Part shown: piece by piece, positions 1 through 64,000 of the stretch | Layout: each line of letters opens with the position of its first letter | Numbering within the stretch: position 1 is the stretch's first letter | Source of the DNA: an uncultured bacterium | GTDB lineage: Bacteria; Patescibacteriota; Doudnabacteria; UBA920 | DNA length: 64,000 nucleotides | NCBI GenBank assembly: GCA_963749445.1 | Contig: CAVVMJ010000005.1 | Span: 98,915 to 162,914, forward strand | Reading direction: 5' to 3' | Program-made: the position numbers and the translations under genes | The notes under the pieces: model-generated | The model's database searches: none | The model's input: only the letters and a program-made list of their open reading frames with translations | Told to the model about the DNA's origin: nothing

Positions 1-2417
1 AAAACTCATCTGTACTGAAATATTGCAGATGTTTTTTTGTTATTTGTAAATCTTCGATTTTCGGGATTAGTACCGCTACTGAACCATCCATTATTGAGTT
101 ATTGGGTAAGAATGTTGCCCGTGGGTTATAGGAAAGATTGGGAACCAAAACAGCATTATTATTATTTAGGAATTTAGCAATAGCAAACGAATCAATGTTA
201 TTTATATATGAATCATAACCTTTAATGTCTACGACTCCCTGATTAACAATGTTTCTTGACTTCAGAACCCTAATTTTCCCCTCACTTGATGTATGCTTTT
301 TTGTTATTTGACGGTCACGGTAAGCCTTAAAAATATTAAACTTTAATTTTTTAGCTACTTTATCAAAAAAGTTTTCCCTATATATTAACCAGCAAGGGAA
401 TTCTTTTGAAAATATATAATCCTGCCTCTTACTTTCTATCTTATTATTTATAAGGGATTCTATCTTGATAAAATTATCTAGAGGTATTTTTTTTGTTTCA
501 AAAAGTATGCTTATAGTTTCAATTTTGACGCCTTTAAAGCCTTTTTCCCCGTAGTCAAAAATTTTATTAAATTTATATTGAGATAAAAGCTCTCTGGTCT
601 TATTAAATTCTGGGGCGGAAAGTAGGCTTTTTGGAGTAATTAAAGCAACAAAAGAGCCAAGTTTGTTAGCTTTTTCAATAAAGAAAGAGAATAAGTTATT
701 TGTATCTTGATTAAAAGATTGGGATTTATATTTGATGGACAAATTTTTGTCAGTAACCTTGCCGAATGGAGGATTACCCACAACTATGTCATAAGTTTCT
801 TTAAAATCATGCAATAAAAAATCATCATTTATAAAATTTATTTTAATATTTTCCGGTATACTTATTTTTTTTAACAAAACTTTTAAAGACTTTAAAACTT
901 CATTGTCAATATCTACAACATCAATTTCAACTTTTGGAACGCCAGAGTATTTTTTTATAAGGCAAGGCAAAAAATTACCCATACCCACTGATGGCTCAAG
1001 TATTTTTAGATATTCAAATTTATCAGCATCTGGTAAATCTTTAATTAGGGAATAGCAAATATCTTGCCTTGTATAATAAGCAGCCGTTTTTAGCCTTTGA
1101 GCGTTTGCTAATTCATAAATTCGTGAAAGTTGCGAGTAAGAATAAGCGTCCAAATTTTTAATTAGGAATTCATTTAGGTTACCATTATTAAGCAAGCTAT
1201 TTTGCTCTATAATCTTATTTATCTCTTGCTCTGAAAAATTAGCATTAATCAATGCAGTTTTTATATTTTGTGCTAATTGCCTAAAAATGATAGTAGGAAC
1301 AGCTTCACCAAGACATTGTCTTATGTTCATTTCTTCAGAATAGAGATATTTTTTCTTAGATTTTTCATCTAATTTATTTAGTTCCGGGTAATTTTTTTCC
1401 GACCACTTAAAATCATCGGGAATAGACATAAGCCTCATTAATTCCCTTATACTAAATACCCTATTATCTTTTGGGTGCACAGTTACCTGACTGGCTAAAA
1501 TATCGTTTCTCGTATGTACGCAAGGACCGACTTTATCCCAATAGGCACGAGTATACTTGTCGCCATTTTTATTTGTATTGGATACAATTTTCCCGTCAAT
1601 GATTTGGTGGGGTCTCTTTTTAGGATCTTCGTTATCAAATGCTGACTGACCCTCTTTGGTGTCTTTAATCCAATCCAACATTTTTTCTGTATATGGCCTA
1701 AAGTTATGGTAGATATCTTTGTCCCAGATTTCTCCCATATTATTTAAAGATGGTAAATCGCCGATAACTTCCCTAACAGTTCGTTCCTTAGTAAGAGAGG
1801 GTAATATTTCATATGGATTAACATCAGACTGGTCTTTTCTAACTCCAATCACAAGAGTCCTAGTCCTGCTAGATGGATTTCCGTATTCCTTAAAATTTAA
1901 AACTTTGTAAATAATATTATACGTTTCATCCAAATTGTTACCGATGGCTTCCTTAATACTTTTGTCTTTGCCGTCTATATCCGTACAAATAGTATTTAGA
2001 AAAGCTCTAACATTTTCAAGAATAAAAAATTTAGGATTAATTTCTTTTATTAATTTTAGCGACTCAATAACTAAAGAATTTCTGCCAAGCTCATTTTTTT
2101 TCTTATGATTTGCCACTGACATTCCTTGACAGGGAGGGGTCGCTATAATTACATCAATATCCTTGATGTTTTCTTTTTCTTTCCATAGAGTCAATTCCTT
2201 ATAGATTTTATTTTTAACCTCAGACAATATTAAATCACCAGAAATATAACCTGTGTCATATTTGCATTTCTGGTTGTGCTTTTGCACATTTAGCCTTTTT
2301 TCTATCAGTTCTGAGGTGGCAACACAGCCAAAACCCTCAAGCTTGAAGCCATAACAGCCCACGCCCGCACTACTAAATAGGCTTATATATGTTAATTTTT
2401 GTTTCTTTTGTAGCATA
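1..2417 (-). CDS. Fused DNA methyltransferase: N-terminal C5-cytosine MTase domain plus C-terminal gamma-class N6-adenine MTase domain (type IIS/IIG-style M subunit); C-terminus runs off window start
   Basis: Hand translation of the minus strand from ATG 2415-2417 gives MLQKKQKLTYISLFSSAGVGCYGFK (motif I) and ATPPCQGMS (PCQ, motif IV). It continues through FFILENVRAFL (ENV, motif VI), RTLVIGVRKD, TRNDILASQ and RQCLGEAVP (motif X). The second domain shows AAYYTRQDI and LEPSVGMGNFLP (N6A motifs X and I) then VVGNPPFGK (NPPF motif IV). The frame stays open to position 1. It is absent from the ORF track because it is incomplete. Region is about 30% GC versus about 50% elsewhere. Confidence 0.8.
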
Positions 2418-2676
2418 ATAACTCCTTTCAATTATAGATGATTTATGAGTTTTTTGGAAGGAGTGGACTATCGTTCACCTTTATATTATAAATTATAATC
2501 TTAATATTGCAAAATTCACAAAAACCCTTTAAAATTAAGTAAATTTGTATAAATATTTAAGTTATACACACCCCACTGAGGGGCTTTTTTATCTATGCCA
2601 CACAGGTTCGGACGTCGTTCAGGAGGCCGAGCCACAAAAGTCGCCATTTAGGCGGTTTTTTGGTAAGATAAAGTAT

Positions 2677-3066
2677 ATGGCACAAAAGATAAATAAATTC
2701 ATTTATTGGACGCCAAGAATTCTGTCAATAATATTTATATGTTTTTTGGCGTTATTTTCGTTTGATGTGATTACTCCTGAATTAAGTTTTTGGCAGATAG
2801 CCGTTGGATTGTTTATGCACAATATCTCGGTATTTATTTTATTGGCTGCCCTGATAATATCCTGGAAACATGAGATTGTCGGAGGAATCGTTTTTATTTT
2901 AGCGGGATTACTGTACATTATTTTTGCGGTACAACGTGCGCCCGGATGGCATATGGTCTTGATTTGGAGCCTAATGATTGCCGGCCCCGCGTTTTTTATA
3001 GGAATTCTATTTATTATTAATTGGCGCAAAAAACGAAATAATCATAATGATGTTTCCGTAAAATAG
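2677..3066 (+). CDS. small integral membrane protein (about 4 TM helices); ORF track start 2545 is probably too far upstream
   Basis: Track ORF 2545..3066. Hydrophobic stretches ILSIIFICFLALFSF, ISVFILLAALIISW, IVFILAGLLYIIF and LIWSLMIAGPAFFIGILFII. A hairpin plus T-run at about 2566-2600 lies inside the 5' extension. Confidence 0.45.
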   Translation: MAQKINKFIYWTPRILSIIFICFLALFSFDVITPELSFWQIAVGLFMHNISVFILLAALIISWKHEIVGGIVFILAGLLYIIFAVQRAPGWHMVLIWSLMIAGPAFFIGILFIINWRKKRNNHNDVSVK

Positions 3067-3166
3067 GTTCTAATGCCGTCCACGATGCTGAAAGATTTGC
3101 CTAAGATAGTTATGCGGAATTGCGGGGATCAGGGGTAATCAAACTTCGTTAGTCCGCACCATGCCT

Positions 3167-3213
3167 TAGAAGCGCTTCGTTTGGTCCTATTCCACTCGAA
3201 GCGCTTCTTTTTT
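3167..3213 (+). terminator. rho-independent terminator after membrane-protein gene
   Basis: agaagcgcttcg ... cgaagcgcttct perfect 12-bp stem followed by TTTTTTGT. Confidence 0.6.
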
Positions 3214-3232
3214 GTAAACTTAAAATTTTTTG

Positions 3233-3275
3233 GCAAAACAAAAGCCGTTCGATGTCCGCGAGGATCACCGAACGG
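3233..3275 (-). terminator. rho-independent terminator for minus-strand gene 3332..4219
   Basis: On minus strand the stem GCCGTTCG...CGAACGGC is followed by TTTTGTTTTG. Confidence 0.5.
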
Positions 3276-3331
3276 CCTGTGGCTGCCAAAGCAGGCCACT
3301 AATGCGAGTCTGTGCGGGCAGGAGAAAGGTG

Positions 3332-4219
3332 TCATCTGGTTCTCGGTTTGTCGGAGAACCAGAACATATTGGGGATTGTCTGGCACTCTCCGTCCTCGAA
3401 ACAGAGCACCACATCAGCGGGATGCTGTGGACCGTTATAGTCCGGCCCCACCACCGCGTCTACGACGAACACCAGCTCGCCATCCTGGTTGGTGGTGACG
3501 GGTCCCTGTTGCCACCAGTACCAGGGGTTGCCCACAAATGTGTGAACAACTCTGTTAGGTGGAAGATTTCCTAACAGCTTGGCCGAAGAGGTAGTTTCGT
3601 TAATCGGGAAAGTCTGCACCCCCGACACAAAATGCAACCCTTTTCCGCTTGGCCCTGTCCGATTGAGGAAAACCCGCGAAACAAGAGGCTGCTGAAGCAG
3701 GCGTCCGCCTTCTGCGTCCACAATTGAGACTTCCACAACATACTCGCCGTACTTCTGGTTTCCGTACCGGTTGAACTGGTAGGACAAAAGCGTCACCAGT
3801 TCGAACCCACCAAAACCTCCCTTATAAAAACCCCAGGAACCGTTGTCTGGCTCGAAGTACAAAGGCTGGACGCTCCCGTCGTAATAGCCGTTGTCCCCGG
3901 GCAGCAAAACCTGCCCGTAAATTTGGGCGTTGATGGCAAGGCCGATGGTGCCTTGCACAAAGATCAGTCTCGGCACCATCGTGTCGCCAACCTCAAAGGC
4001 TTGTTTGCCGGTGTAGAGATACGCCAAGAAATGCGTGTCCGGCGCTGAAACGCCAGCTCCCCGCGCATTAATGCTGTAGGCGGGATGCGCGGTGTAAAAC
4101 TCCTGCGCACTTTGGCGACGAGGCCGGATCATGGGGTCCAACCTCGTTTGGGCGCTGACCAGCACGGCGGCGGCCAGCAGAATCGCGGCGAGCGCCGCTA
4201 GGAACTTTGCGTTCTTCAT
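3332..4219 (-). CDS. secreted hypothetical protein (signal peptide MKNAKFLAALAAILLAAAVLVSAQ)
   Basis: 295-aa ORF with N-terminal signal peptide. No recognisable catalytic motif. Confidence 0.55.
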   Translation of the reverse strand: MKNAKFLAALAAILLAAAVLVSAQTRLDPMIRPRRQSAQEFYTAHPAYSINARGAGVSAPDTHFLAYLYTGKQAFEVGDTMVPRLIFVQGTIGLAINAQIYGQVLLPGDNGYYDGSVQPLYFEPDNGSWGFYKGGFGGFELVTLLSYQFNRYGNQKYGEYVVEVSIVDAEGGRLLQQPLVSRVFLNRTGPSGKGLHFVSGVQTFPINETTSSAKLLGNLPPNRVVHTFVGNPWYWWQQGPVTTNQDGELVFVVDAVVGPDYNGPQHPADVVLCFEDGECQTIPNMFWFSDKPRTR

Positions 4220-4811
4220 CGAGTTTCCTCCAATCCAAAAATTCCACTAAATCCTACCCGCACGTCATATGCAGGCACTACAAGTCCGCGGAGGCCGTTC
4301 ACGATTGCCCCCGGAAAATTGAATACTTTCACCTGTCATTCTGAACCCCGCATCAAGTACGGGGCAAGCTTGTTTCAGAACCCATTCATTGGATTCCGGA
4401 TAGCCCGCGTCCTGACATATCGGGGCTTGTGGCGTCCGGAATGACAAAAAAATCCAAATCTCCGGGGGTAAAACCTCACTCTTCCCTTTTTACCCCGACT
4501 TAATGCCGGGGCTTAAAATCCTCCTCTGTAAAAAATGTTTAAAATCCCACAGCCCACAATTTGGGATTATGGGTTGTAATTATACAACATTTATTTACCT
4601 TTATCAAGGCTCGTGTCACCTATGTATCCCATCTTTTGCAGGCTCACTAAATAAGAAAACATAATTTCTGGTCTGGACAAATTCTGGGATTTTGGTATGC
4701 TGTATAGTCTCACTGTCAACAAGGATTTGCCGAAATTGTGATTCCGTCAATTCTCTGCTGAAAGGCGGAAAAGAGCCAAACCCAAAGGGCTCTCTTGTCA
4801 GGAGGAAAAAG

Positions 4812-6743
4812 ATGAAACATCTGTTAGGTTTGATTGCCTGGATGTTCGTCTACATCCTGGCAATGCCGCCTGCTTTGGCGCAAGAACCGCAGGAGCAGCT
4901 CTGCACCTATAACCTGGGTGCCGGTTGGTTGTTTCCGAAGGGTGTGTATGCCATCGCTCTTCATGACGGCTGGGGACCGCGAACTGCGGAATGTATCGCC
5001 GAACTGAAACGGCGAAACATAACCGCGTCTTTGTTCCAAAACTCTTGCCATTACTTTGGCGAGATCGCGGATTCGCGTTCCGTGAACTGCAAAGGGGTGG
5101 GAAATGTATCCCTGGATCTCCTCAAGGAGCCTGCAGCTGCCCATCAGTTTCTGGGCGACCACGGCGCTAACCATCTGGTTCTGTCAGCCATCCCGCTGGC
5201 AGACGCGCTCAACGAAATTAGGAGGCCGATAGAACTGTTCGGTCCCTATGTGGGCGCGGATAATCCATTCCTATTTACGCCCCCGGGTTGGGTGTGGAAT
5301 GCGGGGCTGGCTAATGCGGCCAACAGCGATCCCGAAATTAGCGGAAAGCTGCAAGGACCGGTCGGAGATGAGTACGACGGTTCTGGTTATATCGGATCGG
5401 TTTACATCCCGAATGATCAGATCTGCATGACGAAGTACAGCGTCCAGCAATGCGCCAAGTTGTTTTTTGACGCCATGGCCGCCGCCAACCACGGCGGGAT
5501 TATAGTCATTCATGACTTTAATCCTTACGCCCCAAACCCTTGGGATCCAACGGATCCCAAAAGCGGGTATGCGTTGGATCTTTTGGTGGCAATTTTGGAC
5601 GGCTGCGCGCAGGCTGTGGGTCAAACATGCACCTTTGTCCGTCCTGATGCCATTCCCGGCATCCGCGGCAGCATGTCAGTGACCTCACTCGGAATAATAT
5701 CAGACCCGCTTGACAACTTTTCGGACAAGATCGCCCCTGTCGTTGTGGGCGATCTTAACCACGACGGCCGTCAAGATGTTCTTGTTGCCCGCAATGACGG
5801 TATGTATTGCGGCATCACGGCTACGAACGGCAGGCAGTACCGGCTTTATCAATGCTTGGCGTTCAGCGGTCCAAGCATGATAGCCGGTCACTATTGGCTG
5901 GCGGATGTGGATGGAGACAGCCTTCCCTATTTGGTTTGGCTTAATAACGAGCAGGGAATGCTCGGAGCCAAGTGGGACGGAGACAGGCATTTCGGAGCAG
6001 TCCGGTTGATCTCGGGTCACTTTGCGGCCAAGTATGGGTGGAACAGCCAAACTTACAACGACACCATCCGTTTTGGCGTTGTGAGAAAAGGTGTTCTGCC
6101 CGACGTTGTGGCCATGACCGCAAGGGGAGTCGCAATTGCCCCCAACAGCGGGCATGGGACATTTGATACGCCGGTGTTAATCCCGGCACTGGGTTATGAC
6201 CCGACGAATCAAGACTGGACGCCGGAGCAAGCCGCTCATAACTTGATGCTCGCCAATCTTAACGGAAACGGCTTGTTAGGTGTTGTCATTCCGGGTTCAA
6301 CTGTTTTGCTCTATGCACAGAACCTGGGCGGCAACGGCTTCGCCGCGTTCCGGCCCCTAGTTACAACCGACGGGTTTAGTTACTGGAACAACCCGTCCGG
6401 CGGCTATTGGACTGCATTCAACACAACCGTGATTAAAGGCCACCCAGCCATCGTAGGTTGGGCGCCAAACGGCTTTGCCTACTCCGGCATCGCCACCGTC
6501 CGCCGTCAGTCTGCACGCACGCCCGCGCAAGTCGCGACCGACAAGGTCGGTTGGATCTGCAACGATTGCTTCGTCAGCTTGCCGGGCTGGCTGGTTGCCT
6601 GGCGGCTGGCTGGCGTCAATCTGACCCCGGAAGTCGGTTTTGCCGACTTTACTGGGAACGGCTCCCCCCAACCGTATGTGTTGTGGACAGGTGGGCTCTA
6701 CACCGCTGACATGCCCCCATCAACCACTTCGCAGATCAAATAA
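4812..6743 (+). CDS. secreted protein with NodB-like polysaccharide-deacetylase-like N-terminal region and FG-GAP/VCBS-type repeats
   Basis: Start at MKHLLGLIAWMFVYILAMPPALA preceded by the RBS aggaggaaaaag (track ORF starts further upstream at 4692). Motifs ALHDGWGP and IIVIHDF. Repeats VVGDLNHDGRQDVLVARNDG and LANLNGNGLLGVVIPG. Confidence 0.5.
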   Translation: MKHLLGLIAWMFVYILAMPPALAQEPQEQLCTYNLGAGWLFPKGVYAIALHDGWGPRTAECIAELKRRNITASLFQNSCHYFGEIADSRSVNCKGVGNVSLDLLKEPAAAHQFLGDHGANHLVLSAIPLADALNEIRRPIELFGPYVGADNPFLFTPPGWVWNAGLANAANSDPEISGKLQGPVGDEYDGSGYIGSVYIPNDQICMTKYSVQQCAKLFFDAMAAANHGGIIVIHDFNPYAPNPWDPTDPKSGYALDLLVAILDGCAQAVGQTCTFVRPDAIPGIRGSMSVTSLGIISDPLDNFSDKIAPVVVGDLNHDGRQDVLVARNDGMYCGITATNGRQYRLYQCLAFSGPSMIAGHYWLADVDGDSLPYLVWLNNEQGMLGAKWDGDRHFGAVRLISGHFAAKYGWNSQTYNDTIRFGVVRKGVLPDVVAMTARGVAIAPNSGHGTFDTPVLIPALGYDPTNQDWTPEQAAHNLMLANLNGNGLLGVVIPGSTVLLYAQNLGGNGFAAFRPLVTTDGFSYWNNPSGGYWTAFNTTVIKGHPAIVGWAPNGFAYSGIATVRRQSARTPAQVATDKVGWICNDCFVSLPGWLVAWRLAGVNLTPEVGFADFTGNGSPQPYVLWTGGLYTADMPPSTTSQIK

Positions 6744-6786
6744 CCCGCCGGATGCACACAGCAAGCAACCGGCGGGGCTTTTTATA
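6744..6786 (+). terminator. rho-independent terminator
   Basis: cccgccgg...ccggcggg stem then CTTTTTAT immediately after stop 6743. Confidence 0.6.
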
Positions 6787-6892
6787 ATACGAAAAAAAAG
6801 AAACAACGCCCAGTCAAAGACGTTTATTATTACATAGCGCGCCATATTAAGCATTAAGAAAGGAGAATAAATAAAAGAAAGGGGTGAGAAAT

Positions 6893-7186
6893 ATGATTAT
6901 CGTGCATGATATTTTTGTCTGTAAGCCGGGTAACGCCTCCAAGGCCGCGAAACTGTTCAAGGAAATGATGGCCACAAACAAAGAGACGGTTAACATTATG
7001 ACCGACATCACCGGTCAATACCACCGGGTGGTTATGGTTTCCAAATATGACGACCTGGCGGCCTATGGAAAAGCGCTTGAGGCGTATATGAATCCGACCG
7101 AGGAAATGAAAAAAGCCATGGCCAAAATGAGAGACTTCCAGGAGATGTATTTGGGCGGCAGCCGCGAAATTTTTAAGGTTTGGTAA
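6893..7186 (+). CDS. small hypothetical cytoplasmic protein
   Basis: Track ORF 6884..7186. RBS aaaggggtgag upstream of the ATG at 6893. Sequence MIIVHDIFVCKPGN... Confidence 0.45.
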   Translation: MIIVHDIFVCKPGNASKAAKLFKEMMATNKETVNIMTDITGQYHRVVMVSKYDDLAAYGKALEAYMNPTEEMKKAMAKMRDFQEMYLGGSREIFKVW

Positions 7187-7344
7187 CGATTGTTATTTAT
7201 TAAAGTTTTTTTGAATTTGCCTATTTTAGCGCCGTTCAGGAGTTCGGGATATTTGAGATGCGGCAAATTGAAGACCGACAGAGGGGCTCCACGGCGTTTG
7301 GTGTCTGCCGGGGATTGTTCTGTCGGTTTTCTGACGGTGGATTG

Positions 7345-7785
7345 CTAGGGGGTTGGCCAGGCGGATTTAGTTTTGCTCCGCGAAACGCCGTTTTGCGGGC
7401 AAAAACGGTGGGCGGAGCCAATTACCCGAGCCAACTCATCGTGAACTACCGGCTCGGATCGCAAAACATCGTGGGCGCCTAAATTCAGCGCTTCCGCCCA
7501 GAGGCGCTCATCCGCAAGCCGGCTGCACACAATAACAGAAGGCCTGGATTCTGTCGTCTTGGCGTGTTCCAGTACTTCTCGCCACGTAGTCCCGTCCCGA
7601 AGATCCTGTTCACAGCAAAGGACTACGGTTATCCCTTTCTCCCTCTTCAGAAGCGCCTTGACTTTCTCAAGGCCAGCAGTCTTGACTATTTTGTGCTTTA
7701 ATTTGCCTTTGCGGAGAGCTTTTCTTATTTCTTGGCAGCTTATCGTCGTCTGTCCAACCAGAAGCATTTTGATTCTATTATCCAT
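7345..7785 (-). CDS. stand-alone receiver(REC)-like domain protein, possibly degenerate
   Basis: MLLVGQ..., VVLCCEQDLRDGTTW and SVIVCS...AHDVLRSEP resemble the CheY-like fold. Not all phospho-acceptor positions are canonical. Confidence 0.4.
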   Translation of the reverse strand: MDNRIKMLLVGQTTISCQEIRKALRKGKLKHKIVKTAGLEKVKALLKREKGITVVLCCEQDLRDGTTWREVLEHAKTTESRPSVIVCSRLADERLWAEALNLGAHDVLRSEPVVHDELARVIGSAHRFCPQNGVSRSKTKSAWPTP

Positions 7786-7886
7786 GCGTATTCCTTATCC
7801 TTCCTCCTGCAACCAAATTTCCATGTAATACGAAATTTTTTGCCTAACGTTTCTTTATTTATCGGCCAGCTCAAATTTTGGCACCA

Positions 7887-7922
7887 TCAAAAAATTCCAT
7901 CTTAAAAGATGGAATTTTTTTG
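7887..7922. terminator. bidirectional hairpin terminator
   Basis: aaaaaattccatctt aaa agatggaattttttt. Confidence 0.5.
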
Positions 7923-7984
7923 TTATCAGCCGCAAATAAGCTGCCGAAAGAATCTAACGTTTTCTTTTTTTGCCTTATGAATAT

Positions 7985-8347
7985 CTAAGCTTGCTTTTCG
8001 GCAAAATTGCCAATGTAGGGAAGTTTGTATTTTTCCCCTTTGTAAGCCTTAATTATCATTACAATCCACAAAATCAGCGAAGCCAGGCTGACTAAGGGGC
8101 TTAACATCGCTCCCAAAAGCGGGAGATAACCCAAAACATAAGATATCACCGTTAAAATGATTGATAAAACTGTGGATTGCATGGCATGGAACCGGACGTA
8201 CTTATTTTTGGAGGTTAAGAAAAAGAACAGGCCGGTGATAAAACCCAAAACATACGACAGCGCGGCTGCGGTGTTCTGGTTTAAGCCATCGGCCACGGGA
8301 GGCGCGGGGCTGATGGGGTTTGGTTGGGGATTGGTTTGGTTATCCAT
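7985..8347 (-). CDS. DUF4870-like small membrane protein
   Basis: Pro-rich N-terminus followed by FHAMQS and hydrophobic helices, as in yhaH/DUF4870-type proteins. Confidence 0.5.
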   Translation of the reverse strand: MDNQTNPQPNPISPAPPVADGLNQNTAAALSYVLGFITGLFFFLTSKNKYVRFHAMQSTVLSIILTVISYVLGYLPLLGAMLSPLVSLASLILWIVMIIKAYKGEKYKLPYIGNFAEKQA

Positions 8348-8640
8348 TTGATTTTGTGTTATTGATAAGATTTCTTGTTTAAACTATAAAGTATTTTGAG
8401 CGGGATGTCAAAAAATGTGCTGCCGGGCTTAGGTTGCTTTTAGGATTTTCGCGATTGATGGGCGCATCAGGGGAAGTCTAAAATAGCAGGATAAAGCCTT
8501 AGCGATATCATTTAACTATTTGGTTGAATGTTATTATAAAAATATTTTCTCTGTCAAGCTGGGTTTTGCGCACTGTAATAAAAATACGCTTTTTGTCCCC
8601 TAACTTCTAACCGTTGAAAAGAAAAGTTGCCAAAGAACGT

Positions 8641-8680
8641 CAAAAACACCCTTTGCTAATAGGTTCAGGGTGTTTTTGTT
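8641..8680. terminator. bidirectional terminator downstream of 8710..9933(-)
   Basis: aaaaacaccct...agggtgtttttgttt. Confidence 0.55.
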
Positions 8681-8709
8681 TGCGGTTTGCTTACGGATTT
8701 ATCAAAGAG

Positions 8710-9933
8710 CTAATTGTCTTTGCCGTTTTTGTTGCCGCTTCCGTTTTGGCTGCTTCCGTTATGCCCATCGCCGCCGCGTGAATTGCCGTCGGATGAAGAG
8801 CCGGAAGAGTTTGCGGAATTGGTGACCGCGGAATGGATGATAACCGCGTTGTCGCTGCCACCGGAAGAACCGCCTCCGGAAGTTGTAATATTAGCGCCGT
8901 CATCGCCGCCGATGTTGCCGGTATTGCCACCGGTATTGCCATGGGAGGAGCCGGAGTCATCGCCGCCAATTTCGTTCCCATCACCGCCGCCATTGCCATT
9001 TTTGCCTTGTTGGTAAATTACCAATTTGCCGTTTTGGACAATGTAGATGGTCGGGTTGCCCTCAAGCTGCACCAGCGTGCCGTTGGGCAATAAGAGAGGC
9101 GTTGAAGGGCTGTTTCCCACATTAATCTGCGTGCTGGTGGCGTTGGCCAAGCCGGTTGATTGGGCGGAGAGCTCAATGACAGCCGGCTGGCTAAAGCTTA
9201 GGCCGGTAAAACCGGATAAGCCCGCGGCATCGGCCATTGTTGTCGTTCCGTTAAGGATGCCAGGGGTGCCGCTGATCAAGACTGAAGAAAGAGTGACGTT
9301 TCTGGCGTTGTCAGCGGTTACCGTATTGCCGAACTGGTCCTCTACGGCAACTTGGGCGGAAAAATTGGAACTTACCGTGGTGGTGGCTGGCGGCTCGGCG
9401 GAAAAACCAAGCATACTGGCCGCTCCGGGAACCTGGGTCAATGTTCCAAAGTTGGTGGAGGAAGCGACGCCGTTAATGCTGCCGGCTGACATGGTGATGT
9501 TGCCTAAAGCCAAAGGCGTGCCGGACGCGGCTTTGACCTTAAGCGGCACTATGGAGCCGACTGTTAAGCTGCCCGGCGCGGTGGAAGTGGAGGTAATGTT
9601 CAGGCTAAAATGCGTGACATCAGGAAAACTCACGGTGGAAGAACTTGCCATAAGGCCGGTTCCGGTGAGGCTGACATTGGCCGAGGAAGCCGTGTCAAAC
9701 ACAAAACCCGAAGGCAATGCCCAGGTTTGAGTTCCGGTGTGGATGTCGCCTGCCGCGTCTTCCGTAACGGTTATCGCCGGCAAGGCGACCGAAGCGCCGG
9801 TCGAGCTGTCGGAAGAAATGCTGGCCGTAGCCGGACTGCTAACTGTGCTCGCGGCTTGCGCGAGCATTCCGCTAAAACCCACTCCGGCAATTAGCGCCAG
9901 AGCGGATCCTATAATGGATATTTTTTTTAACAT
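8710..9933 (-). CDS. secreted surface protein with Gly/Ser/Asn-rich low-complexity C-terminus
   Basis: Signal peptide MLKKISIIGSALALIAGVGFSGMLAQA. C-terminal GGDGNEIGGDDSGSS... Antisense ORFs in this region are spurious. Confidence 0.55.
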   Translation of the reverse strand: MLKKISIIGSALALIAGVGFSGMLAQAASTVSSPATASISSDSSTGASVALPAITVTEDAAGDIHTGTQTWALPSGFVFDTASSANVSLTGTGLMASSSTVSFPDVTHFSLNITSTSTAPGSLTVGSIVPLKVKAASGTPLALGNITMSAGSINGVASSTNFGTLTQVPGAASMLGFSAEPPATTTVSSNFSAQVAVEDQFGNTVTADNARNVTLSSVLISGTPGILNGTTTMADAAGLSGFTGLSFSQPAVIELSAQSTGLANATSTQINVGNSPSTPLLLPNGTLVQLEGNPTIYIVQNGKLVIYQQGKNGNGGGDGNEIGGDDSGSSHGNTGGNTGNIGGDDGANITTSGGGSSGGSDNAVIIHSAVTNSANSSGSSSDGNSRGGDGHNGSSQNGSGNKNGKDN

Positions 9934-10139
9934 ATGCGTATTCTTAATTGTTAATTATCCCTAGCCCTAAATTTGGGTACCGAAATTTGGGTTAGGTAAT
10001 GGGTACAACGCAACAAGAATCATTTTGTTTCAATCCTCGCGGCGGTGAATTTTTTATAAACCAATCAGAAGTATCGCTCATAAGTAAAAGGGATTATACT
10101 TGCCCGGAATGTTTAAAATTTACACTATTGTGGGATGAT

Positions 10140-10200
10140 TTGACAATATAATTTTTTTTTGTTTATTATTTAACCATATGGTTGAATACCATCCAAATTT
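10140..10200 (+). promoter_or_regulatory. putative promoter/operator of arsR-like gene
   Basis: TATAAT at 10147-10152. Perfect 12-bp palindrome AACCATATGGTT at 10172-10183 followed by the partial repeat GAATACCATCC. Confidence 0.3.
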
Positions 10201-10256
10201 TGGTAAAATTGAAAAATTATTTAACGGGGTAAACCTAAGTTCCACCTTTCGGCTCT

Positions 10257-10568
10257 TTGGCAGACCCGACCCGGCGCGACATTTTACAGCGGGTGGCAAA
10301 AAGACAGCTTAGCGTAAGCGAGATAGCGAAAGCCTATAAGCTGACGTTCGCGGCGGTGTCCAAACATCTGAAAGTCCTGGAAAAAGCCGGGCTGGTAACC
10401 AAGCGCAGGCAAGGCAAGCAGCAATATATTCTTTTGGCGCCCGAAGCCCTGCGGCCGCCAAAAAAATATCTGAAGCACTGCCAGATTCTCTGGGAAAGCC
10501 GGCTTCATCCTTTGGCGGCATACCTACCTAACTTGAATCATCCGCATAAAGCTTTAAAGAAAGCTTAG
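10257..10568 (+). CDS. ArsR/SmtB-family HTH transcriptional regulator
   Basis: ADPTRRDILQRVAKRQLSVSEIAKAYKLTFAAVSKHLKVLEKAGLV. Confidence 0.7.
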   Translation: MADPTRRDILQRVAKRQLSVSEIAKAYKLTFAAVSKHLKVLEKAGLVTKRRQGKQQYILLAPEALRPPKKYLKHCQILWESRLHPLAAYLPNLNHPHKALKKA

Positions 10569-10588
10569 GCGGCAAGGGGGAACTAAAT

Positions 10589-10675
10589 ATGAATATTATG
10601 AGCAGCCAGACTGCCGGTAATCGGAAAGTTCTCGTCATAGAGCGCGTTTTTAGCGCGCCGCGCATGCCCGTCTAA
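10589..10675 (+). pseudogene. 28-codon remnant resembling the N-terminus of an SRPBCC/AHSA1-family protein (usual ArsR partner)
   Basis: Strong RBS aagggggaac. Translation MNIMSSQTAGNRKVLVIERVFSAPRMPV then stop. Downstream frames carry fragments (GGREVYQVM) but no intact ORF. Confidence 0.3.
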
Positions 10676-10886
10676 AAAGCGCTTACCGATTATGATAACT
10701 GTCCACGATAATGCGAAAATCCATGGGAAAATGCGGGACTACCGGGATATGTACCTTACCGGCGGCCGCGAGGTTTATCAGGTTATGTAGAAATTTGTCA
10801 TGTTTGAACCGGCATGGACTTTCCGCGGTTTTTTTGATAAATTTAAACTGTGATAAATGGATCTTACCAGAAATCAATAAAAATTC

Positions 10887-11402
10887 ATGGTAGACATAAG
10901 CAATAAGGCAACCTTTCAGGACAATAATTTTGAAACGGCCAAAGACGAGTATTTTGATTTGCGCTGCAAATCCTGCGACAAGTTGCTGGCAAAATTGAAT
11001 CCCCAAGACGCCCGTTTGGACTTGCGGTGCCACCGCTGCGGCGGCATAAATTCCGTTTCTTACGGCACCGACCAGCAGGTGTATTTAACCGACAACGTGG
11101 GTAAAATACTCTACGTCAACGAACAGGTGGAGCAAATAACCGGCTATAGCGCGGAAGAAGTCTTGGGCAAAACTCCGGCGATTTGGGGCAGGCAAATGCC
11201 GCAGGACTTTTACCGCAAGCTCTGGAAGGATATTTTGGAAAAAAAGGAAACGGTTGTGGTCCACATTGTCAATCGCCGCAAGAACGGCCAGCTTTACAAA
11301 GCCCGCACCAGCATTTTTCCCATTTTGAACGAAAAGGGGAAGGTCAGCCACTTTTTGGGCATCCAGACAGTTACGGAAAAAATCGGCGAGCTTTTGGACT
11401 GA
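10887..11402 (+). CDS. zinc-ribbon plus PAS domain protein
   Basis: CKSCDKL...CHRCGG followed by the PAS-like stretch QVEQITGYSAEEVLGKTPAIWGRQMPQDFYRKLW. Confidence 0.6.
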   Translation: MVDISNKATFQDNNFETAKDEYFDLRCKSCDKLLAKLNPQDARLDLRCHRCGGINSVSYGTDQQVYLTDNVGKILYVNEQVEQITGYSAEEVLGKTPAIWGRQMPQDFYRKLWKDILEKKETVVVHIVNRRKNGQLYKARTSIFPILNEKGKVSHFLGIQTVTEKIGELLD

Positions 11403-11449
11403 AAAAATTTATCTATCATTAAGGAAAATCAACATTAATTTTAAATTCT

Positions 11450-11854
11450 ATGAAAGGTTATGCAGATAATATAGAAGAGGCGACTTTAAAAAACAGTAAT
11501 TTTCGCAAAGTGCTGTATACCGCCAAGCACAGCCAGCTGGTGTTGATGAGTTTAAAGCCCAAAGAGGAAATCGGCATGGAAGTCCACAAGGATAACGACC
11601 AATTTTTCCGTTTTGAGCGGGGGCAGGGCAAATGTTTTATTGACGGCAACGAGTATGATGTCGCGGACGGGTCAGCCGTCATTGTTCCGGCCGGAGCCGA
11701 GCACAACGTGGTTAACACTTCCGAAACTAAAGAATTAAAGCTCTACACCATTTACTCCCCGGCCCACCATAAAGACGGGATAGTGCGCGCGACCAAAGCG
11801 CAAGCCGAAGCCAAGGAAAACGACGAAGAGTTTGACGGCGTGACTACTGAATAG
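11450..11854 (+). CDS. cupin-domain protein
   Basis: GMEVHKDNDQFFRFERGQGKCFIDGNEYDVADGSAVIVPAGAEHNVVN. Confidence 0.65.
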   Translation: MKGYADNIEEATLKNSNFRKVLYTAKHSQLVLMSLKPKEEIGMEVHKDNDQFFRFERGQGKCFIDGNEYDVADGSAVIVPAGAEHNVVNTSETKELKLYTIYSPAHHKDGIVRATKAQAEAKENDEEFDGVTTE

Positions 11855-12096
11855 ATAATAAGTGCAAGCTTTAAGTTATGGCTGCCATTTTTTGATCATT
11901 AACTATGAGAACTTAGGCTCCGGGGTGTTCCATCCCGACCGACGACGAGTGCATCCGAGGAGGAGTGGAGGGATCTGTTCAAACAGTAAGTAATAGATTC
12001 CTCGACTCGTCCTCAGCTGCATTCGGACTCGCTCGGAATGGAACGTCAATGTGCAGTTAGAACCTTACAGCTCTGCTCCGGGGAGGATTCATTCTT

Positions 12097-12675
12097 ATGG
12101 ACACTCTCATCAACAAAACCGCAACCGCTTTGGTGGTGATTGATTTGCAAAAAGGCATTACTTCCATGCCGGCCAAGCCGCACGACGGCAAAATTGTAAT
12201 TGCCAATGCCGCCAAACTGGCCAAGGCTTTTAGGAAAAATAATATGCCGGTGTTTTTGGTGAGGATTTTAACATCAACTGACGGGAAAGACCGGCTGGCA
12301 CCAATCGTAGACGGCGAAAACCCGTGGTCAAGTCGCCAGATGCCGGCTGATTGGAGTGAAATTGTCCCAGAACTCGGGCCGGAACCAACCGATTTTATTA
12401 TTACCAAAAAACAGTGGGGAGCGTTTTACGGCACGGACCTGGATTTGCAGCTCCGCCGCAGGAAAATAGACACCATCGTCCTTTGCGGCATTGCCACTAA
12501 CATCGGCGTGGAAAGCACGGCGCGCTTTGCTTTTGAATACGGTTTTCAGCAAATTTTCGCGGAAGACGTCATGAGCGGCCGCAGCGCGGAAGAACACGAA
12601 TTTACCGTAAAAACTATTTTTCCCCGCCTTGGCCGCGTTCGAAGTGCCGAAGATATTTTAGCAGGCTTGGGATAG
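12097..12675 (+). CDS. isochorismatase-family cysteine hydrolase
   Basis: TALVVIDLQKGI... and CGIATNIGVESTAR. Confidence 0.7.
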   Translation: MDTLINKTATALVVIDLQKGITSMPAKPHDGKIVIANAAKLAKAFRKNNMPVFLVRILTSTDGKDRLAPIVDGENPWSSRQMPADWSEIVPELGPEPTDFIITKKQWGAFYGTDLDLQLRRRKIDTIVLCGIATNIGVESTARFAFEYGFQQIFAEDVMSGRSAEEHEFTVKTIFPRLGRVRSAEDILAGLG

Positions 12676-12692
12676 AGATGTGTTAAAAACCA

Positions 12693-12723
12693 GCCTTACT
12701 CGGCTGGTTTTTTATCTAGCTCA
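12693..12723. terminator. bidirectional terminator between convergent genes
   Basis: aaaaaccagccttactcggctggtttttt. Confidence 0.55.
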
Positions 12724-12992
12724 TAATCTACAGTCCAAATTTCATCGCCTTGTGCCGCCAATTGATTTGCGATGGCTTCCGCGGACCATCCAGGCGGCTG
12801 TAGTCCCGGGGAGATTCCACGGTATGTTTTATTGTTTATTACCGCAACCGCGACATAATTGTCAAAAGTACTTTTATAGATACTGACCGGTATTACTTCT
12901 GCCTTACCATCTGTTTCCCTTCGTAAGTTGGTTGTGGCTATTGGCTTTCCGGATTCCACGTCGGGCAATGTTCCCAAAGTCTCTTCACGCAT
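12696..12992 (-). CDS. hypothetical protein, translationally coupled to purB (2-nt gap)
   Basis: ATG 12990-12992 lies directly after the purB TAA at 12995-12997. Confidence 0.4.
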   Translation of the reverse strand: MREETLGTLPDVESGKPIATTNLRRETDGKAEVIPVSIYKSTFDNYVAVAVINNKTYRGISPGLQPPGWSAEAIANQLAAQGDEIWTVDYELDKKPAE

Positions 12993-12994
12993 AG

Positions 12995-14383
12995 TTATAG
13001 GTTAGCTAATTTTGATGCCAAACCGGTGTAATTTTCCGGCGTGAAAGATTTGAGTTCTTTTTTTACGGCATCGGAAACATCCAAATTATCAATGAACCGG
13101 TGAATATCCGCCAGCGTAATTTGTTTGCCGCGAGTTAACTCTTTTAATTGTTCGTACGGCATTTTTACGCCTTCGCGCCGCAAAATGGTTTGAATGGCTT
13201 CGGCCACGACTTCGGGATGGCTGTTTAGATCTTCGCGCACTTTTTGTTCGTTGATTGTTATCCGCGACAAACCCTTGAGTAAATATTCATAAGCGATCAA
13301 ACAATGCGCTAAAGCGGTGCCAAAATTTCTTTCCACCGTGGAATCAGACAAATCCCTTTGAAGGCGAGAGATCGGCAGTTTGCGGGAAAAGAACTCAAAC
13401 AGCGCGTTGGCCATTCCCAAATTTCCTTCGCTGTTTTCAAACTTAATCGGATTAATTTTGTGCGGCATGGTGGAGCTTCCCACGGCACCTTCCACGGGTT
13501 TTTGCACAATCCATTCATCACTAATGTAGCGCCAAATGTCCTGGTTAAAATCAATCAAGATGGTGTTAATGCGACGGAGGTTGTCAAAAATTTCAGCCTC
13601 GCTGTCGTGCGGGTCAATTTGCGTGGCAACAAGGTTTGGCTCTAAGGCAATCAAGCGATTGCGATTGAGGATTTTGATAAATTTTTTGGAAAATTCAACC
13701 CAGTTTATTCTTGGAAAGGCCGCCACGGCCGCGTTAAAGTTGCCCGTGGCGCCGCTGAATTTTACGGAAACTCTTTGGCTTCTTAATTGGTTCAGCTGTT
13801 TTTTTAACCGGTAGCCGAAGACTTTAAATTCTTTGCCAAAGGTGGTGGGGGAGGCGCTTTGGCCGTGGGTGCGGGCCAGCATGGGAAGATTTTTATATTT
13901 TTTGGACAAAGTCTCAAAGGCTTTTTGGATTTTATCGAGCCTGGGAATAATTACCTCTTCCAAGCCTTCGCTTAACATCAGCGCCCGCGCCGGGGTGTTA
14001 ATGTCGTAAGAAGTTAGGGCAAAATGAACCCATTCCAAAACATCCTTAAGCGAGGTATTGGTTAATTTATCTTTGATATAGTATTCCACGGCTTTGACGT
14101 CGTGGTCCGTGGCTTTGATGTTTTTGTAGCCTTTGGTTTCGATGTCGGAAATTATTTGAGCATCGGCATCCGATAAATCGTAAAGCGAGCGGACGAGGGT
14201 TTTTTCTTTAACGGATAAAGATCGCAGGTATTTTTTTGTACCCGGAAGCTCGGAAAGCGCGATTAAGTATTCGCCTTCCACGGCAATTCGATATTTCATC
14301 AAAGCAGCTTCTCTGAAATATTGCGCGAGCGGTTCGGTGGTTTTGCGGTATCGGCCGTCGATGGGGGATATGGAATTTAGCAT
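12995..14383 (-). CDS. purB: adenylosuccinate lyase
   Basis: MLNSISPIDGRYRKTTEPLAQYF..., 462 aa. Confidence 0.9.
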   Translation of the reverse strand: MLNSISPIDGRYRKTTEPLAQYFREAALMKYRIAVEGEYLIALSELPGTKKYLRSLSVKEKTLVRSLYDLSDADAQIISDIETKGYKNIKATDHDVKAVEYYIKDKLTNTSLKDVLEWVHFALTSYDINTPARALMLSEGLEEVIIPRLDKIQKAFETLSKKYKNLPMLARTHGQSASPTTFGKEFKVFGYRLKKQLNQLRSQRVSVKFSGATGNFNAAVAAFPRINWVEFSKKFIKILNRNRLIALEPNLVATQIDPHDSEAEIFDNLRRINTILIDFNQDIWRYISDEWIVQKPVEGAVGSSTMPHKINPIKFENSEGNLGMANALFEFFSRKLPISRLQRDLSDSTVERNFGTALAHCLIAYEYLLKGLSRITINEQKVREDLNSHPEVVAEAIQTILRREGVKMPYEQLKELTRGKQITLADIHRFIDNLDVSDAVKKELKSFTPENYTGLASKLANL

Positions 14384-14386
14384 AGT

Positions 14387-14902
14387 TGTAGCGTGCCGAT
14401 TTATCGGCGTCTAAGTTATTTGTAGAATTGATCAAATTTAAGCAATAATTCTTGGGGATTATTTTGAATGTATTCCCGAATTTTAGTCAGGGCTTTTTCG
14501 TTTCTGACAACGTGTTCATAATAATTCGATTGCCAAAGATTTTGCCCGAAGGTATGGGAAACCTTGGCTTTAAATCTTCGGACGATCTCTCCCAGGTGCA
14601 ATTTGCAGTTGTGAAGGATGAAAATTATATGGATATGATTAGGCATAATCACAAAATAATCCAGTTCAATACCCGGGGTCTTAGATTGGAGGTCTTGCAA
14701 TTCGTTTTCCACTAGAATTTCATTATTTTGAAATAAGTTTTGCCTTAATTTGGCCACAGCGGTCACGAAGTAATATCCATCGGACGTATAATCATATTGT
14801 TTTAGACGAATGTTTTTTCTTCCGTCCATAGGATTGTCCTTCGACGCCGATAAATCGGCACGCTACATAGACCGGTGGGTGTAGCGTGCCCATTTATGGG
14901 CG
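14387..14902 (-). mobile_element. REP-RAYT unit inserted between purC and purB
   Basis: TGTAGCGTGCCGATTTATCGGCGTC at 14387-14411 and its exact reverse complement at 14843-14867 flank the Y1 transposase gene. A variant TGTAGCGTGCCCATTTATGGGCG lies at 14880-14902. Confidence 0.65.
14416..14829 (-). CDS. REP-associated tyrosine transposase (RAYT, IS200-like Y1 HUH transposase)
   Basis: HUH motif MPNHIHIIF. Catalytic-Tyr region NYYEHVVRNE. 137 aa. Confidence 0.75.
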   Translation of the reverse strand: MDGRKNIRLKQYDYTSDGYYFVTAVAKLRQNLFQNNEILVENELQDLQSKTPGIELDYFVIMPNHIHIIFILHNCKLHLGEIVRRFKAKVSHTFGQNLWQSNYYEHVVRNEKALTKIREYIQNNPQELLLKFDQFYK

Positions 14903-14903
14903 A

Positions 14904-15926
14904 TCAGTGTATTTGGTATTTTTTAAGGTTATGCTCAATCCTCTCCGCAATCGGCGTTTGTAAATCCGTTTCAAATTTTTTGCCGGTAATTTGTTCGTAG
15001 ATTTGTATATATCTTGACGACAGCTCGGCAACCATGTCGGCGGGGGCAGCGGGCAAAACTTTGTCTTTGTAGGGGTCGGAATGTTCCTTAAACCACAGGC
15101 GCAGGAACTCTTTGTCAAAATTTTGCGGCTCCTGGCCCGCGTTTATGCGTTCTTGATATGAATCCGCCTGCCAATACCGGGAAGAGTCCGGCGTATGGAT
15201 TTCATCTATTAACGTTAATTTGCCATCATCAGCCAGCCCAAATTCGTACTTGGTATCAACCAAAATCAGCCCGCGGTTTAGCGCTACTTCCTGGCCGCGC
15301 TTAAAAAGTTTGATGGCAATATCGGCTAATTGTTTCCACAATTTTTCCGTCACGATTTTTTCTTTGATGATGTCAGCCGCGCTCAAGGGCCGGTCGTGCT
15401 CATCGGATTTAGTGGTTGGAGTTAGCACTGGTTTATCAAGTTTCCGATTTTTTTTCATCCCGTCGGGCAAAGTAAAATCGCCAAAATTCCGCTCGCCCTT
15501 TTGGTACAAAGTCCACAGCGCGGTACCGGTAACGCCGGTAATGTAGCCTCGCACCACCATTTCAAGGGGAATTACAGAACACTTTTTTACCACTACCGCG
15601 TTGGGGTCGGGGCAATCGATGATGTGATTTTGGATAATATCCTTAGTCTGGTCAAACCAAAACTTGCTGGTCTGCGTAAGCACTTGGCCTTTAAAGGGGA
15701 TAAGCGCAAGATTGCGGTCAAATGCTGAATATCTATCCGTGGATACTAAAATCAGTCTATCCGCCTGGGTATAAATATCCCTTACCTTGCCCTGCCTACG
15801 TTGTCCAAAATTTTTAAATTCCGTTTTTTCCAAGACACGGTGTATGTTTTTTTCGATTGTTTGTTTGTCCATATTTTTTACTATTCTCGTATTCGCGCGA
15901 ATTAGAGATCGATATTTTAATTCCAA
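14904..15926 (-). CDS. purC: SAICAR synthetase (long form); likely true start at MDKQ (15872)
   Basis: GKVRDIYTQADRLILVSTDRYSAFD and VDTKYEFG. Confidence 0.85.
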   Translation of the reverse strand: MELKYRSLIRANTRIVKNMDKQTIEKNIHRVLEKTEFKNFGQRRQGKVRDIYTQADRLILVSTDRYSAFDRNLALIPFKGQVLTQTSKFWFDQTKDIIQNHIIDCPDPNAVVVKKCSVIPLEMVVRGYITGVTGTALWTLYQKGERNFGDFTLPDGMKKNRKLDKPVLTPTTKSDEHDRPLSAADIIKEKIVTEKLWKQLADIAIKLFKRGQEVALNRGLILVDTKYEFGLADDGKLTLIDEIHTPDSSRYWQADSYQERINAGQEPQNFDKEFLRLWFKEHSDPYKDKVLPAAPADMVAELSSRYIQIYEQITGKKFETDLQTPIAERIEHNLKKYQIH

Positions 15927-16954
15927 TTTAATTGCCCTTCAAATTCAACAAGCTTATTTCCTTCTTTAATGACTCCGATTTCGTAAGCATCCACGCCGTA
16001 TTTTTTTAAATGCAGGATGGTTTCATCAACAAATGATTTTTTGACAACAGCGGCAATGCCGACCCCCATATTGAACGTCCTTAACATATCGGCGTCTTCC
16101 AATTGCCCGATTTTTTTTAACGTTTTAAATATCGGCAGGATTTTTATTTTATTAATATCTACCAGCGCGTTCAGGTTATTGGGTAGTATGCGGTTAAGGT
16201 TCTCTTTAATGCCGCCGCCCGTAATATGAGCCAAGCCCACTAATTCCTTTTTTGGAAATAAATCCTTCAGCGAGTTGTAATAGCAGCGATGGGGAGTAAG
16301 TACGGCTTGGATAAAAGGCTTGCCGTCAATATTTTCTTTTAGGATTTCAGGAAACTTTTCCATTAATTTTCTAACCAGAGAAATGCCGTTAGTATGCACT
16401 CCGTTGGATGCCAGAGCCAGCACAACATCTCCTTTTTTAATTTTTGATCCGTCGATAATCAAATTTTTTTCCACCACTCCGGTGATGCTTGCTGTCAAAA
16501 TATAAGTTCCGGCTTCCACCACTCCGGGTTGTTCCGAAGTTTCCCCTCCGGTTAAAACACAGCCATTTTCTTTGCAGGCTGTCGAAATTGATGAAACGAT
16601 TTTTAAAATAACTTCTTTTTCCATTTTTCCGCAGACAATGCAGTCCTGTACGGAAAGAGGTTTTGCCCCCATTACAATGGCATCGTTGATCAAATGGCCG
16701 ATAAGGTCGTAGCAGATTGTTTCAATACTGCCATGTTGCAAGGCCAGTTTTTGTTTGGTGCCCGGCTCTTCGGTTTTGAATACCAAAATCGGATGTTTGT
16801 ATTCTGGAAAAGACCCGTCAAAAAGGCTGGCGAAAGCCCCAATCCTGTTCAGGACTTTGGAGTCAGAAGTTTCTAAAGCTTTGGCCATTTGGCGTTTGGT
16901 GTCGTTGGCCACGTCTATATCTACACCGGATGTTTTGTACGATAGTTTTGTCAT
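15917..16954 (-). CDS. purM: AIR synthetase
   Basis: MTKLSYKTSGVDIDVANDTKRQM... Confidence 0.9.
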   Translation of the reverse strand: MTKLSYKTSGVDIDVANDTKRQMAKALETSDSKVLNRIGAFASLFDGSFPEYKHPILVFKTEEPGTKQKLALQHGSIETICYDLIGHLINDAIVMGAKPLSVQDCIVCGKMEKEVILKIVSSISTACKENGCVLTGGETSEQPGVVEAGTYILTASITGVVEKNLIIDGSKIKKGDVVLALASNGVHTNGISLVRKLMEKFPEILKENIDGKPFIQAVLTPHRCYYNSLKDLFPKKELVGLAHITGGGIKENLNRILPNNLNALVDINKIKILPIFKTLKKIGQLEDADMLRTFNMGVGIAAVVKKSFVDETILHLKKYGVDAYEIGVIKEGNKLVEFEGQLNWN

Positions 16955-17466
16955 TTATTTTCCAAATATTTTTTATATCCCTGTTCTTCCAATTTTTTGG
17001 ATTTTTCGTTTACGACTTCCGCCATTGTTTTTTTGTAGTCAACTAATTTTTTTGCTAAATTTTCATCCGCTATCGCTAAAATTTGTATGGCTAACAACCC
17101 GGCGTTTTTGGCGCCGTCGATGGCGACCGTGGCAACGGGGATGCCCGGGGGCATTTGCATGGTGGAGAGCAGGGCGTCCAGGCCTTCCAGTTTCCAGTTT
17201 ATGGGCACGCCGATTATTGGCAGGGTAGTGTTGGCTGCCATAGTTCCTGCCAAATGCGCGGCACCGCCCGCGCTGGCAATTATCACTTTGAGGCCGCGCG
17301 AAACTGCCGTAGTTGCATACTCGCGCGCCCGTTCCGGCGTCCTGTGCGCGGAATTCACGCTCATCTCAAAAGCCACGCCAAATTCCTCCAAAACCTTAAC
17401 CGCTTCCTGCATCACTTTAAGGTCGGAGTCCGAGCCCAAAATTATTCCTATAAGTGGTTTGTCCAT
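16951..17466 (-). CDS. purE: N5-CAIR mutase
   Basis: IGIILGSDSDLKVMQEA...ASAGGAAHLAG. Confidence 0.9.
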   Translation of the reverse strand: MDKPLIGIILGSDSDLKVMQEAVKVLEEFGVAFEMSVNSAHRTPERAREYATTAVSRGLKVIIASAGGAAHLAGTMAANTTLPIIGVPINWKLEGLDALLSTMQMPPGIPVATVAIDGAKNAGLLAIQILAIADENLAKKLVDYKKTMAEVVNEKSKKLEEQGYKKYLENK

Positions 17467-17514
17467 AGGTCTATTTTAGCATAAGTCTTATAGGTCTGAT
17501 AGGATGGATAAGAC

Positions 17515-18195
17515 TTATTTGCCGTTTAATTTTTTGATAATGCCGATTAAATCTTTCATATTGTGTATAAGAAAGTCGGGATGGTGCTTTTTTAGGCGGG
17601 CGGTGGTGTTAAACCCTCCGGTTATTCCAACTGTATAGAACCCCAATTTTTTTCCGATCTCCAGTTCTTCTTCGGTGTCGCCGATAGAAATTACCTCTTT
17701 TGGTTTATAATGTTCTATTTTTACAAAAGCATGGAGTTTTTGCTCTTTGGTCCTGTCGTGCAAGTGGGAATGGATGTCGGCCGGTGTTCTTGCTAAAGTC
17801 TTTGTAATTAATTTTTTTAAACCTAATCTTTTAAGTTGTCTTTCGATGTCAGTAACAACATGGTTGCTGTAAATTATCGCATTAATGTTATTTTTGTCCA
17901 GCCACTCAAGCGCAGGCCTGACTCCGTTCCTGCTCCTTACTTTTGCCACCCTTTTTTCGTATAATTTATAGAAAAAATCCCATTGTTTAACCGCGAATTT
18001 TTCAAAATTTTCTTTTGGACAGCCGTTGGCTTCGTAAAATTTATATATGGGGACGTGGAATGTATCGCGAAATTGTTTTAAGGTTATGGGGCCGTACCCA
18101 AAAGCTTCCAAAGTTTTGCTGCTTATTTCCCCATGGGCTATTGTGTCGGCCAACAGGGTGCCGTTCCAGTCAAAGGCGATTAATTTTATAGCCAT
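17515..18195 (-). CDS. HAD-superfamily hydrolase
   Basis: IAFDWNGTLLADT and ISIGDTEEE. Confidence 0.6.
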   Translation of the reverse strand: MAIKLIAFDWNGTLLADTIAHGEISSKTLEAFGYGPITLKQFRDTFHVPIYKFYEANGCPKENFEKFAVKQWDFFYKLYEKRVAKVRSRNGVRPALEWLDKNNINAIIYSNHVVTDIERQLKRLGLKKLITKTLARTPADIHSHLHDRTKEQKLHAFVKIEHYKPKEVISIGDTEEELEIGKKLGFYTVGITGGFNTTARLKKHHPDFLIHNMKDLIGIIKKLNGK

Positions 18196-18244
18196 AAAAT
18201 TTTTCTACTAAATACTAAAGGGGCTAAATACGAAAAGTTCGACC

Positions 18245-19672
18245 TCATCTGCCGCTCGTAGATGCTACTGGCGACATCTTCTCCTTGCCAGGAGAAGAGG
18301 GAAACACGGATAAGGATTGCTGGCCGATGTCTGTTCTATAATGCATACCGTCAAAGTTTATAAGATTTACAGCGGCGTAAGCTTTGTTGAGGGCGGATTG
18401 TAAATCATCAGCAATTGCCGTGACTCCGAGGACTCGGCCGCCGTTTGTTACCAACCTCTCCCGGCCTTCGGCCGCCCTCCCCTCATCCCTCGACTCCGCT
18501 CGGGGTGACCTTGAGCTTGCCGAAAGGTCATGAGGGGAGGGGCGGGGAGAGGTTGCAGTACCGGCGTGGAAAATTACAATATCACCAAGCTTTTCCGCTT
18601 GTTCTATGCCGGTTATTGGCAAACCTTTTTCGTATTTGCCCGGGTAGCCGCCGCTGGCTAAGACAATACAGCAGGCAAAGCCCGGGTGCCATTCAATTTT
18701 AATTTTATCTAAAGTTCCTTCCACACTAGCCATCAGGACATCAAAAAGATCGGTTTTCATCAGTCTCATCAAACTTTGCATTTCCGGGTCACCGAAACGG
18801 CAGTTAAATTCAATAACCTTGGGGCCGTCATCCGTTAAAATTAATCCGGGATATAACAGTCCCATAAATGGCGAACTTTCTTTTTTTAGGGCTTTGAGGA
18901 TGGGGGTGACTATGGTATTGGCAACGGTATTTAAAAGATTTTGATTTACCCACGGCACTGGAGCAATAGTGCCCATGCCGCCGGTGTTCGGGCCCTTTCC
19001 GTCGTCAAAAATAGGCTTATGATCTTGCGCCGAAGGCAAGAGTTGGAAGTTTTTGCCGTCGCAAAAAGCGTGGATGGAAAATTCCGGTCCTTGTAAAAAT
19101 TCTTCTATGACTACGTCGTTGCCTGCGTCGCCGAATACTTTTTCCACCATCGCGGCCTTTAGCGCGGCCTTAGCTTCGGTCATTGTCTTGCATACTGTTA
19201 CGCCTTTTCCCAAAGCAAGGCCCGAAGCTTTAATAACTATGGGGGCTTTTATGGTTTCCAGATATTTAAGCGCGTGGTCGTAATTGCTAAAGACTTGGAA
19301 GCGCGCGGTCGGGATATTGGCTTTTTGCATCAAGTCTTTGGCAAAGGCTTTGGAAGCTTCTATGCGCGCCGCCGCCTGGGTCGGCCCCCAAATCAGCAGT
19401 TTGCGTTTTTTAAATTTATTGACAATCCCCAAAGCCAGCGGGTCATCTTGTCCCACTACCGTCAAATCAATTTTCTTTTTTTCCGCAAAATCAGCTAAGG
19501 CATCAATATCTGTGGCTTTGATGTCGATGTTCTCGGCGACTTGCGCCGTGCCGCCGTTGCCCGGGGCCACATAAATTTTCCCGACTTTGGGTGACTGTTT
19601 TAGTTTCCACGCCAAAGCGTGCTCCCGCCCGCCGCCGCCGATGATTAAGATTTTAGATAAGTTTTGCCTCAT
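18245..19672 (-). CDS. purD: phosphoribosylamine-glycine ligase carrying an in-frame 34-aa palindromic-element insertion
   Basis: KILIIGGGGREHALAWKL... 475 aa versus about 425 typical. The extra segment SPRPSPHDLSASSRSPRAESRDEGRAAEGRERL sits just before the conserved VTNGGRVLGV. Confidence 0.85.
   Translation of the reverse strand: MRQNLSKILIIGGGGREHALAWKLKQSPKVGKIYVAPGNGGTAQVAENIDIKATDIDALADFAEKKKIDLTVVGQDDPLALGIVNKFKKRKLLIWGPTQAAARIEASKAFAKDLMQKANIPTARFQVFSNYDHALKYLETIKAPIVIKASGLALGKGVTVCKTMTEAKAALKAAMVEKVFGDAGNDVVIEEFLQGPEFSIHAFCDGKNFQLLPSAQDHKPIFDDGKGPNTGGMGTIAPVPWVNQNLLNTVANTIVTPILKALKKESSPFMGLLYPGLILTDDGPKVIEFNCRFGDPEMQSLMRLMKTDLFDVLMASVEGTLDKIKIEWHPGFACCIVLASGGYPGKYEKGLPITGIEQAEKLGDIVIFHAGTATSPRPSPHDLSASSRSPRAESRDEGRAAEGRERLVTNGGRVLGVTAIADDLQSALNKAYAAVNLINFDGMHYRTDIGQQSLSVFPSSPGKEKMSPVASTSGR
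18452..18555. repeat. GC-rich palindromic insertion element inside purD (family B core CCCTCGACTCCGCTCGGGG)
   Basis: caacctctccc...gggagaggttg terminal inverted repeats, an internal tgacc...ggtca hairpin and the core ccctcgactccgctcgggg. About 104 bp. Confidence 0.7.
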
Positions 19673-19994
19673 GGTGCGCTGCCCCTGGTTGATTTTTTAG
19701 GCGATATTTTATTACCGGTTTCCCATCCTCAAGGCAAAAAAAAAATTCTAAAGTGCCGCGTTTTATAGTAATCTCGTTGCCGGGTTTTACAAGAGAGAGC
19801 TGGATTCGTATTTCTTCAGGGCTCATCCCAAGTTTTTCAGATAAGTCCGGCCGTTCAGCGCCGGGTTTTTTTATATCATGTTTTTTTAAAAGATTTTTAA
19901 CTCCCATGGTCGCGCCTTCCGCGCCAACGATTAGCCCTGCTCCGGCTACTGCGCCTGTTAAGAAATTTCTCCTGTCAATAAGTCTGTCTGGCAT
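19653..19994 (-). CDS. small hypothetical protein with twin-arginine-like N-terminus (RRNFLTGAVAGAGLIVGA); overlaps purD start by 20 nt
   Basis: 113-aa ORF on the same strand as the pur genes. Confidence 0.35.
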   Translation of the reverse strand: MPDRLIDRRNFLTGAVAGAGLIVGAEGATMGVKNLLKKHDIKKPGAERPDLSEKLGMSPEEIRIQLSLVKPGNEITIKRGTLEFFFCLEDGKPVIKYRLKNQPGAAHHEAKLI

Positions 19995-20064
19995 ATATTT
20001 AGTTGGTTAATTTTAAAAAAAATAAAAAAGTGTAGCAAAAAATTTCGTGACGAGTAAGGTTATT

Positions 20065-20661
20065 TTAAGCGCTTAATTTTTCTATCACTTCCACGTACAG
20101 ATGGTTTTCTTTTTCCTTGAGCCGCCTGTATAACGATTCCACGGTATCACCGGCTTGGATTTTTTCATACGTCCGGCCCAGCACCGGGCCAAAGTCAAAT
20201 TCCAAAGTTAAAAAATGGATGGAGGAACCGGCAAAAGTTGCTTTTTGGCTTAAAAAATTGGCAATAGCTTTGTCGGTGAGCATACCTTTGTTCCAAAGTC
20301 CGATGCTTCCGTCGGGGTTGAGTGTTGTTCCATCCTTCGCGTCCGGAATTAATCCGGGATGAAGATTTAAAATTTTATTCGGAAAAGCCAAAATTACTTC
20401 ATCAAGTATAAATTGTTTCCAACCTGCCAAACAAATGTAATCGGGATTAAGTTTTTTTAACAGCGGCAGCAGGTTTTCTTTTTTTGGGCAGATCTCAACG
20501 GCCAGATTATGTTTTTTGGCGCGTTCCAACCCCGGCGCAACAGCTTTGTCGGAAACCACGGCAACAATCTGCCCGTTAATTTTTCCGGCAGCAATTCCGT
20601 CTATAATTGCCTGCAGGTTGGTGCCGGTGCCGGCGTTGGAAATCAATACCGCAATATTCAT
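20065..20661 (-). CDS. purN: GAR transformylase
   Basis: MNIAVLISNAGTGTNLQAIID and ICLAGW...LNLHPGLIP. Confidence 0.85.
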   Translation of the reverse strand: MNIAVLISNAGTGTNLQAIIDGIAAGKINGQIVAVVSDKAVAPGLERAKKHNLAVEICPKKENLLPLLKKLNPDYICLAGWKQFILDEVILAFPNKILNLHPGLIPDAKDGTTLNPDGSIGLWNKGMLTDKAIANFLSQKATFAGSSIHFLTLEFDFGPVLGRTYEKIQAGDTVESLYRRLKEKENHLYVEVIEKLSA

Positions 20662-20765
20662 AAATTGATTTTTCTACTAAATACTAAAATAACTAAAATA
20701 TTAAACCTGTATTTCGTTATTTTTCGTATTTAGTACATTTAGTATATTTTAGTATTTAGTAGAGG

Positions 20766-22190
20766 TTAGAATAACGCGCCTTCCGGTTTTGTCTGCTGGT
20801 AGTTCGGTTCAACCACGTCTTTTTTTCGTTCGCAAATGTCTATGGGGTACTCGCCGGTAAAGCAGGAAGTGCAGAATAAGTCTTGGGGCAGCCCCGTGGA
20901 TTCTATTAATCCTTTTAAAGAAAGATAATATAAAGAAGTGGCGCCCAGGAATTTTTTAATTTCTTCCACGGATTTGGTGGCGGCTATGAGTTTTTTCTGC
21001 ACCGGCGTGTCGATGCCGTAAAAATCGGGAAATTTTACCGGCGGCGAGCTGACCAGAAAATGCACTTCGGAAGCCCCGGCCTCAAACAGCATCTTAACCA
21101 ATTGGCGCGAGGTGGTGCCTCGCACTATGGAATCATCCATCACCACAACTCTTTTGCCTTTTAAGACTTCAGGCAGGGGAGTAAGTTTTAGTTTTACGCC
21201 GAGGTCGCGGCTGTGCTGTTCGGGTTGAATGAACGTGCGGTGGATGTAGCGGTTTTTTACCAACGCCATTTCCATGGGGATGCCCGAGGCGCGGGAATAT
21301 CCGGAAGCCACGGGTACGGCGGTTTCCGGCACGGGCACGATTATATCGGCCTCTATCGGGCATTCTTCAAAAAGTTTCATTCCGCAGTTTTTGCGGACTT
21401 CGTAAACCGACTTGCCCAAAATGTTGCTGTCGGGCCGGGCAAAATAAACAAACTCAAAAATATCCACTTTGGTTTTACTCGGTTCTATTTGCGTTGATTG
21501 TAATCCATCCTTATCAATAATCACCATTTCCCCCGGGAGCACTTCGCGCAAATAATCAGCGCCGACTGTGTGGAAGGCGCAGGTTTCGGAAGCAATCACA
21601 TACCCCGATTTGTTGATGGTGCCTATAGCCAGCGGCCTTATGCCAAACGTGTCACGAACCGCTACTAAAGAATCCTTGGTTAAAATCGTCAAGGCAAAAG
21701 CTCCTGTGAACAGAGGGTAAGCCTTAATAACCGCTTCTTTGATGGATAATCCCTGTTCCAAATAGTAGGCTAAAGCTTTAGCCATAAGCGTGGAGTCGCT
21801 GCAATCGTCCGTCGCGATGTCTTTGCCTTCCAAAAAATCCTTTAGTTTTTTTACGGACGGCAAATTGCCGTTGTGCGCCAAGGCAATTAAATTATCGCCC
21901 GCCAAAATCGGCTGGGCGTGTTTAATATGCGAGCCCTCGGAAGTGGAGTAGCGGTTGTGCCCGATGGCAATGTGGCCTTTGAGGCTTGATATGGTTTCTT
22001 CGCTGTAAACATGAGTGACCAGCCCCATATTTTTGTAGCACTCAATATGGTTGCCGTCCGAGGTGGCAATGCCGGAGCTTTCCTGCCCGCGGTGCTGGAG
22101 CGCGAACAATCCGTAAAACGTCAACCTTGATACATCAAGATTCTTTCCGTAGATGCCAAAGACTCCACATTTTTCGTTAAGATTTTCCAT
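20766..22190 (-). CDS. purF: amidophosphoribosyltransferase (short N-terminal propeptide before Cys)
   Basis: KCGVFGIYG..., 474 aa. Confidence 0.9.
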   Translation of the reverse strand: MENLNEKCGVFGIYGKNLDVSRLTFYGLFALQHRGQESSGIATSDGNHIECYKNMGLVTHVYSEETISSLKGHIAIGHNRYSTSEGSHIKHAQPILAGDNLIALAHNGNLPSVKKLKDFLEGKDIATDDCSDSTLMAKALAYYLEQGLSIKEAVIKAYPLFTGAFALTILTKDSLVAVRDTFGIRPLAIGTINKSGYVIASETCAFHTVGADYLREVLPGEMVIIDKDGLQSTQIEPSKTKVDIFEFVYFARPDSNILGKSVYEVRKNCGMKLFEECPIEADIIVPVPETAVPVASGYSRASGIPMEMALVKNRYIHRTFIQPEQHSRDLGVKLKLTPLPEVLKGKRVVVMDDSIVRGTTSRQLVKMLFEAGASEVHFLVSSPPVKFPDFYGIDTPVQKKLIAATKSVEEIKKFLGATSLYYLSLKGLIESTGLPQDLFCTSCFTGEYPIDICERKKDVVEPNYQQTKPEGALF

Positions 22191-22554
22191 CTTGTAATTT
22201 TTTTTGTTTAACTTGTTCTCTTATCCAGCCTTCAGCCCACCGCAAATATTTTTCGTATTCGGTTTTGCGACTATAACGAGGCAGGTTTAGAGGGATATCC
22301 GCTCTAAAGTCTTGCGACCCTTCGTCCATTATTGAATCTTCTCCTTCCGGGGTTTCGTAGCTGATATGCGGATGGGGTTGCATGCGATAACCTACTTGCC
22401 AGCCTTCTCTCCAGCTTTCATCTTGTAAAGGATCCTTAGCGTACTCTTTGGGCATTTCCCAAGGTTCGTGACCGTTCAGCCCCGCAATAAAACCCTGATG
22501 ATAAATATCATCTAACTCAGCCTCTCTTCTCCCTAAGACTTCAAGTTCGGTCAT
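22177..22554 (-). CDS. hypothetical acidic Trp-rich protein occupying the slot between purQ and purF
   Basis: 125 aa. Overlaps the purF start by 14 nt. No PurS-like features. Confidence 0.4.
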   Translation of the reverse strand: MTELEVLGRREAELDDIYHQGFIAGLNGHEPWEMPKEYAKDPLQDESWREGWQVGYRMQPHPHISYETPEGEDSIMDEGSQDFRADIPLNLPRYSRKTEYEKYLRWAEGWIREQVKQKKLQDGKS

Positions 22555-22558
22555 TCGA

Positions 22559-23341
22559 TTATTTAAAATAGTTAACGGCGTTTTTAAAAATTTGCAAACC
22601 GGCGGCGTATTTGGGCAGGGGTTTACCGGCCCTTATCAGTTTCTCTTTTAAAAGTGGCCAGTTGGGGAGTTGGGTAAAGAACATGGCGCGCTCGGGATGG
22701 GGCATAGTGCCCAGGATTTTTCCGTTGGCTGATGTTAACATCGCAATGTCCAGGGTTGAGCCGTTGGGATTAGGCTTCAAGCTCTGATAGCCGCACATTT
22801 CTCCTTTATAGTATACCGCACCAATCATTTTTTGGCTTTTGATGAGTTTTAGCGTTTTATCATCTGCCACAAATTTGCCTTCGCCGTGGGCGATGGGCAG
22901 GGAGAGATGGCAGATTCCATTTAGCCATGGGCTAGTGTCAAGGGTCACCCTTGACACTACATCCACCCAGCGGTCGGTGTAGCGGTTGTTGTCGTTAAAG
23001 GTGAGCACGCCGGGCAACAGGCCAGCTTGGGTAAGGATTTGGAAACCGTTGCAAATTCCTATCACGAGTTTATCTTTGGCGGTAAATTCCAGTAATTGTT
23101 TTTTTAAATGGTTGTTTAATTTGTTGGCGTAAGCTTTGCCGCTGCCCAAATCATCGCCGTAAGCAAATCCTCCGGGAATGGCAAGAATTTGGTAACGCGA
23201 TAATTTTTTTGGCGAATCAATTAAGTCATTAATATGGACAATATCAGCCTCACCTCCCGCAATGTTAAAAGCTGCCGCGGTTTCTTCCTCGCAGTTTAAG
23301 CCGTAGCCGGATAAAATTATTGCTTTGGGAGAAGTTTTCAT
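22559..23341 (-). CDS. purQ: FGAM synthase glutamine amidotransferase subunit
   Basis: KAIILSGYGLNCEEETAAAF and ICNGFQIL...HGEG. Confidence 0.85.
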   Translation of the reverse strand: MKTSPKAIILSGYGLNCEEETAAAFNIAGGEADIVHINDLIDSPKKLSRYQILAIPGGFAYGDDLGSGKAYANKLNNHLKKQLLEFTAKDKLVIGICNGFQILTQAGLLPGVLTFNDNNRYTDRWVDVVSRVTLDTSPWLNGICHLSLPIAHGEGKFVADDKTLKLIKSQKMIGAVYYKGEMCGYQSLKPNPNGSTLDIAMLTSANGKILGTMPHPERAMFFTQLPNWPLLKEKLIRAGKPLPKYAAGLQIFKNAVNYFK

Positions 23342-23891
23342 GAAACTGTATTTACTAACTACTAATCCTTACTAATATACGAATGTGAATTTCTTGGAAT
23401 TAGTATATTAGTAATTAATTAGTAGTTAGTAAAGTTAGTAATCTTTAAACGTTGACCGGTACGCCCTTAATGCGTCCGCGATTTTTAAATTTACAATGAG
23501 TTTTTGATGTTTATCGGTGATTGTTAAAGTAGATTTGGTGGTGGTTTTGCCGATTTTTGCAAAAATATTTTTTCCGGCGGAGCCGGATCCCGCTCCGCGG
23601 GACATCAGGTTTTCAAAAATAGCGATGTTCTGCGACGCCACGCTGACCAAAATTCGCCCTTGGCTTTCGCTAAATAAAGCCTGATAATTTTCCTGCCAGG
23701 AGCCGGGTACATCGGCCAAGCTGATTTCTGCGCCAAGGCCGCCGCCCATAAGTTTTTTAGTTAGCGCTACAATCAGGCCGCCGCCGTTAACGCTTATGGC
23801 CGAGGCGATTAGGTTTTGTCGGTTGGCGTTGAATAAAGTTTTATATAATAAATAGTTTTTGGCGGCGTTGACTTTTGGAACTCCAACCACC

Positions 23892-23945
23892 CCGTCCGCC
23901 TTCGGCGTCCACCCCTCCTTAAAAAGGAGGGGAGACTGCATTCTG
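23892..23945. repeat. palindromic insertion element (family A: ACCACCCCGTCC...CCCCTCCTTAAAAAGGAGGGG) inside purL C-terminal region
   Basis: Encodes MQSPLLFKEGWTPKADGVV in frame. Confidence 0.65.
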
Positions 23946-24900
23946 AAGTATTCGCTCCCGCCCATTTCATCATCAGTCGTTCCCAATATATAGAGCGAAT
24001 CGCCCGGCAGTTTGGCGTCCAGCGAAACGGTTTTGGCCGCGTCCGGCACCACGCCGATGGCGGAAATCAAAAGCGTGGGCGGAATGGAAATTTTTAGCGG
24101 CTTTCCATCATCGGAAAATCCTTTAAAGTCGTTATACATACTGTCTTTGCCGGAAATAAACGGCGTGCCGTACGCGGTGGCGACGTCGTAGCAGGCGCGC
24201 GCCGCTTGTTTTAACTGCCATAAACGGCCGGGGTCTTCCGGACTGCACCAGCAAAAATTATCCAATAAAGCCAAATAATCAATGTCAGCTCCGGCGGCCA
24301 CGGCCGCGCGAACGGCCGAATCAATGGCAGAAGCGGCCATATTGTAGGGGTTAAGCTCGCTGTAAGACGGATGCAAGCCGTAAGAAAGCACCACGCCTTT
24401 TGGGGAAGTTAAAAGCGGGCGGGTAACCGTGGCCTGGGCGCTAATTTTGCCGCGGCCTTGCAGCGGTTTTAATACAGAGCCGCCTTGGACTTCGTGGTCG
24501 TATTGGGTGTTGATAAAATTGGTGGAGGCTAGGTTGGGGCGGGATAATAATTTAAAAATTAAAGATTGAAGATTGAAGGATTTGGGGATTGCCGATGATC
24601 TTGCATTTTGTGATTTGGGTTTTTGTGTTTTTTGATTTTTAATCGGTCGGCCGTTGTGTAAAAATTCCAAATCCATATCCAGCACAGTCTGTTTTTTGAA
24701 TTTAATCAGGCATCTGCCGCTATCGGTAAATTTACCGATGACCGTAGTCTCTACCCCTCTTTTTTTCATCAGCTGTTGTAATTTTGCCAAACGCTTTGGC
24801 GGCACGGCCAAAACCATTCGCTCCTGGGATTCGGAAATCCAAATTTGCCAGGGCGCGAGGCCGGGATATTTTAAGCGGAACTTTATCCAGAAAGACTTCG

Positions 24901-24951
24901 CAGCCGCCCCTCGACTTCGCTCGGGACGACCCTGTCGGGTCGTTTGCAGCT
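24901..24951. repeat. family B element (CCCCTCGACTTCGCTCGGG + CGACCCTGTCGGGTCG hairpin) inside purL middle segment
   Basis: Encodes NDPTGSSRAKSRGGC in frame. Confidence 0.65.
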
Positions 24952-26280
24952 TGGGCCATTTCGCCGACCGCTGATGATAATCCTCCGGCGCCACAGTCAG
25001 TTATTGAAGAATATAAATCTAAGTTCCGCGCTTCTTTAGCCAGTGCGTCGCTGAATTTTTTTTGCGTTATCGGGTCGCCAATCTGCACGGCCGTGGCCGG
25101 GCTGTTTTTGTCCAAGTCCTTCAGAAGCAAAAGTCGCGCCGTGGATGCCGTCGGCCCCGACTCTGCCGCCCACCATCACAATCAAATCCCCGGCTTTGGT
25201 TTGTTTAATGTGGCCGGATTTGCCGTTAATCAGCCGGGGAATTAATCCCACGGTGCCGGCAAACACCAAAGGTTTGCCGCGGAAGCGCGGGTCAAAATAT
25301 ACAAATCCGGAATTGGTGGGAATGCCGCTTTGGTTGCCGCCTGAGTTAATGCCGGAAATTACGCCGTCCATTATGCGGCGGGAGGAGAGCATCTTGTTGT
25401 CCGATGTAGCGGCATGCCTTGGCATGCCGTCATCATTAGGCACGCCACGGCGTGCCTCTACAGGGTTAGATCGATATAATTCTGTTTTATCGTTCGGGTC
25501 GGCAAAGCAAAAACCGTAAGTATTAATAATCGGTTTTGCCCCCAAACCAAACCCTAAACAGTCGCGGTTGACTCCCACAATTCCGGTAATGGCGCCGCCG
25601 AACGGGTCAAGCGCCGAAGGCGTGTTATGGGTCTCCACTTTGTGGGTGATTAAATAATCGCGGTCAAAAATTATTCCGCCAGCGTTGTCGGTAAATACGG
25701 AGACGCAGAAGTCGTTACGTTTTTTTTGTTGCCGGATGGTTTCCGTGGCCCCCTTAATGTAGGTTTTATAGATGCCTTTTTCCAGCTCGTCCATCGGGTC
25801 GGCAAAAATGGTGTGTTTGCAGTGTTCCGTCCAGGTTTGCGCCAAAGTTTCCAGTTCCACGTCCGTGGGCTTCCGGTTTAGTTTGTTAAAATATTCGCGG
25901 ATGACTTTTAATTCTTCCAGCCCCAACGCCAGCGGCCCGCGCCTTTTCGCAGAAACTGCGAGTGCAGCCGAAGCAGTCCCGTTATTTTTTGATGGGATTG
26001 CTTCGTCGGATGCACTCCTCGCAATTTCCGGTTTTTTTTGGCGTTCCTCTATCCCCAATTTCCCCAGCTTTATCAGCTCCTCATCCGCAATATTCAAATC
26101 CACCCTGCTGACTTTGGCCGAGGCGGCAAGCTTGACTTTGGGCGCGACCATATCCATGCCGCCGTCTTTTTTAAAATCATCAAAACTTTTTACTGCCGCG
26201 CGTTGGATGAGCGGGTTGTAAAGGCTATTGGCGATTTTTTGGATATCCGCGGCTTGCCCGCCGAAGCCTTGGCGTAGGCG

Positions 26281-26337
26281 GGGGCTTCCCCTCCTTTTTA
26301 AGGAGGGGTGTCCTGCGGAGCGGGACGGGGTGGTTGG
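26281..26337. repeat. family A element in opposite orientation inside purL N-terminal region
   Basis: Encodes TPTTPSRSAGHPSLKRRGSP in frame. ccccTCCTTTTTAAGGAgggg palindrome. Confidence 0.65.
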
Positions 26338-26757
26338 AGTATAAAAAGAAATAAAAAAGACCTGAGACGAATAAACATCCTGCCCCGGCTTGAATTTTAT
26401 TTTCGCCCCGTCTTGCAAAGTTTCTTTGGCCGTGCGGCCAATGTTGTCCGTGACCCCGGGCAGAAAACCGATTTCCACGGCAAAATTAAAATTCCGCGGC
26501 GCCTTTAAAGCGGTGTCCGCGGATTCTGCAAGAGGATTGGCCAACAGCGTTTTGGCTTTTTGGATTTGTTTTTGGTTTAGGCGCGCGTCAATCGTATAGC
26601 AGTCCGCCAGATACACCGCCCCCAGTTTGTTTTTTAGCCCCAGCGCCTCAAACTGCTTTTTTTTGACTTTGGCCCGGGCGTCGGGGATGGTGGACTTTAC
26701 GTAAATGCGATGCATTGAGAGATTTGAGATTTATGATTTTAGATTTCAGATTGGAAT

Positions 26758-26861
26758 AAGTTGATGGGCATCTTCGAGTTTGTGGCATAGTCGGCGGTTA
26801 AAGACGCCTCCATCAATAAAAACAACTAAACTGATAAAGTCGCTAGAAGATGCCCATCAAT
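26758..26861. mobile_element. MITE-like element, copy 1 (about 104 bp)
   Basis: Terminal inverted repeats AAGTTGATGGGCATCTTCGAG at 26758-26778 and CTAGAAGATGCCCATCAAT at 26843-26861. Sits directly upstream of the purL start. Confidence 0.5.
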
Positions 26862-27821
26862 CATCCGCAGTGGGCGAAAAACAAAAAAATCTTCCAAAGA
26901 CCGGGAAGAAAATGTGAGCAGGGAATTGGTTGTAAGTTGTGGCGGCTAGTGTGGTAATAAGGTAATAGTGGTAAGTACTTATGCCTTATAACCTAATCTC
27001 AAACAGGCTGCCATGACTTATACCTTTTAACTCTCTATTTGCGGTGTCTTCCACCTGCAGTTTAGCAATAAAAAACCGGGTTGTCAAAAAAAATAGATCC
27101 CCGGAGAAGGATCTTTCTGACTGAAGGTTTTTTGGGGGTTTTGAGGTCCATTTTGAGGTCCATGTCGTCTGGTATTAGGCGGGAAAAGATCCTCTCCGGG
27201 GTTGCTCGGCGGCTGTGTCACCATTGGGGGTGTCAGCCGCCTTGATGTATGGCGTTCATCCGGTCGGTCGTCAGCCGGCCGGGAAAAATTTAAAGGCCTC
27301 CTTTTGTTTGGCTCGCTCCTGGCAGCGAGCGTCGCGCGGAATACTGGCCGCGCCCTAGTTAGCCGGATCCAGGCTGTCCGGCCCTATCATCACCTCGGTC
27401 TTCTTACCTCCCGGGTTTGCCGGCGATTGCCGGAATGCGGTCGGCCTCTATGGATAACGGCCGAGCCGCGTTGCATCTTCCTGGCCACGCCGGGCCGGAA
27501 GGAGTTAGACAAATACTTTACTGATTGCATTAATCAAAATTATAAAGATGAGAAATGATTTAGTCAATTTTTATCGAATTTTGTAACAAATCGTCTGGGT
27601 GTGTTATAGTTAAAAAATCAGGTTTGCCTGAAAATTTACGGGAGGACAATTAAAGGATGATAAGGCTTTTACTTGAGCGGGTTGCTGACCCATTGCTTAA
27701 CGTTGGCGTTTGGGTTATCGACAACCCGTTTTTGGCGTATTTGGCGAGATTATTTTCACGCCGTTCTTAGCGCCATCATCAGAAGCACCAAAGAACGCCG
27801 GGTTGCACAGTAATCCGGCGT

Positions 27822-27858
27822 TTCAAAATTAATAGGACAAATAGGACAAATAGGACAG
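27822..27858. repeat. 9-bp tandem array AATAGGACA x3 (+GATAAGGCA)
   Basis: aataggacaaataggacaaataggacagataaggca. Confidence 0.55.
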
Positions 27859-27998
27859 ATAAGGCAAAATAAAAACGCTTTTTAGGCGGGAATAAAATTT
27901 AGAAAAAGGGGACCGGAAGGGAGTCCCGCGAGAAGCTGAGTCTTAACTGTACTCGAAACTTCTGCAAAAGAGTCCCTTCCGATCGGCGCTGCCGAGCT

Positions 27999-28472
27999 TC
28001 AACCTGTGGCGTTGCCGGTGCGTGTCCCCGCAAGGATGTCGCCCAAGTAGACGACCTCCGGCGGGGGCGCTGCGGTTGCAGCGCTATTGTTCGCCGTCAA
28101 CGCGCCAGTCCAGCTAATGGCCGCGGCCGCACCTCCGGCGGTTACAACGTTGAGAGCGGCCTGCGTGTAGGTAATTGCGGCGGCCGTTGCAGACGAGGTA
28201 GCATTGGCCGTCAAGTTGCGATTGTCCACGCTATTGACCAGGTCGCCGGTCAAGGAAGCGTTGAGAGTCACCGCCGCGACCAGTTGGGCCGGAGGCGATG
28301 GAGTTTCCATCACGTTGAGCACTATGCCAGAGTCGAATCCCGCTTGTTCGGTGATGAGCGGGAACAACTGTTGCGTAGTCAGCGAAGCTGCGGGAGGAGA
28401 AACGTTTGCCATGGCGAACCCCGCGAACAGGGTCAGTACGGCTAACGCCATGATCCATGTACGGAAATTCAT
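27999..28472 (-). CDS. secreted Ala/Thr-rich hypothetical protein (start at MNFRTWIMALAVLTLFAGFAMA; RBS aggaga)
   Basis: Track ORF 27999..28577. The internal Met carries a signal peptide and an RBS. Confidence 0.45.
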   Translation of the reverse strand: MNFRTWIMALAVLTLFAGFAMANVSPPAASLTTQQLFPLITEQAGFDSGIVLNVMETPSPPAQLVAAVTLNASLTGDLVNSVDNRNLTANATSSATAAAITYTQAALNVVTAGGAAAAISWTGALTANNSAATAAPPPEVVYLGDILAGTRTGNATG

Positions 28473-29225
28473 CAGTTCTCCTTGTGATTGTGATCCCTTC
28501 CCTGGAAGGGCTGCGTTACCTATGACAGTCGTCATTACGGGGAAAGAGTCCCGTCGATCTGCTGTACCAGGATACATGATAGGCCCGAAATTTATCTACG
28601 GAAATTTGAGTAGCTAAACTTGGGGCTTATCACGGTATGATATTTGTAAACTTGTCTTAATAATAACTTTTTAAAAAAGTTTGTCAAATAAAAAGGCCGG
28701 GAAACGTGGCCTGCGCTTGGAGGTAACATGTCGTTGGAAAGACAGCGCAAACCCCGTTTCCCGGGTGGAGTAGGAGTTATCTGGCGATGAAGAATGTGCC
28801 AGTATAAAAACAATATGAATCCTCCGATTCAAGTTACAGGAGCCCCGCGGCCCCGGTGATGCATTACTGCGTTGGCTTCGGGAATCCGAAGCCGCGGGGT
28901 CCCAAGCCTTGTTGCCTACGGAGCGTTGTTGGTGGTGGCGACCGTTCGCTTCATCTGATTGTTGTTCCGAGCATCGTTGGGCGCCGTGACGGCGCCGGTG
29001 GTCTTGGTATTCATGTTGTTTATCCTCTTCAATCGAGATGCCTGGCAATATGCCAAGTCTAAGTAAATAATACATCAACAAAAAGGGATTTGTCAAATTA
29101 TGCTTATTATAAAGCGAGAAATAAAATGAAAAACATCAATCAAATATAGCCTAAGATAAGGGGGAATTTAAAATGGGCAAACATATTAAAAATTAGCTTA
29201 CAAACAAGGCAAAAGTTTATCGGTT

Positions 29226-29266
29226 AAATAGGACAGATAGGACAGATACGACTGATAAGACCGATA
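29226..29266. repeat. 9-bp tandem array ATAGGACAG x2 + ATACGACTG + ATAAGACCG
   Basis: Same unit family as the array at 27822-27858. Lies 20 nt upstream of the thpR-like start. Confidence 0.5.
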
Positions 29267-29284
29267 AAATGTTATAATTCGGCT

Positions 29285-29926
29285 ATGAGGATTTTTGTGG
29301 GGATTCCGTTGTCGGAGGAGTTGAGGGGGCGGGTTTTGGAGTGGGAGGGACAACATCGATTCGACCTCTCTGCCCTTCGGCTGCACTCGGGGCATCTCCC
29401 CTCGCCAGGGGAGAAGGGGAACACCGTACGATGGGTTGAGCCCAAGAATTTGCATGTGACGCTGGTGCCGCCCCTCGACTTCGCTCGGGGCCTGCGGCCG
29501 TCTGATATCGAGGGGATCATCAAAAAGTTGGAAACAGTTAAGCATCAGCCTTTTGAAATAAGGTTTGATAAGATATCGTTCGGGCCGAATGTTAGGGAGC
29601 CGAGGATGGTTTGGGCAAGCGGAAACGCGGGAGAGGAAATTAAGAAATTGAAGAAATTGATTGAAATTGCGTTAAGCGGCATTGTTGATAATTCGCGCGG
29701 CCGCGCGTTTTATCAACACGTTACGCTGGCGAGGATAAAAAACCCTCATCCGCCGCTCGATGCATCGCGGCACCTTCTCCCAGGGGGAGAAGGCGGGAAC
29801 ATCCAAGCGGTTGACTGGCGGATGAAAGTAGAAAAGTTTGTGCTTTATGAGTCGCATTTGTTGCCGCAGGGGGCGGATTACGAGGTTTTGGCCGAGTTTT
29901 TGCTACAGCCTTTTACTAAATGCTAA
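29285..29926 (+). CDS. thpR: 2H-phosphoesterase family RNA 2',3'-cyclic phosphodiesterase / 2'-5' RNA ligase (LigT/ThpR) with three in-frame element insertions
   Basis: MRIFVGIPL... Two H-x-T-x motifs, LHVTL and QHVTL. 213 aa versus about 175-190 typical. Confidence 0.7.
   Translation: MRIFVGIPLSEELRGRVLEWEGQHRFDLSALRLHSGHLPSPGEKGNTVRWVEPKNLHVTLVPPLDFARGLRPSDIEGIIKKLETVKHQPFEIRFDKISFGPNVREPRMVWASGNAGEEIKKLKKLIEIALSGIVDNSRGRAFYQHVTLARIKNPHPPLDASRHLLPGGEGGNIQAVDWRMKVEKFVLYESHLLPQGADYEVLAEFLLQPFTKC
29393..29420. repeat. family C palindromic element (TCTCCCCTCGCCAGGGGAGAAGGGG) in thpR
   Basis: Encodes HLPSPGEKGN in frame. Confidence 0.55.
29471..29490. repeat. family B core CCCCTCGACTTCGCTCGGGG in thpR
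   Basis: Encodes PPLDFARG in frame. Confidence 0.6.
29774..29793. repeat. family C element (CTTCTCCCAGGGGGAGAAGG) in thpR
   Basis: Encodes LLPGGEGG in frame. Confidence 0.55.
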
Positions 29927-30033
29927 AATGACTAAAATACTAAACCAGGAATCACCAGTTTAGTATTTTTAGCTTCTTTAGTATTTAGTAGAGGAGGCTT
30001 GCGAAAGATAACCATCTAAACTAAAATTAAAGA

Positions 30034-30750
30034 ATGAGGTTTGTGAAAAAGACCAAGTTAGCCATATTTGACATAGACGGCACGATATTTAGGTCGTCAC
30101 TGGTGATTGAGTTGAGCCACGCTTTGGTGAGCGCCAAAATTTTTCCGCCCCAGGCAAGGGAAGAAATCAGCAAGGAGTATTTGGCGTGGCTGGACAGGAA
30201 AGGCAGCTACGAGGCCTACATAGACAAAGTGGTAAAAATATACGCAAAGTACATCGCGGGAAAAAAGTTCACGGCGGTGGACAAGATCGCGCGACAAGTC
30301 ATCGCTTACCAAAAAGACCGCGTTTACCGTTTTACGCGGGATTTGATTAAGCGATTAAAATATCAGAAATATTTTTTGGTGGCCATTTCCGGCTCTCCGT
30401 CATATATTGTGGGAAAGTACGCCAAAGCCATTGGCTTTGATTTGTTTTTTGGCACGGAGCTGGAAATCATCAACGGAAAATTTACGGGCAAAACCGGCAG
30501 TTTGGACTCGGCTTACAATAAGGCCAAAATCGTGAAGGATTTGGCGCGCCAATATCAGGCAAACCTAAATCAGTCCTTGGCCATCGGCGATACCGAAAAC
30601 GACGTGCCGATGTTAAAGCTGGTTGGCCGCCCAATCGCTTTTAATCCCAATTTACAGCTGGCCAAAGCTGCCAAAAAATATGGCTGGGAAATAGTGGTGG
30701 AACGAAAGGATGTAATGTATAATATTAAAGATTTTAATTTTTACCAATGA
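30034..30750 (+). CDS. HAD-IB family hydrolase (phosphoserine-phosphatase-like)
   Basis: LAIFDIDGTIFRSS and LAIGDTENDVPMLK. Confidence 0.65.
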   Translation: MRFVKKTKLAIFDIDGTIFRSSLVIELSHALVSAKIFPPQAREEISKEYLAWLDRKGSYEAYIDKVVKIYAKYIAGKKFTAVDKIARQVIAYQKDRVYRFTRDLIKRLKYQKYFLVAISGSPSYIVGKYAKAIGFDLFFGTELEIINGKFTGKTGSLDSAYNKAKIVKDLARQYQANLNQSLAIGDTENDVPMLKLVGRPIAFNPNLQLAKAAKKYGWEIVVERKDVMYNIKDFNFYQ

Positions 30751-31463
30751 CCATTAGCATAATCATTCCCGCTTACAATGAGGAAAAATGCATCGGCGAC
30801 TGTTTGCGCGAGATTCTTCGGTATGCCCCGGAAAACTTAACAGAGATAATTGTCGTAGACAACGCCAGTTCGGATAAAACGGCGGAAGCGGCGTTGCAGT
30901 TTCCCAAAGTCCGCGTCGTGTTTGAGCCGGAGAAAGGCTTAACCAAGGCCCGGCAGCGCGGGCTTACGGAGGCCAGGAGCGATTTGCTGGCTTTTGTGGA
31001 CGCGGATAATTTGGTGCCCCGGGACTGGTTTAAAACCATTAATCGCGAATTTAACGCCGACCCCAACCTGGTCTGCCTAAGCGGTCCGTATGTTTATTAC
31101 GACACCCCCAAATGGCAGCAGTGGGCCGTAAAGTGGCTGTACTGGAATATGCTGGCGCGCGTAATTTATTTTTTTACCAAGTATATGGGCACCGGCGGGA
31201 ATATGATTATGCGCAAAGACGCGATCATACAAGCCGGGGGGTTTGACACCAAGATTGAATTTTACGGGGAGGACACGGACACGGTCCGCCGCCTGCACGA
31301 GGTCGGCAAGGTCAAGTTCGCCTGGAATTTTTTTATGCCGTCCTCGGGGCGGCGGTTTGCCAAGGAAGGCACGTTTAAAACCGGCGTGACTTACGTGGCC
31401 AATTATACCAACATCATGGTCAACAAAAAACCGCTGACTAAAAATTATAAGGATATACGCTAA
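30747..31463 (+). CDS. family 2 glycosyltransferase
   Basis: ISIIIPAYNEEKCI, VVDNASSDKT and FVDADNLV. ATGA overlap with the upstream gene. Confidence 0.7.
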   Translation: MTISIIIPAYNEEKCIGDCLREILRYAPENLTEIIVVDNASSDKTAEAALQFPKVRVVFEPEKGLTKARQRGLTEARSDLLAFVDADNLVPRDWFKTINREFNADPNLVCLSGPYVYYDTPKWQQWAVKWLYWNMLARVIYFFTKYMGTGGNMIMRKDAIIQAGGFDTKIEFYGEDTDTVRRLHEVGKVKFAWNFFMPSSGRRFAKEGTFKTGVTYVANYTNIMVNKKPLTKNYKDIR

Positions 31464-31584
31464 AAGTTGATGGGCACAAAAGTTGATGGGCATATTCATG
31501 CGGCTGCAAAAGCTGATTGATATTTTTTGATCAGCGCGTCCGTCATAACCAACTAAAATATACCCTCGAAGATGCCCATCAATC
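31464..31584. mobile_element. MITE-like element, copy 2 (about 120 bp) filling the GT2-nuclease intergenic space
   Basis: AAAGTTGATGGGCAC and AAAAGTTGATGGGCAT at the left end, CCCTCGAAGATGCCCATCAATC at the right end. Internal hairpin gctgat...atcagc plus T-run. Confidence 0.5.
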
Positions 31585-31601
31585 AGAAAGTTTGAAATCA
31601 G

Positions 31602-32447
31602 ATGTCCGATTACTATAAACCAAAACGAAGCTACGGGATTTTTGATCCAAAGTCCGGGCAGCCGTATAAGTTAAGCCGCAGCAAACTGGATTTATTCTTA
31701 AACTGCCCGCGCTGTTTTTATTTGGACCGGCGTTTGGGCGTGGGCCAGCCGCCCGGCTATCCGTTTTCTTTGAACAGCGCGGTGGACGCGCTTTTGAAAA
31801 AAGAGTTTGATATTCATCGCGCGGCGGGGAACCCTCATCCGTTAATGAAAAAATACGGCGTGGACGCGGTGCCTTTACAGGATGAGCGGATGGATTTGTG
31901 GCGGGACGCCTTGCGCGGCGGCATCCAGTATCTTCATCAGCCCTCCAATTTTTTAGTCACCGGCGGCATAGACGATGTCTGGGTCAATCCCAAAGGCGAA
32001 TTAATCATCGTGGACTATAAAGCCACGTCCAAATCTAGCGAAGTCAATATAGACGCCGAGTGGCAAATTGGCTACAAACGGCAAATGGAAATTTACCAGT
32101 GGCTGTTTAGGCAAAACGGGTTTAAGGTTTCCGAGACCGGCTATTTTGTTTATTGCAACGGCGACGCGGACAAGGAAGCCTTTGACGCCAAGCTGGAATT
32201 TACTATTAAGTTGATTCCTTATAAGGGCGATTCGGGGTGGGTGGAAAAGGCCCTGATGGATGCAAAAAAATGTTTGTCATCCGCGGAAATTCCCAAAGCG
32301 CCATTGTCCTGCGATTTTTGCGCGTACCGGCAGGTCGCGGCCGAGGTAGAACATTTATCAGCGGTTTCAAAACCAGGAGCGAGGCCGAAGCCAACATCGG
32401 CCAAAACAAAAAAGAAACAAATAACGCAAGCAACCCCATTATTTTAA
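31602..32447 (+). CDS. PD-(D/E)xK superfamily nuclease, Cas4/RecB-like with Cys pairs at both ends
   Basis: GGIDDVWVNPKGELIIVDYKATS (D...D/ExK). N-terminal CPRCFY and C-terminal CDFCAY. Confidence 0.55.
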   Translation: MSDYYKPKRSYGIFDPKSGQPYKLSRSKLDLFLNCPRCFYLDRRLGVGQPPGYPFSLNSAVDALLKKEFDIHRAAGNPHPLMKKYGVDAVPLQDERMDLWRDALRGGIQYLHQPSNFLVTGGIDDVWVNPKGELIIVDYKATSKSSEVNIDAEWQIGYKRQMEIYQWLFRQNGFKVSETGYFVYCNGDADKEAFDAKLEFTIKLIPYKGDSGWVEKALMDAKKCLSSAEIPKAPLSCDFCAYRQVAAEVEHLSAVSKPGARPKPTSAKTKKKQITQATPLF

Positions 32448-32448
32448 T

Positions 32449-33108
32449 ATGAATTATAATCTTATTCGTTCCAACCGTCGGAGCGTGGCTTTGGTTGTTG
32501 ACCGCCAGGGTATTTTGGTTGTCCGCGCGCCGAAATTTGCCGCGTTGGGTGAAATAGAGCGATTTATTGCGCAAAAGCGCAGGTGGATAAAAAAACACCA
32601 ACAAGCCGCCGCGGAATTTAATCGCCGCAGGAAACAATATATAGAGGGGGAAAGATTTTTGTTTTTGGGCCAAGAATATCCTCTGAGGATTGTGGACGAG
32701 CATCATCGGCGGTTGGTATTTAATCAGCAGGAATTTTTATTGCCCGCACCGCAAGCCGCGCAGGCCAAAGAGCTGTTTGCCGATTGGTATCGCCGGCAGG
32801 CCGAATTTTTATTGCCCAAGCGGGCTGAGTTTTGGCGGCAAAAAATGGGCGTGATTTATAAAAAATTAACCGTCACCGGCGCCCGCAGCCGTTGGGGATC
32901 GTGTTCCGGCCGGGGAACGATAAATTTTTCCTGGCGCTTGATGACTATGCCGCCGGAGGTTATTGACTACGTGGTCATCCACGAGCTGGCGCATTTGGCG
33001 CACCATAACCATTCGCCGAAATTTTGGGCGTTGGTCGGGCAGTTTTGCCCGGATTTTAAGGCATCCAAAAAGGCCCTCAACGGCAACGGTAAAAACCCCA
33101 TTTTGTAG
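32449..33108 (+). CDS. YgjP/DUF45 (WLM/M48-like) zinc metallopeptidase-fold protein
   Basis: VVIHELAHLAHHNHSPKFW. Only a 1-nt gap to the upstream nuclease gene. Confidence 0.7.
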   Translation: MNYNLIRSNRRSVALVVDRQGILVVRAPKFAALGEIERFIAQKRRWIKKHQQAAAEFNRRRKQYIEGERFLFLGQEYPLRIVDEHHRRLVFNQQEFLLPAPQAAQAKELFADWYRRQAEFLLPKRAEFWRQKMGVIYKKLTVTGARSRWGSCSGRGTINFSWRLMTMPPEVIDYVVIHELAHLAHHNHSPKFWALVGQFCPDFKASKKALNGNGKNPIL

Positions 33109-33250
33109 CCTTGCATTTTGCCTGTATGCGGTGTAAAATAAAATTACTTTAAATCTGCGGCCAGGGGGCCGGGATTTGGCGGGGAAGAAAATAAAAATTT
33201 TACGCCAGCTTTAATCTTTTTAAGCTTGGTTTTTGTTAAGCCTCAATTTT

Positions 33251-33673
33251 ATGTATTTTTTTGCTTACGGCTCCAGTATGAATCTGGCCCATATGCGGCG
33301 GCTCTGCGGCTGGAATTGCCGCCCCGTAGGCCCGGCTAAGCTGCTGGATTATGAATTCGGCCTGGACACGCGCGGCTATAACAATGTCCGTCCCATGCGG
33401 GGCGAATTTGTGTGGGGCACGCTTTTTGAGATTAACGAGGCGGCTTTGGCTTCCATGGATGAGTTTGAAGGCTATCCCCGGGTGTTTGACCGCCGTGAGA
33501 TTACGGTTGTCGACGATTCTGGGGAGAGCATGACCGCCTGGATGTACCTGCAGCCGGCTGACCAGTTTGGCAACAGCCGCGGCAAACCCGACCATGTTAA
33601 GGCAATCTTAACCGGAGCGCGGGAGAACGGCCTGCCCGAAGACTGGATTAAAAAACTGGAAACATTTTTATAG
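33251..33673 (+). CDS. gamma-glutamylcyclotransferase (AIG2-like) family protein
   Basis: MYFFAYGSSMN... (track ORF from 33233). Confidence 0.6.
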   Translation: MYFFAYGSSMNLAHMRRLCGWNCRPVGPAKLLDYEFGLDTRGYNNVRPMRGEFVWGTLFEINEAALASMDEFEGYPRVFDRREITVVDDSGESMTAWMYLQPADQFGNSRGKPDHVKAILTGARENGLPEDWIKKLETFL

Positions 33674-33746
33674 CGATTGCCGCGGGGCGAAAAAAGCACT
33701 TAATTACGTATTTATTTACGTATTTTTTTTATTTCCGCCCAAGTGC

Positions 33747-33752
33747 TATAAT
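33747..33752 (+). promoter_or_regulatory. TATAAT -10 box 6 nt upstream of ATG 33759 (leaderless transcript candidate)
   Basis: gtgcTATAATgggcatATG. Confidence 0.35.
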
Positions 33753-33758
33753 GGGCAT

Positions 33759-33971
33759 ATGATCAGAAAAATCTTTAAAACCGGGCATTCAGCCGCCGTC
33801 ACCCTCTCCAAAAAGATTTTGGAGCAGGCCGGTTTAAAGTTGGGCGACGGGGTAAAAGTTGAGGCCGATGAAGTAAAAGGCGCGATTATTATCCGTCCGG
33901 GAAACAAACAAAACCAGCTGGCGTTAAATTTGCATAGCAGGCCGAGATTGGGACCGTCATTAAAAAAATAA
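33759..33971 (+). CDS. AbrB/MazE/SpoVT-type small DNA-binding protein
   Basis: MIRKIFKTGHSAAVTLSKKILEQAGLKLGDGVKVE. Confidence 0.55.
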   Translation: MIRKIFKTGHSAAVTLSKKILEQAGLKLGDGVKVEADEVKGAIIIRPGNKQNQLALNLHSRPRLGPSLKK

Positions 33972-33975
33972 TCCT

Positions 33976-34242
33976 ATGGCCAAACATTTGAATATCAAAA
34001 TTTCGGGTCGGGTGCAGGGGATTGGTTTTCGCTATTGCGCTTACGAAAAATTCGTGGAGTTGGGCGTGCAGGGCAGGGCGGAAAATACCGGCGACCGCGG
34101 CGTACTCATCGAGGCGGAAGGTCCGGAGGCGCAGCTGGAACATTTGGTAAAGTGGTGCCACGAAGGGCCGAGCGGAGCCAGAGTCAGCGAAGTTTCAGTC
34201 ACCGAGCTGGCCGAGCCTTTTGTGCCGCAAAAAAATGGTTAA
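33976..34242 (+). CDS. acyP: acylphosphatase
   Basis: ISGRVQGIGFRYCAYEKF...GRAENTGDRGVLIEAEG. Confidence 0.8.
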   Translation: MAKHLNIKISGRVQGIGFRYCAYEKFVELGVQGRAENTGDRGVLIEAEGPEAQLEHLVKWCHEGPSGARVSEVSVTELAEPFVPQKNG

Positions 34243-34315
34243 TTTTGCGATGTTGATTTAACGCTCGGCCGCGCGTAAAATCAACAAAAGAGATGAAATC
34301 CGCCAGATAAATTTT

Positions 34316-34888
34316 ATGAAAAAAGCAGTCGTGATTGTCATCGTAATTCTCATCGTCGCGCTCGCGGGATTTGTTTATTATCGCAACCGCGAAGGAAAGT
34401 TAATGTCGTATTCCAACCCTTCATCTAATCAAATTAACACTACCACGCCTATGACTATTTCGAGCCCGGCTTTTGCGCAAGGCCAAGCTATCCCAAAAAA
34501 ATATACCTGCGACGATGCGGGCATCAACCCGCCGCTTAATATCAGTAGCGTGCCCCAGGAAGCGCAAAGTTTGGTATTGATTATGGATGATCCGGACGCG
34601 CCGGGCGGTACCTGGACGCATTGGATTGTCTGGAATATTTTGCCGTCCGTAACGTCAATCGCCGAGAATTCTGTTCCACCCGGAGCCATAGTCGGCCAGG
34701 GCAGCTCGGGACAAAACGTTTACGGCGGGCCTTGTCCGCCGAGCGGCATGCACCGTTATTATTTCCGTTTGTACGCCTTGCCGCTGAAATTGAGCATTTC
34801 TTCTTTTTCCGACGTTGCGGCTTTGCGCAAAGCCATGGACGGATACATTATTGCCGAGGCGGAATTGATGGGGACATATTCCAGATGA
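34316..34888 (+). CDS. YbhB/YbcL (PEBP) family protein with N-terminal membrane anchor
   Basis: DDPDAPGGTWTHWIVWNI and GPCPPSGMHRYYF. Confidence 0.7.
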   Translation: MKKAVVIVIVILIVALAGFVYYRNREGKLMSYSNPSSNQINTTTPMTISSPAFAQGQAIPKKYTCDDAGINPPLNISSVPQEAQSLVLIMDDPDAPGGTWTHWIVWNILPSVTSIAENSVPPGAIVGQGSSGQNVYGGPCPPSGMHRYYFRLYALPLKLSISSFSDVAALRKAMDGYIIAEAELMGTYSR

Positions 34889-34967
34889 CAATTGACGATT
34901 AACAATTAATATCGAAAATAATAAAACTGGCGTCTGCGGCAGGATTTTAACCCGCGGGTGTTTTTTA

Positions 34968-34990
34968 TGGTATAATGAAAGCGGTATAAT
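34968..34990 (+). promoter_or_regulatory. extended -10 promoter (TGgTATAAT) plus second TATAAT upstream of pilin-like gene
   Basis: ttatggtataatgaaagcggtataat. ATG at 35005. Confidence 0.4.
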
Positions 34991-35004
34991 CGTCTAGAAA
35001 CAAA

Positions 35005-36891
35005 ATGAAAGAATTGAAAAAAAGGATTGGCTTGTCTAACCAAAATATTGAAGGCGGGGGTTTACCCAGTACCACTTTTGGTCAGACCAAAAGTGGTACT
35101 GGGTTTAGTTTGATTGAGGTCGCGGTGACGCTGGCGGTGTTCGCAATGCTCGCCACCGCGGTTTTGGGCGTAGTGGCCGCGCTTAACCAGGCGGTCAAAA
35201 CCGCCCGCCAGTCAACCCTGGTGTCGTCTTTAGCCGACAATTATATGGAAATTGTCCACAATATGCCGTACAGCCAAATCGGCACGGTGCACGGCAATCC
35301 GGTCGGCACCTTGCCTGACTGCAACGGCACGCCGCCGACTTGTCCAGGCGCTCTTTTGGCCGCGATAGGCGGGCAGAATTATAAAATTTATTACGAAGTT
35401 ACTTACATTGACGATCCGGCCGACGGCGTGGCGCCGGCGGATCCGGCGCCGGCGGATTACAAGCAGGTCAAACTGAGCGTGCAAAACGCCCAGACCAACG
35501 GGGTGACCAATTTTGTGACCACGGTGGTGCCCAAGGGCCTGGAGAATACCAACAACGCCGGCGCCTTGTCCATTGGTGTCATCAATTATTTAGGACAGTC
35601 CGTGCCCGGCGCCACCATAACCATCCAGTCGCCGCCGACTAATCCGGTTATGAACCTGTCCCGCCTGACCGACGCAAACGGCAAGTGGACAGAAGTCGGC
35701 TTGCCGGCCGGGGCGAATAATTACCGCGTGACCGCGACCAAATCCGGCTATTCCACGGACCAGACCTATCCGATAACCGGCCAAAATCCCAATCCGACCA
35801 ATCCGGACGCCACGGTACTTAACGGCCACGTTACGTCGCTGACTTTTGGCATTGATGCGTTGGCCAATTTAACCGTCAACACCGTGGACCAATATTGCGG
35901 GCCCAAAAGCGGGGTCGGCATTAACATTTCCGGCGCCAAAATTATCGGCACTAATCCCAGTGTCTATAAATTTAACCAGAATTTTACTTCCTCCGCCGGC
36001 GCCGTGGTTTTGAACAATCTTGAATGGGACACTTACACGCCGGTGCTGCTAACCGGCCAGGGTTACGTGATTGCCGGAACTTCGCCGGTGCAAAAAATTG
36101 ACGTTTTGCCCGGCACCGCGCAGACTTTTACCATGGTGCTGAATTCCGTGACTACGGGCAATACCCTGCTAGTCATAGTCAAAGACGCGGCCACCCAGAC
36201 GGCCCAGGAAGGCGCGGCCGTGACTTTGACAAACGGCGTCCAGACTTACGGGCCGTACTATACCGGCGGCAGCGTTTGGATCCAGACCGACTGGAGCGGC
36301 GGGCCGGGGCAGGCTTTGTTTGACGGCGGAGGCAGCGCTAAGTATTGGACCGATGACGGCAACATCAACAACAATAATCCCACGGGACAAATCCAGCTGC
36401 GCAAAACCGGCAGCAGCTACGCGCCCTCGGGTTTTGTGGAATCATCCACTTATGATACCGGCACGGCCTCCAGCCAATACACCACTTTGACCTGGCAGCC
36501 CCTGGCCCAGAGCCCGAACACGACTTTGCGGTTCCAGCTGGCGGCCAATAATGACAACGCCACCTGGAATTACGTGGGTCCGGACGGCGCCACCAGTACT
36601 TATTACACGGTTTCGGGCACCAACATCAGCTCGGCGTTAAACAATAACCGTTATGTCCGCTATAAAACTTATTTATCCACCACGAACAGCAGTTCCACGC
36701 CGGTGCTGACTTCGCTGAATATTAATTACGTTTCCGGTTGCCGCACGCCCGGCCAGGTGCTGTTTAACGACAGTATGAGCTCAGGCGGCAATTACAAACT
36801 GACCGTGACTATGCCCGGCTACAGCACCTCCACCGTAAGCAATATGACGGTGAGCGGCGACCAGATCATTCAAGTGTTGGTGTCACCATGA
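35005..36891 (+). CDS. large type IV pilin-like protein (class III signal peptide G|FSLIEV) with long beta-rich extracellular region
   Basis: GFSLIEVAVTLAVFAMLA, 628 aa. Confidence 0.6.
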   Translation: MKELKKRIGLSNQNIEGGGLPSTTFGQTKSGTGFSLIEVAVTLAVFAMLATAVLGVVAALNQAVKTARQSTLVSSLADNYMEIVHNMPYSQIGTVHGNPVGTLPDCNGTPPTCPGALLAAIGGQNYKIYYEVTYIDDPADGVAPADPAPADYKQVKLSVQNAQTNGVTNFVTTVVPKGLENTNNAGALSIGVINYLGQSVPGATITIQSPPTNPVMNLSRLTDANGKWTEVGLPAGANNYRVTATKSGYSTDQTYPITGQNPNPTNPDATVLNGHVTSLTFGIDALANLTVNTVDQYCGPKSGVGINISGAKIIGTNPSVYKFNQNFTSSAGAVVLNNLEWDTYTPVLLTGQGYVIAGTSPVQKIDVLPGTAQTFTMVLNSVTTGNTLLVIVKDAATQTAQEGAAVTLTNGVQTYGPYYTGGSVWIQTDWSGGPGQALFDGGGSAKYWTDDGNINNNNPTGQIQLRKTGSSYAPSGFVESSTYDTGTASSQYTTLTWQPLAQSPNTTLRFQLAANNDNATWNYVGPDGATSTYYTVSGTNISSALNNNRYVRYKTYLSTTNSSSTPVLTSLNINYVSGCRTPGQVLFNDSMSSGGNYKLTVTMPGYSTSTVSNMTVSGDQIIQVLVSP

Positions 36892-37532
36892 AAAAAAAGT
36901 TAAAAGTTAAAAGTGGAAAGTGGAAAGCAAGTGCTGGGTTTACCCTGATAGAGATGCTGGTGTCTATTTTTTGCTTTAGTTTGATTGCTGTTGGCATGAT
37001 CGGCCTGATTTCCGCCATGTTCACCATTAACCGCCAGCAGGGAGGGCTGCTTTCCGACCAGGACCAGGCGCGCCGCTTGGCGTTTGGGATTATGTCGGAA
37101 TTGCGCAACTGCCAAACCTCGTCCTTGGGCGCTTACGCCATTGACACGGCGGGCGATCAGCAGCTGATTTTTTATTCCAACGTTGACAGCGATCAGGCCA
37201 TTGAAAAAATCCGTTATTTTGTTCAAAACGGCCAGTTGTGGAAAGGCGTGACCAAGGTTAGCGGCAGCCCGCTGGGCTATTATCCGGCCAGCGAATTCAT
37301 TACTATGGTGCAAAACAATTTGGCCAACGGGGCCAGTCCGGTTTTTTATTATTATGACGACAGTTATACCGGTACCCAAGGCGCTCTGGCCCAGCCTGTC
37401 AACGCCGTCAACATCAATTTTGTCAAAATTTCCCTCTCGGTTTACAATAAAGCCGGCGTCAGCAACGTTAACAGCTACACGGTTACCGCCAGCGCGGCCA
37501 TCCGCAATTTAAAAACCAATTTGGGATCATAG
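36888..37532 (+). CDS. type IV pilin-like protein (prepilin motif AGFTLIEML)
   Basis: 4-nt overlap with the upstream pilin-like gene. Confidence 0.65.
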   Translation: MKKKLKVKSGKWKASAGFTLIEMLVSIFCFSLIAVGMIGLISAMFTINRQQGGLLSDQDQARRLAFGIMSELRNCQTSSLGAYAIDTAGDQQLIFYSNVDSDQAIEKIRYFVQNGQLWKGVTKVSGSPLGYYPASEFITMVQNNLANGASPVFYYYDDSYTGTQGALAQPVNAVNINFVKISLSVYNKAGVSNVNSYTVTASAAIRNLKTNLGS

Positions 37533-37646
37533 TAAAATAATTTCAAATATCAAATATCAAATTTCAAATAAAAGTCAAGTGTTTAAAATTTTAAAATTTG
37601 GCATTAGGATTTCATTTGTAATTTGTAATTTGGTATTTGACATTTT

Positions 37647-39170
37647 ATGGGACTGCCGTCAAAAAAGCGCATAGTTGGGAATCAATGCGGGTCAATCATG
37701 ATCTTCAATATTTTGATTATTTTTATTTTTTCCACCGTGCTCATCGGCATTTTGAGCGTGGCCACTTCCCAGCTGCGACTTTTGCGCAGCAGCATCTACC
37801 GCGAGTCGGCATTTGACATCGCCGAAGCCGGGGTGAATTATTACCAGTGGCATTTGGCCCATTTTCAGACCGATTACGCCGACGGCAGCGGCCAGACCGG
37901 CTGCAACCCCTGCGGCCCCTATGTCCACAACTATACCGACACGGACAACGAAACCGTTATCGGCAAATTCAGCCTGATGATTACCCCGTCTTTGCTCGGC
38001 TCCACCATGGTGACCATCCAGTCCACGGGCTACACCCTGGCCGCCCCAGCTACCCGGCGCGTCCTGACCGTGCAGTACGGTATTCCCAGCCTGGCGCAGT
38101 ATTCGTTTTTAAGCAATTCCGACGCCTGGATCGGGGGCACGGAAGCGGTGCACGGCCAGTTCCGCAACAACGGCGGTTTGCGTTTTGACGGCACGGGCGA
38201 TTCCTGGATTTCTTCGGCTAAAAATAACATTCCGCCCGGGCCGGGCTACCAGTGCAGTCCGTTTTTCGGATGCTGCCCGGTGCTGACCAAGCCCGGCATT
38301 TGGGGATCCGCGCCGGGTTCTACCCAGTCATTTTGGCAGATGGGCCAGCCCAATTTCAACTTTACCGGCATTACCGCCGATTTGAACACTTTGGAAAATG
38401 ACGCCAAAGCCGGCGGGATTTATCTGGCCCCTTCCAATAGCCAGGGCGATTCGTTGGTGTTTAAAAACGACGGCACCCTGGATATTTATAAAGTCACTTC
38501 GCGCAAGGCCAATCCCACGGGGTATGACACCAATTGCAGCTACAGCGCCTCTTTATGCGCCAGTTCCTGCGGCAGCGCCTGCCTAAATTCCCTCCAGTGC
38601 GAGGCGCGCAACGACCAACTGGACTATAACGCCCGTACGTTCCAAAGCAATCAGGCTATCCCGGGCAACGGCGTCATTTACGTAGAAGATAATGCTTGGG
38701 TGGAGGGCACGGTCAAGGGCCGCGCGCTGGTGGTGGCGGCCAAGCTGGGCGCCGCTTTGTCTTCCATGCCCAACATCATGATTCCCAATAATATAGTCTA
38801 CAATGATTTAACCGCCAACAGCACGGACATTTTGGGCCTGCTGTCGCAAAAGGACATTGTTATTACCTACGCGGCGCCGCAGACTTTGACCATTGACGCG
38901 GCCCTGATCGCGCAAAACGGCGTGGCCAACTTTTTTGACTTCAGCGGCGGCTGCAGCAGCGTGGCCGCGGAAAAGACCACCCTGAACATTTTTGGCTCCA
39001 TGGCCAGTTACGGCATTTGGACCTGGACTTGGACCTGCGCCAACGGCAAATATTCCGGCTACCTCAACACCAACACCACTTACGACGGCCGGCTGCTGTA
39101 TTCGCCGCCGCCGGATTTTCCGGTTGACTCCGCCGCCGGTTACCAGCAATTAAATTGGAAGAGCAATTAA
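37647..39170 (+). CDS. PilX-like minor pilin / pilus-associated secreted protein (alternative start MIFNIL at 37698)
   Basis: Hydrophobic N-terminal helix IIFIFSTVLIGILSVATSQLRLL. 507 aa, Cys-rich. Confidence 0.45.
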   Translation: MGLPSKKRIVGNQCGSIMIFNILIIFIFSTVLIGILSVATSQLRLLRSSIYRESAFDIAEAGVNYYQWHLAHFQTDYADGSGQTGCNPCGPYVHNYTDTDNETVIGKFSLMITPSLLGSTMVTIQSTGYTLAAPATRRVLTVQYGIPSLAQYSFLSNSDAWIGGTEAVHGQFRNNGGLRFDGTGDSWISSAKNNIPPGPGYQCSPFFGCCPVLTKPGIWGSAPGSTQSFWQMGQPNFNFTGITADLNTLENDAKAGGIYLAPSNSQGDSLVFKNDGTLDIYKVTSRKANPTGYDTNCSYSASLCASSCGSACLNSLQCEARNDQLDYNARTFQSNQAIPGNGVIYVEDNAWVEGTVKGRALVVAAKLGAALSSMPNIMIPNNIVYNDLTANSTDILGLLSQKDIVITYAAPQTLTIDAALIAQNGVANFFDFSGGCSSVAAEKTTLNIFGSMASYGIWTWTWTCANGKYSGYLNTNTTYDGRLLYSPPPDFPVDSAAGYQQLNWKSN

Positions 39171-39371
39171 TTTAATTGACAAAATTGACATAATTGAGCA
39201 AAATTGAACATAATTTGATTTGGCAATTATGTCAATTATTCCCGCCTGCCTACGCCAATTATCAATCTCAGATAAATACTAACAATCAGCTGGCTAATCA
39301 ACATCATTAAAATATAACAAACGGCATCGGCGGGCAGGTAAATTATGGCAATTATGTCAATAATCCTTATG

Positions 39372-39782
39372 TTCAAAAAAACTTTTGCATTTTTGTCCAA
39401 GGCGTTGATAATATCGGCAATGTTTTTATTGCCGTTCGGCGTTTCGGCTATGATTTTGGTGCCCAAAGGAATGGTGCCGAATCCGCCGCCGCTGCAGCCG
39501 CATTCGCCTTTGGTCAAACCCAATATTTCCCAAAACGTCAATACGCCGCCCCAGCCAGCGCCGTACGGCCAGACTGCGACTTCGGCGTCCGCCTCCTTGC
39601 CGCCGCCTGCCACAACCAGCCAGTCAGCCGTTGCGCCGCCGCCCGATAATACGGTGGCCGCGGATGAGCAAAGCGCCGATACCACGGCTTTATGGGCCAA
39701 ACCCTGGTTGTGGGCGCTGGTTTTGGTTGTCGGAAGTTCGTTGGGGTATTGGCTGGTTATGAAGGATAGGGATAAGAATTAA
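39372..39782 (+). CDS. Pro-rich membrane-anchored hypothetical protein (track ORF start 39345 lies inside a repeat motif)
   Basis: MFKKTFAFLSKALIISAMFLLPFGVSA... C-terminal TM helix WLWALVLVVGSSLGYWLV. Confidence 0.4.
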   Translation, partial: FKKTFAFLSKALIISAMFLLPFGVSAMILVPKGMVPNPPPLQPHSPLVKPNISQNVNTPPQPAPYGQTATSASASLPPPATTSQSAVAPPPDNTVAADEQSADTTALWAKPWLWALVLVVGSSLGYWLVMKDRDKN

Positions 39783-39875
39783 ATCATTGACATAATTGCC
39801 ATAATTTAAATAATTGCCATAAATATTGGGCCTATTATTTATGTTCAATTATGTCAATTATGTCAATAACATCAT

Positions 39876-41154
39876 GACTCAATCCGCCGCGGGGGATAGC
39901 GAACTGTCATCAATCTACAAACTGCCGCGCGCCACCTGCCCTTACTGCGGCCACAATCCCAGCCCACATTTTTTTACCTGGTACGTGGAAAGCCTGGACA
40001 TTTTATTGGCGCCTTTGCGCCGGTTAATTTTTTACAACCCCGCATCGCGTTTGGTAAGGCGGTGGTTAAAATCGCGGCAGTTTGGCTGGCGTTTTGCCTC
40101 GCTGCTGTTAAAACTGCGGGTGTTCCAAAAGCAGTCTGACATATCGGTTTGCAAAGTCCGCCGCGCCCAGGTCTTGTGGGAAGAAGCGCAAAAACGCGGC
40201 ATCAAATTTTTCGGCCTAAAATTGTTCGGCAAAAATTTGGATATGTACCTGGCCGAGAAAAGCGGCAAAAGGTTGTTTATTGACGGCTTGCCGCGGCCGC
40301 AAAATTCTGACGGCGGCATGCTGGACGTAATGGATGACAAGCTGCTGTTAAAAAATAAATTGGCAGCTGCCGGTTTGCCCGTGCCAGCCGGCGGGAGCGC
40401 GACCGGAATGCCATCAGCTGTTAAAATTTTCCGCTTGATTGATAAACCAGTTATCGTTAAGCCGCGTACCGGCAGCCGTGGGAGACACACCACCACTTTT
40501 GTCCGGACGGAAGAAGATTTGCGGCAGGCCGTCAAAGTCGCCAAGCAGCTTTGCCATTGGGTAATGGTGGAGGAGCAGCTGTTTGGCCCGGTTTACCGTG
40601 CCACGATTATTGATGGCCCCTCGACTTCGCCCCTTCGGCCTCGAGCTCAGGGCCGAGAGGTCGGGACAAGCAAGCTTGCCGGAGTTTTACGCGGCGACCC
40701 GCCGCAGGTAACTGGGGATGGCAAACATACTATCGCGCAGCTGATAAATATCAAAAACTCGCAGCCGCACCCGAGGGTTAAGGACATAGTTATGGACTCA
40801 TCAGCAGAGTTATTTTTGCAGCGCCAGCAATTATTCGCCGACACGATTTTGCCAGCCGGCCAGATTGTACCGATATCCGAAAAAATCGGCCTCAATTCCG
40901 GAGGGTCGTCCAGCGAAGATTTTGACATTTGCCATCCGGACAATGCGGAGCTGTTTTTGCGCGCCGCCGAGGTTTTGGGCGACCCGCTGGTGGGTTTTGA
41001 TTTTATTATTCCCGACATAGCAAAATCGTGGAAAAGCCAAAAATGCGGATTCATTGAAGCCAACTCCCTGCCCTTCATCAATCTCCATCACGATCCACTG
41101 AAAGGAGCCCCCCGCAACGCCGCCGCCCTGGTTTGGGAGATGATGGGAATGTGA
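39876..41154 (+). CDS. ATP-grasp protein resembling the N-terminal domain of cyanophycin synthetase, with in-frame element insertion
   Basis: VIVKPRTGSRGRHTT, ATIIDG...LAGVLRGDPPQVTGDGKHTIAQLI, ILPAGQIVPISEKIGLNSGGSS and VGFDFIIPDI. Track start 39826 is encoded by repeat motifs. Confidence 0.6.
40617..40666. repeat. family B element (CCCCTCGACTTCGCCCCTTCGGCCTCGAGCTCAGGGCCGAGAGGTCGGG) inside ATP-grasp gene
   Basis: Encodes PSTSPLRPRAQGREVGTS between the conserved IIDG and KLAGVLR. Confidence 0.65.
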
Positions 41155-41212
41155 TTGATTAGGATAATTATTAGGTATATACTAATGTATATACAAGTAT
41201 ATATACACGCAT

Positions 41213-41380
41213 ATGAGAAAATACGCGCAAAAAAATATCCGCAAGCTCATCAGGCTGTCGGGCAGCGTGGTGGTCAGCCTGCCGGCGGAATACGTCAGCG
41301 AACTGAAATGGAAGCACGGCCAGAAAGTCGTGGTCCGCAAACAGGGCCGGCATTTGATAGTCAAGGATTTTAGGGATTAA
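41213..41380 (+). CDS. 55-aa AbrB/MazE-type protein (below ORF-track length cutoff)
   Basis: MRKYAQKNIRKLIRLSGSVVVSLPAEYVSELKWKHGQKVVVRKQGRHLIVKDFRD. Ends 6 nt before the glycerate kinase ATG. Confidence 0.5.
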   Translation: MRKYAQKNIRKLIRLSGSVVVSLPAEYVSELKWKHGQKVVVRKQGRHLIVKDFRD

Positions 41381-41386
41381 AGTCAA

Positions 41387-42682
41387 ATGGAAACCAAAAC
41401 GCGCATCATCAAAAATTTTGACAGGCTGGCGACGTCAGATTTGCGGCGGCGGGCGTTGACTATTGCGGAAGCGGGTTTTGCCGCCATTGATACCAAGGCC
41501 GCGGTGAGGCGGACAGTTAAATATAATCAGCAAAAACAAATTTTGGAAGTCGGCGATAAAAGATATCGGCTGGCGGATTTTGAAAGAGTTATGTGCATTG
41601 GTTTTGGCAAGGCGGCGTTTGACGCGGTGAGCGAGCTGCAAAACATCCTCGGCGATAAAATAAAGTGTGGGTTCGTCATTGACCTAAAAGAGGGATCTTT
41701 GGGCAATATTGTCTGTAAAGTCGGTACGCACCCATATCCGACCAAGGTTAACATTGAGGCCACCAAGGAACTTTTGGCCATGCTTTCGGATTGCACCGAA
41801 AAAGATTTGGTATTGTGTGTGGTTTCCGGCGGCGGCAGCGCTTTGCTTTGTTATCCGCACGAGATGTCCTGCGAGGCCGAAGTGGCCATTATTTCGGCGT
41901 TGACCGTAAAAGGCGCGACCATCCAGGAATTAAATACGGTACGCAAGCACATCAGCCGGGTCAAGGGCGGCAATTTGGCCAAGTTGATGTATCCGGCCAG
42001 CGTCATCAGCTTAATTTTTTCCGACGTGCCGGGAGACGATATCAGTATGGTGGCCTCTGGCCCCACGGTGGTGGACAAGACTTTTATGAAAGACGCGGCC
42101 GCGGTTTTAAAAAAATACGACGTGCTGGAGGCGTGCCAGATGCCCTCGTGCAAGCTGACGGAAACTCCCAAACAGGCCAAGTATTTTGAAAAAGTCCAAA
42201 ATGTTCTGGCGGTTTCGGCTAAGCAGGCTTTGGCCGCCATGAAAGACGCGGCGGAAAATTTGGGTTATGATGTAAAAATTTTTTCCGACAGCTTCCAAGG
42301 CGTGGCGCGCGAGTTGGGTTCACAAATCATCAGCGCCAACAAAATCGGACAATGTCTGCTCGGCGCCGGCGAGAGCTCGGTGAAAATTAGCGGTAAGGGT
42401 AAAGGGGGAAGGAATCAGGAAATGGCGCTGGCCGCTTTATCATCAGTTGCCGAAAATCAGGTTTTGGTTTGCGCGGCATCGGACGGCCACGACAACACCG
42501 ACGCGGCCGGCGCAGTTGTGGACACCGGCGTTTTGACTCGGGCCAAGGCTTTGGGTTTGGATTCAAACCAATTTTTGCAAAACAACGACAGCTATAATTT
42601 TTTTGAACAGACCGGCGATCTATTGCAAACCGGCCTGACCGAAGCCAACGTGTCGGATTTTTTTGTGTGCCTGAGACAGTAG
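41387..42682 (+). CDS. glycerate kinase (MOFRL family)
   Basis: VVSGGGSALL and GKGKGGRNQEMALAA. Confidence 0.8.
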   Translation: METKTRIIKNFDRLATSDLRRRALTIAEAGFAAIDTKAAVRRTVKYNQQKQILEVGDKRYRLADFERVMCIGFGKAAFDAVSELQNILGDKIKCGFVIDLKEGSLGNIVCKVGTHPYPTKVNIEATKELLAMLSDCTEKDLVLCVVSGGGSALLCYPHEMSCEAEVAIISALTVKGATIQELNTVRKHISRVKGGNLAKLMYPASVISLIFSDVPGDDISMVASGPTVVDKTFMKDAAAVLKKYDVLEACQMPSCKLTETPKQAKYFEKVQNVLAVSAKQALAAMKDAAENLGYDVKIFSDSFQGVARELGSQIISANKIGQCLLGAGESSVKISGKGKGGRNQEMALAALSSVAENQVLVCAASDGHDNTDAAGAVVDTGVLTRAKALGLDSNQFLQNNDSYNFFEQTGDLLQTGLTEANVSDFFVCLRQ

Positions 42683-42771
42683 TGTCGATAATCAATTTGC
42701 AATAGATGAATTTTTATGCTATAATTAAATAAATTGAGGGAAATTTTTGATGTAAAAATTTAGGCGGGTAA

Positions 42772-43764
42772 ATGAAAATTGTCTTTTACGAAACGCAAAA
42801 ATGGGAAGAAGAGTATTTAAAGGCAAAATTGTCGGGTTTTGACCTGTCTTTTAATATAGGCAGCAAAATTTTGCCTGATGCCGGCGCGGAGATTGTTTGT
42901 AATTTTGTGGGTTCGCCGCTTACTGGCGAAATTATCGGCAAAATGCCGCAGCTTAAGTTCGTGGCCACGCGCAGCACGGGTTATGATCACGTGGATTTAA
43001 AAGCCTGCAGCGAACGGGGGATTGTGGTGAGCAACGTGCCGACTTACGGCGAAAACACGGTGGCGGAATTTGCTTTTGCCCTGCTTTTGGCTTTGTCGCG
43101 AAAGATTTTTCCGGCAGTTAAGCGGGTGCGCGAACAAGGATTGTTTTTGACCGACAGTTTGCAGGGCTTTGATTTGCAGGGCAAAACCTTGGGCGTGGTG
43201 GGCGCCGGCCACATTGGGGTGTTCGTGATAAAAATCGCCAAGGGTTTTGGCATGAATGTTTTGGCTTATGACCCGCATCCCAAAGAGGAATTGGCGAACC
43301 AATATGGGTTTAAATACGCATCGTTGGAGGATTTATTAAAATCATCCGACGTCATTACTCTGCACGTGCCGTATATGCCGGCTACTCATCATTTAATTAA
43401 CGCGCAAAACATCGGCCTGTGCAAAAAAGGTGCCATTATCATTAACACGGCGCGCGGCGGACTAATAGAAACTTCGGCTTTGGTCAGCGCCTTAAAATCC
43501 GGACAAATTGCGGGCGCGGGTTTGGATGTTTTGGAAGAAGAAGGGTTTATTAAGGAAGAGGCCGATTTGCTGATAAACGGGCATCCGAATTTGGAAGAGT
43601 TAAAAATCGCCCTGGCCGACCACGAGCTGATGTATATGGATAACGTTTTAATTACGCCCCATAACGCTTTTAACACCAAAGAAGCTTTGCAAAGAATTTT
43701 AGATACGACTATAATGAATATAGAGGGGTTTGCAAAGGGGCAGCCGATTAATTTGGTTAAATAA
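42772..43764 (+). CDS. D-isomer-specific 2-hydroxyacid dehydrogenase (glycerate DH / hydroxypyruvate reductase-like)
   Basis: GKTLGVVGAGHIGVFV. Pairs functionally with the upstream glycerate kinase. Confidence 0.8.
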   Translation: MKIVFYETQKWEEEYLKAKLSGFDLSFNIGSKILPDAGAEIVCNFVGSPLTGEIIGKMPQLKFVATRSTGYDHVDLKACSERGIVVSNVPTYGENTVAEFAFALLLALSRKIFPAVKRVREQGLFLTDSLQGFDLQGKTLGVVGAGHIGVFVIKIAKGFGMNVLAYDPHPKEELANQYGFKYASLEDLLKSSDVITLHVPYMPATHHLINAQNIGLCKKGAIIINTARGGLIETSALVSALKSGQIAGAGLDVLEEEGFIKEEADLLINGHPNLEELKIALADHELMYMDNVLITPHNAFNTKEALQRILDTTIMNIEGFAKGQPINLVK

Positions 43765-43775
43765 CATTTACCTCT

Positions 43776-44259
43776 CCTACGAACTTACGAACATTTCGAA
43801 CTACGAACTGACCCGTTATGCCAATAAAACCAAAGATAAGGAAACAAGATTTATTATATCCTGACTTATCGTATGAAATTATTGGCGCGTTGCTTGCGGT
43901 ATACAAAGCTTTGGGGCCGGGACTCCCGGAAAAAGTTTACCAAAGAGCGGTCGCGGAGGAATTAAGGAGAAGAGGGATAAAGTTCCAAGAGCAGGTTCCG
44001 GTAAAAATAATTTACGAGGGCATTCCTATAGGAATTTATTATGCCGATTTCGTCATTGAAGATAAAATTGTTTTGGAATTAAAAACTTACAGATTTTTTA
44101 GCAGAAAAAATATTGACCAAACAGTCGGTTACTTAAAAAGTTTAAAATTACAGCTCGGTATGCTAGCCAATTTTACCAGAAATGGTTTGGAATATAAAAG
44201 AATAATTAATCTTACGTAAGAAGCCGGTTCGTAGTTCGTAACTTTCGTAAGTTCGTAGG
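43776..44259 (+). mobile_element. GxxExxY gene cassette bounded by about 36-bp imperfect inverted repeats
   Basis: Left: CCTACGAACTTACGAACATTTCGAACTACGAACTGACC. Right: CCGGTTCGTAGTTCGTAACTTTCGTAAGTTCGTAGGA, which is the reverse complement with a few mismatches. Confidence 0.5.
43818..44219 (+). CDS. GxxExxY family protein
   Basis: GPGLPEKVYQRAV fits G-x-x-E-x-x-Y. 133 aa. Confidence 0.7.
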   Translation: MPIKPKIRKQDLLYPDLSYEIIGALLAVYKALGPGLPEKVYQRAVAEELRRRGIKFQEQVPVKIIYEGIPIGIYYADFVIEDKIVLELKTYRFFSRKNIDQTVGYLKSLKLQLGMLANFTRNGLEYKRIINLT

Positions 44260-44268
44260 ATCATCAAT

Positions 44269-46480
44269 ATGAAACCAAAACCGCCCGGCAGACGCCATAC
44301 GCCTCACTTACATCATCAAACTAAAATTAACCAAACCATTATGGATAAGGTCAAAATCAAAAGGGTAAAAAGGGATAAAAAGAAAGCCACAACAAAAGAA
44401 AAGATTTTGGCCGGTTTGGGCGTGGGCGGAACCCTGATGGGCGGCATTGCGGGAATGCAGGCTAAACCCAGCGCGCAGACGAAACTTGTCAGCATCACCG
44501 GCACCGAGCAGTCCAGCGGCACTTCCAAAATTAAATCCGCAATAAAAAAGCTTTTTGGCGCGACCATTGGAGCGCAGACGGCCAAGGCGGAAGAAAATAC
44601 CACCACAACCCGCACAGTTACAGATCCGGATACTGGTCAAATTACCACTTATTACGACACCACTATTAATGGTATGCCTGTAACGGTTGACCAAAACGGC
44701 ACTACCTGGATAAATCAGGGCAACGGAGCCGAGCAGGTTGACCCGCAGGATTACGGCATAGATCCCAATGCCATACAAACGCAGGCTACCACGTCGTCAG
44801 ATACTTCCGGAACCTCCGGCACAAGCGGCACATCTGGCACATCAGGGACTTCTGGTGACGATGGTTCAAGCGGCACTTCCGGTACATTTCCGGGACTTCT
44901 GGCACATCAGGTGACGGTGGCGGTACAGCGGTGACATGGCGACAGTGGTGACAGCACCACTAATACCGGCCCCACCCTAACCGGCGCGCCAACCTTAAAC
45001 TCCAGCGGCACGGGCATTGATGTGTCCGGTTTGGCATCTAGTGGCGGCAGCAGCGGCATCAGCATTGACGACAGCCAGGTTAACTACAATGTTCCCGGCA
45101 CCTACACCGTAACCATCAACGCTTACGACAGTTCCGGCAACCTGACTTCCCAGACATACCAGGTCACAGTTCCGGCTACATCTGGAACCGCGGTACATCT
45201 GGGACTTCTGGTGAACTCTGGCACTTCCGGTAGTAGCGACGCCACTAATACTGGCCCCACCCTAACCGGCGCACCAACCCTAAACTCTAGTGGCACGGGT
45301 ATTGATGTCTCCGGTTTGGCATCTAGTGGCGGCGGCAGCGGCATCAGCATTGACGACAGCCAGGTTAACTACAATGTTCCCGGCACCTATACCGTAACCA
45401 TCAACGCTTATGACAGTTCCGGCAACCTGACTTCCCAGTCATACCAAGTCACAGTTCCGGCTACCTCAGGTACATCAGGTACCATCTGGAACCAGTCGGC
45501 ACTTCTGGTACATCCGGTACTTCTGGTGCCACAACCGGCCCCACCTTAACCGGTTTGCCAACCCTAAATTCCACTGGCACGGGCATTAACGTGTCCGGCT
45601 TGACGTCCTCGGGTGGCAGCGACAATATCAGCATTGACGACAGCCAGGTTAACTACAATGCTCCCGGCACCTATACCGTAACCATCAACGCTTACGACAG
45701 TTCCGGCAACCTGACTTCCCAGACTTATCAGATAACAATTCCGGCTACCTCAGGTACCTCTGGCACATCAGGGACATCCGGAACCAGTGGCACAAGTGGC
45801 ACTTCCGGCACTCTGGAACCAGCGGAACCTCTGTCGATTTAGGAGCCCCTGTTTCCGGCTCTATACCATCCCGACTCCAACAATTCTTACAGCTGGACAG
45901 CCTCGACTGCCACCATTGGCGGCCAGCAATACACTAACCTAAACCTTTCCGCCCTGTCGGACGGCCGGATTATTGCCTACATTAACCGGCTGGCACGGAC
46001 GTGACTTCAGGTTTACACCTTGCGGCATGACCGGGACTTTATATTCCGCCTATAAGTGCTAGCTCCGGAGCCTGGTACCTCCGGCACTATCAGGGACTTC
46101 GGGTACATCGGGCACATCATGTACATTCGGTACTACTGGAACTTCAGGTCATCTGTCATCTCAGGCACTCGTCGCCGTCCGCCACAACCGGCAACGTACC
46201 ACCCGTGGTTACATTGAACAACGGCGTGTATACGGCTTCGGTGACTATCAACGGGCAAACCTATACGGCTACAGGATCCACTTTGGGCGATTTGAACAGT
46301 AATATGCAAAAGTACAATAATCTTACCGGCAATAACCAGCAAGTTTTTGCGGCTTTGGCTCAGGCTTCCGACGCCTACGCGTTGAAGCAATATAACGCGA
46401 CGCAAGCGGGTAAAACCCCGGGCAACGGCGCGCCAATTGATATATCCACCGCTTCCGTGTACGGCTCCGATGAGTTATGA
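44269..46480 (+). pseudogene. large surface protein gene with three tandem ~95-aa Ig-like repeats separated by (SGT)n linkers; reading frame broken at the linker microsatellites
   Basis: Track ORFs 44269..44934, 45022..45549, 45555..45842 and 46205..46480 each encode the same unit TGPTLTGAPTLNSSGTGIDVSGLASSGGSSGISIDDSQVNYNVPGTYTVTINAYDSSGNLTSQTYQVTVPATSGTSGT, in different frames. Confidence 0.5.
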
Positions 46481-46810
46481 AACCGCTTACAGCAAGTATT
46501 TGGCCCAGTACTAAGGATCACAACATCAACCCCAACCCCGACCCAACTAACTGACGCGCTCGCCGCTTTGGCAAAGGCTTCGACTCAGGCCGATAATAAT
46601 TTCCAGACTTCGTGGTAGCCAGGATAAAGCGGACCTGATTTATGATCAGACTTACAATAACTGGTTATTAATCATCAGGTCAGACCGGATTAAATATCCA
46701 GACAACCTGCTCCCACTCCGCCTGCCGGTTATGTTCCGCCGGGGACAAGAGCTATCTCCACCAGCAATTCTACCACCGTTACCAACCAGGTTAATGGCCA
46801 AACCATTAGC

Positions 46811-49800
46811 TTGACTTTTGTTAATAATTCGGGCGGCAGCACCAGCACTTTGAAAGTGGGAGACAGTTGGACCATAACCGTTACCGGTCCCAACGGTCCG
46901 GTTTATTCCAGCGACAAAAACGGCAACAACCGCACTTTGATGGGTACTATTACAAACGGGGTTCTTCAGTTGTCCGGGACTGTGACTAGCAACGAGACAG
47001 GTCCCTGGAACGAGGTCTGGACTTACGGCGGCACCGCTAACTCAAACGCAAGCCAATCGGGCGGCTCAATTTCAGTTCCGGTCAGCAATTCCACCGTTAT
47101 TAGCGGCGCAACAGGTTACCGGTCAGCCCATAAATCTTACTTTTACCAACAACACGAGCGGCGACACCAGCGATTTAAAAGTCGGAGACAACTGGACCAT
47201 AACCATTACCGGTCCCGACGGTCCGGTTTATGCCAGCGAGCCGGATGGCAGCGACCGCACCTTGATGGGCTACATCAAGGCGGCAGTTCTCAATTGAACG
47301 GAACCATTACCAGCGACCAGGATGGTCCATGGAATGAGCTTTGGACCTTATGGCGGCACCACTAACTCAAATGCGGTCGGAACAATAGGAACCTTACAAT
47401 TCGGCGTTGCCGGTTCGGCCAGTTTGAACTTTACCAATGCCGGCGGCGGAACCAACGCCTTGGGCTTAGGCAACAGCTGGGTTATTGATATCAAAAATTC
47501 CGCTCCCAATGCTCCGGTCTACGGCGTGAACGCCGGCGGCGTGAGCTATCTTGGAATGACCGACGATCAGGGCAATTTCCACTTGGTGGGCCCCAGTTTG
47601 ACCCAAGCGGGCGATTGGCAAGTAAATATTGAAGTCGGCCAATCCGGCGATAGGCAAAGCGCAGGCTTACAACCGAATACTGTGGTCCATAATGTGGACA
47701 CCACTAAATTGACCCAAGTCGGCGATACTTTAAAGTTCAATGTTGCCACTACCCCGGCTCTTACTTTAGCTACGTTTAACCCTACTTTAATCCCAACGAA
47801 TCTTCTTACCGTGACTTTTCCGGGCGTATCAAACGGTACCTTACAACTTACTCAAAACTACAACAATCAATACTATGCCGATGCGACGACAGCTCAAAAT
47901 TTAGCAACGTTCTACGGTGGCACAGCGGTTAAAGTGCCGTTAAATTATGGCGGCGTTACCCTAAGCCCGGATGCGGCTTTTTACTGGGAAATTCAGTTTC
48001 CCGACGGTACGCAAATGAACGCCGGACAGTTAGCCACTTATTTTATTAACAATCCCCCGGCGCAGTTCCCGGGTTTGGCTGACACTTACGTTAAAAATGC
48101 GATTGCCTCGGCCGAATACTACCACGCTAATCCCAACGCGCCGGCAGGTTCCTATCCTGTTGCCACAACGGGCGGCCCGATTATTACCAGCACTCCCGCG
48201 GTAATAAATCCCAATACGCCCGTTACTCCGGCCGGAACGCTGGCCATAATTTCTCCGGTGACTTCAGCCTTGTTGGTCGGTACCGGTTATAATCTCCAAT
48301 TTACGGCCACCGGCGGCAGCGGTTCTTATACCTGGAGCGGCAGCGGATCCGTACCCACAGGTATGATTTTTGATGCCACCGGCAAGTTTTCCGGTACGCC
48401 CAGCAAAGCCGGAACGTATACTTTTTACGTAACGGCAAAAGACACAAAAACCAATACCGCCGTGACCAGTTCCGCCATTACCGTAACGGTGCAGGCTCCG
48501 GCTACAACCACCCAGACTGTTGCTACCCCGGTGATTAACGCCAACGGCGTAACGGCCAATGTTACGGCAGGCACTTTAACCATCATGGGCAGTAATTTTA
48601 ATACCAGTTTAACCGGCAACAGCGTGCAGGTTGTCAACAGCGCGGGTGTGGTAACCACCGCCTTAACGGTTTCGGCGGTAAACGCCGGTGGCACCCAGAT
48701 TACAGCTCTGCTACCCACGGGTTTAGCGGCAGGCACTTATACCTACAACGTGCAGGTCGTTAATACCGCGGATCCGAGCTTTAAAGCTTCCAACCGCGTA
48801 TCGGTTACCTTTACGATTGCGGCCGCGCCGCAATCCGCCGCGGCTACCGGTTCCAATGCAGCTCAATCCCAATCCGCCGCGGCAGCCAGTTCCGGCTTAT
48901 TGACCACGGCCCAGTTAAGTAATTATCAGACTGCTAACTTATTGACTATAGACCAGTTAAACAATACTCAAAGCACCGGCAATTTGACTCTGGATCAGCT
49001 GCGGGCAGGCGCGTCATCCGGTGCCGCCGGCTCCGCCGCCGCAAGCACCCTGACCATGGGTGATTTGACTTCAGACGGCGGCTCCGCTAAAACCGGTGCA
49101 GCTACCAAAACCGGTTCTACCGCCAGCTCCACAGGCGGCTTGACTATTGATGATTTGACATCAGGCGGCAGTTCCGCAAATGCCGGTAAAGCCACGACAG
49201 GCACCCTTACTATGGGTGATTTATCCGATCAAACTGGTAATGTTGCCGCAGCCGCAAGCACCGGCAGCGCTGCCGCCGCGTCATCCGCCGCCACCGGTAC
49301 AACATCCGGAACTTCATCCTCCACCACCAATACCGGAGGCGGCGGTGGGGGAGGCGGCACTTCATCCGGCGGCGGCGGGATTATAGCCGGCATTACGCCG
49401 TTCTTTACCACCATCAACCCGGCCAATGGGGCAGTCGGCCAATCCTACAGCGGTTCTATTCAGGCCATCAGCAACTACACTGTGACTTTCAACCTGATTG
49501 GCGGCTCCTTGCCTCCGGGACTGTCAATGAGTTCCGGCGGGACCATCACGGGCACCCCGACTACTGCCGGCACTTATACCTTTACGGTTCAAGCCGCAAC
49601 GTCGCAAGATGTTACCGCCACCAAGCAGTTCACTCTGGTTGTCGGCGCGGCCGGCAGTTCAATCGGCGGCGGAGTGTTAAACATGCAAAGCCTGGGCTCA
49701 ATCCAACAGGTAGCCGGAGCGCAGACTTTCCAGGGACTTCAGATGCCGAGCGGTTACGCGGCTTCGGGTGATGGTTCAGCCACCGGCGGCCTGCAGTACC

Positions 49801-50033
49801 CGGGCCTGCAAATGCCCGATGACCAAACCGCCGTCCAGGACCAAACCGGCCAACAATCGGCGGGCACCTATGTCGTTAAGAAAGGCGACACCCTGTGGAA
49901 AATCGCCAAAGCCACCACCGGTGACGGCCGCAACTGGCGCAAAATCCTAGCTGTTAATCCAGACTGTTTGAGTACTCCAGGCAACACCCGAACCCTCAAA
50001 GTCGGCGCGGTGCTGGTGATTCCGAAAATCTAA
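46811..50033 (+). CDS. large surface protein with Ig-like (He_PIG/IPT-type) domains and C-terminal LysM; N-terminal repeat region carries frame disruptions (about 47100-47350)
   Basis: Track ORFs 46811..47365 and 47322..50033. Repeat copies (LTFVNNSGGSTSTLKVGDSWTITVTGPNGPVY / LTFTNNTSGDTSDLKVGDNWTITITGPDGPVY) fall in different frames. C-terminal LysM: YVVKKGDTLWKIAKATTGDGRNWRKILAVNP. Confidence 0.55.
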
Positions 50034-50084
50034 GCATTGACATAATTGATCAAAACGGCATTTATGCCGTCCCGAACGGAGTGA

Positions 50085-50128
50085 GGGATCCCTCGACTCC
50101 CCCTCGACAAGCTCGGGGTCGCTCGGGA
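50085..50128. repeat. intergenic family B element (GGGATCCCTCGACTCCCCCTCGACAAGCTCGGGGTCGCTCGGGATG)
   Basis: Same CCCTCGAC / CTCGGGG cores as the intragenic copies. Confidence 0.6.
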
Positions 50129-50216
50129 TGACAGCTATAATAATAAATTATAGTTTGTCAATTATGTCAATGATTTTATGCTATAATAATTAAACTTAAA
50201 AAGTAAACCATACGTC

Positions 50217-51080
50217 ATGATTCATCATCACGAAAGCGAAAATGCGGCCGCGGCCGGAGCCGATGCCGCCGATAACCCTCATTGCGACCGCTGCGGCAAA
50301 GATTTAAGCTTTGCGGCTTACATCATCGGCGCCAGCTTGCTGGTGAGCGCGGTACTTGTTTCCGCCACCCTGCTTTACATTTTTAAAACCGCGTCAACGC
50401 GGCTTGATTCGGTGGGATCAACCATGGAGGCAGCGGTGCAAAAAATCGCGGCCCAAACCGCCGCGGCTATCCCTTCTCAACAACAAGTACCGCAGCAGCC
50501 CTCGGCCGTCCAGCCTTCCGCCGCCCCCGCTCCGACCGGACCGGTTAAAATCACGCTAAAGCCTAACACGCCCTATTTGGGCAGCAATACTGCCAAAGTC
50601 ACGGTGGTGGAGTACGCGGATTACCAGTGCCCGTTTTGCGAGAAGTGGTATAGCTCCGTGATGCCGGACTTAAAATCCAAATATATTGATACCGGCAAAA
50701 TCAAATTCGTCTACCAGGACTTCGCGTTTTTGGGCCCGGATTCCAACACCGCGGCCGAAGCTTCTCACTGCGCGGCCGACCAGAATAAATTCTGGCAGTA
50801 TCATGATTATCTGTTCAGCCATCAGGGGCAGGAGGGCTCAGCCTGGGCCACGGGCGATCATCAAAAGCAGTTCGCCGCGGCAGTGGGGCTGAACACGACC
50901 CAATTTAATAGCTGCCTGGACAGCGGCAAATACAAACAGGAAGTTTTGGATGAAACCGCGGCCGGTAAAAGCTACGGCGTCAGCGGCACGCCGAGCGTGT
51001 TTGTCAACGGACAGATTATCGTTGGCGCCCAGCCAGCCGCCACTTTTGAGAAGGCCATAGACGCGGCGTTGAAAAAATAA
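50217..51080 (+). CDS. DsbA-family thiol:disulfide oxidoreductase with N-terminal membrane anchor
   Basis: YADYQCPFCEKWY. Confidence 0.7.
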   Translation: MIHHHESENAAAAGADAADNPHCDRCGKDLSFAAYIIGASLLVSAVLVSATLLYIFKTASTRLDSVGSTMEAAVQKIAAQTAAAIPSQQQVPQQPSAVQPSAAPAPTGPVKITLKPNTPYLGSNTAKVTVVEYADYQCPFCEKWYSSVMPDLKSKYIDTGKIKFVYQDFAFLGPDSNTAAEASHCAADQNKFWQYHDYLFSHQGQEGSAWATGDHQKQFAAAVGLNTTQFNSCLDSGKYKQEVLDETAAGKSYGVSGTPSVFVNGQIIVGAQPAATFEKAIDAALKK

Positions 51081-51175
51081 CCCTTTGATTCTTTTCGGGT
51101 TTGAAATAACCAAAAAACCACTGTGATACGGTGGTTTTTTGATTTAAACTAGATCTGTTGGGTCTGTTAACTAAA

Positions 51176-51304
51176 TCGGTTGGTGGATAAATCAAAATCG
51201 CGGGACTGGTGCATATATCTGTTGGTGGATAAATCAAAATCGCGGGACTGGTGCATATATCTGTTGGTGGATAAATCAAAATCGCCTGTAGCTACAGGCG
51301 ATTT
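51176..51304. repeat. 42-bp direct repeats x2.6 (iteron-like), ending in a hairpin
   Basis: Unit CTGTTGGTGGATAAATCAAAATCGCGGGACTGGTGCATATAT. Third copy is truncated into aaaatcgcctgtagctacaggcgatttt. Confidence 0.7.
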
Positions 51305-51469
51305 TGTGTATTTTTTCGTTACTAATTTCGTTTTTGAAATTAGTTTTATTTTTATCGCAATCGGTAAATTATGAATGCCTTATAAACACTAGCGTTCATC
51401 GATAATTTTAACGTTTAGCGAACGAATTTACCAACCAAAATGGTTAACAGTCCCGATCTGTTGCGTTTG

Positions 51470-51575
51470 CGCGTACGTACGCGTATATTAAACAAATGAT
51501 ATTTTAGCGAAAAGCTGTTTCCGGATAAATTGTAAATTTGTTGCATTTATTCGTACGTACGAATAAATGCAACAA
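51470..51575. promoter_or_regulatory. palindromes CGCGTACGTACGCG (51470-51483) and the 38-bp perfect palindrome TTGTTGCATTTATTCGTAC|GTACGAATAAATGCAACAA (51538-51575)
   Basis: Read directly. A related 20-bp palindrome ATACGCGTACGTACGCGTAT lies at 52155-52174 on the other side of gene 51593..52126. Confidence 0.5.
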
Positions 51576-51592
51576 AGCCCGCGGTAAATAAT

Positions 51593-52126
51593 TCAGCCTG
51601 ACCCGGTGAGTTTAAAGTGTTTCAACAAATCCTTGTCGTCGTCCAACTCCTCCAGCCTGCCTATGCGGATATAATCAATCAGTCCTGTACTTTTCAGGTA
51701 CGTTATCGCCTCGCGGTTCAGCGGGTAAGGGGTCAGGTAGACGCTGGCCTGGAGTTTGAAGAATTCACCGGATTTTAGCAGCCTTCTGAGTTTGTCGCGC
51801 TTGTCGTTGGCATCGCGGGGGATATCAAACATAATCATCCGCCATTTGCCGTCCCACGTTTGTTTTTTGGGCAGCCATGCTTTGGCCATAAGCAGTTCCA
51901 GCTGGCCTTTGCGGGTCAAGCGCAAAAATTTTTGTCCCGCCGCGGTTTTTGTGATGTTTACATAGCCTTTGCGGCGGAGCCTGTAGGCGGTTTGGCGGTA
52001 TTGTTCGTAAGTGCCCGGCTGGCGTTTTTGCTCCCATTGCCGTTTGGATGAAAAAATGGACGTGAAGCCGTCTACAAAGGCAAATAACAGAAAACTTTGG
52101 GGATAGTGTCTTAAACTTCGCGGCAT
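51593..52126 (-). CDS. hypothetical protein, wHTH-like N-terminal half plus Cas2/PaaX-C-like C-terminal half
   Basis: RQTAYRLRRKGYVNITKTAAGQKFLRLTRKGQLEL. C-terminal WRMIMFDIPRDANDKRDKLRRLLKSGEFFKLQASVYLTPYP fits the strand-DIP-basic helix-strand pattern of Cas2/PaaX C-domains. Confidence 0.4.
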   Translation of the reverse strand: MPRSLRHYPQSFLLFAFVDGFTSIFSSKRQWEQKRQPGTYEQYRQTAYRLRRKGYVNITKTAAGQKFLRLTRKGQLELLMAKAWLPKKQTWDGKWRMIMFDIPRDANDKRDKLRRLLKSGEFFKLQASVYLTPYPLNREAITYLKSTGLIDYIRIGRLEELDDDKDLLKHFKLTGSG

Positions 52127-52371
52127 ATTTTTTGATTTATCCTATGTGTTTAATATACGCGTACGTACGCGTATTGTCAACAGATTATGTTTGGTGGAAA
52201 GCGCGGTTTTTGATTTTTGATGTGGCAACAGTTGTTTAGTTTATGCGTACGTGCGTGTAAACGCAACAAGGGAAAGCGATTGATAAAACATTCCTGATTT
52301 TGACGGCCGTCAAAATCAGGAATGTAATAAAAATCGAGAATGAAATCGGGAAATCTTGCCTGTCGGCGGAA

Positions 52372-52941
52372 TCAGGAAAAACCGGCGGGCGGGATTTTTT
52401 TTAGCGGGAGCCGATGCCGTTTTAAAACGATTAAGCACAGCAGGAAAAGGCCGGCGAAAAAGAAGACGGCGGCAATTGAGTGGCCTGTTAAGTTTTGATC
52501 GGAAGGGGGCGGCAAAATGACAGTCAGCGGGATTTTGACTCCGGCGGCCACGGCCAGATTTTTTTTATCCAGCGGCCGCGCCAAAACATCCAGGGACGTA
52601 ACAAAAGGCGCGCCGGCCCGATTTTGGATTTCGGCGGACAGGCGTTTGGCGTCCACGCGGATGCTGACAGTTTTCCGGCCGCCCGGCCCCAAAGCAAAAT
52701 CATTCGGTTCAACGGTGATGGCGCTGGGGAAGTCTGGGGCGTAAATCTGGAAAGTTTGCGCGTCGGCTGTCGGGTTGGCCACTGTCAGCTGCCCCGTTGT
52801 CTGAGCCGGCGCCTGTAAATCCAGTTTGCTGGGGGAAACCCCGATGCCGGAAGCAAGGGCGGTTGGAGCCATAAATGGCATTAGATATATTACGATGGCG
52901 ATTAGTGTCTTTTTAATCATGTTTTTTGGCCATAATGCCAA
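52372..52941 (-). CDS. cell-surface protein with signal peptide and C-terminal TM anchor
   Basis: MIKKTLIAIVIYLMPFMAPTALA... C-terminal AAVFFFAGLFLLCLIVLKRHR. Confidence 0.4.
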   Translation of the reverse strand: MALWPKNMIKKTLIAIVIYLMPFMAPTALASGIGVSPSKLDLQAPAQTTGQLTVANPTADAQTFQIYAPDFPSAITVEPNDFALGPGGRKTVSIRVDAKRLSAEIQNRAGAPFVTSLDVLARPLDKKNLAVAAGVKIPLTVILPPPSDQNLTGHSIAAVFFFAGLFLLCLIVLKRHRLPLKKIPPAGFS

Positions 52942-53070
52942 ATATCAAATTCCAAATTTCAAATGAATGCCAAATGGCCAATTGCCAAGATCAAATTTGC
53001 CGCAGTTTTTGAAATTTGGCATTTAAGAATTGGGATTTTATTTGAAATTTGATATTTGTAATTTGAAATT

Positions 53071-54903
53071 TTACTCCGGGCTTGCCCACAGCACCAGTTG
53101 GCCGGTTTTGGGGCCGCTGGCGCCGGCAAAGCCGCTCGGGACGTTTAAGCCGGCGGTTAGCGTGGAATTTTGCTTGGCGCCGACGATGCCGCTAAAGTTT
53201 TGCCAGAACTTATTGTTGAGCGAGAGATTGTCGGTAAACAGGGGGTCGCCGGAAACCGAGGCGGACAGGCTAAGGCCGACGCTGCCGGTGTTTTGCACGG
53301 TGAGGCTTTTGCTGATTTTGGAGCCGGGGGAAACGGCGCCGAAATCCAAATTGGAAACGTCAACCGTGAACGATACGGAAAAAGACGATTGGTCGGGTGT
53401 GGAAGTGCCCGCTATAAGTCCCGAATCTTGTTGAGGAGCCGCCTGGCCGCCGCTAAAATTGGCGCTCAGGCTCACAGCGGAGGAAGCCGGCCGGCCGACT
53501 TTGAGCGCGACTTGGTTGCTGCGGATGTAGCCGGATTTTTCGGCGTAGACTTTGTAGTAACCGTCCGGGGCGGCAATAACAGCGGTGCCGGCGCTGTCGG
53601 TAGCGGCAGTCGCGTTGCCAAAGTAGACGTTGGCGCCGGACAGGGGAGATAAGGCGTTATTATTGTAGCTTTGCACCGCGGCCGTGACGCTTTGTCCGGA
53701 ATCGGCGGCGGCGGCGGACAAATCAAGTTTAAGCGGCTGCCAGTCAAAGCCGCCAAAGTAAATCAGCAAATTGTCGTTAGGCTGTACCGCAAAGTCCGCG
53801 GCGCCGACCTGCAGGGGGACGTTATTATCCAAAAAAATCCAGCCGGTATTGCCAAAAGCGGCGTCGCTGTTGATTTGGTCCAAATACGGACCGTAACCCG
53901 TTGATTTGATGTCATAAGTAAAACCGCAGCTGGCGGAAGCGTTTTTTACCACATCGATTGCGGTTATGGCTGCCACTTGCCCCGTGCAGATTGGCCCGGC
54001 GGAACCTTCTATCCTAAAGTTGACCGTAAACGTTTGGGCTGCGGAAATAATTTTAAGCGGCAAAGTTTTGCCGGACAGGGCAATTACCGCGTCGGCCGTA
54101 ACCGAAGGAGACGCGTCGGCGGTGTCCGTGGCCAGCCATTTAAAGCTGCCATCCGGATTTTGATAGGAAACTAAAAAGCTCATTGGATTGTTGCCGCCTT
54201 TTGTCCAAGTTTGCGGGTCAACGCCTAAAGCGTCTAACGCCCAGACTACCCAGGAAGTGGAAGAGGAATCCGTATTGCCGCTTGAGGGGTCATATAAGAA
54301 TCCGCCGTCTTGGCCCTGGTCTGTTTTTAAGTAAGCTAAGGCTGAGGCAATATGGCTGTCGGCAGAGGAGGCACCCGCGGCAACCAAAGCCATTATCGCG
54401 GCCGCGGTATCGTTGCTGTCGGAACCTGCCGTAACAGACCAGCCCCACCCGCCGTCGCCGTTTTGATGCGCTAGGATAAAGTTTTTGGAATCAATTATAT
54501 TTTGGTCGTTTATGGGCACTCCGGCGGAGGCCAATGCGAGGATGCCGAAAAAATCATCGTTAAGTGCGGTAATGTCGCCGAGTTGGCTTTGGTTGTGGTA
54601 ACTTTCCAGTGCCGCGACGTAATCTATGGAACCAAAAGTTTTGGGGTTCTGGTTTAAAGATGTAATGGCTAAAATCGGGGCTTCAAAATTTATTGCCGAC
54701 GAACCCGAAACGTTTTTTAAATAGTCGGCCGGTATGTTGTTTGCTCCGAGCGCCGACAGAGCCATTGTCGGCCACGGATTGTTTGAATGGGCGAGCAAAT
54801 AATTTTGAGCTGACTCCTGATTGTAATCGGCTTTGGATAAAATAGGGAAGAAGAGGTTGACGATTACAATAACAGAGAACAATAATGAGAGTTTGGGTTT
54901 CAT
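53071..54903 (-). CDS. secreted protein with prenyltransferase/squalene-oxidase-type (alpha/alpha toroid) repeats and C-terminal beta-rich domains
   Basis: Repeated HQNGDGGWGW, DQGQDGGFLY and YQNPDGSFKW. Signal peptide MKPKLSLLFSVIVIVNLFFPILSKA. Confidence 0.55.
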   Translation of the reverse strand: MKPKLSLLFSVIVIVNLFFPILSKADYNQESAQNYLLAHSNNPWPTMALSALGANNIPADYLKNVSGSSAINFEAPILAITSLNQNPKTFGSIDYVAALESYHNQSQLGDITALNDDFFGILALASAGVPINDQNIIDSKNFILAHQNGDGGWGWSVTAGSDSNDTAAAIMALVAAGASSADSHIASALAYLKTDQGQDGGFLYDPSSGNTDSSSTSWVVWALDALGVDPQTWTKGGNNPMSFLVSYQNPDGSFKWLATDTADASPSVTADAVIALSGKTLPLKIISAAQTFTVNFRIEGSAGPICTGQVAAITAIDVVKNASASCGFTYDIKSTGYGPYLDQINSDAAFGNTGWIFLDNNVPLQVGAADFAVQPNDNLLIYFGGFDWQPLKLDLSAAAADSGQSVTAAVQSYNNNALSPLSGANVYFGNATAATDSAGTAVIAAPDGYYKVYAEKSGYIRSNQVALKVGRPASSAVSLSANFSGGQAAPQQDSGLIAGTSTPDQSSFSVSFTVDVSNLDFGAVSPGSKISKSLTVQNTGSVGLSLSASVSGDPLFTDNLSLNNKFWQNFSGIVGAKQNSTLTAGLNVPSGFAGASGPKTGQLVLWASPE

Positions 54904-55945
54904 ATTTGTGGAATTAATTATTTAGACAAAAGCATCGGCTATCGTCTTCGTCACCGGCTTCGCTATGGTTTCGGCGACAAGCCGGCGGATTGTTCGCAAT
55001 AATTTTATTAGCGACGTAGAGCGAGAGAAACTAAATAGCTTGCTATTTAGTTTCCGAGCCGAGGAGCTAATATAGGTTCAATACCTGGCAGCTCTGCTGC
55101 GTATTGATAGCATCTCCTTGGAAATACCTCGGAGCTCTGTTCCGAGGAACCTTTATTACTGATAACTTGGCTACCCGTCTTCGCTTCCGACTTCGCCAAG
55201 GCTACGTCGGACAAGAAAGCTACGGCGGGTTGTTTTTCAGCAAAGCTGAAAAACAAAAAACCGCTCAACAAGCAGGCGGTAAATAATTATAATATAGATT
55301 GTGTCTATATTAAATTCCTGCTCGGGAGTTTGTTGTTTATTTAGTAACCGGACTGACCCCGACATTTGTCGGAGATTACCGTTGCGGCACAGTGCCGGAT
55401 TTTCACCGGGCTTCCCTAAAATAAACATTTGAATTTTTAACGTAATTGGATTCTATACCGGGAGATAAAAGTTGTCAATCCCGCAAAGTCCCCGGATGGG
55501 CGCCATCCGGTGTCGTCATCCGTTGAAAGCCTTGACAGCTTGGTAATGGGCTTAAAACGGTAAAAACTTAAATAAATAACTGTGGATATTTAAGGCTTGG
55601 CCCAAACGTCTAAAATCAGGGCCTTTGACAAAATCTCTTGCAATGTGTTTTGGGTAAAATCGGTCAATTTTTGGGGTTTTTTGTTTCTCTTTCAAATATG
55701 AGGGATTTTACATATGTGTAACATTTAAGTTAAACCGACTATTAAAATAGTTTCATCAAGCCCGAAAAATGCTTGTTGCACGTTTTATGATTCATTTAAT
55801 TGAACGTTGTAAAAATGAATTAAAAATCTTGTGAACAATTTGCTCCAAAATTCAAATATTTTTCCCCTAACTAAAATTTACAAGCAAATTGTTCCATACC
55901 AAATCTTGTCAGATAAATTTTTTTGTTTAACCTGATAAAAAATTG

Positions 55946-55979
55946 AAAAGAATTTTCCTTTTAAAAGGAAAATTCTTTT
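55946..55979. promoter_or_regulatory. 34-bp perfect palindrome AAAAGAATTTTCCTTTT|AAAAGGAAAATTCTTTT in long upstream region of giant gene
   Basis: Read directly. Confidence 0.4.
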
Positions 55980-56174
55980 ATGTTGCCTGACCGCCGAAAA
56001 TCCGGCTTTTTTTTCGGCCTTTTTTGCCGAATATTTCATTTCTTTCGCTCCAAAAGATGAAACCGAGTTATTGGACCCAATAGCATTTGATTTATAGAAG
56101 TTAGCACGTAAAAAAGGAAAAAAAGTTTTATCAAAACGCGGCGGGTTTTATTGACTTGGATTTACGTAAGAAGC

Positions 56175-56275
56175 TATAATTATATTAGATATCGCTTATC
56201 CGAGATTAAGCGAAAACGGCCAGAAATAAAAGCAAAAGGTTTAACCAAAAAAAAGCGTTCTCGGTTATCCGAGAT
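56175..56275 (+). promoter_or_regulatory. TATAAT (56175-56180) followed by two direct TTATCCGAGAT repeats (56197-56207, 56265-56275) before ATG 56295
   Basis: Read directly. Confidence 0.35.
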
Positions 56276-56294
56276 GCAAATAAAATTCTAAAAA

Positions 56295-59200
56295 GTGGAC
56301 GAGAATTTGAAAGAAAATTTTGATTCGTTCTTAAGCCTCGCGGAAGCGAGCAAGCTAACAGGGTACCACCAGGATTACCTTGGTTTTTTGTGCCGCACCG
56401 GCAAGCTCCAGGGATTTAAAATTGGCAGGAACTGGACGACGACCAAACAAGCCTTGGATGAGTTCATTAAAAACTATAAAAACGGGGTTAGCGAAATCGT
56501 TGATGAAACAGGCAGGAAGATCCCCGTTAAGGTAGAACGCCTAGCCCCTCAAGTTGTCATCGCGGATTTGCCCGCGGGGCAACCTCCAATTGCGGCGGGT
56601 CTTGTTTTTTCGCAGGGCGCAACTCCACAGCCGCAGGAAGTTTTGCCCGCTGCGCTTAATTCCAGTTTAGAGCTTAGGCACCTCCGCAGAGACGTCATTG
56701 ATGAAATTGACAAAAAGGTGCAGAACTTGTCCGCTAGCGTGGAAAAGATTGAAACCCAAACTCAGGAACAGGCGAAACAGTTAGAGGCAAATAAACAACA
56801 AATACTGGCAGTTGTCCCGGTGGCGGAAACGGCGCCGCAAGTACCGTCAACCGCGGCAGCGATAAACAATTTTGCCGAAGAAGACGAGTACGTCAAAAAA
56901 GAACGGCAGCGATTCAGCAACAAGTTTGCTTCCAATTTTGATTTCGGAACCGCGGATATTCACCCGACTACGCCAAGGCTTCGTCGGGCAAGCGCGGAAC
57001 CAGAACGCGGAACATACGCGGATCAATCCAAGTTCGCGCTGGGGAAGGAAAAAGTCAAACAACTTTACGGAAGCTTTACAAAAAAGAGCCGCATAGATTT
57101 TAACCGGGTCGGCGCGTACGCCTTGGTTGCAATAATTTTGGCGCTGTTTATGGGATCGGTGTTCTGGAGAAATTTGTTTAATAATCTGTCCGGCAATCAG
57201 CGGCCGCAGGAAATGAAAATTGTTTACCAGAACAATAATAGCGGCAAGCAGCCAGCGGTAAGCAATCAGCAGCCCGGCGCGGGTCAGGGCGGAACCACCA
57301 TCGTTAACAAAACCGTCAACCAGCTGCTCGGCTTTTCCGACGCGGACTTGTACAGCCTGATAGATAACCGTTTAAACCAATATTTGGCCGAAGGAAGATT
57401 CAAAGGACCCAAAGGGGACCAGGGGCTGCCGGGGCTGCCGGGCGGAGCCACCTACGTAGCGTCAAACCCCGCGACCGGCTTTTCCGGCGGCAGCATTGGC
57501 GGGACAACCTATCTTTCTTCCCAGGATTTTGCCACAAATAACATTACGGTTAACATCAGCCTTACGGACAACGGCACGGCGGTTTTTAACGGGTACGCGA
57601 CTTTTAACGGGAACACAAACTTAAGCGGCACTACGACCATTGCGAATTTGAACGTTGCCAATATTAATCCGAATTTTACCCAGGGCAGCGTGGTGTTCCA
57701 GGGATTAAACGGGCTGGCGCAGGACAACGCGAATTTTTATTGGGACAGCGTAAATCATCGCCTTGGCATAGGCACCACCACCCCGGAATTCGCTTTGGAT
57801 GTTAATGGCGTCGTGAACGCGCAGGCCTTGTACGTTAACGGCACGCCGTATATCGGCAGCCAGTGGATTTCCACCAGCACGGGAATTTATTTTGCTTCCG
57901 GCAATGTGGGTATTGGCACGACTTCGGCTTCAAGCACGATGCTAACTGTGGCGGGCGACACATCGGTATTCGGCAATTTGGCGGTGGCCGGGACATCGTC
58001 GCTGGCTTCGGCAATTGTTGGCAACCTCACAGTTACGGGCACATCAACACTTGATAGGACGTATACGATAGAATTGGCCGTATCGGACTTATCAACGCTG
58101 GCTACAACTTCAGTAACCAGTTTGGCGGTATCGGGAATCTCGTCACTCGCGACCACCACCATCAGCAACCTTACTTTAACCCAGCCGCTGTCTTTGTCGT
58201 CAGGGGGCTTAGGGTTTGATTCGTCGGCTATTCAAAAGGGCGGGCTGTTGGCCGGAACGGGCAACGGAAGTTTTGGCATCCAGCCGGTCGGCAGCGACGG
58301 CTTGTGCTTGCTGGCTTCTTCCACCGCGCCGTCGGGAATGGCCTGGACTGATTGCGCCGTGGCGGCCAATGCCATTACTTCGTTAAACGGTCTGACCAAT
58401 CCGGTGCAGACTTTTGCCACGGGCAGCGACATCAACATCGGTTTGAATATAACCTCCAGCGGATCCACTCACACTTTTACGCCGACTTTTACCGGCACCT
58501 TGGCCGCCAATCGCTTAAACAGCAACGTGGTGCAGGGGATTACGAATGACACAAACATTACCGGCTCAATTTTAAACCAGGTTTTGACTTTGGGCTGGAA
58601 CGGGCAACTTTCCGCGGCGCGCGGCGGCACTGGCACCAACACTTTGGCTTCCTTGACCGTCGGCAGCAACTTAAACATCAGCGGAGGACAGAATGTCCTT
58701 ATCGGCACTTCCACCCAGATTACGTTATCAAACAATCCGTCCTTTACTTCTATCACCGCCACTGCTTCTTCTTCCTTGGGCAATGCCACGGCCACGGCTT
58801 TTTCCGCCACGACCTTTAACGGCAACACCCTGACTGCCGGCTCCGGTACTCTGACTTTGAATAACAACACTTTGTCTTTGCAGGGCGGCAACACTACACT
58901 GGTTGGCATCAATTCCATCACAAGTTCAACGATAGCCACCTCCACCGTTGGCACTTCCACCATCTCCGGCTTTTTGGCCTTAAACTCCACCACCACCAAT
59001 TCCAACATCAGCGGTTCAACCGTCAACAACGTCACCATCCAGGGCAACAGCAATACCTTAACCCTGCTGGGTACTTCTTCCATTGACCAATCCGTCACCA
59101 CCACCTCCACTCCGACCTTTGCCGGCCTCACCGTCAACGGCCCCGCCTCGGCACAATCTTTGATGGTGACGGGCAACTTAACCGCCACGGGTTCGACTAC

Positions 59201-62200
59201 GCTCGCCGCCTTGACGGCCGGCACGTTGGCCGTAACAGGTTCGACTACGCTCACTGTCTTAAATACGACCGGCGCCGTAACCTTTGCCTCTCCCACTACC
59301 ATCATCAACACCGTTACTTATCTCTGGCCGTCTATCCAGGGCGCGGCCAATACTTTTTTGATGGATAACGGTTCAGGAACGTTATCCTGGTCTGCCGCTT
59401 CCACCACCCTGTCCGGTTACGCCTGGATGCTGGGCGGCAACACCTTAACAGCTACCGGCACCTTTGGCACGCTCTCCAACAATGACTTAAACATCATTAC
59501 CAACTCCACCACTAGGATGACCATCCTCTCCGGCGGCAACGTCGGCATCGGCTCGTCCGCCCCAGCTTCCCTGCTGGATGTTTTTGGGACGGCCCAACTC
59601 CGAGGCGCGTCAAACCAAATTGGATTGTATGTCAATTCGTCAGGGAATGTTGGGGTGGGGACGACTTCTCCGGTTGCCCTGTTCAGCGTCAGCGGCAATG
59701 AATTCATCGCCGGATCTTCCACCATAACCAACCTTAACCAAGCCCTGCCCGTGCGTTCTACCGCGGGCGGCGCCCTGTTCAACGGCGCCGTTGCTTTGGG
59801 CTCTTCCGATGTCACCGGCATCCTGCCTATCCTTAACGGCGGCACCGGAGCTTCCACTCTGGCCGGAGCCAACATCGTCACGGCCAACGCCTCAGCCGGC
59901 CAGGTCCCTTACTTTACCGCCCCGACCACCCAAGCCGGCTCTGCCAACTTCCTTTGGAACAATACCAGCAACCTGCTGACCGTCAACGGCACCATTAACG
60001 CCACCACCTCCAACTTTACCAACCTGAACGCTTCCTCCACGGTTTTGACCAACGCCACGACCACGGGCCAATCGGTTCTTTTGGGACAAACCAACGGCAA
60101 GCTGCTGGCTTTAGACCAAAACGGAATCATCATCTCCACTTCCACCGCCTACCAGACCGCCTTGAGCAATCCCGATACCGGCACGGGAGCCTCGCCGCAA
60201 ATCGCTTATTGGTCAAGCGCGACCGGACTGACGGGCGCGTCCGGCTTCCTATGGGACAACTCAAATACCAGAATGGTGGTCAACGGCACGATCAACGCCA
60301 GCAGCACCAACTTTACCAATGCCACCACCAGCCAACTGTTTGTCACCGGTTCTACTAACGGCAAATTAGCCGCTTTGGACGCTAATGGAATGCTCATCGG
60401 TACTTCCACCGCTTACCAAGTGGCCGGCTCTTACCTTACCACCATCGGCAGCGGCTCTTCCTCCACCATCCCTTATTTCACGGCTACGGCCAACACTTTG
60501 CAGGGGTCTAACAACTTATCCTTCAACGGTTCAAATTTAGTTTTGAACGGAACGATTTACGCCACTTCCTCCAACTTTACCAACGCCACTACATCCCAAT
60601 TATTCGTAACGGGACAGACGGGTAAGTTGGCCGCGCTTGACGCCAACGGGATGCTGATAGCGACTTCCACCAGCTATCAGACCGCCCTGACCAATCCCGA
60701 TACCGGCACGGGAGCCTCGCCGCAAATCGCTTATTGGTCAAGCGCGACCGGACTGACGGGCGCGTCCGGCTTCCTTTGGGACAACTCAAATACCAGAATG
60801 GTGGTCAACGGCACCATCAACGCCACCTCCTCCAACTTCACCAACTTAAACGCTTCCTCCACCGTCTTAACCAACTCTACCACCACAAACCAGTCCGTCT
60901 TCTCCGCCATTACCGGCCCCACCTTCCTGGCCTTAGACTCCAACCATATCCTAATGGCCACTTCCACCCCGGTGTTAACGGTTACCGGCTCCGGTTCCCT
61001 CACTTCCACCGGCGGCACCTCCCCGAATATCGCCTTGGTCACCCTGGCTAACAACGCCGTCCTCTTTGGCCAAGGCAGCGCCACCATCGGCACTTCCACC
61101 AACTTTTCCTGGCTTAACGGCCAAAACCTCTTTAGCGTCAACGGCACCATCAACGCCACCTCCTCGCTGTTCACCAACGCCACTTCCAGCAACCTGGCCG
61201 CCACCTCCTTAACCTCCGCCCTGCCGGTCAGGAGCACCACCGCCGGCTACCTCTACAACGGCGCGATTAACCTTAGCTCCGGCTCCTCTGACATTACTGG
61301 CACTCTGGCCATCGGCAGCGGCGGCACCGGCGCCACCACTCTGGCCGGCGCCAACATCGTCACGGCCAACGCCTCAGCCGGCCAGGTCCCCTTACTTTAC
61401 CGCCCCGACCACCCAAGCCGGCAGTGCCAACTTCCTTTGGAACAATACTTCCAACCTGTTAACCATCAACGGCACCATCAACGCCAGCACCTCCAACTTT
61501 ACCAACCTGAACGCCTCCTCCACGGTTTTGACCAACGCGACAACGACAGGCCAGCAGTTCATTCTGGGGCAGACTAACGGGAAACTATTGGCCCTTGACC
61601 AAAACGGCATGGTCATTTCCACTTCTACCGCCTACATCACCACCGCCAACGTCTCCGGCGCCTCGCCCCAGGTGGCCGTGTTTGCCGGAGCCAATACGGT
61701 TAACGGATACAGCGGCTTCCTTTGGGACAACTCAAATACCAGAATGGTGGTCAACGGCACCATCAACGCCACCTCCTCCAACTTCACCAACTTAAACGCT
61801 TCCTCCACCGTCTTAACCAACTCTACCACCACAAACCAGTCCGTCTTCTCCGCCATTACCGGCCCCACCTTCCTGGCCTTAGACTCCAACCATATCCTAA
61901 TGGCCACTTCCACCCCGGTGTTAACGGTTACCGGCTCCGGTTCCCTCACTTCCACCGGCGGCACCTCCCCGAATATCGCCTTGGTCACCCTGGCTAACAA
62001 CGCCGTCCTCTTTGGCCAAGGCAGCGCGACCATCGGCACTTCCACCAACTTTTCCTGGCTTAACGGCTCTAATCTCTTTAGCGTCAACGGCACCATCAAC
62101 GCCACCTCCTCGCTGTTCACCAACTCTACCACCACAAACCAGTCCGTCTTCTCCGCCATTACCGGCCCCACCTTCCTGGCTTTAGACTCCAACCATATCC

Positions 62201-64000
62201 TAATGGCCACTTCCACCCCGGTCCTGGCAGTTACCGGCTCCGGAAACATCGCCTCTTCAGGAGGGACTTCACCTAACCTTACTTTTACCGGAACACTTCC
62301 GATACTTAACGGCGGAACAGGACAGACAACTCTGGCGGCGGCCAACATCGTCACGGCTAACGCCTCAGCCGGCCAGGTCCCTTACTTTACCGCCCCGACC
62401 ACCCAGTCAGGGAGTGCCAACTTCCTTTGGAACAATACTTCCAACCTGTTAACCATCAACGGCACCATCAACGCCAGCACCTCCAACTTCACCAACTTAA
62501 ACGCCTCCTCCACGGTCTTGACCAACGCCACGACCACGGGCCAATCGGTTCTTTTGGGACAAACCAACGGCAAGCTGCTGGCTTTAGACCAAAACGGAAT
62601 CATCATCTCCACTTCCACCGCCTACCAGACCGCCTTGAGCAATCCCGATACCGGCACGGGAGCCTCGCCGCAAATCGCTTATTGGTCAAGCGCGACCGGA
62701 CTGACGGGCGCGTCCGGCTTCCTATGGGACAACTCAAATACCAGAATGGTGGTCAACGGCACGATCAACGCCACCACCTCCAACTTCACCAACTTAAACG
62801 CTTCCTCCACCGTCTTAACCAACTCTACCACCACAAACCAGTCCGTCTTCTCCGCCATTACCGGCCCCACCTTCCTGGCCTTAGACTCCAACCATATCCT
62901 AATGGCCACTTCCACCCCGGTCCTGGCAGTTACCGGCTCCGGAAACATCGCCTCTTCAGGAGGGACTTCACCTAACCTTACTTTTACCGGAACACTTCCG
63001 ATACTTAACGGCGGAACAGGACAGACAACTTTGGCGGCGGCCAACATCGTCACGGCCAACGCCTCAGCCGGCCAGGTCCCTTACTTTACCGCCCCGACCA
63101 CCCAGTCAGGGAGTGCCAACTTCCTTTGGAACAATACTTCCAACCTGTTAACCATCAACGGCACCATCAACGCCAGCACCTCCAACTTTACCAACCTGAA
63201 CGCCTCCTCCACGGTTTTGACCAACGCCACGACCACGGGCCAATCGGTTCTTTTGGGACAAACCAACGGCAAGCTGCTGGCTTTAGACCAAAACGGAATC
63301 ATCATTTCCACTTCTACCGCCTACATCACCACCGCCAACGTCTCCGGCGCCTCGCCCCAGGTGGCCGTGTTTGCCGGAGCCAATACGGTTAACGGATACA
63401 GCGGCTTCCTTTGGGACAACTCAAATACCAGAATGGTGGTCAACGGCACGATCAACGCCACCACCTCCAACTTTACCAACTTAAACGCTTCCTCCACCGT
63501 CTTAACCAACTCTACCACCACAAACCAGTCCGTCTTCTCCGCCATTACCGGCCCCACCTTCCTGGCCTTAGACTCCAACCATATCCTAATGGCCACTTCC
63601 ACCCCGGTCCTGGCAGTTACCGGCTCCGGTTCCCTCACTTCCACCGGCGGCACCTCCCCGAATATCGCCTTGGTCACCCTGGCTAACAACGCCGTCCTCT
63701 TTGGCCAAGGCAGCGCCACCATCGGCACTTCCACCAACTTTTCCTGGCTTAACGGCTCTAATCTCTTTAGCGTCAACGGCACCATCAACGCCACCTCCTC
63801 GCTGTTCACCAACGCCACTTCCAGCAACCTGGCCGCCACCTCCTTAACCTCCGCCCTGCCGGTCAGGAGCACCACCGCCGGCTACCTCTACAACGGCGCG
63901 ATTAACCTTAGCTCCGGCTCCTCTGACATTACCGGCACTCTGGCCATCGGCAGCGGCGGCACCGGAGCTTCCACTCTGGCCGGAGCCAACATCGTCACGG
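56295..64000 (+). CDS. giant membrane-anchored protein: N-terminal HTH_17/excisionase-like domain, coiled coil, TM helix, short collagen-like GXY stretch, then >2000 aa of Thr/Ser/Asn/Gly-rich fibre-like tandem repeats; runs off window; single-base frame change at about 61386
   Basis: LSLAEASKLTGYHQDYLGFLCRTGKLQGFKIGRNWTTTKQALDEFI, TM helix VGAYALVAIILALFMGSVFW, collagen-like GPKGDQGLPGLPGG. Nested repeats of about 690 bp recur at 59880, 61350, 62340 and 63030. The copy at 61381-61391 reads GGTCCCCTTAC where the others read GGTCCCTTAC. Confidence 0.6.

Follow-up and report, generated by a model that had tools for sequence, protein, structure and literature searches.

The 64-kb stretch of DNA analysed here, which we call the window, carries on its plus strand a gene for an ATP-grasp protein that is lengthened in frame by a short insert, PSTSPLRPRAQGREVGTS, and it holds several further sites with sequence related to that insert (Table 1). 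The ATG start of the gene agrees with an identical database protein, P0001, of 437 aa. The encoded protein is a stand-alone ATP-grasp protein that resembles the G domain of CphA and has a Cys-rich region at its N-terminal side. In a phmmer search of the PDB it matched the CphA1 chains 7lgn and 7lg5 (E ~1e-23), and Foldseek returned CphA1 and CphA2 as the top matches of its fold (E ~1e-23), with GshAB also among the closest solved structures both by sequence and by fold. The protein thus contains an ATP-grasp G domain homologous to that of CphA. A preliminary description of this DNA, made from the sequence, had called the gene cyanophycin-synthetase-like and had taken the N domain of CphA as the matching region. 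The likeness to CphA stands, with the G (ATP-grasp) domain as the part that matches, but the 437-aa protein is not a cyanophycin synthetase. Identity with CphA1 was considered and rejected, as the full N domain and the Mur-ligase-like M domain of that architecture are not found and the equivalog score is not reached: the NCBIfam cyanophycin synthetase profile matches only in part (positions ~208-471 of ~865-871, E 1e-47), and the score of 160 bits lies far below the cutoff of 850-877.

The family to which the protein belongs is large, with 834-1085 homologues, and its named members are labelled Patescibacteria. The gene neighbourhood is kept in the sampled orthologues, where pilin-like genes, a small ORF and the ATP-grasp gene come in this order; in most of them a gene for a MOFRL glycerate kinase is next, with one for a 2-hydroxyacid dehydrogenase behind it.

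Table 1. Positions of the ATP-grasp gene, its insert and related repeats in the window, and sequences of the corresponding codons in orthologous loci
Feature	Position or locus	Strand	Remarks
Host ATP-grasp gene	39841..41154	+	ORF, ATG start, 437 aa; alternative TTG start at 39826
Whole in-frame insert PSTSPLRPRAQGREVGTS	40618..40671	+	54 nt, 18 codons, 70% GC, stop-free
S, 5' part CCCTCGACTTCGC	40618..40630	+	continuous with 40661-40671 in L006/L007
Module H CCCTTCGGCCTCGAGCTCAGGGCCGAGAGG	40631..40660	+	nested between S bases 13 and 14; between TCGC and TCGG
S, 3' part TCGGGACAAGC	40661..40671	+	from orthologue comparison and repeat search
Composite palindrome, ~104 nt	18452..18555		S-like unit (18487-18504, 17/18 match) and inverted partner central
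S copy GCCCCTCGACTTCGCTCGGGAC (22-mer)	24906..24927	+	small hairpin follows
S copy GCCCCTCGACTTCGCTCGGG (20-mer)	29470..29489	+	inside LigT-like gene, read as PLDFARG
Intergenic S copy, 'GAT...ATGACA' subtype	50087..50133	+	interrupted S at 50090-50127
Empty site	L128		ATA ATA GAC GGA CAT TTG GCG
Empty site	L130		ATC ATC AAC GGA AAA TTA GCC
Filled short form	L006, L007		ATT GGC GGC CCC TCG ACT TCG CTC GGG ACA AGC AAG CTT GCC

An in-frame insert in a surface turn

Translation across the site reads ...RATIIDG-PSTSPLRPRAQGREVGTS-KLAGVLRGDPP..., with ...IIDGPSTSPLRPR... as the predicted peptide. In an alignment with 120 homologues there are no residues at this position in 113 sequences and 8 extra residues in six, and 18 are found in the window protein only. 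The insert-less majority reads ...RATVIN-GKLAGVLRGD... at the site, while the 8-residue inserts of the six orthologues are of the type GPST[SA]L[GR][TA]S, for example GPSTSLGTS. A census of 141 family proteins, for which 21 were added to the alignment, gave no insert in 133, a short insert in 6 and a long one in 1. The preliminary description had suggested alignment to CphA structures as a check, and the CphA1 chains indeed show an 18-residue gap exactly opposite PSTSPLRPRAQGREVGTS (phmmer, PDB); the objection that homologues might have a native insertion of the same length fails, since none carries one. The 49-mer quoted for the element occurs once, at 40617-40665 on the plus strand, with 0 occurrences expected by chance. 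Its end had been put at 40666, which is 5 nt short, as the extra codons reach 40671.

The local GC content around the insert is 0.60-0.68 compared to ~0.45-0.58 in the remainder of the gene, which is a modest rise. An intein, a self-splicing intron and a programmed frameshift were all ruled out by the size of 54 nt, the open reading frame and the absence of their signatures. Taken together, the alignments and the repeat searches described below support the in-frame insertion of a member of a repeated-DNA family in a CphA-G-domain-like ATP-grasp gene.

In the protein, the insert corresponds to residues 260-277. The AlphaFold (AF2) model made from the 120-sequence alignment has a mean pLDDT of 89.5 and a pTM of 0.86, and residues 263-274 are the sole internal stretch with a pLDDT of <50. 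This low-confidence loop lies between the modelled strands 251-257 and 278-286 and so occupies the turn of a beta-hairpin. All 46 of the 46 residues that are invariant in the 120-sequence alignment are present in the window protein. Because the model is confident elsewhere and the invariant residues are kept, the insert is predicted to extend a surface turn and to leave the fold and the conserved residues untouched. In two of the orthologues, L003 (GPGTNLREY) and L005 (GPSTALGAY), the inserted codons have drifted to unrelated residues, which argues against selection on the insert at the protein level.

Two nested repeat units and their dispersal

The preliminary description was right to see an element of a repeated family lying in frame in the ATP-grasp gene, but it had taken this element for one unit. 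There are two units, one nested in the other: an outer 24-nt unit, S, of which CCCTCGACTTCGC and TCGGGACAAGC are the two parts, and an inner 30-nt module, H (CCCTTCGGCCTCGAGCTCAGGGCCGAGAGG). The outer 24 nt are common to six orthologues, which have S at the same codon and from all of which H is absent. The orthologues L006 and L007 hold the uninterrupted S 24-mer, CCCTCGACTTCGCTCGGGACAAGC, and the window sequence equals their filled sequence exactly, plus the 30 nt of H. Among the 141 family proteins examined, only the window gene has H at the ATP-grasp site.

H is an imperfect palindrome. Paired by hand, it has a stem of 10 positions, one of them a mismatch, and a loop of 10 nt; its predicted fold has 9 pairs and one bulge (-7.5 kcal/mol, z -1.4). 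The predicted fold of S is weak (-1.6 kcal/mol, z +1.0): only ~3-5 pairs form at the ends, and the 12 nt inside are irregular. Stability above that of shuffled controls was not seen for the 86-nt region, the composite, S or H (z -1.4 to +1.0), so a structural role is unsupported by thermodynamics alone, and we claim no structural function in RNA or DNA. No terminator-like site overlaps the insert. Neither a target-site duplication at the insert junctions nor terminal inverted repeats were found; the ends of S are not inverted repeats of one another, and the junctions are unambiguous, with GGC/CCCTCG...CAAGC/AAG at the filled site versus GGN/AAA or GGN/CAT at the empty one. S is free of stop codons in all 6 reading frames and H in 5 of 6.

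S is a multi-copy sequence within the window. The 20-22-mer that makes up the 5' half of the insert recurs at 24906 and 29470, and a search for CCCTCGACTTCGCTCGGG that allows 1 mismatch finds it at 18487, 24908 and 29472; these three further copies compare with 0.06 expected in the 64-kb window, and an interrupted copy is present at 50090. Such multiplicity is like that of repetitive extragenic palindrome (REP) families. The purL gene on the minus strand is split, and the copy at 24906 sits in its downstream half, in the part that encodes the N-terminal side. The copy in the LigT-like gene aligns with no net length change to PDB homologues and can therefore not be called an insertion. The composite palindrome at 18452 adds ~28-34 aa in frame to PurD (minus strand), with query residues 374-407 lying opposite ~6 residues of a PDB homologue, and this 104-nt palindrome folds far better than shuffled sequence (-34.8 kcal/mol, z -4.9). 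The intergenic copy at 50087 is interrupted near its apex, at nearly the same point as the copy that holds H, by another 20-nt module, CCCCCTCGACAAGCTCGGGG (50099-50118). Translation of S differs in frame from copy to copy, S giving PSTSLG in the ATP-grasp gene and PLDFARG in the LigT-like gene, so what is repeated is a nucleotide sequence and not a protein motif. H has a single copy in the window, and the evidence that it too is multi-copy comes from metagenomes.

In public sequences both units are widely dispersed. The 18-mer core of S was found in at least 136 copies at no fewer than 120 loci of representative genomes, and the hosts among the matches listed include Acidobacteria, Verrucomicrobia, sphingomonad isolates, Planctomycetes, Ignavibacteria, Omnitrophota, Bacteroidales and Patescibacteria. 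Among the same listed matches, S has flanks that are typical of the lineage (..GAT-S-ATGACA, S-ACGAACGG, or S with GCAAGC), and inverted pairs of S that form long hairpins are frequent. The 22-nt core of H has at least 121 copies at 120 or more metagenome loci. Nearly all of the H-core matches listed extend to the full 30-mer, and ~90% of the listed copies lie outside long ORFs, typically at the tip of another hairpin. A composite of S, H and S (..CTCGACTTCGC, then H, then TCG[G/A]GACA..) recurs with identical junctions at the unrelated loci L134, L205 and L242, a similar S-H-S arrangement is carried by L137, and several contigs hold both units.

Judged by eye from the translations, H also lies in frame in ORFs resembling Fmt (methionyl-tRNA formyltransferase), a P-type ATPase and a UvrD-like helicase, and S in ORFs resembling LeuRS, a XerC-like recombinase and PurA. 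The Fmt-like ORF reads H in the frame used by the ATP-grasp gene, giving PLRPRAQGRE. An Rfam search at the gathering threshold with 6 S loci and 11 H loci returned tRNAs only and no family for S or H. A full-text literature search with 14-16-mers of S and related units found no paper, and a keyword search for palindromic or in-frame repeats in CPR/Patescibacteria found no description.

Comparison with known repeats

Several classes of small dispersed repeats share features with S and H. Rickettsia palindromic elements (RPEs), which Ogata et al. reportedly described in 2000, are selfish palindromic DNA lying in frame in protein-coding genes. RPEs are translated and are placed where the protein fold tolerates an insertion. 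The ATP-grasp insert is alike in that its 54 nt are in frame and without a stop, encode a loop between two strands and leave the fold (in the model) and the invariant residues as they were. However, RPE-1 is ~100-150 bp long and is confined to Rickettsia, whereas S and H have 24 and 30 nt, are nested and occur in many phyla, and it is by this size and host description that we set them apart. Like MITEs and Correia elements, S and H are small, non-autonomous, dispersed repeats able to form hairpins. Terminal inverted repeats, target-site duplications and a parent IS element belong to a MITE, and neither of the first two was found at the insert. REPINs are hairpin repeats thought to be copied by RAYT, a domesticated single-strand transposase that recognises hairpins. 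Recognition of this kind would fit insertion at hairpin apices, but S and H do not have the GTAG tag.

The comparison that goes furthest is with the palindromic repeats surveyed by Di Nocera, De Gregorio and Rocco in 2013, whose article, in the parts drawn on here, reports GTAG- and CGTC-tagged repeats in >80 species of 8 phyla (PMC3733652). According to these parts, REPs are short GC-rich palindromes of 20-40 bp that are multi-copy and mainly intergenic, some of them form part of the reading frame of housekeeping genes, where they code for ~20-30 aa, and nesting within another palindrome also occurs; REPs of the CGTC type come without a dedicated transposase, and some of the Rickettsia RPEs are equated with CGTC families (PMC3733652). 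The CGTC type is defined there by an unpaired terminal tetranucleotide CGTC (variants TGTC and CCTC), an 8-9-bp stem starting with A-T pairs, a 4-5-nt loop and a CCA-like tail (PMC3733652). TGTC, one of the accepted variants of the tag, is the start of S on the minus strand, where the sequence of the insert is GCT-TGTC-CCGAGCGAAGTCGAGGG. A widespread subtype of S has the form TGTC-AT-CCC...GGG-AT, and many of the copies listed from other phyla read TGTCAT-CCCGAGCGAAGTCGAGGG-ATC or CGTC-CCGAGCG.... Compared by these described features, however, S has no perfect 8-9-bp stem, no 4-5-nt loop, no A-T start and no CCA tail, and we therefore do not file it as a member of a CGTC family; H has neither a GTAG nor a CGTC tag. 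Patescibacteria do not appear among the REP hosts named in those parts of the article.

S and H are thus short, GC-rich, palindromic, multi-copy, partly in frame and partly nested, as REPs are in the account above, and by analogy we regard intragenic REPs as the closest described phenomenon to the insert. What is new is an in-frame REP/RPE-like repeat in what is predicted to be a surface loop of a CPR enzyme; the kind of event is already known.

History of the codon and origin of the insert

The distribution of the insert was compared with bootstrapped NJ distance trees of the family in which the insert was masked. In these trees, which are built on ~380 columns, have long branches and give the window clade 32% support, the seven insert-bearing genes were monophyletic in 0 of 100 replicates. 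The insert-bearing pair {P0017,P0022} (97% support) lies among insert-less relatives and has 73% identity to P0015, 67% to P0051/P0057 and 54-57% to the window clade. The insert-less P0003 grouped with the insert-bearing P0002 in 89% of the replicates; the site of P0003 resembles an ordinary empty site and has no deletion scar, and P0002 carries a different variant of the family, CCTTCGACTGCGCTCAGGGCGAGC, at the same codon. At the DNA level, the window gene without H agrees exactly with L007 over at most 45 nt, which cover S and its flanks, and with L006 over at most 38 nt, and no exact match to an orthologue was longer than 26 nt once the S-containing matches to L004, L006 and L007 were excluded. 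Identity at third codon positions peaks at 1.0 over S against a background of 0.3-0.6, and no DNA of the gene is more conserved than the S region. Over the 24 nt of S and the adjoining flanks, the window and L006/L007 show 100% identity, although the proteins of L006/L007 are only ~60% identical to that of the window. Had S been inserted once, long ago, and then decayed neutrally, neither the non-monophyly nor the identity over the S region would be expected. The pattern would be explained by repeated insertion at a preferred site, by gene conversion from other copies or by a short recombination patch that was transferred. A conserved target motif was not found at the empty sites, and no further copies of S were seen in ~75 kb of the orthologous loci L002, L003, L005 and L007.

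We consider it probable that the insert represents a palindromic repeat of the REP/RPE-like kind, made of two nested units, which has come to lie within a gene, is tolerated there and is now coding. A short GC-rich repeat, made up of S (24 nt) with the 30-nt hairpin H at its middle or apex, would have become coding sequence, and its translation would give a disordered 18-residue extension of the loop that the enzyme tolerates. Most likely the element is 'passenger' DNA that is neutral or does slight harm, and not an adaptation of the enzyme. Since there are six short forms and one long form, parsimony suggests that S came first and that H was added later in the lineage of the window. The reverse order, with the long form first and H lost in the others, could also be the case because the S-H-S composite exists as a unit elsewhere. 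The units would spread by being copied and inserted, preferably at hairpin apices or into copies already present.

One alternative is a hot-spot or homing process in place of a single old insertion: S, perhaps as S-H-S, would have entered this exact codon more than once, or gene conversion from other genomic copies would repeatedly overwrite the copy there, in which case the sequence of the site would track the element family and not the history of the gene. We find this possible, if somewhat doubtful. The scattered positions of the insert-bearing proteins, the pairing of P0003, scarless, with P0002 and its variant element, and the 45-nt match with complete third-position identity all speak for it, but the trees carry the long branches and the low support for the window clade given above, and the same pattern could have arisen through several exact losses or through recombination of a short patch. 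The empty sites without a conserved target motif, and the orthologous loci without S copies that could serve as conversion donors, also weigh against it. A process without any mobile unit, in which palindromes grow locally through errors of hairpin replication or repair (template switching, snap-back synthesis) and share a mutational grammar, is in our opinion unlikely. It would agree with the nesting of modules at hairpin apices and the larger palindromes that result (the 104-nt one in PurD and that at 50087-50133), with the resemblance of H to an S-type unit with a small expansion and with the lack of a target-site duplication. However, local error processes would not yield the exact 18-, 22- and 30-mers that are seen, with their loops conserved, at hundreds of unrelated loci in different phyla, and the 30-mer of H is without a template elsewhere in the window.

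The intact ORF, the retention of the short form in six orthologues of two clades and the unusual conservation of its DNA would also be expected if the extended loop had a function under selection, such as binding or regulation, with the DNA repeat being coincidental or co-opted. We nevertheless judge this to be very improbable, as an insert of any kind is present in only 7 of the 141 family members, the peptide is of low complexity and predicted to be disordered, the inserted codons of L003 and L005 have drifted, and the same DNA gives different peptides elsewhere. That the unique 30-nt part is an artefact of assembly or sequencing is hardly credible: the long form is known from a single assembly (P0001, one contig), but its 30 nt are an exact copy of a unit present in at least 120 independent metagenome contigs, they keep the reading frame, and their junctions are the same as those in the unrelated contigs L134, L205 and L242.

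A more far-reaching idea, which we put forward as speculation and rather doubt, is that S and H belong to an undescribed pan-bacterial system of self-nesting hairpin modules of 24-30 nt that are copied into hairpin apices, including those of their own copies, that re-enter or overwrite the same codon and whose sequence is kept by a conserved enzyme that recognises them. If this were true, the ATP-grasp site, with its short form in two unrelated clades, its long form and its 45-nt identical patch, would be a natural record of homing or conversion.

For annotation, a tolerated intragenic repeat of this kind means that such elements add low-complexity loops to conserved enzymes, as in the ATP-grasp protein and PurD, that one copy of S lies at the break of the split purL gene, and that such elements are also present in what look like translation and repair genes in further metagenomic genomes. 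Once recognised, they need not be taken for functional motifs, and they can account for unusual insertions and frameshifts in the proteins of CPR bacteria. That units of 18-30 nt are kept exactly in distant phyla and nest at hairpin apices, and that one codon seems to have been occupied repeatedly, points to a copying mechanism, for the study of which the ATP-grasp locus offers filled, empty, short and long alleles.

Repeat units within purine genes and other coding sequences

The PurD gene contains a 104-nt composite palindrome, which folds at -34.8 kcal/mol (z, the fold energy relative to shuffled sequences, of -4.9). This in-frame addition lengthens the stretch of PurD that joins FHAGTA to VTNGGRVL by about 30 residues; the PDB homologues have about 6 residues at this site. 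The centre of the palindrome is made up of a unit resembling S, the 24-nt dispersed repeat, together with its inverted partner, and one arm contains the mini-hairpin GGCCTTCGGCC. In the LigT-like gene, an S copy coincides with the region of the conserved HxTLxFLG motif, whose sequence in this protein is HVTLVPPLDFARGL; since there is no net change in length here relative to PDB homologues, S seems to substitute for native sequence rather than to add to it.

The purL gene is divided into two ORFs, with the upstream ORF matching PurL residues ~32 to 223 and the downstream ORF aligning from residue ~292. The first ~30 codons of the downstream ORF include an S unit and a small hairpin, and the arrangement could represent a frameshift linked to the element, a pseudogene, or a gene that is split naturally. 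The upstream ORF harbours one copy of a second repeat family, CCGACTWCGCCAAGGCTWCGKCGGRCAAG, of which three copies were observed in the window versus zero expected and whose termini are similar to those of S. Another copy lies within a 1761-codon stop-to-stop open frame (56292-61577), with the reading PTTPRLRRAS / RLRQGFGGQ. Very long ORFs carry coding repeats of Gly/Thr/Ser-rich 9-nt periodicity and, at 59.8-64.0 kb, repeats of ~300 nt; the products of these ORFs are probably surface proteins.

Positions of the repeats and associated genes in the window
Feature	Position	Strand or setting
PurD gene	18248-19672	minus
Composite palindrome	18452-18555	in PurD gene
purL	23438-26715	minus; two ORFs in different frames
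S copy at purL	24906-24927	
purL ORF junction	near 24995-25038	
CCGACTWCGCCAAGGCTWCGKCGGRCAAG repeat	26253-26281	minus
CCGACTWCGCCAAGGCTWCGKCGGRCAAG repeat	55187-55215	plus
CCGACTWCGCCAAGGCTWCGKCGGRCAAG repeat	56964-56992	plus
LigT-like gene	29285-29926	
S copy	29470-29489	in LigT-like gene
AT-rich inverted repeats	39170-39203 / 39839-39872	
AT-rich inverted repeats	39339-39364 / 39783-39808	
AT-rich inverted repeats	39775-39815 / 50142-50182	
Tandem and dispersed coding repeats (large)	44800-46150	inside very long ORF
Tandem and dispersed coding repeats (large)	59800-64000	inside very long ORF
Segment with interrupted S copy	50063-50133	intergenic, past ORF ending at 50033

Interrupted S copy and AT-rich inverted repeats

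The intergenic S copy belongs to the widespread 'GAT...ATGACA' subtype and is split by a 20-nt module, CCCCCTCGACAAGCTCGGGG, at approximately the same internal position at which H, a 30-nt hairpin module, is nested within S in the ATP-grasp gene. The AT-rich inverted repeats are built around TTGACATAATTG-like words. They lie on either side of the small ORF that precedes the ATP-grasp gene, and they are found again near 50150. The copy at 39787-39814, immediately upstream of the ATP-grasp gene, gives an 11/12 match to a sigma-70-like promoter, and the repeat may be a promoter cassette that is reused.

H and S in metagenomes and viral contigs

H also caps a long hairpin in a conserved intergenic locus, which is represented by L133 (3915-4022) and by over 40 further metagenome loci (among them L141, L147, L172, and L192). 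The arms of this hairpin form a perfect 22-bp stem (GTCGTTTCAAAATTGGGTAATA ... TATTACCCAATTTTGAAACGAC). The locus had no match in Rfam and may represent a structured RNA that lacks annotation or a further family of repeats.

The S 18-mer is present in 40 viral or proviral contigs from IMG/VR (L252-L291), some with three to four copies, and H was found in one such contig (L251). These contigs could be vehicles of spread between hosts, or could themselves be host-derived sequence.

Follow-up and report, generated by a model that had tools for sequence, protein, structure and literature searches.

We propose, with a probability of about 0.6, that the 486-bp feature described here is a mobile "hairpin cassette" of minimal design, consisting of one PD-(D/E)XK gene placed between inverted arms of 34 nt. 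It was found in a 64-kb stretch of bacterial DNA, referred to below as the window. That arms and gene form a discrete, occasionally mobile cassette living inside operons is secure. No prior description of the arms or of their mobility was found in the full-text literature searched, and GxxExxY or PDDEXK_3 proteins received only passing mentions there, none of them with biochemical data (subscription journals lie outside this coverage). The function of the family has been given as "unknown" (PMC3424549). The cassette and its neighbors are:

43775..44260, + strand: whole cassette, 486 bp; outer boundary taken from base covariation across loci
43775..43808, + strand: left arm, TCC and four heptamer words, with the non-pairing centre CATTT
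43818..44219, + strand: GxxExxY / PDDEXK_3 gene, 133 aa; identified by profile matches, alignment and model
44227..44260, + strand: right arm, GTTCGTA GTTCGTA ACTT TCGTAA GTTCGTA GGA, the reverse complement of the left arm
42772..43764, + strand: upstream host gene, D-isomer 2-hydroxyacid dehydrogenase; outside the element, left anchor for the occupied/empty comparison
44269..44934, + strand: downstream host gene, N-terminus MKPKPPGRRHTPHLHHQTK; outside the element, right anchor for the occupied/empty comparison

The two arms (34 nt each, separated by 418 nt) were delimited by an inverted-repeat search and are complementary at 31 of 34 positions (91%). With up to three mismatches allowed, the arm pattern occurred twice in 64 kb and was matched by 0/100 shuffles. 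The original prediction of a GxxExxY gene bounded by inverted repeats was thus confirmed, the encoded protein matching both PF13366 and TIGR04256. The same prediction gave the repeat as 36 bp and near-perfect; the inverted repeat stood, but each arm is 34 nt long, contains four heptamers and has a mismatched centre. The left-arm words TACGAAC, TACGAAC, TTCGAAC, and TACGAAC begin at 43778, 43786, 43795, and 43802 (start-to-start spacing 8, 9, 7). As read from the sequences, the arm design is one of three variable, mutually complementary bases plus four TACGAAC words, with a centre that does not pair. The three mismatches between the arms cluster centrally, so that the stem would comprise about 17 bp, an internal loop, and about 12 bp. 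In the predicted fold of the transcript 43765-44268 the arms pair as the closing stem (MFE -136.6 kcal/mol, z -4.95, 0/100 shuffles). The left arm starts 10 nt past the dehydrogenase stop codon (43762-43764) and ends 9 nt before the GxxExxY ATG; the right arm starts 7 nt past the GxxExxY stop, and 8 nt separate its end from the downstream ATG. No second GxxExxY copy is present within the 64-kb window, and Rfam and tRNA scans of the window gave no matches.

The arm sequence had also been described as the only one of its type in the window. This holds for the exact sequence; in kind it does not, as three further features are built from related words:

23353..23440, no strand assigned: gene-less hairpin of the sister word TACTAA, purL-purQ; 4-5 words per arm, 16-nt loop
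20675..20761, no strand assigned: gene-less hairpin of TACTAA/TACGAA words, between purN and purF
18205..18236, no strand assigned: single TACTAA-word arm, adjoining purD

The hairpin at purL-purQ has a DNA fold of -20.4 kcal/mol (z -7.6). Same-word gene-less hairpins with loops of 7-27 nt were also detected at other loci (L007, L008, L009, L002). Gene-less hairpins occupy stop-to-start positions, as the cassettes do. Several other gene-sized inverted-repeat pairs, made of different words, are present within the window.

The 133-aa protein matches PF13366 PDDEXK_3 (8e-33, 113.7 bits vs the curated cut-off of 22) and TIGR04256 GxxExxY (1.8e-34, 118.5 bits vs the curated cut-off of 35). In an alignment of 65 homologs the predicted catalytic residues D77, E87, and K89 (D77...E87-x-K89) are invariant, together with G33, E38, and Y41. 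The AF2 model (pLDDT 93) contains a confident PD-(D/E)XK core, and the best Foldseek matches are Cas4 SSO0001, lambda exonuclease, tRNA-splicing endonuclease, and Hjc, at a TM of about 0.5. Judged by alignment and model, the protein is a predicted nuclease of the PD-(D/E)XK type belonging to the GxxExxY family. A sequence search returned no solved structure of a related sequence. PDDEXK_3 is the sole family match of the protein, and no recognised transposase family was matched. A defence-system or phage-protein identity was considered and dropped, as neither PADLOC nor PHROGs gave a match to the 133-aa protein. The GxxExxY family is large (12,909 cluster representatives at E ≤ 1e-3). Many of its members are about 260-275 aa long and carry two GxxExxY domains in tandem (e.g., P0240, P0247, and P0250); such proteins may be fused adjacent cassettes.

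The arms were compared across close homologs (83%, 78%, and 78% aa identity) and 80 further metagenome loci (46-67% identity). The loci of relatives were searched with alignment A2, alignment A1 being too diverse. In the close homologs the right arm is identical at 32-34 of 34 positions and the left arm at 29-30 of 34. The gene itself has pN values of 0.08-0.13 against these homologs, with synonymous sites saturated (pS 0.75-0.85). The low pN, the saturated pS, and the near-identical right arm together indicate strong purifying selection on the protein and on the arms alike. The exact arm sequence was found at only five loci in three genomes in a genome-wide search, and the window's own genome is not among them. 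For each gene, 150 nt were taken from both sides, and the arm score was that of the best inverted repeat without gaps between the two flanks, relative to shuffles. By this measure inverted arms clearly exceed shuffles at 59 of 81 GxxExxY genes. The same scoring was applied to 759 control ORFs (80-260 aa) from these loci; most scored 5-8, and scores of at least 15 were almost confined to GxxExxY genes. The words are TACGAA(A/T/C) in almost all loci, with TACTAA and TACGGA as variants, and the usual arm has four words with a start-to-start spacing of about 8, 10, and 8. Two members outside Patescibacteria, one from a Flavobacterium and one from a 2.3-Mb contig, likewise have inverted arms, in which the heptamer words are C(A/G)CAGAT.

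Pairing between the arms was evaluated in 32 non-redundant loci. Agreement per word position is high (T.96, A.96, C.98, G.82, A.98, A 1.00), and position 4 varies between G and T without compensation. The central spacer, which lies between words 2 and 3, matches between the arms at only 38% of positions, and its sense-strand sequence tends towards T in either arm (26 vs 9). Given the uncompensated G/T at position 4 and the 38%-matched spacer, the stem is not conserved over its full length. Sense-strand G·U mismatches were not in excess in these loci (6 vs 10). The idea that a G·U bias might prove an RNA stem was therefore dropped, and pairing of the arms at the RNA level is something we infer. 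The three bases beyond the outermost word are complementary between arms in 100/83/67% of cases, vs 82/39/26% for shuffled partners (0/1000). CG, GC, AT, and TA pairs all occur at these positions, and past the third base complementarity is at background level. This pattern fixes the outer boundary of the element and represents real covariation at the base of the stem. Word variants are uniform within a locus (0.85 vs 0.63 when permuted, 0/500), and the word type is common to the nearest neighbor of the protein in 61 of 69 cases, vs 0.48 by chance. Across the compared loci, the word variant was thereby shown to travel with the protein lineage.

The cassettes were shown to lie in the sense orientation and to be inserted exactly at the boundary of two operon genes, after the stop codon of the first and before the start codon of the second. 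The downstream neighbor is co-directional in 73/73 cases and the upstream neighbor in 68/73, vs 210/254 for control adjacent pairs. Across loci, 2-6 nt separate the upstream stop from the arm that follows, and 2-9 nt separate the other arm from the next ATG. The gaps between the gene and its neighbors, typically about 35-45 nt, correspond to the length of an arm. They hold just the arm and leave no space for a promoter or terminator of the cassette's own. A Shine-Dalgarno-like motif was found before none of 62 GxxExxY genes. The possibility that GTAGGA of the right arm serves as a Shine-Dalgarno site for the next gene was rejected, given that such 4-mers precede 13/51 post-arm genes vs 7/29 host genes. 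Recurrent junctions are pilB-pilC, pilC-pilin, rpsG-fusA, purQ-purF, and a PrgI-like cluster, together with sites upstream of secA, rpoB, and clpB.

The junction occupied in the window exists in several states in related genomes. The cassette is intact in the window, L002, and L003, whereas in L091-L094 it is decayed with the arms still present. In L100 the junction is empty: a spacer of 19 nt lies between TAA and the start codon (ATG) of the downstream ortholog. In L090, whose dehydrogenase is 95% identical to that of the window, the site is instead filled by a 121-aa PF05635 (23S_rRNA_IVP) gene in arms of TTGACATAA words. Comparison of these relatives showed that one site can be occupied, empty, decayed, or swapped. 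L095 and L102 were dropped as candidate empty sites because their synteny is broken.

The cassette is also present at unrelated junctions. TACGAAC cassettes lie at purQ-purF in L004 and L006, the L004 copy having 78% aa identity and an identical right arm. L062 is related to L065 and L067 (92% nt identity in pilB, 89% in pilC). L065 and L067 carry a cassette at pilB-pilC; at that position in L062 there is nothing but an ATGA overlap of stop and start. The L062 cassette sits at pilC-pilin instead and is 93% identical to that of L065/L067. Homology between the two begins and ends at the arm tips. Over the whole set, proteins are not grouped by context: on average they have an identity of 0.59 to others from the same context and 0.56 to those from different ones, and in 16/50 cases the closest protein comes from the same context. 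These comparisons support the original prediction, which held that gene and repeats move as a unit, expected such repeats, nearly all with TACGAA words as it turned out, at other GxxExxY loci, and looked for empty sites in relatives, of which L100 and the pilB-pilC junction of L062 are examples. They show that the arms and the gene together make up the unit that is inherited and moved. A consistent target-site duplication was not found across the compared loci; AT is compatible with one in a recent pair (L066), and the others are not. At the window junction, the cassette gene and its neighbor show similar divergence (78% vs 74% aa, L003), so that movement must be rare. In the window, the purQ-purF junction (22177-22554), a cassette site in L004 and L006, holds a 125-aa ORF that has no Pfam match and no arms.

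A scheme of how the cassette might persist in operons can be drawn from these data. The gene would be transcribed by read-through from the host operon. In the read-through transcript, or in single-stranded DNA, the arms would pair and close the insert as a stem-loop. By analogy with the folding of intervening sequences (IVS) of 23S rRNA before RNase III cutting, such a structure could limit the harm done to the operon. The heptamer words may be the recognition sites of the putative nuclease, and in this way may aid the spread or retention of the element. Gene-less hairpins would be non-autonomous, MITE-like derivatives.

The main rival reading takes the arms to be the vehicle. REP-, Correia-, or MITE-like hairpins would be moved in trans, for example by a Y1/RAYT transposase, and the GxxExxY gene would be lodged in them as cargo. 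Gene-less hairpins are indeed common, and the window contains a RAYT-like Y1_Tnp gene with REP-like repeats of its own. The tips of the cassette arms carry CTAC/GTAG, which is a hallmark of REP sequences. Arms can also hold other cargo. In L005 (3033-3485), TACGAAC arms at purQ-purF enclose an unrelated Cys-rich ORF of 71 aa (3075-3290, - strand); the same genome also has a decayed cassette at the dehydrogenase junction (L091). Arms of other words bracket the 23S_rRNA_IVP genes of L014, L088, and L090 and also a GIY-YIG ORF in L079 (4712-4993), where they form a 20-nt perfect inverted repeat. Non-nuclease cargo in like arms, such as the L005 ORF and the 23S_rRNA_IVP genes, makes the nuclease a possible passenger. 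Movement of the hairpins in trans is nevertheless considered unlikely, since GxxExxY genes are found with TACGAA-type words across 46-100% aa identity, the choice of word variant tracks the protein tree (61/69), and purifying selection acts strongly on the protein and its catalytic residues. Moreover, the arms are arrays of direct words and not self-palindromic REPs.

A free-standing homing endonuclease gene, which would cut the empty junction and be copied in through recombination of the flanking genes while the arms insulate it at the RNA level only, is rather improbable. It would account for a predicted nuclease gene lying between conserved genes (rpsG-fusA, pilB-pilC, purQ-purF, and others), for occupied, empty, and replaced states of one site, and for a GIY-YIG gene with the same layout. 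It leaves the conserved word sequence and the gene-less hairpins unexplained, and it conflicts with near-identical cassettes at different junctions, with homology that stops at the arm tips and not in the flanks, and with proteins that do not cluster by site. Very improbable is a non-mobile, vertically inherited host gene with a long-range stem for the processing of operon mRNA or for translational coupling. The shared site in the window, L002, and L003, the divergence similar to that of the neighbors, the strong purifying selection, and the predicted stem would all fit such a gene. However, the cassette occurs at many unrelated junctions, and the window junction itself has empty, decayed, and replaced states. 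The comparison of L062 with L065/L067 and the empty site in L100 largely refute a fixed gene.

The mobile hairpin cassette that we favor resembles several known systems, the closest of them being the 23S rRNA IVS of Coxiella, Leptospira, Salmonella, and others. The Coxiella IVS has a length of 428-444 nt and a stem of 28-bp terminal inverted repeats that is cut by RNase III; 3-4 tandem heptamers directly precede the ATG of a small ORF located in the loop and prone to decay (PMC4990558). The origin and mobility of rRNA IVS have been debated since about 1990 (PMC4990558). The size (486 nt here vs 428-444 nt), the enclosing stem of terminal inverted repeats (about 28 bp in IVS), the heptamers before ATG, and a small loop ORF that tends to decay and has no good ribosome-binding site are common to both. 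In addition, the ORF family typical of IVS, PF05635, fills the window's site in the 95%-related L090. Unlike IVS, the window element lies between protein genes of an operon and outside 23S rRNA, its flanks being protein-coding without any Rfam match. Its ORF is a PD-(D/E)XK predicted nuclease, whereas the IVS protein is a four-helix bundle. RNase III cutting is known for IVS, and the stem of the cassette is a prediction. In contrast, mobility of the cassette is backed by presence/absence and change of site, and that of IVS is a proposal. Based on the shared architecture and on the PF05635 gene at the same site in L090, we read the window element as an IVS-type element in a protein operon.

The other comparisons are with elements of protein-coding regions. 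MITEs with their autonomous partners, and the Correia elements of Neisseria, have shared terminal inverted repeats, gene-less copies, and hairpins in mRNAs. The cassettes likewise have terminal inverted repeats, gene-less and gene-bearing copies with the same ends, and positions in transcribed intergenic regions. As with transposons with terminal inverted repeats and MITEs, insertion polymorphism and copies at different sites were found. Unlike these elements, the cassette encodes neither a DDE nor any other recognised transposase, and a clear target duplication is lacking; its ends are arrays of heptamer words, and the gene-bearing unit is below 500 bp. REP/REPIN-RAYT systems also consist of one small gene bracketed by inverted copies of a repeat that is found elsewhere as dispersed intergenic hairpin doublets, and the GTAG/CTAC of the arm tips is a further likeness. 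They differ in having an HUH Y1 transposase in place of a PD-(D/E)XK protein, and palindromic REPs in place of direct word arrays. Free-standing homing endonuclease genes are known from the "intronless homing" of T-even phages, and PD-(D/E)XK homing enzymes exist (e.g., I-Ssp6803I). Such genes, like the cassette gene, are small nuclease genes that are variably present between conserved genes, but the inverted word arms move with the cassette gene and copies lie at non-homologous junctions. Integron cassettes share a promoterless, sense-oriented ORF and an imperfect inverted repeat that can form a hairpin. They have one attC where the element here has two arms around the ORF; an integrase, attI, and an array are lacking in the latter, and GxxExxY insertions are dispersed among ordinary operons. 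The cassette is best filed as an IVS- or MITE-like hairpin element.

A wider generalization is put forward tentatively; we regard it as less likely than not, with a chance that is still substantial. GxxExxY cassettes of about 470-490 bp could represent an unrecognised class of minimal autonomous elements, in which a nuclease of about 130 aa reads the words of the arms, moves the unit into stop/start junctions, and leaves gene-less hairpins behind. The classic 23S rRNA IVS would then be elements of the same kind that had landed in rRNA, and their origin would be explained. Should the heptamer words indeed be read by the nuclease, the enzyme would be both compact and sequence-specific, and its target would be defined. 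The identification of the cassette gives a genomic identity to GxxExxY, a very large family without an assigned function: its genes are carried by, and perhaps drive, a tiny mobile cassette bounded by hairpin arms. Many odd "stuttering" hairpins between the genes of Patescibacteria operons are thereby explained. The link to rRNA IVS provides natural occupied, empty, decayed, and swapped alleles for testing the origin and mobility of IVS.

Several variants of the arm layout were noted among the GxxExxY loci. At L049 and L054 (573-1141) polarity is reversed, with TTCGTA words upstream and TACGAA-type words downstream of the gene, and the locus adjoins a gene-less hairpin and a doubled arm of eight words. 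L045 (2228-4562) contains three tandem GxxExxY genes interleaved with genes of a PrgI cluster; their arms differ per gene, with TACGGA words, TACGAA words, and a third, weaker variant. The C(A/G)CAGAT heptamers in the arms at L096 (2806-3406) and L099 (2895-3449) resemble GACAGAT, the heptamer that in the Coxiella IVS has been reported to precede the S23p ORF. A small GIY-YIG nuclease ORF is present nearby at L065 (about 3040-3150), and bracketing of this kind may also be found around other small nuclease genes.

Other repeats of the window belong to different word families. A Y1_Tnp gene (IS200-like, RAYT-like) encoding 137 aa is located between purB and purC (14416-14829, - strand). It is bracketed by 29-nt inverted repeats that start with GTAG (14387-14415 / 14839-14867, 97% complementary), and an extra copy of the flanking repeat forms a hairpin at 14845-14902. 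The whole segment (14387-14902) looks like a REP-RAYT unit. Hairpins of TTGACATAA-type words (39170-39230 and 39786-39870) and an arm (39339-39364) surround a Pro-rich ORF of 145 aa; the word family of this segment (39170-39872) is common to the arms of the 23S_rRNA_IVP cassette in L090. A 177-aa PaaX_M-like gene (51593-52126, - strand) is bracketed by 40-42-nt inverted repeats with CGTACGTACG cores, located at 51456-51497, 52144-52185, and 52229-52268, with a palindrome at 51537-51576. A gene-less hairpin at 52934-53070, between two convergent or adjacent genes, has arms of 55 nt made of CCAAAT/TCAAAT-type words and a loop of 27 nt. GC-rich palindromic segments with CCACCCCTCCTTAAAAAGGAGGGGAG were detected at 23872-23933 and 26287-26348 (also at 3702-3721), as inverted copies in two purL ORFs and apparently in frame. 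A similar low-complexity insert is present in purD. These segments recall in-frame insertions of palindromic elements.

Follow-up and report, generated by a model that had tools for sequence, protein, structure and literature searches.

Does a stretch of DNA in which 42-bp direct repeats, an AT-rich segment, several palindromes and the gene of a winged-helix protein lie side by side mark an origin of replication, or does it hold the operators of a repressor? An earlier sequence-only reading of the locus had as its headline a plasmid- or phage-type origin, or the remnant of an integrated element, and kept as a fallback that the palindromes might be operators of a PaaX-like protein. Having analysed the module within a window of 64 kb (the whole stretch of DNA under study), we find the fallback to be the best-supported reading: a promoter lies inside one palindrome, the spacing is PaaX-like, and the layout recurs across a protein family. 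We consider it likely that what lies here is a transcription-factor cassette, complete in itself and autoregulated, on the chromosome of a CPR bacterium (Patescibacteria, Doudnabacteria-like).

The gene at its centre (51593-52126, minus strand) was identified from the ORF list and from PF20803, the central Cas2-like domain of PaaX, which its 177-aa product matches in Pfam at E=1.5e-17. The protein is laid out as a winged helix (wHTH, about residues 8-70), a linker helix (72-83) and a Cas2-like ferredoxin-fold domain (about 95-158), and its AlphaFold2 model (pLDDT 80.7) has E. coli PaaX (8a39) as best Foldseek match, with E 6e-6 over 171 aligned columns, followed by Rv0674 (3kfw) and then by Cas2 proteins including those of type II-A, with 5zyf, 5xvn and 6qxt among the matches. 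Both the minus-strand 177-aa gene and the winged-helix N-half and Cas2/PaaX-like C-half that the sequence-only reading had made out thus stand, the latter upheld by Pfam, model and Foldseek alike. No PaaX_C effector domain was detected by Pfam, the chain stopping at residue 177; as modelled, the product is a two-domain "mini-PaaX", a winged helix joined to a Cas2-like domain without the effector domain. Its TIGR02277 score in NCBIfam, 33.8 bits, lies below the equivalog cutoff of 264.55. TIGR01573 (cas2) scores 25.3 against a cutoff of 24.5, but with only model positions 3-39 of 96 covered; Cas2 models match the protein at residues 96-131 only, those of PADLOC being likewise partial. A look-up of the window's own protein returned no match.

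The protein carries both the PaaX signature WDGKW and the Cas2 signature FDIP...LQASVY. The FDIP aligns with the FDMP of Cas2 and contains Asp101, which is invariant in two family alignments (A1, 40 sequences; A5, 54 sequences of 26-53% identity), and Q126 and S128 show the same invariance, or come close to it, in the aligned family members. We had not expected the Cas2 catalytic aspartate, lost in PaaX, to be kept throughout the aligned mini-PaaX family. Conservation of Asp, Gln and Ser would be needless in a purely structural dimerisation domain, and hints at an additional, possibly enzymatic, function.

Flanking the gene, two on each side, are four related palindromes of 36-40 bp that share the plan TGTTG-N26-CAACA around a core CGTACGTACG. 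The putative proximal upstream operator (O-u1, 52144-52185), recognised by repeat family and promoter scan and reading TGTTGACAATACGCGTACGTACGCGTATATTAAACA on the minus strand, overlaps a promoter: one arm contains the -35 element TTGACA (52180-52175), the opposite arm the -10 element TATATT (52157-52152), and the 17-nt spacer between them is taken up by the CG-rich core, this sigma-70-like TTGACA-17-TATATT scoring 11/12 in the promoter scan. A repeat search places the distal upstream operator (O-u2, TGTTTAGTTTATGCGTACGTGCGTGTAAACGCAACA) at 52230-52270, 86 bp from O-u1, start to start. On the other side, the proximal downstream operator (O-d1, TTTGTTGCATTTATTCGTACGTACGAATAAATGCAACAAA) is a perfect 40-bp palindrome at 51537-51576, 16 bp past the stop codon, and the distal one (O-d2, ATCTGTTGCGTTTGCGCGTACGTACGCGTATATTAAACAAAT, 51456-51497, with CGCGTACGTACGCG at 51470-51483) matches O-u1 at 86% and starts 80 bp from the start of O-d1. 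The palindrome copy that the sequence-only reading had seen across the gene thus finds its counterparts in the related palindromes at 52144-52185 and 52230-52270; the perfect palindrome that it had put at 38 bp is present with a real length of 40 bp, at 51537-51576, and its count of three was one short of the four related copies of about 40 bp.

These sites stand out from the surrounding sequence. With at most one mismatch, CGTACGTACG occurs five times in the 64-kb window, where 0.99 are expected and none of 100 shuffles reaches five; all three exact copies and a fourth with one mismatch fall inside the module. The TGTTG-N26-CAACA pattern occurs nine times in the window as opposed to an expected 2.3, with a CG-rich palindromic core in six. 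Two further sites of the same geometry, both on the plus strand, are candidate operators in trans: TGTTGATTTAACGCTCGGCCGCGCGTAAAATCAACA (34251-34286) contains TTGATT-17-TAAAAT, and from its end it is 30 bp to a downstream PEBP-family gene (34316-34888); TGTTGATAATTCGCGCGGCCGCGCGTTTTATCAACA (29683-29718) lies in frame within a LigT-like 2H-phosphoesterase ORF. At distances of 17 and 22 kb, the two suggest a small regulon that would comprise the PEBP gene and the site in the LigT-like gene.

On the repressor reading, a homodimer would occupy each palindrome of 36-40 bp, its two winged helices reading the outer TGTTG(A/C) half-sites, which are spaced about 31 bp, or three helical turns, from centre to centre, and its Cas2-like dimer sitting over the CG-rich centre. 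Binding at 52144-52185 would occlude RNA polymerase and so repress the gene's own transcription, and the operator or operators past the stop codon would probably either cooperate through looping or form a roadblock, shielding the cassette against transcription that enters from its neighbours or runs out into them. Two observations speak against a repressor: a recognisable sigma-70 promoter is found in only about a third of upstream palindromes, and the best-conserved targets are the gene's own two flanks, which, with no ligand domain in the protein, leaves no obvious physiological input.

The same arrangement recurs throughout the family. Of 81 homologous CPR loci, 62 have a locus-specific palindrome within about 100 bp of the start codon, the stop codon or both; these palindromes are near-perfect, 30-58 bp long, and occur near the start in 37 loci and near the stop in 47. 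From a background of 0.127 palindromes per kb, about three to four of the 81 loci would be expected to show one by chance, and enrichment beside the mini-PaaX family is roughly 15-fold. Upstream and downstream palindromes are on average 83% identical within a locus and 39% between loci. Their centre is conserved, with C at -3 in 90% and usually CGGCCG, and their outer arms differ from locus to locus. A promoter scoring at least 8/12 lies inside 12 of the 37 upstream palindromes, compared with 8.9% of background windows. Partial Mantel tests on 58 loci associate outer-arm divergence with that of the wHTH (r=0.10, p=0.002) and not of the Cas2-like domain, and core divergence with that of the Cas2-like domain (r=0.18, p=0.002) and not of the wHTH, correlations that are small and only partly controlled for shared ancestry. 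The family comprises about 3,000 clusters at 50% identity (E<=1e-10) and was found almost only in CPR bacteria in these searches; of the best 150 representatives listed, nearly all have lengths of about 160-240 aa, and some sources label members Cas2. Some MAGs hold several paralogues in one genome, each with its own palindrome, and no neighbour gene family is common to more than five of the 81 loci.

Two orthologues of 70-72% identity, L001 and L082, share the local gene order (a 610-aa gene, a 189-aa gene, mini-PaaX and a convergent DsbA gene), from which we take the locus to be chromosomal and vertically inherited; L082 was the one further close relative returned by a metagenome scan with the single protein. 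Each has one upstream promoter-operator, one downstream operator, separate canonical terminators after the palindromes, and no array, and the region downstream of the gene does not align among the window, L001 and L082. On a further contig (P0124), a PaaX_M gene lies next to DsbA and has a 177-aa neighbour on its own strand, which suggests that this stable synteny extends there too. The DsbA-PaaX_M adjacency in L101 is no evidence of a functional link, because the L101 gene belongs to a different subfamily. The neighbours in the window are the usual genes of a CPR chromosome, a purine operon, DsbA and PEBP among them; the surrounding genes scanned yielded no integrase and none for partition or mobilisation, the ORFs scanned no paa genes and the window no tRNA, and Rfam gave nothing at gathering threshold. 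The closest relative, L081 (78% identity), departs from this picture. Its O-u1 operator/promoter is identical at 38 of 39 positions, the coding sequence being visibly more substituted, and its homology to our locus ends at the palindromes, beyond which the genomic context is unrelated. That the closest relative is non-syntenic and the remoter L001 and L082 are syntenic is not what simple vertical inheritance would predict.

This pattern is what a selfish or mobile palindrome-gene-palindrome cassette might leave behind, in which the putative Cas2-type active site of the wHTH-Cas2 protein would move, copy or maintain the unit, with the hairpin- or cruciform-forming palindromes at its ends as substrate, in loose analogy to RAYT genes and REP palindromes. 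Palindromes at both ends, homology to the 78% relative that is confined to palindrome, gene and palindrome, several paralogues per genome with a palindrome each, and the lack of a conserved neighbour would all fit such a unit, as would the (near-)invariance of Asp101, Q126 and S128 (E. coli PaaX has lost the Asp and Gln, and Rv0674 the Asp) and the Y1 transposase genes that occur near family members on two related contigs. Nonetheless we regard mobility as unlikely: synteny is stable in L001 and L082, and by the suggestion of P0124 there as well; around the 22 loci that have two palindromes, target-site duplications did not exceed the null; each palindrome exists in few copies and is not widely dispersed; and palindrome geometry and promoter overlap are as predicted for a PaaX-type operator. 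A search for empty sites through the contexts of DsbA orthologues found two without the gene (P0123 and P0131), but their neighbourhoods were rearranged and not cleanly empty. Equally doubtful is the related proposal that the CPR wHTH-Cas2 proteins of about 175 aa are catalytically competent Cas2-type enzymes tethered by the winged helix to the long palindromes around their own genes, and the units autonomous, selfish or self-maintaining, cassettes. Its grounds are the (near-)invariance of Asp, Gln and Ser even at 26% identity, the absence of conserved partner genes, and the end of L081 homology at the palindromes; if it were true, the family would represent an ancestral-like state joining Cas2/VapD nucleases to PaaX regulators.

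If the palindromes belong to a repressor, the repeats that first drew attention to the locus need an account of their own. The array is as the sequence-only reading described it: TRF reports a 42-bp unit in 2.6 copies with 98% matches (51175-51285), and a repeat search extends this to three in-register units on the plus strand (51160-51285), of which units 2 and 3 are identical and unit 1 is 83% identical to them. It ends, as that reading also had it, in a hairpin, a perfect 15+15 stem (51277-51306) whose 5' arm coincides with the end of the final unit and which, with the T-run TGTATTTTTT behind it, forms an intrinsic-terminator-like structure on the plus strand (51277-51316). The AT-rich stretch with its palindrome was borne out as well, at 26% GC (51300-51399) with a ACTAATTTC/GAAATTAGT hairpin at 51321-51344. 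An independent Logan contig (run ERR10755942) shows the same sequence up to the end of unit 1 and stops within unit 2, which makes the array real, its copy number being that of the one assembly. Each unit holds an operator-like half-site (A)TCTGTTGG, a 13-mer GGATAAATCAAAA that matches the mini-PaaX 5' leader exactly, and on its minus strand a DnaA-box-like TTATCCACC (8/9, three in all). An iteron that recurred as a widespread satellite, which the sequence-only reading had named as counter-evidence to its proposal, was not seen, the iteron core occurring in the window at this module alone.

Array, hairpin and AT-rich stretch lie together in a lineage-specific segment of 294 bp (51161-51454), and this segment bears a MITE-like insertion signature: 25-bp imperfect inverted repeats at its ends (51160-51184 and 51430-51454, 20 of 25 positions matched; terminal repeat GGGWCTGTTAAC) and, like a target-site duplication, a flanking 9-bp direct repeat GATCTGTTG (51152-51160 and 51455-51463). 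The duplicated 9-mer resembles an operator half-site and a motif within the 42-bp units. The terminal repeat has no second copy in the 64-kb window, the segment could not be aligned to the same intergenic region of the syntenic L001 and L082, and TRF found tandem arrays to be no feature of 82 homologous loci. To the left, the intergenic region is bounded by a bidirectional terminator-like hairpin of the convergent DsbA gene, an inverted repeat at 51108-51144. The segment is most simply read as inserted or locally duplicated DNA that has acquired sequence resembling operator and leader, and by this comparison of loci the "iterons", the hairpin and the AT-rich stretch are placed outside the conserved system.

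The exact 13-nt match of GGATAAATCAAAA between each unit and the leader could alternatively mean that the array acts on the gene, either as a small RNA, a minus-strand transcript with three UUUUGAUUUAUCC complementary to the mini-PaaX leader, or as a decoy, its DNA half-sites titrating the repressor. The terminator-like hairpin on the plus strand, the bidirectional terminator at 51108-51144 and a weak minus-strand promoter (51434-51405) would suit a transcript, and the array region folds well below shuffled controls. The fold z-scores, however, come from the palindromes themselves and are not diagnostic; the promoter scores 9/12 only, and promoter-like sites in the region are no commoner than in shuffles; nothing is conserved in the syntenic relatives, Rfam has no match, and duplication of operator and leader explains the shared 13-mer equally well. 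We hold a small RNA or decoy to be quite unlikely.

It is very unlikely that the palindromes have nothing to do with the protein encoded beside them and are structural elements of a generic kind, for instance intrinsic terminators or intergenic repeats like REP. The downstream palindrome does sit in a 3' UTR position, where a strong RNA hairpin is predicted, and a repeat search also finds an unrelated 60-bp palindrome with different arms after the stop codon of the upstream gene (52277-52336). However, the upstream copy lies on a promoter and not in a terminator position, there is no U-run, and L001 and L082 have their canonical terminators separately; moreover, copies match within a locus and differ between loci, the roughly 15-fold enrichment is specific to the neighbourhoods of the mini-PaaX family, and the palindromes co-vary with the protein.

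The origin with which we began, whether of plasmid or phage type or as the remnant of an integrated replicon, would combine the 42-bp iterons with an AT-rich unwinding element and a wHTH initiator, and we now think it extremely unlikely: three direct repeats do adjoin a 26%-GC stretch and the gene of a DNA-binding protein, each with an 8/9 DnaA-box-like TTATCCACC and the operator-like half-site TCTGTTGG, but the protein is PaaX/Cas2-like and matched no Rep family in Pfam, NCBIfam or PHROGs; tblastn with it against 72,556 plasmids and 50,697 phages found nothing, and the DNA has no blastn match in the plasmid and phage collections; the iteron core is missing from viral contigs, and the array from the syntenic orthologues and from 82 family loci; the surroundings are those of a chromosome, syntenic and made up of ordinary CPR genes; no perfect DnaA box occurs across the 64 kb; and GC skew, which the sequence-only reading had wished to see, follows gene orientation without an origin-type switch. 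Three further candidates were rejected: a CRISPR remnant (no cas1, array or conserved neighbour among the ORFs and loci scanned), a defence system (partial Cas2 matches only in PADLOC) and a known RNA (nothing in Rfam at gathering threshold).

CPR/Patescibacteria are ultra-small bacteria with tiny genomes, and we know of hardly any experimental work on transcriptional regulation in these bacteria. Each member of the mini-PaaX family seems to be flanked on both sides by an operator of its own, so that protein-operator pairs can be read from sequence; these pairs offer a ready dataset for a winged-helix recognition code and for regulon prediction in unculturable organisms. By keeping the PaaX signature and operator geometry together with the Cas2 catalytic-site motifs, the family also documents a step between Cas2 and PaaX repressors, and raises the question whether the conserved CG core is read by the Cas2-like domain or whether that domain has kept an ability to cleave nucleic acid. 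For genome scanning the locus is a caution, since direct repeats, an AT-rich stretch and a wHTH gene were no origin here. The literature that we searched contained no description of this gene-operator layout, and no paper that joins PaaX with Cas2 or CPR.

Among known systems the closest is PaaX of E. coli and Pseudomonas (8a39; TIGR02277; PF07848 + PF20803 + PF08223), a phenylacetyl-CoA-responsive repressor and the best structural match, with which mini-PaaX shares a wHTH followed by a central Cas2-like domain, and WDGKW. The E. coli protein has a site TGATTC(N27)GAATCA and represses Px, its own promoter, sterically by occlusion (PMC9493321); the predicted mini-PaaX operator is a similarly split inverted repeat, TGTTG-N26-CAACA as opposed to TGATTC-N27-GAATCA, and likewise overlaps its gene's own promoter. 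Mini-PaaX differs in being shorter by about 140 aa, with no C-terminal effector domain at all; it has no paa genes nearby and no conserved neighbour, and is followed by a second predicted cognate operator directly after its stop codon; it keeps the Cas2 Asp/Gln/Ser, of which E. coli PaaX has lost Asp and Gln, and its family is large, multi-paralogue in some MAGs and almost only CPR in these searches. Rv0674 of M. tuberculosis (3kfw), an uncharacterised PaaX-like protein and the second structural match, also combines a wHTH with PaaX_M outside a paa context, but at 247 aa has extra C-terminal helices, has lost the Asp (IVTSIG) and is weakly similar in sequence (E 0.27). With Cas2 (type II-A, 5zyf and 6qxf), mini-PaaX shares the ferredoxin-like fold, a beta1 FD(I/M)P with an Asp in the catalytic position, and QxSVY; it differs in the wHTH fusion, in the PaaX-specific WDGKW and in a model match that is partial, there being no cas1 in the scanned ORFs of the window and none as a conserved neighbour, and no CRISPR-like array in the window or, by TRF, within 900 bp of the gene in 82 loci. 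Iteron-type plasmid origins (Rep_3/RepA) likewise present direct repeats, an AT-rich stretch and an adjacent wHTH gene, whereas here the protein is of another family, the repeats are 42 bp long, about three in number and unconserved, and the context is chromosomal and syntenic. Like RAYT/REP systems, finally, the cassette has one gene bracketed by two copies of its presumed cognate palindrome with few copies elsewhere; unlike them, it has no HUH/Y1 domain, its palindromes number few and not hundreds, no signs of mobility were found, and a palindrome overlaps the promoter.

Several features of the 177-aa product encoded on the minus strand at 51593-52126 (mini-PaaX), and of the palindromes around its gene, identify this locus as a putative repressor with its operators. 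The N-terminal winged helix (wHTH) and the C-terminal half resembling Cas2 or PaaX, both proposed from sequence alone, were upheld by Pfam, in which PF20803 (the central Cas2-like domain of PaaX) matches at 1.5e-17, and by an AlphaFold2 model built from 40 homologues (pLDDT 80.7) and its Foldseek matches. The model consists of a complete winged helix (approximately residues 8-70), a linker helix and a beta-alpha-beta-beta-alpha-beta domain, and its top match in the PDB is E. coli PaaX (8a39; E 6e-6, 171 aligned columns), followed by Rv0674 and then by a series of type II-A Cas2 structures. Mini-PaaX carries WDGKW, the PaaX signature, together with both Cas2 signatures, FD(I/M)P and QxSVY, and lacks the C-terminal PaaX effector domain; its NCBIfam PaaX score (33.8 bits) is far under the cutoff of 264.55, and the NCBIfam Cas2 match is marginal and partial. 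The Asp, D101, shows no variation across 40 close homologues or across 54 representatives that reach down to 26% identity, where W95, R110 and S128 are likewise invariant and Q126 almost so.

The CGTACG-type palindromes of the sequence-only reading are present, but its count of three was too low: there are four related palindromes of ~40 bp, two on each side of the gene, all belonging to repeat family D1. Downstream lie a distal (51456-51497) and a proximal copy (51537-51576, a perfect 40-mer), and upstream a proximal (52144-52185) and a distal one (52230-52270). TGTTG-N26-CAACA (9 matches vs 2.3 expected) fits all four, each with a CG-rich palindromic centre. With at most one mismatch, the core CGTACGTACG occurs five times vs 0.99 expected, a count reached by no shuffle; the module contains four of these, namely every one of the three exact copies and one with a single mismatch. 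On the gene's strand, the proximal upstream palindrome reads TGTTGACAATACGCGTACGTACGCGTATATTAAACA and contains a perfect -35 (TTGACA) in its left arm and a -10 (TATATT) in its right arm, its core being exactly the 17-nt promoter spacer (promoter scan score 11/12). E. coli PaaX binds TGATTC(N27)GAATCA and represses its own Px promoter through steric hindrance (reviewed in PMC9493321). The unusually wide spacing is thus common to both operator types, with half-site centres about three helical turns apart in each. These comparisons support the four palindromes as predicted PaaX-type operators, which had been the fallback interpretation of the sequence-only reading and which can now be broadened to a family-level pattern. 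Between the distal upstream operator and an upstream 189-aa gene, 36 bp past the stop of the latter, is a further 60-bp near-perfect palindrome (52277-52336; 30-nt arms TTCCTGATTTT, 4 mismatches), which combines the family-typical centre GACGGCCGTC with arms that differ from those of the four operators. It could serve as the operator of a paralogous mini-PaaX from another locus, or act as a terminator.

A family-alignment search of GTDB genomes returned 80 loci (81 with the window), nearly all from CPR/Patescibacteria MAGs (Doudnabacteria, Staskawiczbacteria, Moraniibacteriota and others), with several paralogues coming from single MAGs in some cases. An exhaustive profile search at E<=1e-10 yielded 3,043 clusters (50% identity), and nearly all of the best 150 of these have lengths of ~160-240 aa. 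We scanned the 81 loci for near-perfect palindromes of 30-58 bp (loop 0-2) within ~100 bp of the start and/or stop codon, and found them in 62 (upstream in 37, downstream in 47, on both sides in 22), where the background rate in the same loci, 0.127 per kb, predicts ~3-4. Upstream and downstream palindromes average 83% identity within a locus vs 39% between loci. Their centre is conserved, with C at -3 in 90% of palindromes and ACGGCCGT, GCGGCCGC and ACGATCGT as the most frequent cores; an A/T tract at -10 to -6 borders it, and the outer arms differ from locus to locus. Promoters scoring at least 8/12 lie inside 12 of the 37 upstream palindromes vs 8.9% of random windows. Neighbouring gene families recur in at most 5 of the 81 loci each, which leaves the gene with its palindromes as the entire conserved unit. 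In two loci from different MAGs (L026, 3148-3179; L027, 3211-3242), the family gene is also preceded, at ~670 bp, by similar 32-bp palindromes (GGTMAAAGTCCARTTAGAAYTGGACTTTKACC) that are unrelated in sequence to the CGGCCG-type operators.

Partial Mantel tests on 58 loci separated the two parts of the operator: outer-arm divergence tracks wHTH divergence when the Cas2-like domain is controlled (r=0.10, p=0.002), core divergence tracks the Cas2-like domain when the wHTH is controlled (r=0.18, p=0.002), and neither holds in reverse. This double dissociation, of small effects and with phylogeny controlled in part, is consistent with, and not proof of, a model in which the winged helices would read the operator arms and the Cas2-like dimer would sit on the core.

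Gene order shows that the locus is chromosomal and inherited vertically, although one relative is odd. In the window, mini-PaaX follows a 610-aa prenyltransferase-like gene and the gene of a ~180-aa membrane protein, and DsbA is convergent with it. This order is kept in the orthologous loci L001 (70% identity) and L082 (72%), each with a single promoter-operator (TTGACA-17-TATTAT inside TTTGTTGACAAAAC(G/A)CGTGGCCACG...) and a single operator downstream. Their outer TGTTGA arms are the same as in the window and the core differs (CGTGGCCACG vs CGTACGTACG). The remaining genes of the window are ordinary chromosomal ones (a purine biosynthesis cluster, isochorismatase, glycerate kinase-like, PEBP, LigT and secreted Ig-domain proteins). 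The odd relative is L081, the closest (78%), which also has the core CGTACGTACG and a promoter-operator identical at 38/39 positions: its homology with the window begins and ends at the palindromes, between unrelated flanks. This restriction to palindrome-gene-palindrome is the chief observation favouring possible movement of the unit as a cassette; however, target-site duplications were not found around the paired palindromes, and synteny is stable apart from L081. In L082, ~2.2 kb upstream of the orthologous gene, the contig also contains a second, weaker mini-PaaX-like match (1660-1803; 40% over 48 aa), which may be a paralogue or a fragment. Y1_Tnp (IS200/IS605-type) genes of unusual length (229 and 313 aa) neighbour DsbA orthologues, at a distance of no more than a few kb, on the contig of P0124, where one sits between two PaaX_M genes, and in locus L100 (7740-8681).

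All of the elements originally described were found: the 42-bp repeats, the hairpin, the AT-rich stretch with its own hairpin and the minus-strand ORF. TRF reports 2.6 copies of the 42-bp unit (98% matches, 51175-51285), and a repeat search resolves three units in register at 51160-51285, of which the first shares 83% identity with the second and third. From the last unit the sequence continues into a perfect 15+15 hairpin (51277-51306, plus strand), which is followed by TGTATTTTTT, as in a terminator; beyond it, a 26%-GC stretch contains the ACTAATTTC/GAAATTAGT hairpin (51321-51344). In an independent assembly of run ERR10755942 (Logan), the sequence agrees perfectly through unit 1 and ends within unit 2, as is usual for short-read assemblers at repeats; the array is real, with independent support reaching unit 1 and part of unit 2. 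Beside the other 81 family loci no such tandem array was found, and the intergenic sequences between downstream operator and DsbA in the window, L001 and L082 are not alignable.

Array, hairpin and AT-rich stretch are contained in a 294-bp segment (51161-51454) with an apparent insertion signature, MITE-like: its ends are 25-bp imperfect inverted repeats (20/25), a 9-bp direct repeat, GATCTGTTG, stands on both sides (51152-51463 overall), and if the segment were removed the distal downstream operator would directly follow the DsbA terminator. Because GATCTGTTG is the operator's own outer half-site and a similar motif recurs within units 2 and 3, the operator and leader sequence may instead have been duplicated locally. 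The 13-mer GGATAAATCAAAA, present in every unit, is identical to the 5' leader of the mini-PaaX gene, and no second copy of the terminal repeat was found within the 64-kb window. Non-coding sequence past the downstream operator of L001 (4603-4765) has ~20-bp inverted repeats of its own, AAGGCTGTTACCGAATGG / CCATTCGGCAACAGCC, ~125 bp apart; these repeats do not align with the 294-bp segment, but they too have a CTGTT motif. The origin of plasmid or phage type, or integrated element, first suggested is rejected, and the array is very improbable as an origin: the unit holds a DnaA-box-like TTATCCACC (8/9), but the array is not conserved in the family, the locus is syntenic and chromosomal, no perfect DnaA box occurs in the 64 kb, no dnaA, rep, integrase or partition gene was found among the window ORFs scanned, plasmid and phage collections gave no match to the array region (blastn) or the protein (tblastn), and the iteron core was not found in viral contigs. 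Rfam and tRNA scans returned nothing.

Two more candidate operators, of the same 36-bp geometry, lie elsewhere in the window, with TGTTGAT...ATCAACA arms, a CGGCCG centre and 28/36 identity to each other. That at 34251-34286 contains the promoter-like TTGATT-17-TAAAAT and ends 30 bp upstream of the PEBP gene; that at 29683-29718 is in frame within the LigT-like ORF, just before its second HxT motif. Between the two sites lies a 4.5-kb block of mixed genes (HAD hydrolase, GT2, PD-(D/E)XK, YgjP-like, GGACT, MazE-like, acylphosphatase). Mini-PaaX or a close paralogue could bind both sites, forming a possible regulon.

Among other observations, the 5' end of a 628-aa ORF (35005-36891) contains a near-perfect palindrome of 47 bp at 35061-35107, TTTACCCAGTACCACTTTTGGTCAGACCAAAAGTGGTACTGGGTTTA, which has no sequence relationship to the mini-PaaX operators. 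A long minus-strand run (12995-26715) encodes de novo purine biosynthesis (adenylosuccinate lyase, SAICAR synthetase, AIR synthase, GAR synthetase, amidophosphoribosyltransferase and FGAM synthase parts), a pathway reportedly absent from many CPR bacteria. Positions 1-3000, at 31-34% GC vs ~50% in the remaining window and with a DUF7670 protein gene at 2545-3066, may be foreign DNA. The sole match of a 1760-aa ORF (56295-61577) is an N-terminal HTH_17, and from ~58 kb to 64000 GC skew is strongly negative (-0.18 to -0.36) at 56-57% GC.

In the literature searched, we found no paper that connects PaaX with Cas2 or with CPR bacteria; as far as that literature reaches, the operator-gene-operator layout shared across the family therefore seems not to have been described. 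A 2026 survey reports that, in complete genomes, the PaaX architecture is rare outside phenylacetate clusters. Three points merit specialist attention: the conserved architecture of the cassette, the protein-operator pairing that can be read in CPR bacteria, and the kept Cas2 active-site residues. Mini-PaaX has the fold and motifs of Cas2, but differs in its wHTH fusion and lack of CRISPR context. It resembles PaaX in fold, operator geometry and autoregulatory promoter overlap, yet falls short on three defining features (effector domain, equivalog score and paa context). Whereas E. coli PaaX lacks both the Asp and the Gln (LLLSE-G; ALAPSL) and Rv0674 lacks the Asp (IVTSIG), mini-PaaX keeps both residues.

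Follow-up and report, generated by a model that had tools for sequence, protein, structure and literature searches.

A giant gene with an apparent frame change

The gene described here lies at the end of the window, by which we mean the whole 64-kb stretch of DNA that was analysed. The gene, its parts and its leader sites are all on its forward strand. As assembled, the open reading frame begins with GTG and encodes 1760 amino acids (positions 56295..61577). A database protein on a 173,017-bp contig (P0013) is identical to this 1760-aa product, and orthologues share both the GTG start and the N-terminus (MDENLKENF...).

The last ~63 residues of this frame are an out-of-frame read-through past an extra C. 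This nucleotide belongs to a CCCC run (61388..61391) and causes the apparent frame change, as is seen by comparison with three sister copies of the repeat: positions 61385-61395 read GGTCCCCTTAC in the window, versus GGTCCCTTAC in the three other copies. The sequence-only reading had noticed a single-base change at about 61386 as the only interruption, which corresponds to this run. Because 2,568 codons are open through to the window end once one C is deleted from 61388-61391, an assembly indel is the most likely cause. After this repair, the protein has at least 2,568 aa and the gene runs past the window end. Phase variation at the C run was considered and rejected, since a homopolymer run of 3-4 nt is too short for it.

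In keeping with an assembly indel, the orthologue in L001, an assembly with contigs named in the style “contig_N”, is frame-broken too. The orthologues that we examined in assemblies with NODE_-type names (L002, L016 and L018) are intact. The L002 and L018 frames are longer than 3,700 aa and continue past the ends of their loci, and the L016 gene is complete with 2,491 aa.

The N-terminal domain and the membrane span

Residues 12-60 (56328..56474) correspond to a winged helix-turn-helix (HTH) of the excisionase/MerR type that is predicted to be cytoplasmic. Two profiles match these residues, and no others do. The Pfam family HTH_17 (PF12728) aligns over model positions 1-49 of 51 with an E-value of 5.7e-5, although its 23.7 bits are below the cut-off of 27. 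TIGR01764 (“excise”) matches more weakly (E 0.008, 16.4 bits versus a cut-off of 28.8). Three relatives (P0001, P0004 and P0007) carry a precomputed PF12728 match.

Modelled with AF2, residues 1-81 show a core pLDDT of 82-85 and adopt the element order beta-alpha-alpha-beta-beta-alpha, which is the winged helix common to Xis and MerR proteins. The top Foldseek matches of this model are RdfS, Pukovnik Xis, TraN and BldC (probability ~1.0), followed by SoxR and RacA (about 0.9-0.97). The RacA-DNA complex 5i44 is also among the matches (probability 0.89-0.93, TM-score 0.53). The predicted fold agrees with the Xis-like motif proposed earlier for the N-terminus, with both profile matches being below their cut-offs. 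Conservation within the family is highest in the HTH: all 20 residues that are invariant among 11 members fall within residues 15-47, and the wing motif K-x-G-R-N-W is invariant. The best fold matches are excisionases (Xis and RdfS, the proteins of HTH_17 and TIGR01764), but these are stand-alone proteins of ~60-80 aa and act together with an integrase. The present HTH makes up the initial 2% of a much longer membrane protein (at least 2,568 aa), and the Pfam-scanned neighbours are cellular.

The HTH is followed by a helix at residues ~122-171 (56658..56807) that contains neither Pro nor Gly and has hydrophobic residues at the a and d heptad positions. L145 hardly varies among the aligned family members. 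By its heptads, this helix is plausibly a coiled coil. A single hydrophobic segment at residues 272-292 (57108..57170) is the predicted transmembrane (TM) helix, which agrees with the earlier placement of one TM helix ahead of the collagen-like stretch. A TM helix occurs at the equivalent place in most of the best 150 family members. There are four K/R residues in the 15 residues preceding the helix and one in the 15 following it. By the positive-inside rule, the sole basis of our orientation, the protein would be bitopic with its N-terminus inside and its C-terminus outside.

The predicted extracellular fibre

On the predicted outer side of the TM helix, a short helix precedes five GXY triplets. 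The triplets (57405-57449) belong to a conserved element (57321..57449) that begins with the motif LLGFS..LY.LIDNRLNQYLAEGRFKG and that we regard as a putative trimer-registering element. The collagen-like stretch proposed by the sequence-only reading is thus present, but it spans only residues 371-385 (GPKGDQGLPGLPGGA). In nearly all long relatives, a run of at least four triplets appears ~100 residues past the TM helix, and the relatives examined have about 6-7 triplets. Bacterial collagen-like surface proteins of the Scl and BclA type differ in having a long, uninterrupted GXY stalk, as opposed to the five triplets found here.

More than 2,100 residues of T/S/N/G-rich repeats of ~100 aa follow the triplets. 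Residues 386-1200 (57450..59894) form a divergent region rich in T/S/N/G/A/L, with motifs of the (N/K)VGIGTT type and degenerate copies of a ~100-aa unit. From 59895..64000, and on beyond the window end, there is an array of at least 13 near-identical units of ~87-134 aa with the pattern AGQVPYFTA...F(L)W(D/N)N..N...(V/I)NGTINA..SNFTN...LALD.NG. In delineating the units, we counted 13 that are marked by NGTI[NY]A (87-134 aa), and degenerate copies can be traced upstream as far as residue ~430. At the DNA level, seven families of direct repeats bear out the nested tandem repeats described earlier: units of 261-402 nt lie within units of 700-1480 nt, and some 300-nt copies are 100% identical. 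A relative, P0017, holds the array unit 8 times. The composition of the ectodomain is 72% T/S/N/G/A/L, and only 3.3% of its residues are charged.

The fibre has weak PHROG matches, including one to a tail-fibre family at E 2e-4. Some relatives have further such signals at their C-termini. Peptidase_S74 occurs in P0014 (E 1e-11), the C-terminus of L035 appears S74-like by eye, and a domain with the pattern GRVPVKV...PGYA.KA is common to P0014, P0017, L016 and L003. From the S74 domains in relatives and the weak PHROG matches, we classify the fibre modules as being of tail-fibre type. Sequence searches of the PDB with the ectodomain and with a relative’s C-terminal domain gave no significant match to a solved fibre. 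A 361-aa repeat segment had no matches when used in a homology search, probably because low-complexity words swamped the candidate step. An AF2 monomer model of three repeat units, based on a 6-row self-alignment, had a pLDDT of 37 and was unusable. Separately, PF26696 (“PTL_trimer”) was flagged in relatives.

Phage tail fibres and endosialidase-type S74 fibres resemble this protein in their low charge, their T/S/N/G-rich sequence and their short collagen-like segment, and intact relatives of the protein bear S74 chaperone domains as these fibres do. Unlike phage fibres, the protein is encoded by a cellular chromosomal gene and has its own TM anchor and a cytoplasmic HTH. The gene’s own C-terminus lies outside the window.

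Relatives and chromosomal setting

A profile search found 5,810 representative relatives at E<=1e-3, with 103 of them at E<=1e-30. Family members are either ~270-350 aa or 1,300-5,427 aa long. Long members recurrently have the HTH at around residue 22, the TM helix at ~200-300 and the GXY run ~100 residues further on, and intact relatives reach 5,427 aa. A paralogue of ~290 aa consists of the HTH-helix-TM module without any fibre, and short paralogues keep the HTH motif in near-identical form (TGYHQDYLG). The gene with HTH, TM helix, collagen-like run and fibre occurs in conserved synteny in many Patescibacteria metagenome-assembled genomes (MAGs), mostly of Doudnabacteria (at least nine loci, one on a 1.2-Mb contig). 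The earlier outline of an HTH, one TM helix and a giant fibre is supported and recurs in many independent assemblies, and its coiled coil is plausible.

Could the frameshift be real, so that the organism makes a truncated product of 1,760 aa or none from a decaying pseudogene? The deposited sequence does contain the extra C, and a second surface-protein region of the window (44251-50030) is likewise frame-broken, across three frames, which would also fit assembly error. However, 869 codons without a stop follow the extra C while the other frames are rich in stops, the units downstream of the shift are near-identical in protein sequence to those upstream, and the copies differ by 1 nt in a homopolymer, a typical mark of assembly error. 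These observations make a pseudogene quite unlikely. Still more improbable, to a high degree, is the prophage-derived fibre that the sequence-only reading had offered as an alternative, i.e., a phage tail fibre gene that happens to fall in the window. Such an origin could account for the weak PHROG tail-fibre matches and the Peptidase_S74 domains in relatives, but a tblastn search against 50,697 phage records gave no significant similarity. Moreover, the Pfam-scanned neighbours encode DsbA, a glycerate-kinase-like protein, a dehydrogenase and surface proteins, the chromosomal synteny is kept in many MAGs including that with the 1.2-Mb contig, and an N-terminal HTH with a TM helix is not known as a feature of tail fibres. 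On these sequence comparisons, the gene is chromosomal and not part of a prophage.

Inverted boxes in the leader

A promoter-like site lies upstream of the gene (56151..56180). It consists of TTGACT, an 18-nt spacer and TATAAT, and agrees with the consensus at 11 of 12 positions. The L001 orthologue retains both hexamers, and most others retain the -10 box. About 8 nt after the -10 box, there is an imperfect 18-bp palindrome, ATATCGCTTATCCGAGAT (leader site 1, 56189..56206), that contains box A, TATCCGAGAT (56197-56206). An 8-mer, ATCCGAGA or ATCTCGGA, is found at a fixed position in 19 of 25 orthologous upstream regions. The sequence ATCCGAGAT occurs twice in the window, where 0.26 occurrences are expected, and both are in this leader. 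Leader site 2, TTCTCGGTTATCCGAGAT (56258..56275), contains box B, TTCTCGGTTA (consensus ATCTCGGATA), and ends ~20 nt before the GTG.

In 15 loci, the starts of the two sites are separated by 64-70 nt; in three more, the distance is 51-56 nt. Each box matches the complement of the other at 8-10 of 10 positions, and the right arm is missing in at least six loci. RNAalifold pairs the boxes as a 7-bp helix with no convincing covariation, and the single-sequence fold of the leader has a z-score of -2.5. In a scan of metagenomes for the 18-bp palindrome, at least 7 of the 120 matches listed adjoin an HTH gene, at least six of these being 20-96 nt upstream of it, and the matches listed are mostly due to chance. 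No boxes occur in 180 kb of short-paralogue loci, despite the near-identical HTH motif. In the DNA available, the boxes were found only at the gene’s own leader. As a conserved inverted pair in the leader, they hint at autoregulation. The palindromic boxes suggest a dimer, and the collagen-like and tail-fibre features suggest a trimer.

Since the short paralogues share the HTH and lack the boxes, the boxes may belong to another factor or to an RNA helix. In a rival reading, the HTH-like domain binds no DNA and is instead a protein-interaction or assembly module that, for example, docks a cytoplasmic partner or nucleates oligomers before export, with the boxes being sites of the PaaX-like neighbour or part of an mRNA helix. 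The PaaX_M-like gene is indeed found as a conserved neighbour beside family members of both lengths, long and short, and the RNAalifold consensus is precisely a helix of box A with box B. The presumed recognition helix also contains D and Y and has a modest positive charge, and the domain is invariant in paralogues with differing promoters. By contrast, the top fold matches with a probability of at least 0.9 are all DNA-binding proteins, and the invariance of the wing motif also argues for DNA binding. As for the other candidate binders, the N-terminal winged HTH of the PaaX-like protein is highly divergent among box-bearing loci, and no such gene lies within 10 kb upstream in L002. Covariation in the RNA helix is weak: six of its seven pairs do not vary at all, and 5 of 18 sequences break the one that does. 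All in all, we consider an HTH that does not bind DNA rather unlikely.

If the HTH does bind DNA, it could act as a ToxR/CadC-like contact sensor, in which engagement of or tension on the fibre alters the oligomeric state or DNA affinity of the HTH and so switches genes from the membrane. The bitopic layout with an N-terminal DNA-binding domain inside is compatible with this idea, as are the conserved operator-like palindromes that overlap the predicted transcription start of the gene itself. ToxR, CadC and TcpP have a similar layout, in which the N-terminal domain binds DNA in the cytoplasm and a single TM helix leads to a C-terminal domain outside it. However, they combine a winged HTH of the OmpR/PhoB type with a small periplasmic sensor, whereas we see an Xis/MerR-type HTH and a giant repetitive fibre. 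Pfam detects no OmpR/PhoB-type HTH (Trans_reg_C) in the protein, and no ligand-binding or sensor domain was detected outside. The short paralogues retain the HTH-TM module with almost no ectodomain, and the finding of boxes only at the gene’s own leader, in the DNA available, also speaks against this reading. We regard the contact sensor as a minority possibility. More generally, a membrane-tethered one-component regulator, as the sequence-only reading had suggested, is possible, but the tether architecture of RacA, RocS and RicO fits the inside module at least as well.

A probable surface fibre with a candidate DNA-binding foot

RacA (Bacillus subtilis), RocS (Streptococcus pneumoniae) and RicO (Staphylococcus aureus), which tether DNA to the membrane, resemble the inside module in having an N-terminal MerR-type winged HTH and membrane attachment. 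Between these, they have a central coiled coil that drives oligomerisation, and the helix at residues ~122-171 would be its putative counterpart here. For RocS and RicO, the last of these is a membrane anchor, and that of RocS can be replaced by a TM domain (PMC11500499; bioRxiv 10.64898/2026.03.06.710092). In the protein studied here, the anchor is a true TM helix that lies ~270 residues from the N-terminus, and beyond it come more than 2,000 residues predicted to be extracellular, an extension that none of the three tethers has. The likeness consists of architecture and the RacA fold match, and Pfam and NCBIfam scans gave no match to a RacA, RocS or RicO family. This architecture, together with the ~290-aa paralogue that lacks a fibre, suggests that the fibre anchor was recruited from an older DNA-binding module at the membrane.

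Our best explanation, which as a whole we hold with evenly balanced confidence, is a bitopic giant surface fibre with a DNA-binding foot in an uncultured, ultra-small and Doudnabacteria-like member of the Patescibacteria. Inside, the MerR/excisionase-type winged HTH, the coiled-coil-like helix and the TM helix would be the foot of the fibre. Outside, the short helix and mini-collagen segment would register a probable homotrimer. From there, an almost uncharged thread of tail-fibre-like repeat units would extend for thousands of residues and, in intact relatives, end in folding or chaperone domains of the tail-fibre type. We read this thread as a probable attachment fibre. The foot would keep DNA at the membrane beneath the fibre, and its likeliest specific target would be the inverted box pair in its own leader, leading to autoregulation in cis.

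A bolder version of this explanation is doubtful in its full form. In it, a host-contacting fibre derived from tail fibres is wired through the TM helix to a DNA-binding domain on the operator boxes of its own leader, which would tie the locus or chromosome to the attachment site of the episymbiont, and fibre engagement or completed synthesis would feed back in cis on transcription. If true, an extracellular adhesin would be linked directly to DNA, mechanically or by position, and we found no account of such a link. We also found no prior description of a cytoplasmic DNA-binding domain and a tail-fibre-like external thread in one membrane protein.

To our knowledge, little is known beyond type IV pili about how Patescibacteria recognise and hold their hosts. 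According to PMC11623550, a large share of bacterial diversity belongs to Patescibacteria, and the cultivated members are all attached to other microbes. The family is a candidate attachment fibre with an unexpected, putatively DNA-binding foot, and it has thousands of database members of up to 5.4 kaa. Should the foot bind DNA, the idea of membrane-tethered DNA known from RacA, RocS and RicO would extend to a deeply branching phylum and to a surface organelle. Giant genes for surface proteins in Omnitrophota, another group of ultra-small or predatory bacteria, are likewise very long and repeat-rich, break assemblies and have a predicted role in attachment (bioRxiv 10.1101/2023.11.21.568195), but they belong to different families, and that report mentions no HTH, collagen or tail-fibre features. 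Genes of the kind described here are under-reported, because many contigs break off within their repeats, which are also prone to indel errors.

Architecture of the giant protein

The protein encoded from the GTG codon at 56295 (+) belongs to a large, so far uncharacterised family. A sequence-only reading had proposed an excisionase-like HTH, one TM helix, a collagen-like GXY stretch and fibre repeats, and we found these parts in that order. The Pfam HTH_17 model is covered over its whole length by residues 12-60 (E 5.7e-5, 23.7 bits, cut-off 27). The same residues match TIGR01764 ("excise") weakly, as well as two PHROG families, one of DNA-binding proteins and one of excisionases. An AF2 model of residues 1-81, for which 11 homologues were used, reaches pLDDT 82-85 in its core, and its elements run beta-alpha-alpha-beta-beta-alpha. 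Its top fold matches in the PDB are RdfS excisionase, Pukovnik Xis, TraN, BldC, SoxR, RacA and other MerR-type domains, and the closest solved relative by HTH-domain profile is the TraN-like AM32 (E 0.04). The family alignment has 20 invariant columns, and every one falls within the HTH, which makes the cytoplasmic head the region under the tightest constraint.

Residues ~122-171 lack proline and glycine and have hydrophobic heptad positions. The sole strongly hydrophobic segment is formed by residues 272-292. Because four K/R residues occur in the 15 positions preceding this segment and one in the 15 following it, we infer from the positive-inside rule that the N-terminus is cytoplasmic.

On the outer side of the membrane, five GXY triplets come after the conserved motif LLGFS..LY.LIDNRLNQYLAEGRFKG. 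The fibre comprises ~2,180 residues, of which 72% are T/S/N/G/A/L and just 3.3% are charged. Its repeat unit is ~100 aa long, with at least 13 near-identical units from residue ~1200 on and degenerate copies back to residue ~430. The ectodomain has no significant match to any Pfam domain, solved structure or deposited phage, and an AF2 monomer model of three repeat units (pLDDT 37) gave no usable fold.

Reading frame

The ORF as it stands ends at a stop at 61577 (1760 aa). In translation, the frame one base ahead is open from 61300 to the window end and carries on the same repeat sequences, while the remaining two frames are stop-rich. When the repeats are aligned, three sister copies read GGTCCCTTAC at the junction and the broken copy reads GGTCCCCTTAC. 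The single-base frame change suspected at about 61386 is present in the assembly as a surplus C in the run 61388-61391. Without this C, the frame stays open for 2,568 codons and is still open at the window edge.

If the frameshift were present in the organism, the giant gene would be a pseudogene. We consider this improbable. Another surface-protein region of the window, at 44251-50030 (+), has pieces in all three frames; the orthologue at locus L001, from an assembly with "contig_N"-type names, has at least two frame breaks; and orthologues in NODE_-named assemblies are unbroken for more than 3,700 aa. All three favour an assembly indel over a true truncation. The repeat copy number in the assembly is uncertain, since some 300-nt copies are 100% identical.

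The L001 locus lies on a 160-kb ENA contig that bears the closest relative. Here (15846-21275 and beyond), a gene called with 6,367 residues starts ~4.5 kb past the frame-broken HTH gene, and may be its continuation, split by assembly indels.

Relatives

The N-terminal 420 aa retrieved Patescibacteria proteins, the majority of them cut at contig ends. Searched with a profile, 1.84 billion representatives yielded 5,810 matches at E<=1e-3, of which 103 reached E<=1e-30. Database names for the relatives say just "helix-turn-helix domain-containing protein". Family lengths are bimodal, with members of ~270-350 aa versus giants of 1,300-5,427 aa. Long members have the HTH at residue ~22, the TM helix at ~200-300 and the GXY run ~100 residues past it.

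The C-termini of several relatives are of tail-fibre type. A full-length relative, P0014, matches Peptidase_S74 ("chaperone of endosialidase", E 1e-11) and, weakly, H-type lectin; the C-terminus at locus L035 is also S74-like by eye. An unassigned C-terminal domain, GRVPVKV..NENG..GDY...PGYA.KA, with a Pro-rich tail is common to P0014, P0017, L016 and L003. P0017 also contains eight copies of the window's repeat unit.

A genome scan found 176 relatives, and 80 loci were kept. Those with specific labels are mostly Candidatus Doudnabacteria, and the others are further Patescibacteria MAGs. At most long-type loci, the giant gene overruns the contig or the retrieved stretch.

Leader and inverted boxes

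A near-consensus promoter (TTGACT-18-TATAAT) at 56151-56180 (+) is followed by a leader of ~105 nt. Two inverted 10-nt boxes in the leader are kept across ~18 orthologous loci. Box A, TATCCGA(G/T)AT, starts ~16 nt past the -10 box, and box B has the consensus AT(C/A/G)TCGGATA. Each is half of a local 18-bp palindrome, ATMTCGG-N4-CCGAKAT (56189-56206 and 56258-56275), and the start-to-start distance of the two sites is 64-70 nt in 15 of the ~18 loci and 51-56 nt in three. Within the 64-kb window the motif occurs at these two sites only. In the long-type loci (298 kb), almost every box is intergenic and upstream of the giant gene.

A dimeric HTH may use the boxes as operators; candidate binders are the giant protein's own invariant HTH and a PaaX-like neighbour, whose wHTH, though, varies strongly among loci with boxes. 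Alternatively, they could form a long-range helix in the mRNA: the RNAalifold consensus picks a box A:box B helix, but six of its seven pairs are invariant, and 5 of 18 sequences break the remaining one. Matches from a metagenome scan for the palindrome are mostly chance, with an HTH gene adjoining 7 of at least 120 stretches. Among the matches listed, six of the seven HTH-adjacent palindromes lie 20-96 nt upstream of the HTH gene.

Besides the two leader sites, an extra box A (TATCCGAGAT or TATCCGATAT) occurs ~400-590 nt upstream of the giant gene at L012 (3979), L013 (7696), L017 (9408), L018 (9420) and L021 (334). The window has no exact additional copy.

The short paralogue and a possible origin of the anchor

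The short paralogue (~285-310 aa) is an HTH-helix-TM protein whose HTH motif, TGYHQDYLG, is nearly identical to that of fibre-bearing members. Its locus is a conserved housekeeping one, with nrdR-nrdAB-(murI)-PaaX-like and then, divergently, the HTH-TM gene, a ~190-aa TM protein and infC (neighbours named by eye from the start of their sequences). No palindromic boxes occur in the 180 kb covered at short-paralogue loci. In their place, the promoter region of L059, L062, L056, L047, L050, L053 and L063 has the motif CCGTCAAGAGTAAAAAGTAT, ~60-110 nt upstream of the gene.

Paralogues without a fibre have a near-identical HTH motif, which suggests that the tail-fibre-like adhesin took over an already existing membrane-DNA module as its anchor. 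The cytoplasmic foot would bind DNA and autoregulate the giant gene, the helix and mini-collagen element would register a trimeric fibre, and the fibre would serve in attachment. DNA is tethered to the membrane by RacA, RocS and RicO, and the RocS anchor is replaceable by a TM domain (PMC11500499; bioRxiv 10.64898/2026.03.06.710092). The inner module of the giant protein resembles these tethers in combining a MerR-type wHTH, a putative coiled coil and a membrane anchor, a likeness at the level of architecture.

ToxR-like signalling would also use an HTH on a bitopic membrane protein, and we regard it as a possible but unlikely function, the HTH class of ToxR-type regulators being different. 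Somewhat less likely still is a role of the HTH other than DNA binding. Excisionases, unlike the giant protein, are stand-alone; collagen-like surface proteins differ from it in that it has five GXY triplets only; and phage-encoded fibres differ in genomic context. We class the giant protein as a variant of membrane-tethered DNA-binding proteins combined with tail-fibre-like surface fibres. Full-text literature searches on the family or its architecture turned up no published account of an HTH_17-TM-fibre fusion.

Gene neighbourhood

A prophage origin of the fibre had been offered as an alternative. The neighbours scanned with Pfam are cellular (DsbA-like, glycerate-kinase-like, 2-hydroxyacid dehydrogenase and Ig/LysM surface proteins), genes homologous to those of 610 aa and 189 aa in the window lie divergently ahead of the giant gene in at least nine loci, and similarity to deposited phages is lacking. 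A prophage fibre is accordingly extremely improbable, and we regard it as ruled out at this locus.

At 51593-52126 (-) lies a gene for a PaaX_M (Cas2-like domain) protein of ~160-180 aa, with similar neighbours at L059 (9436-9918), L062 (9366-9860), L056 (8987-9469) and other loci. The association is conserved, as this gene adjoins giant and ~290-aa family members alike, and its orientation is usually divergent. The N-terminal wHTH of its product is highly divergent between loci, including those with boxes.

Another large gene for a surface protein seems to occupy 44251-50030 (+); it encodes TSGTSG repeats, He_PIG/PKD domains of the Ig-like kind and, at the C-terminus, LysM. The frame splits of this gene suggest either several assembly indels or decaying surface genes.

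The divergent 610-aa gene (53071-54903, -) encodes a prenyltransferase-like alpha/alpha toroid with DUF4430 and a signal-like N-terminus. Upstream of it, at 55313-55440 (-), is a full-model match to the AdoCbl riboswitch family RF01482 (47.5 bits, gathering 50, E 3.2e-7). The product looks like a transcobalamin-like protein that is secreted and binds B12, with its gene controlled by the riboswitch. A comparable sub-threshold match (39.7 bits) occupies the equivalent place at L018 (8880-9051, -), and none was found at L023. Between the 610-aa gene and the riboswitch-like element, a GC-rich 34-nt element occurs twice in AT-rich intergenic DNA, at 54943-54976 and 55176-55209; the copies are 74% identical and 233 nt apart.
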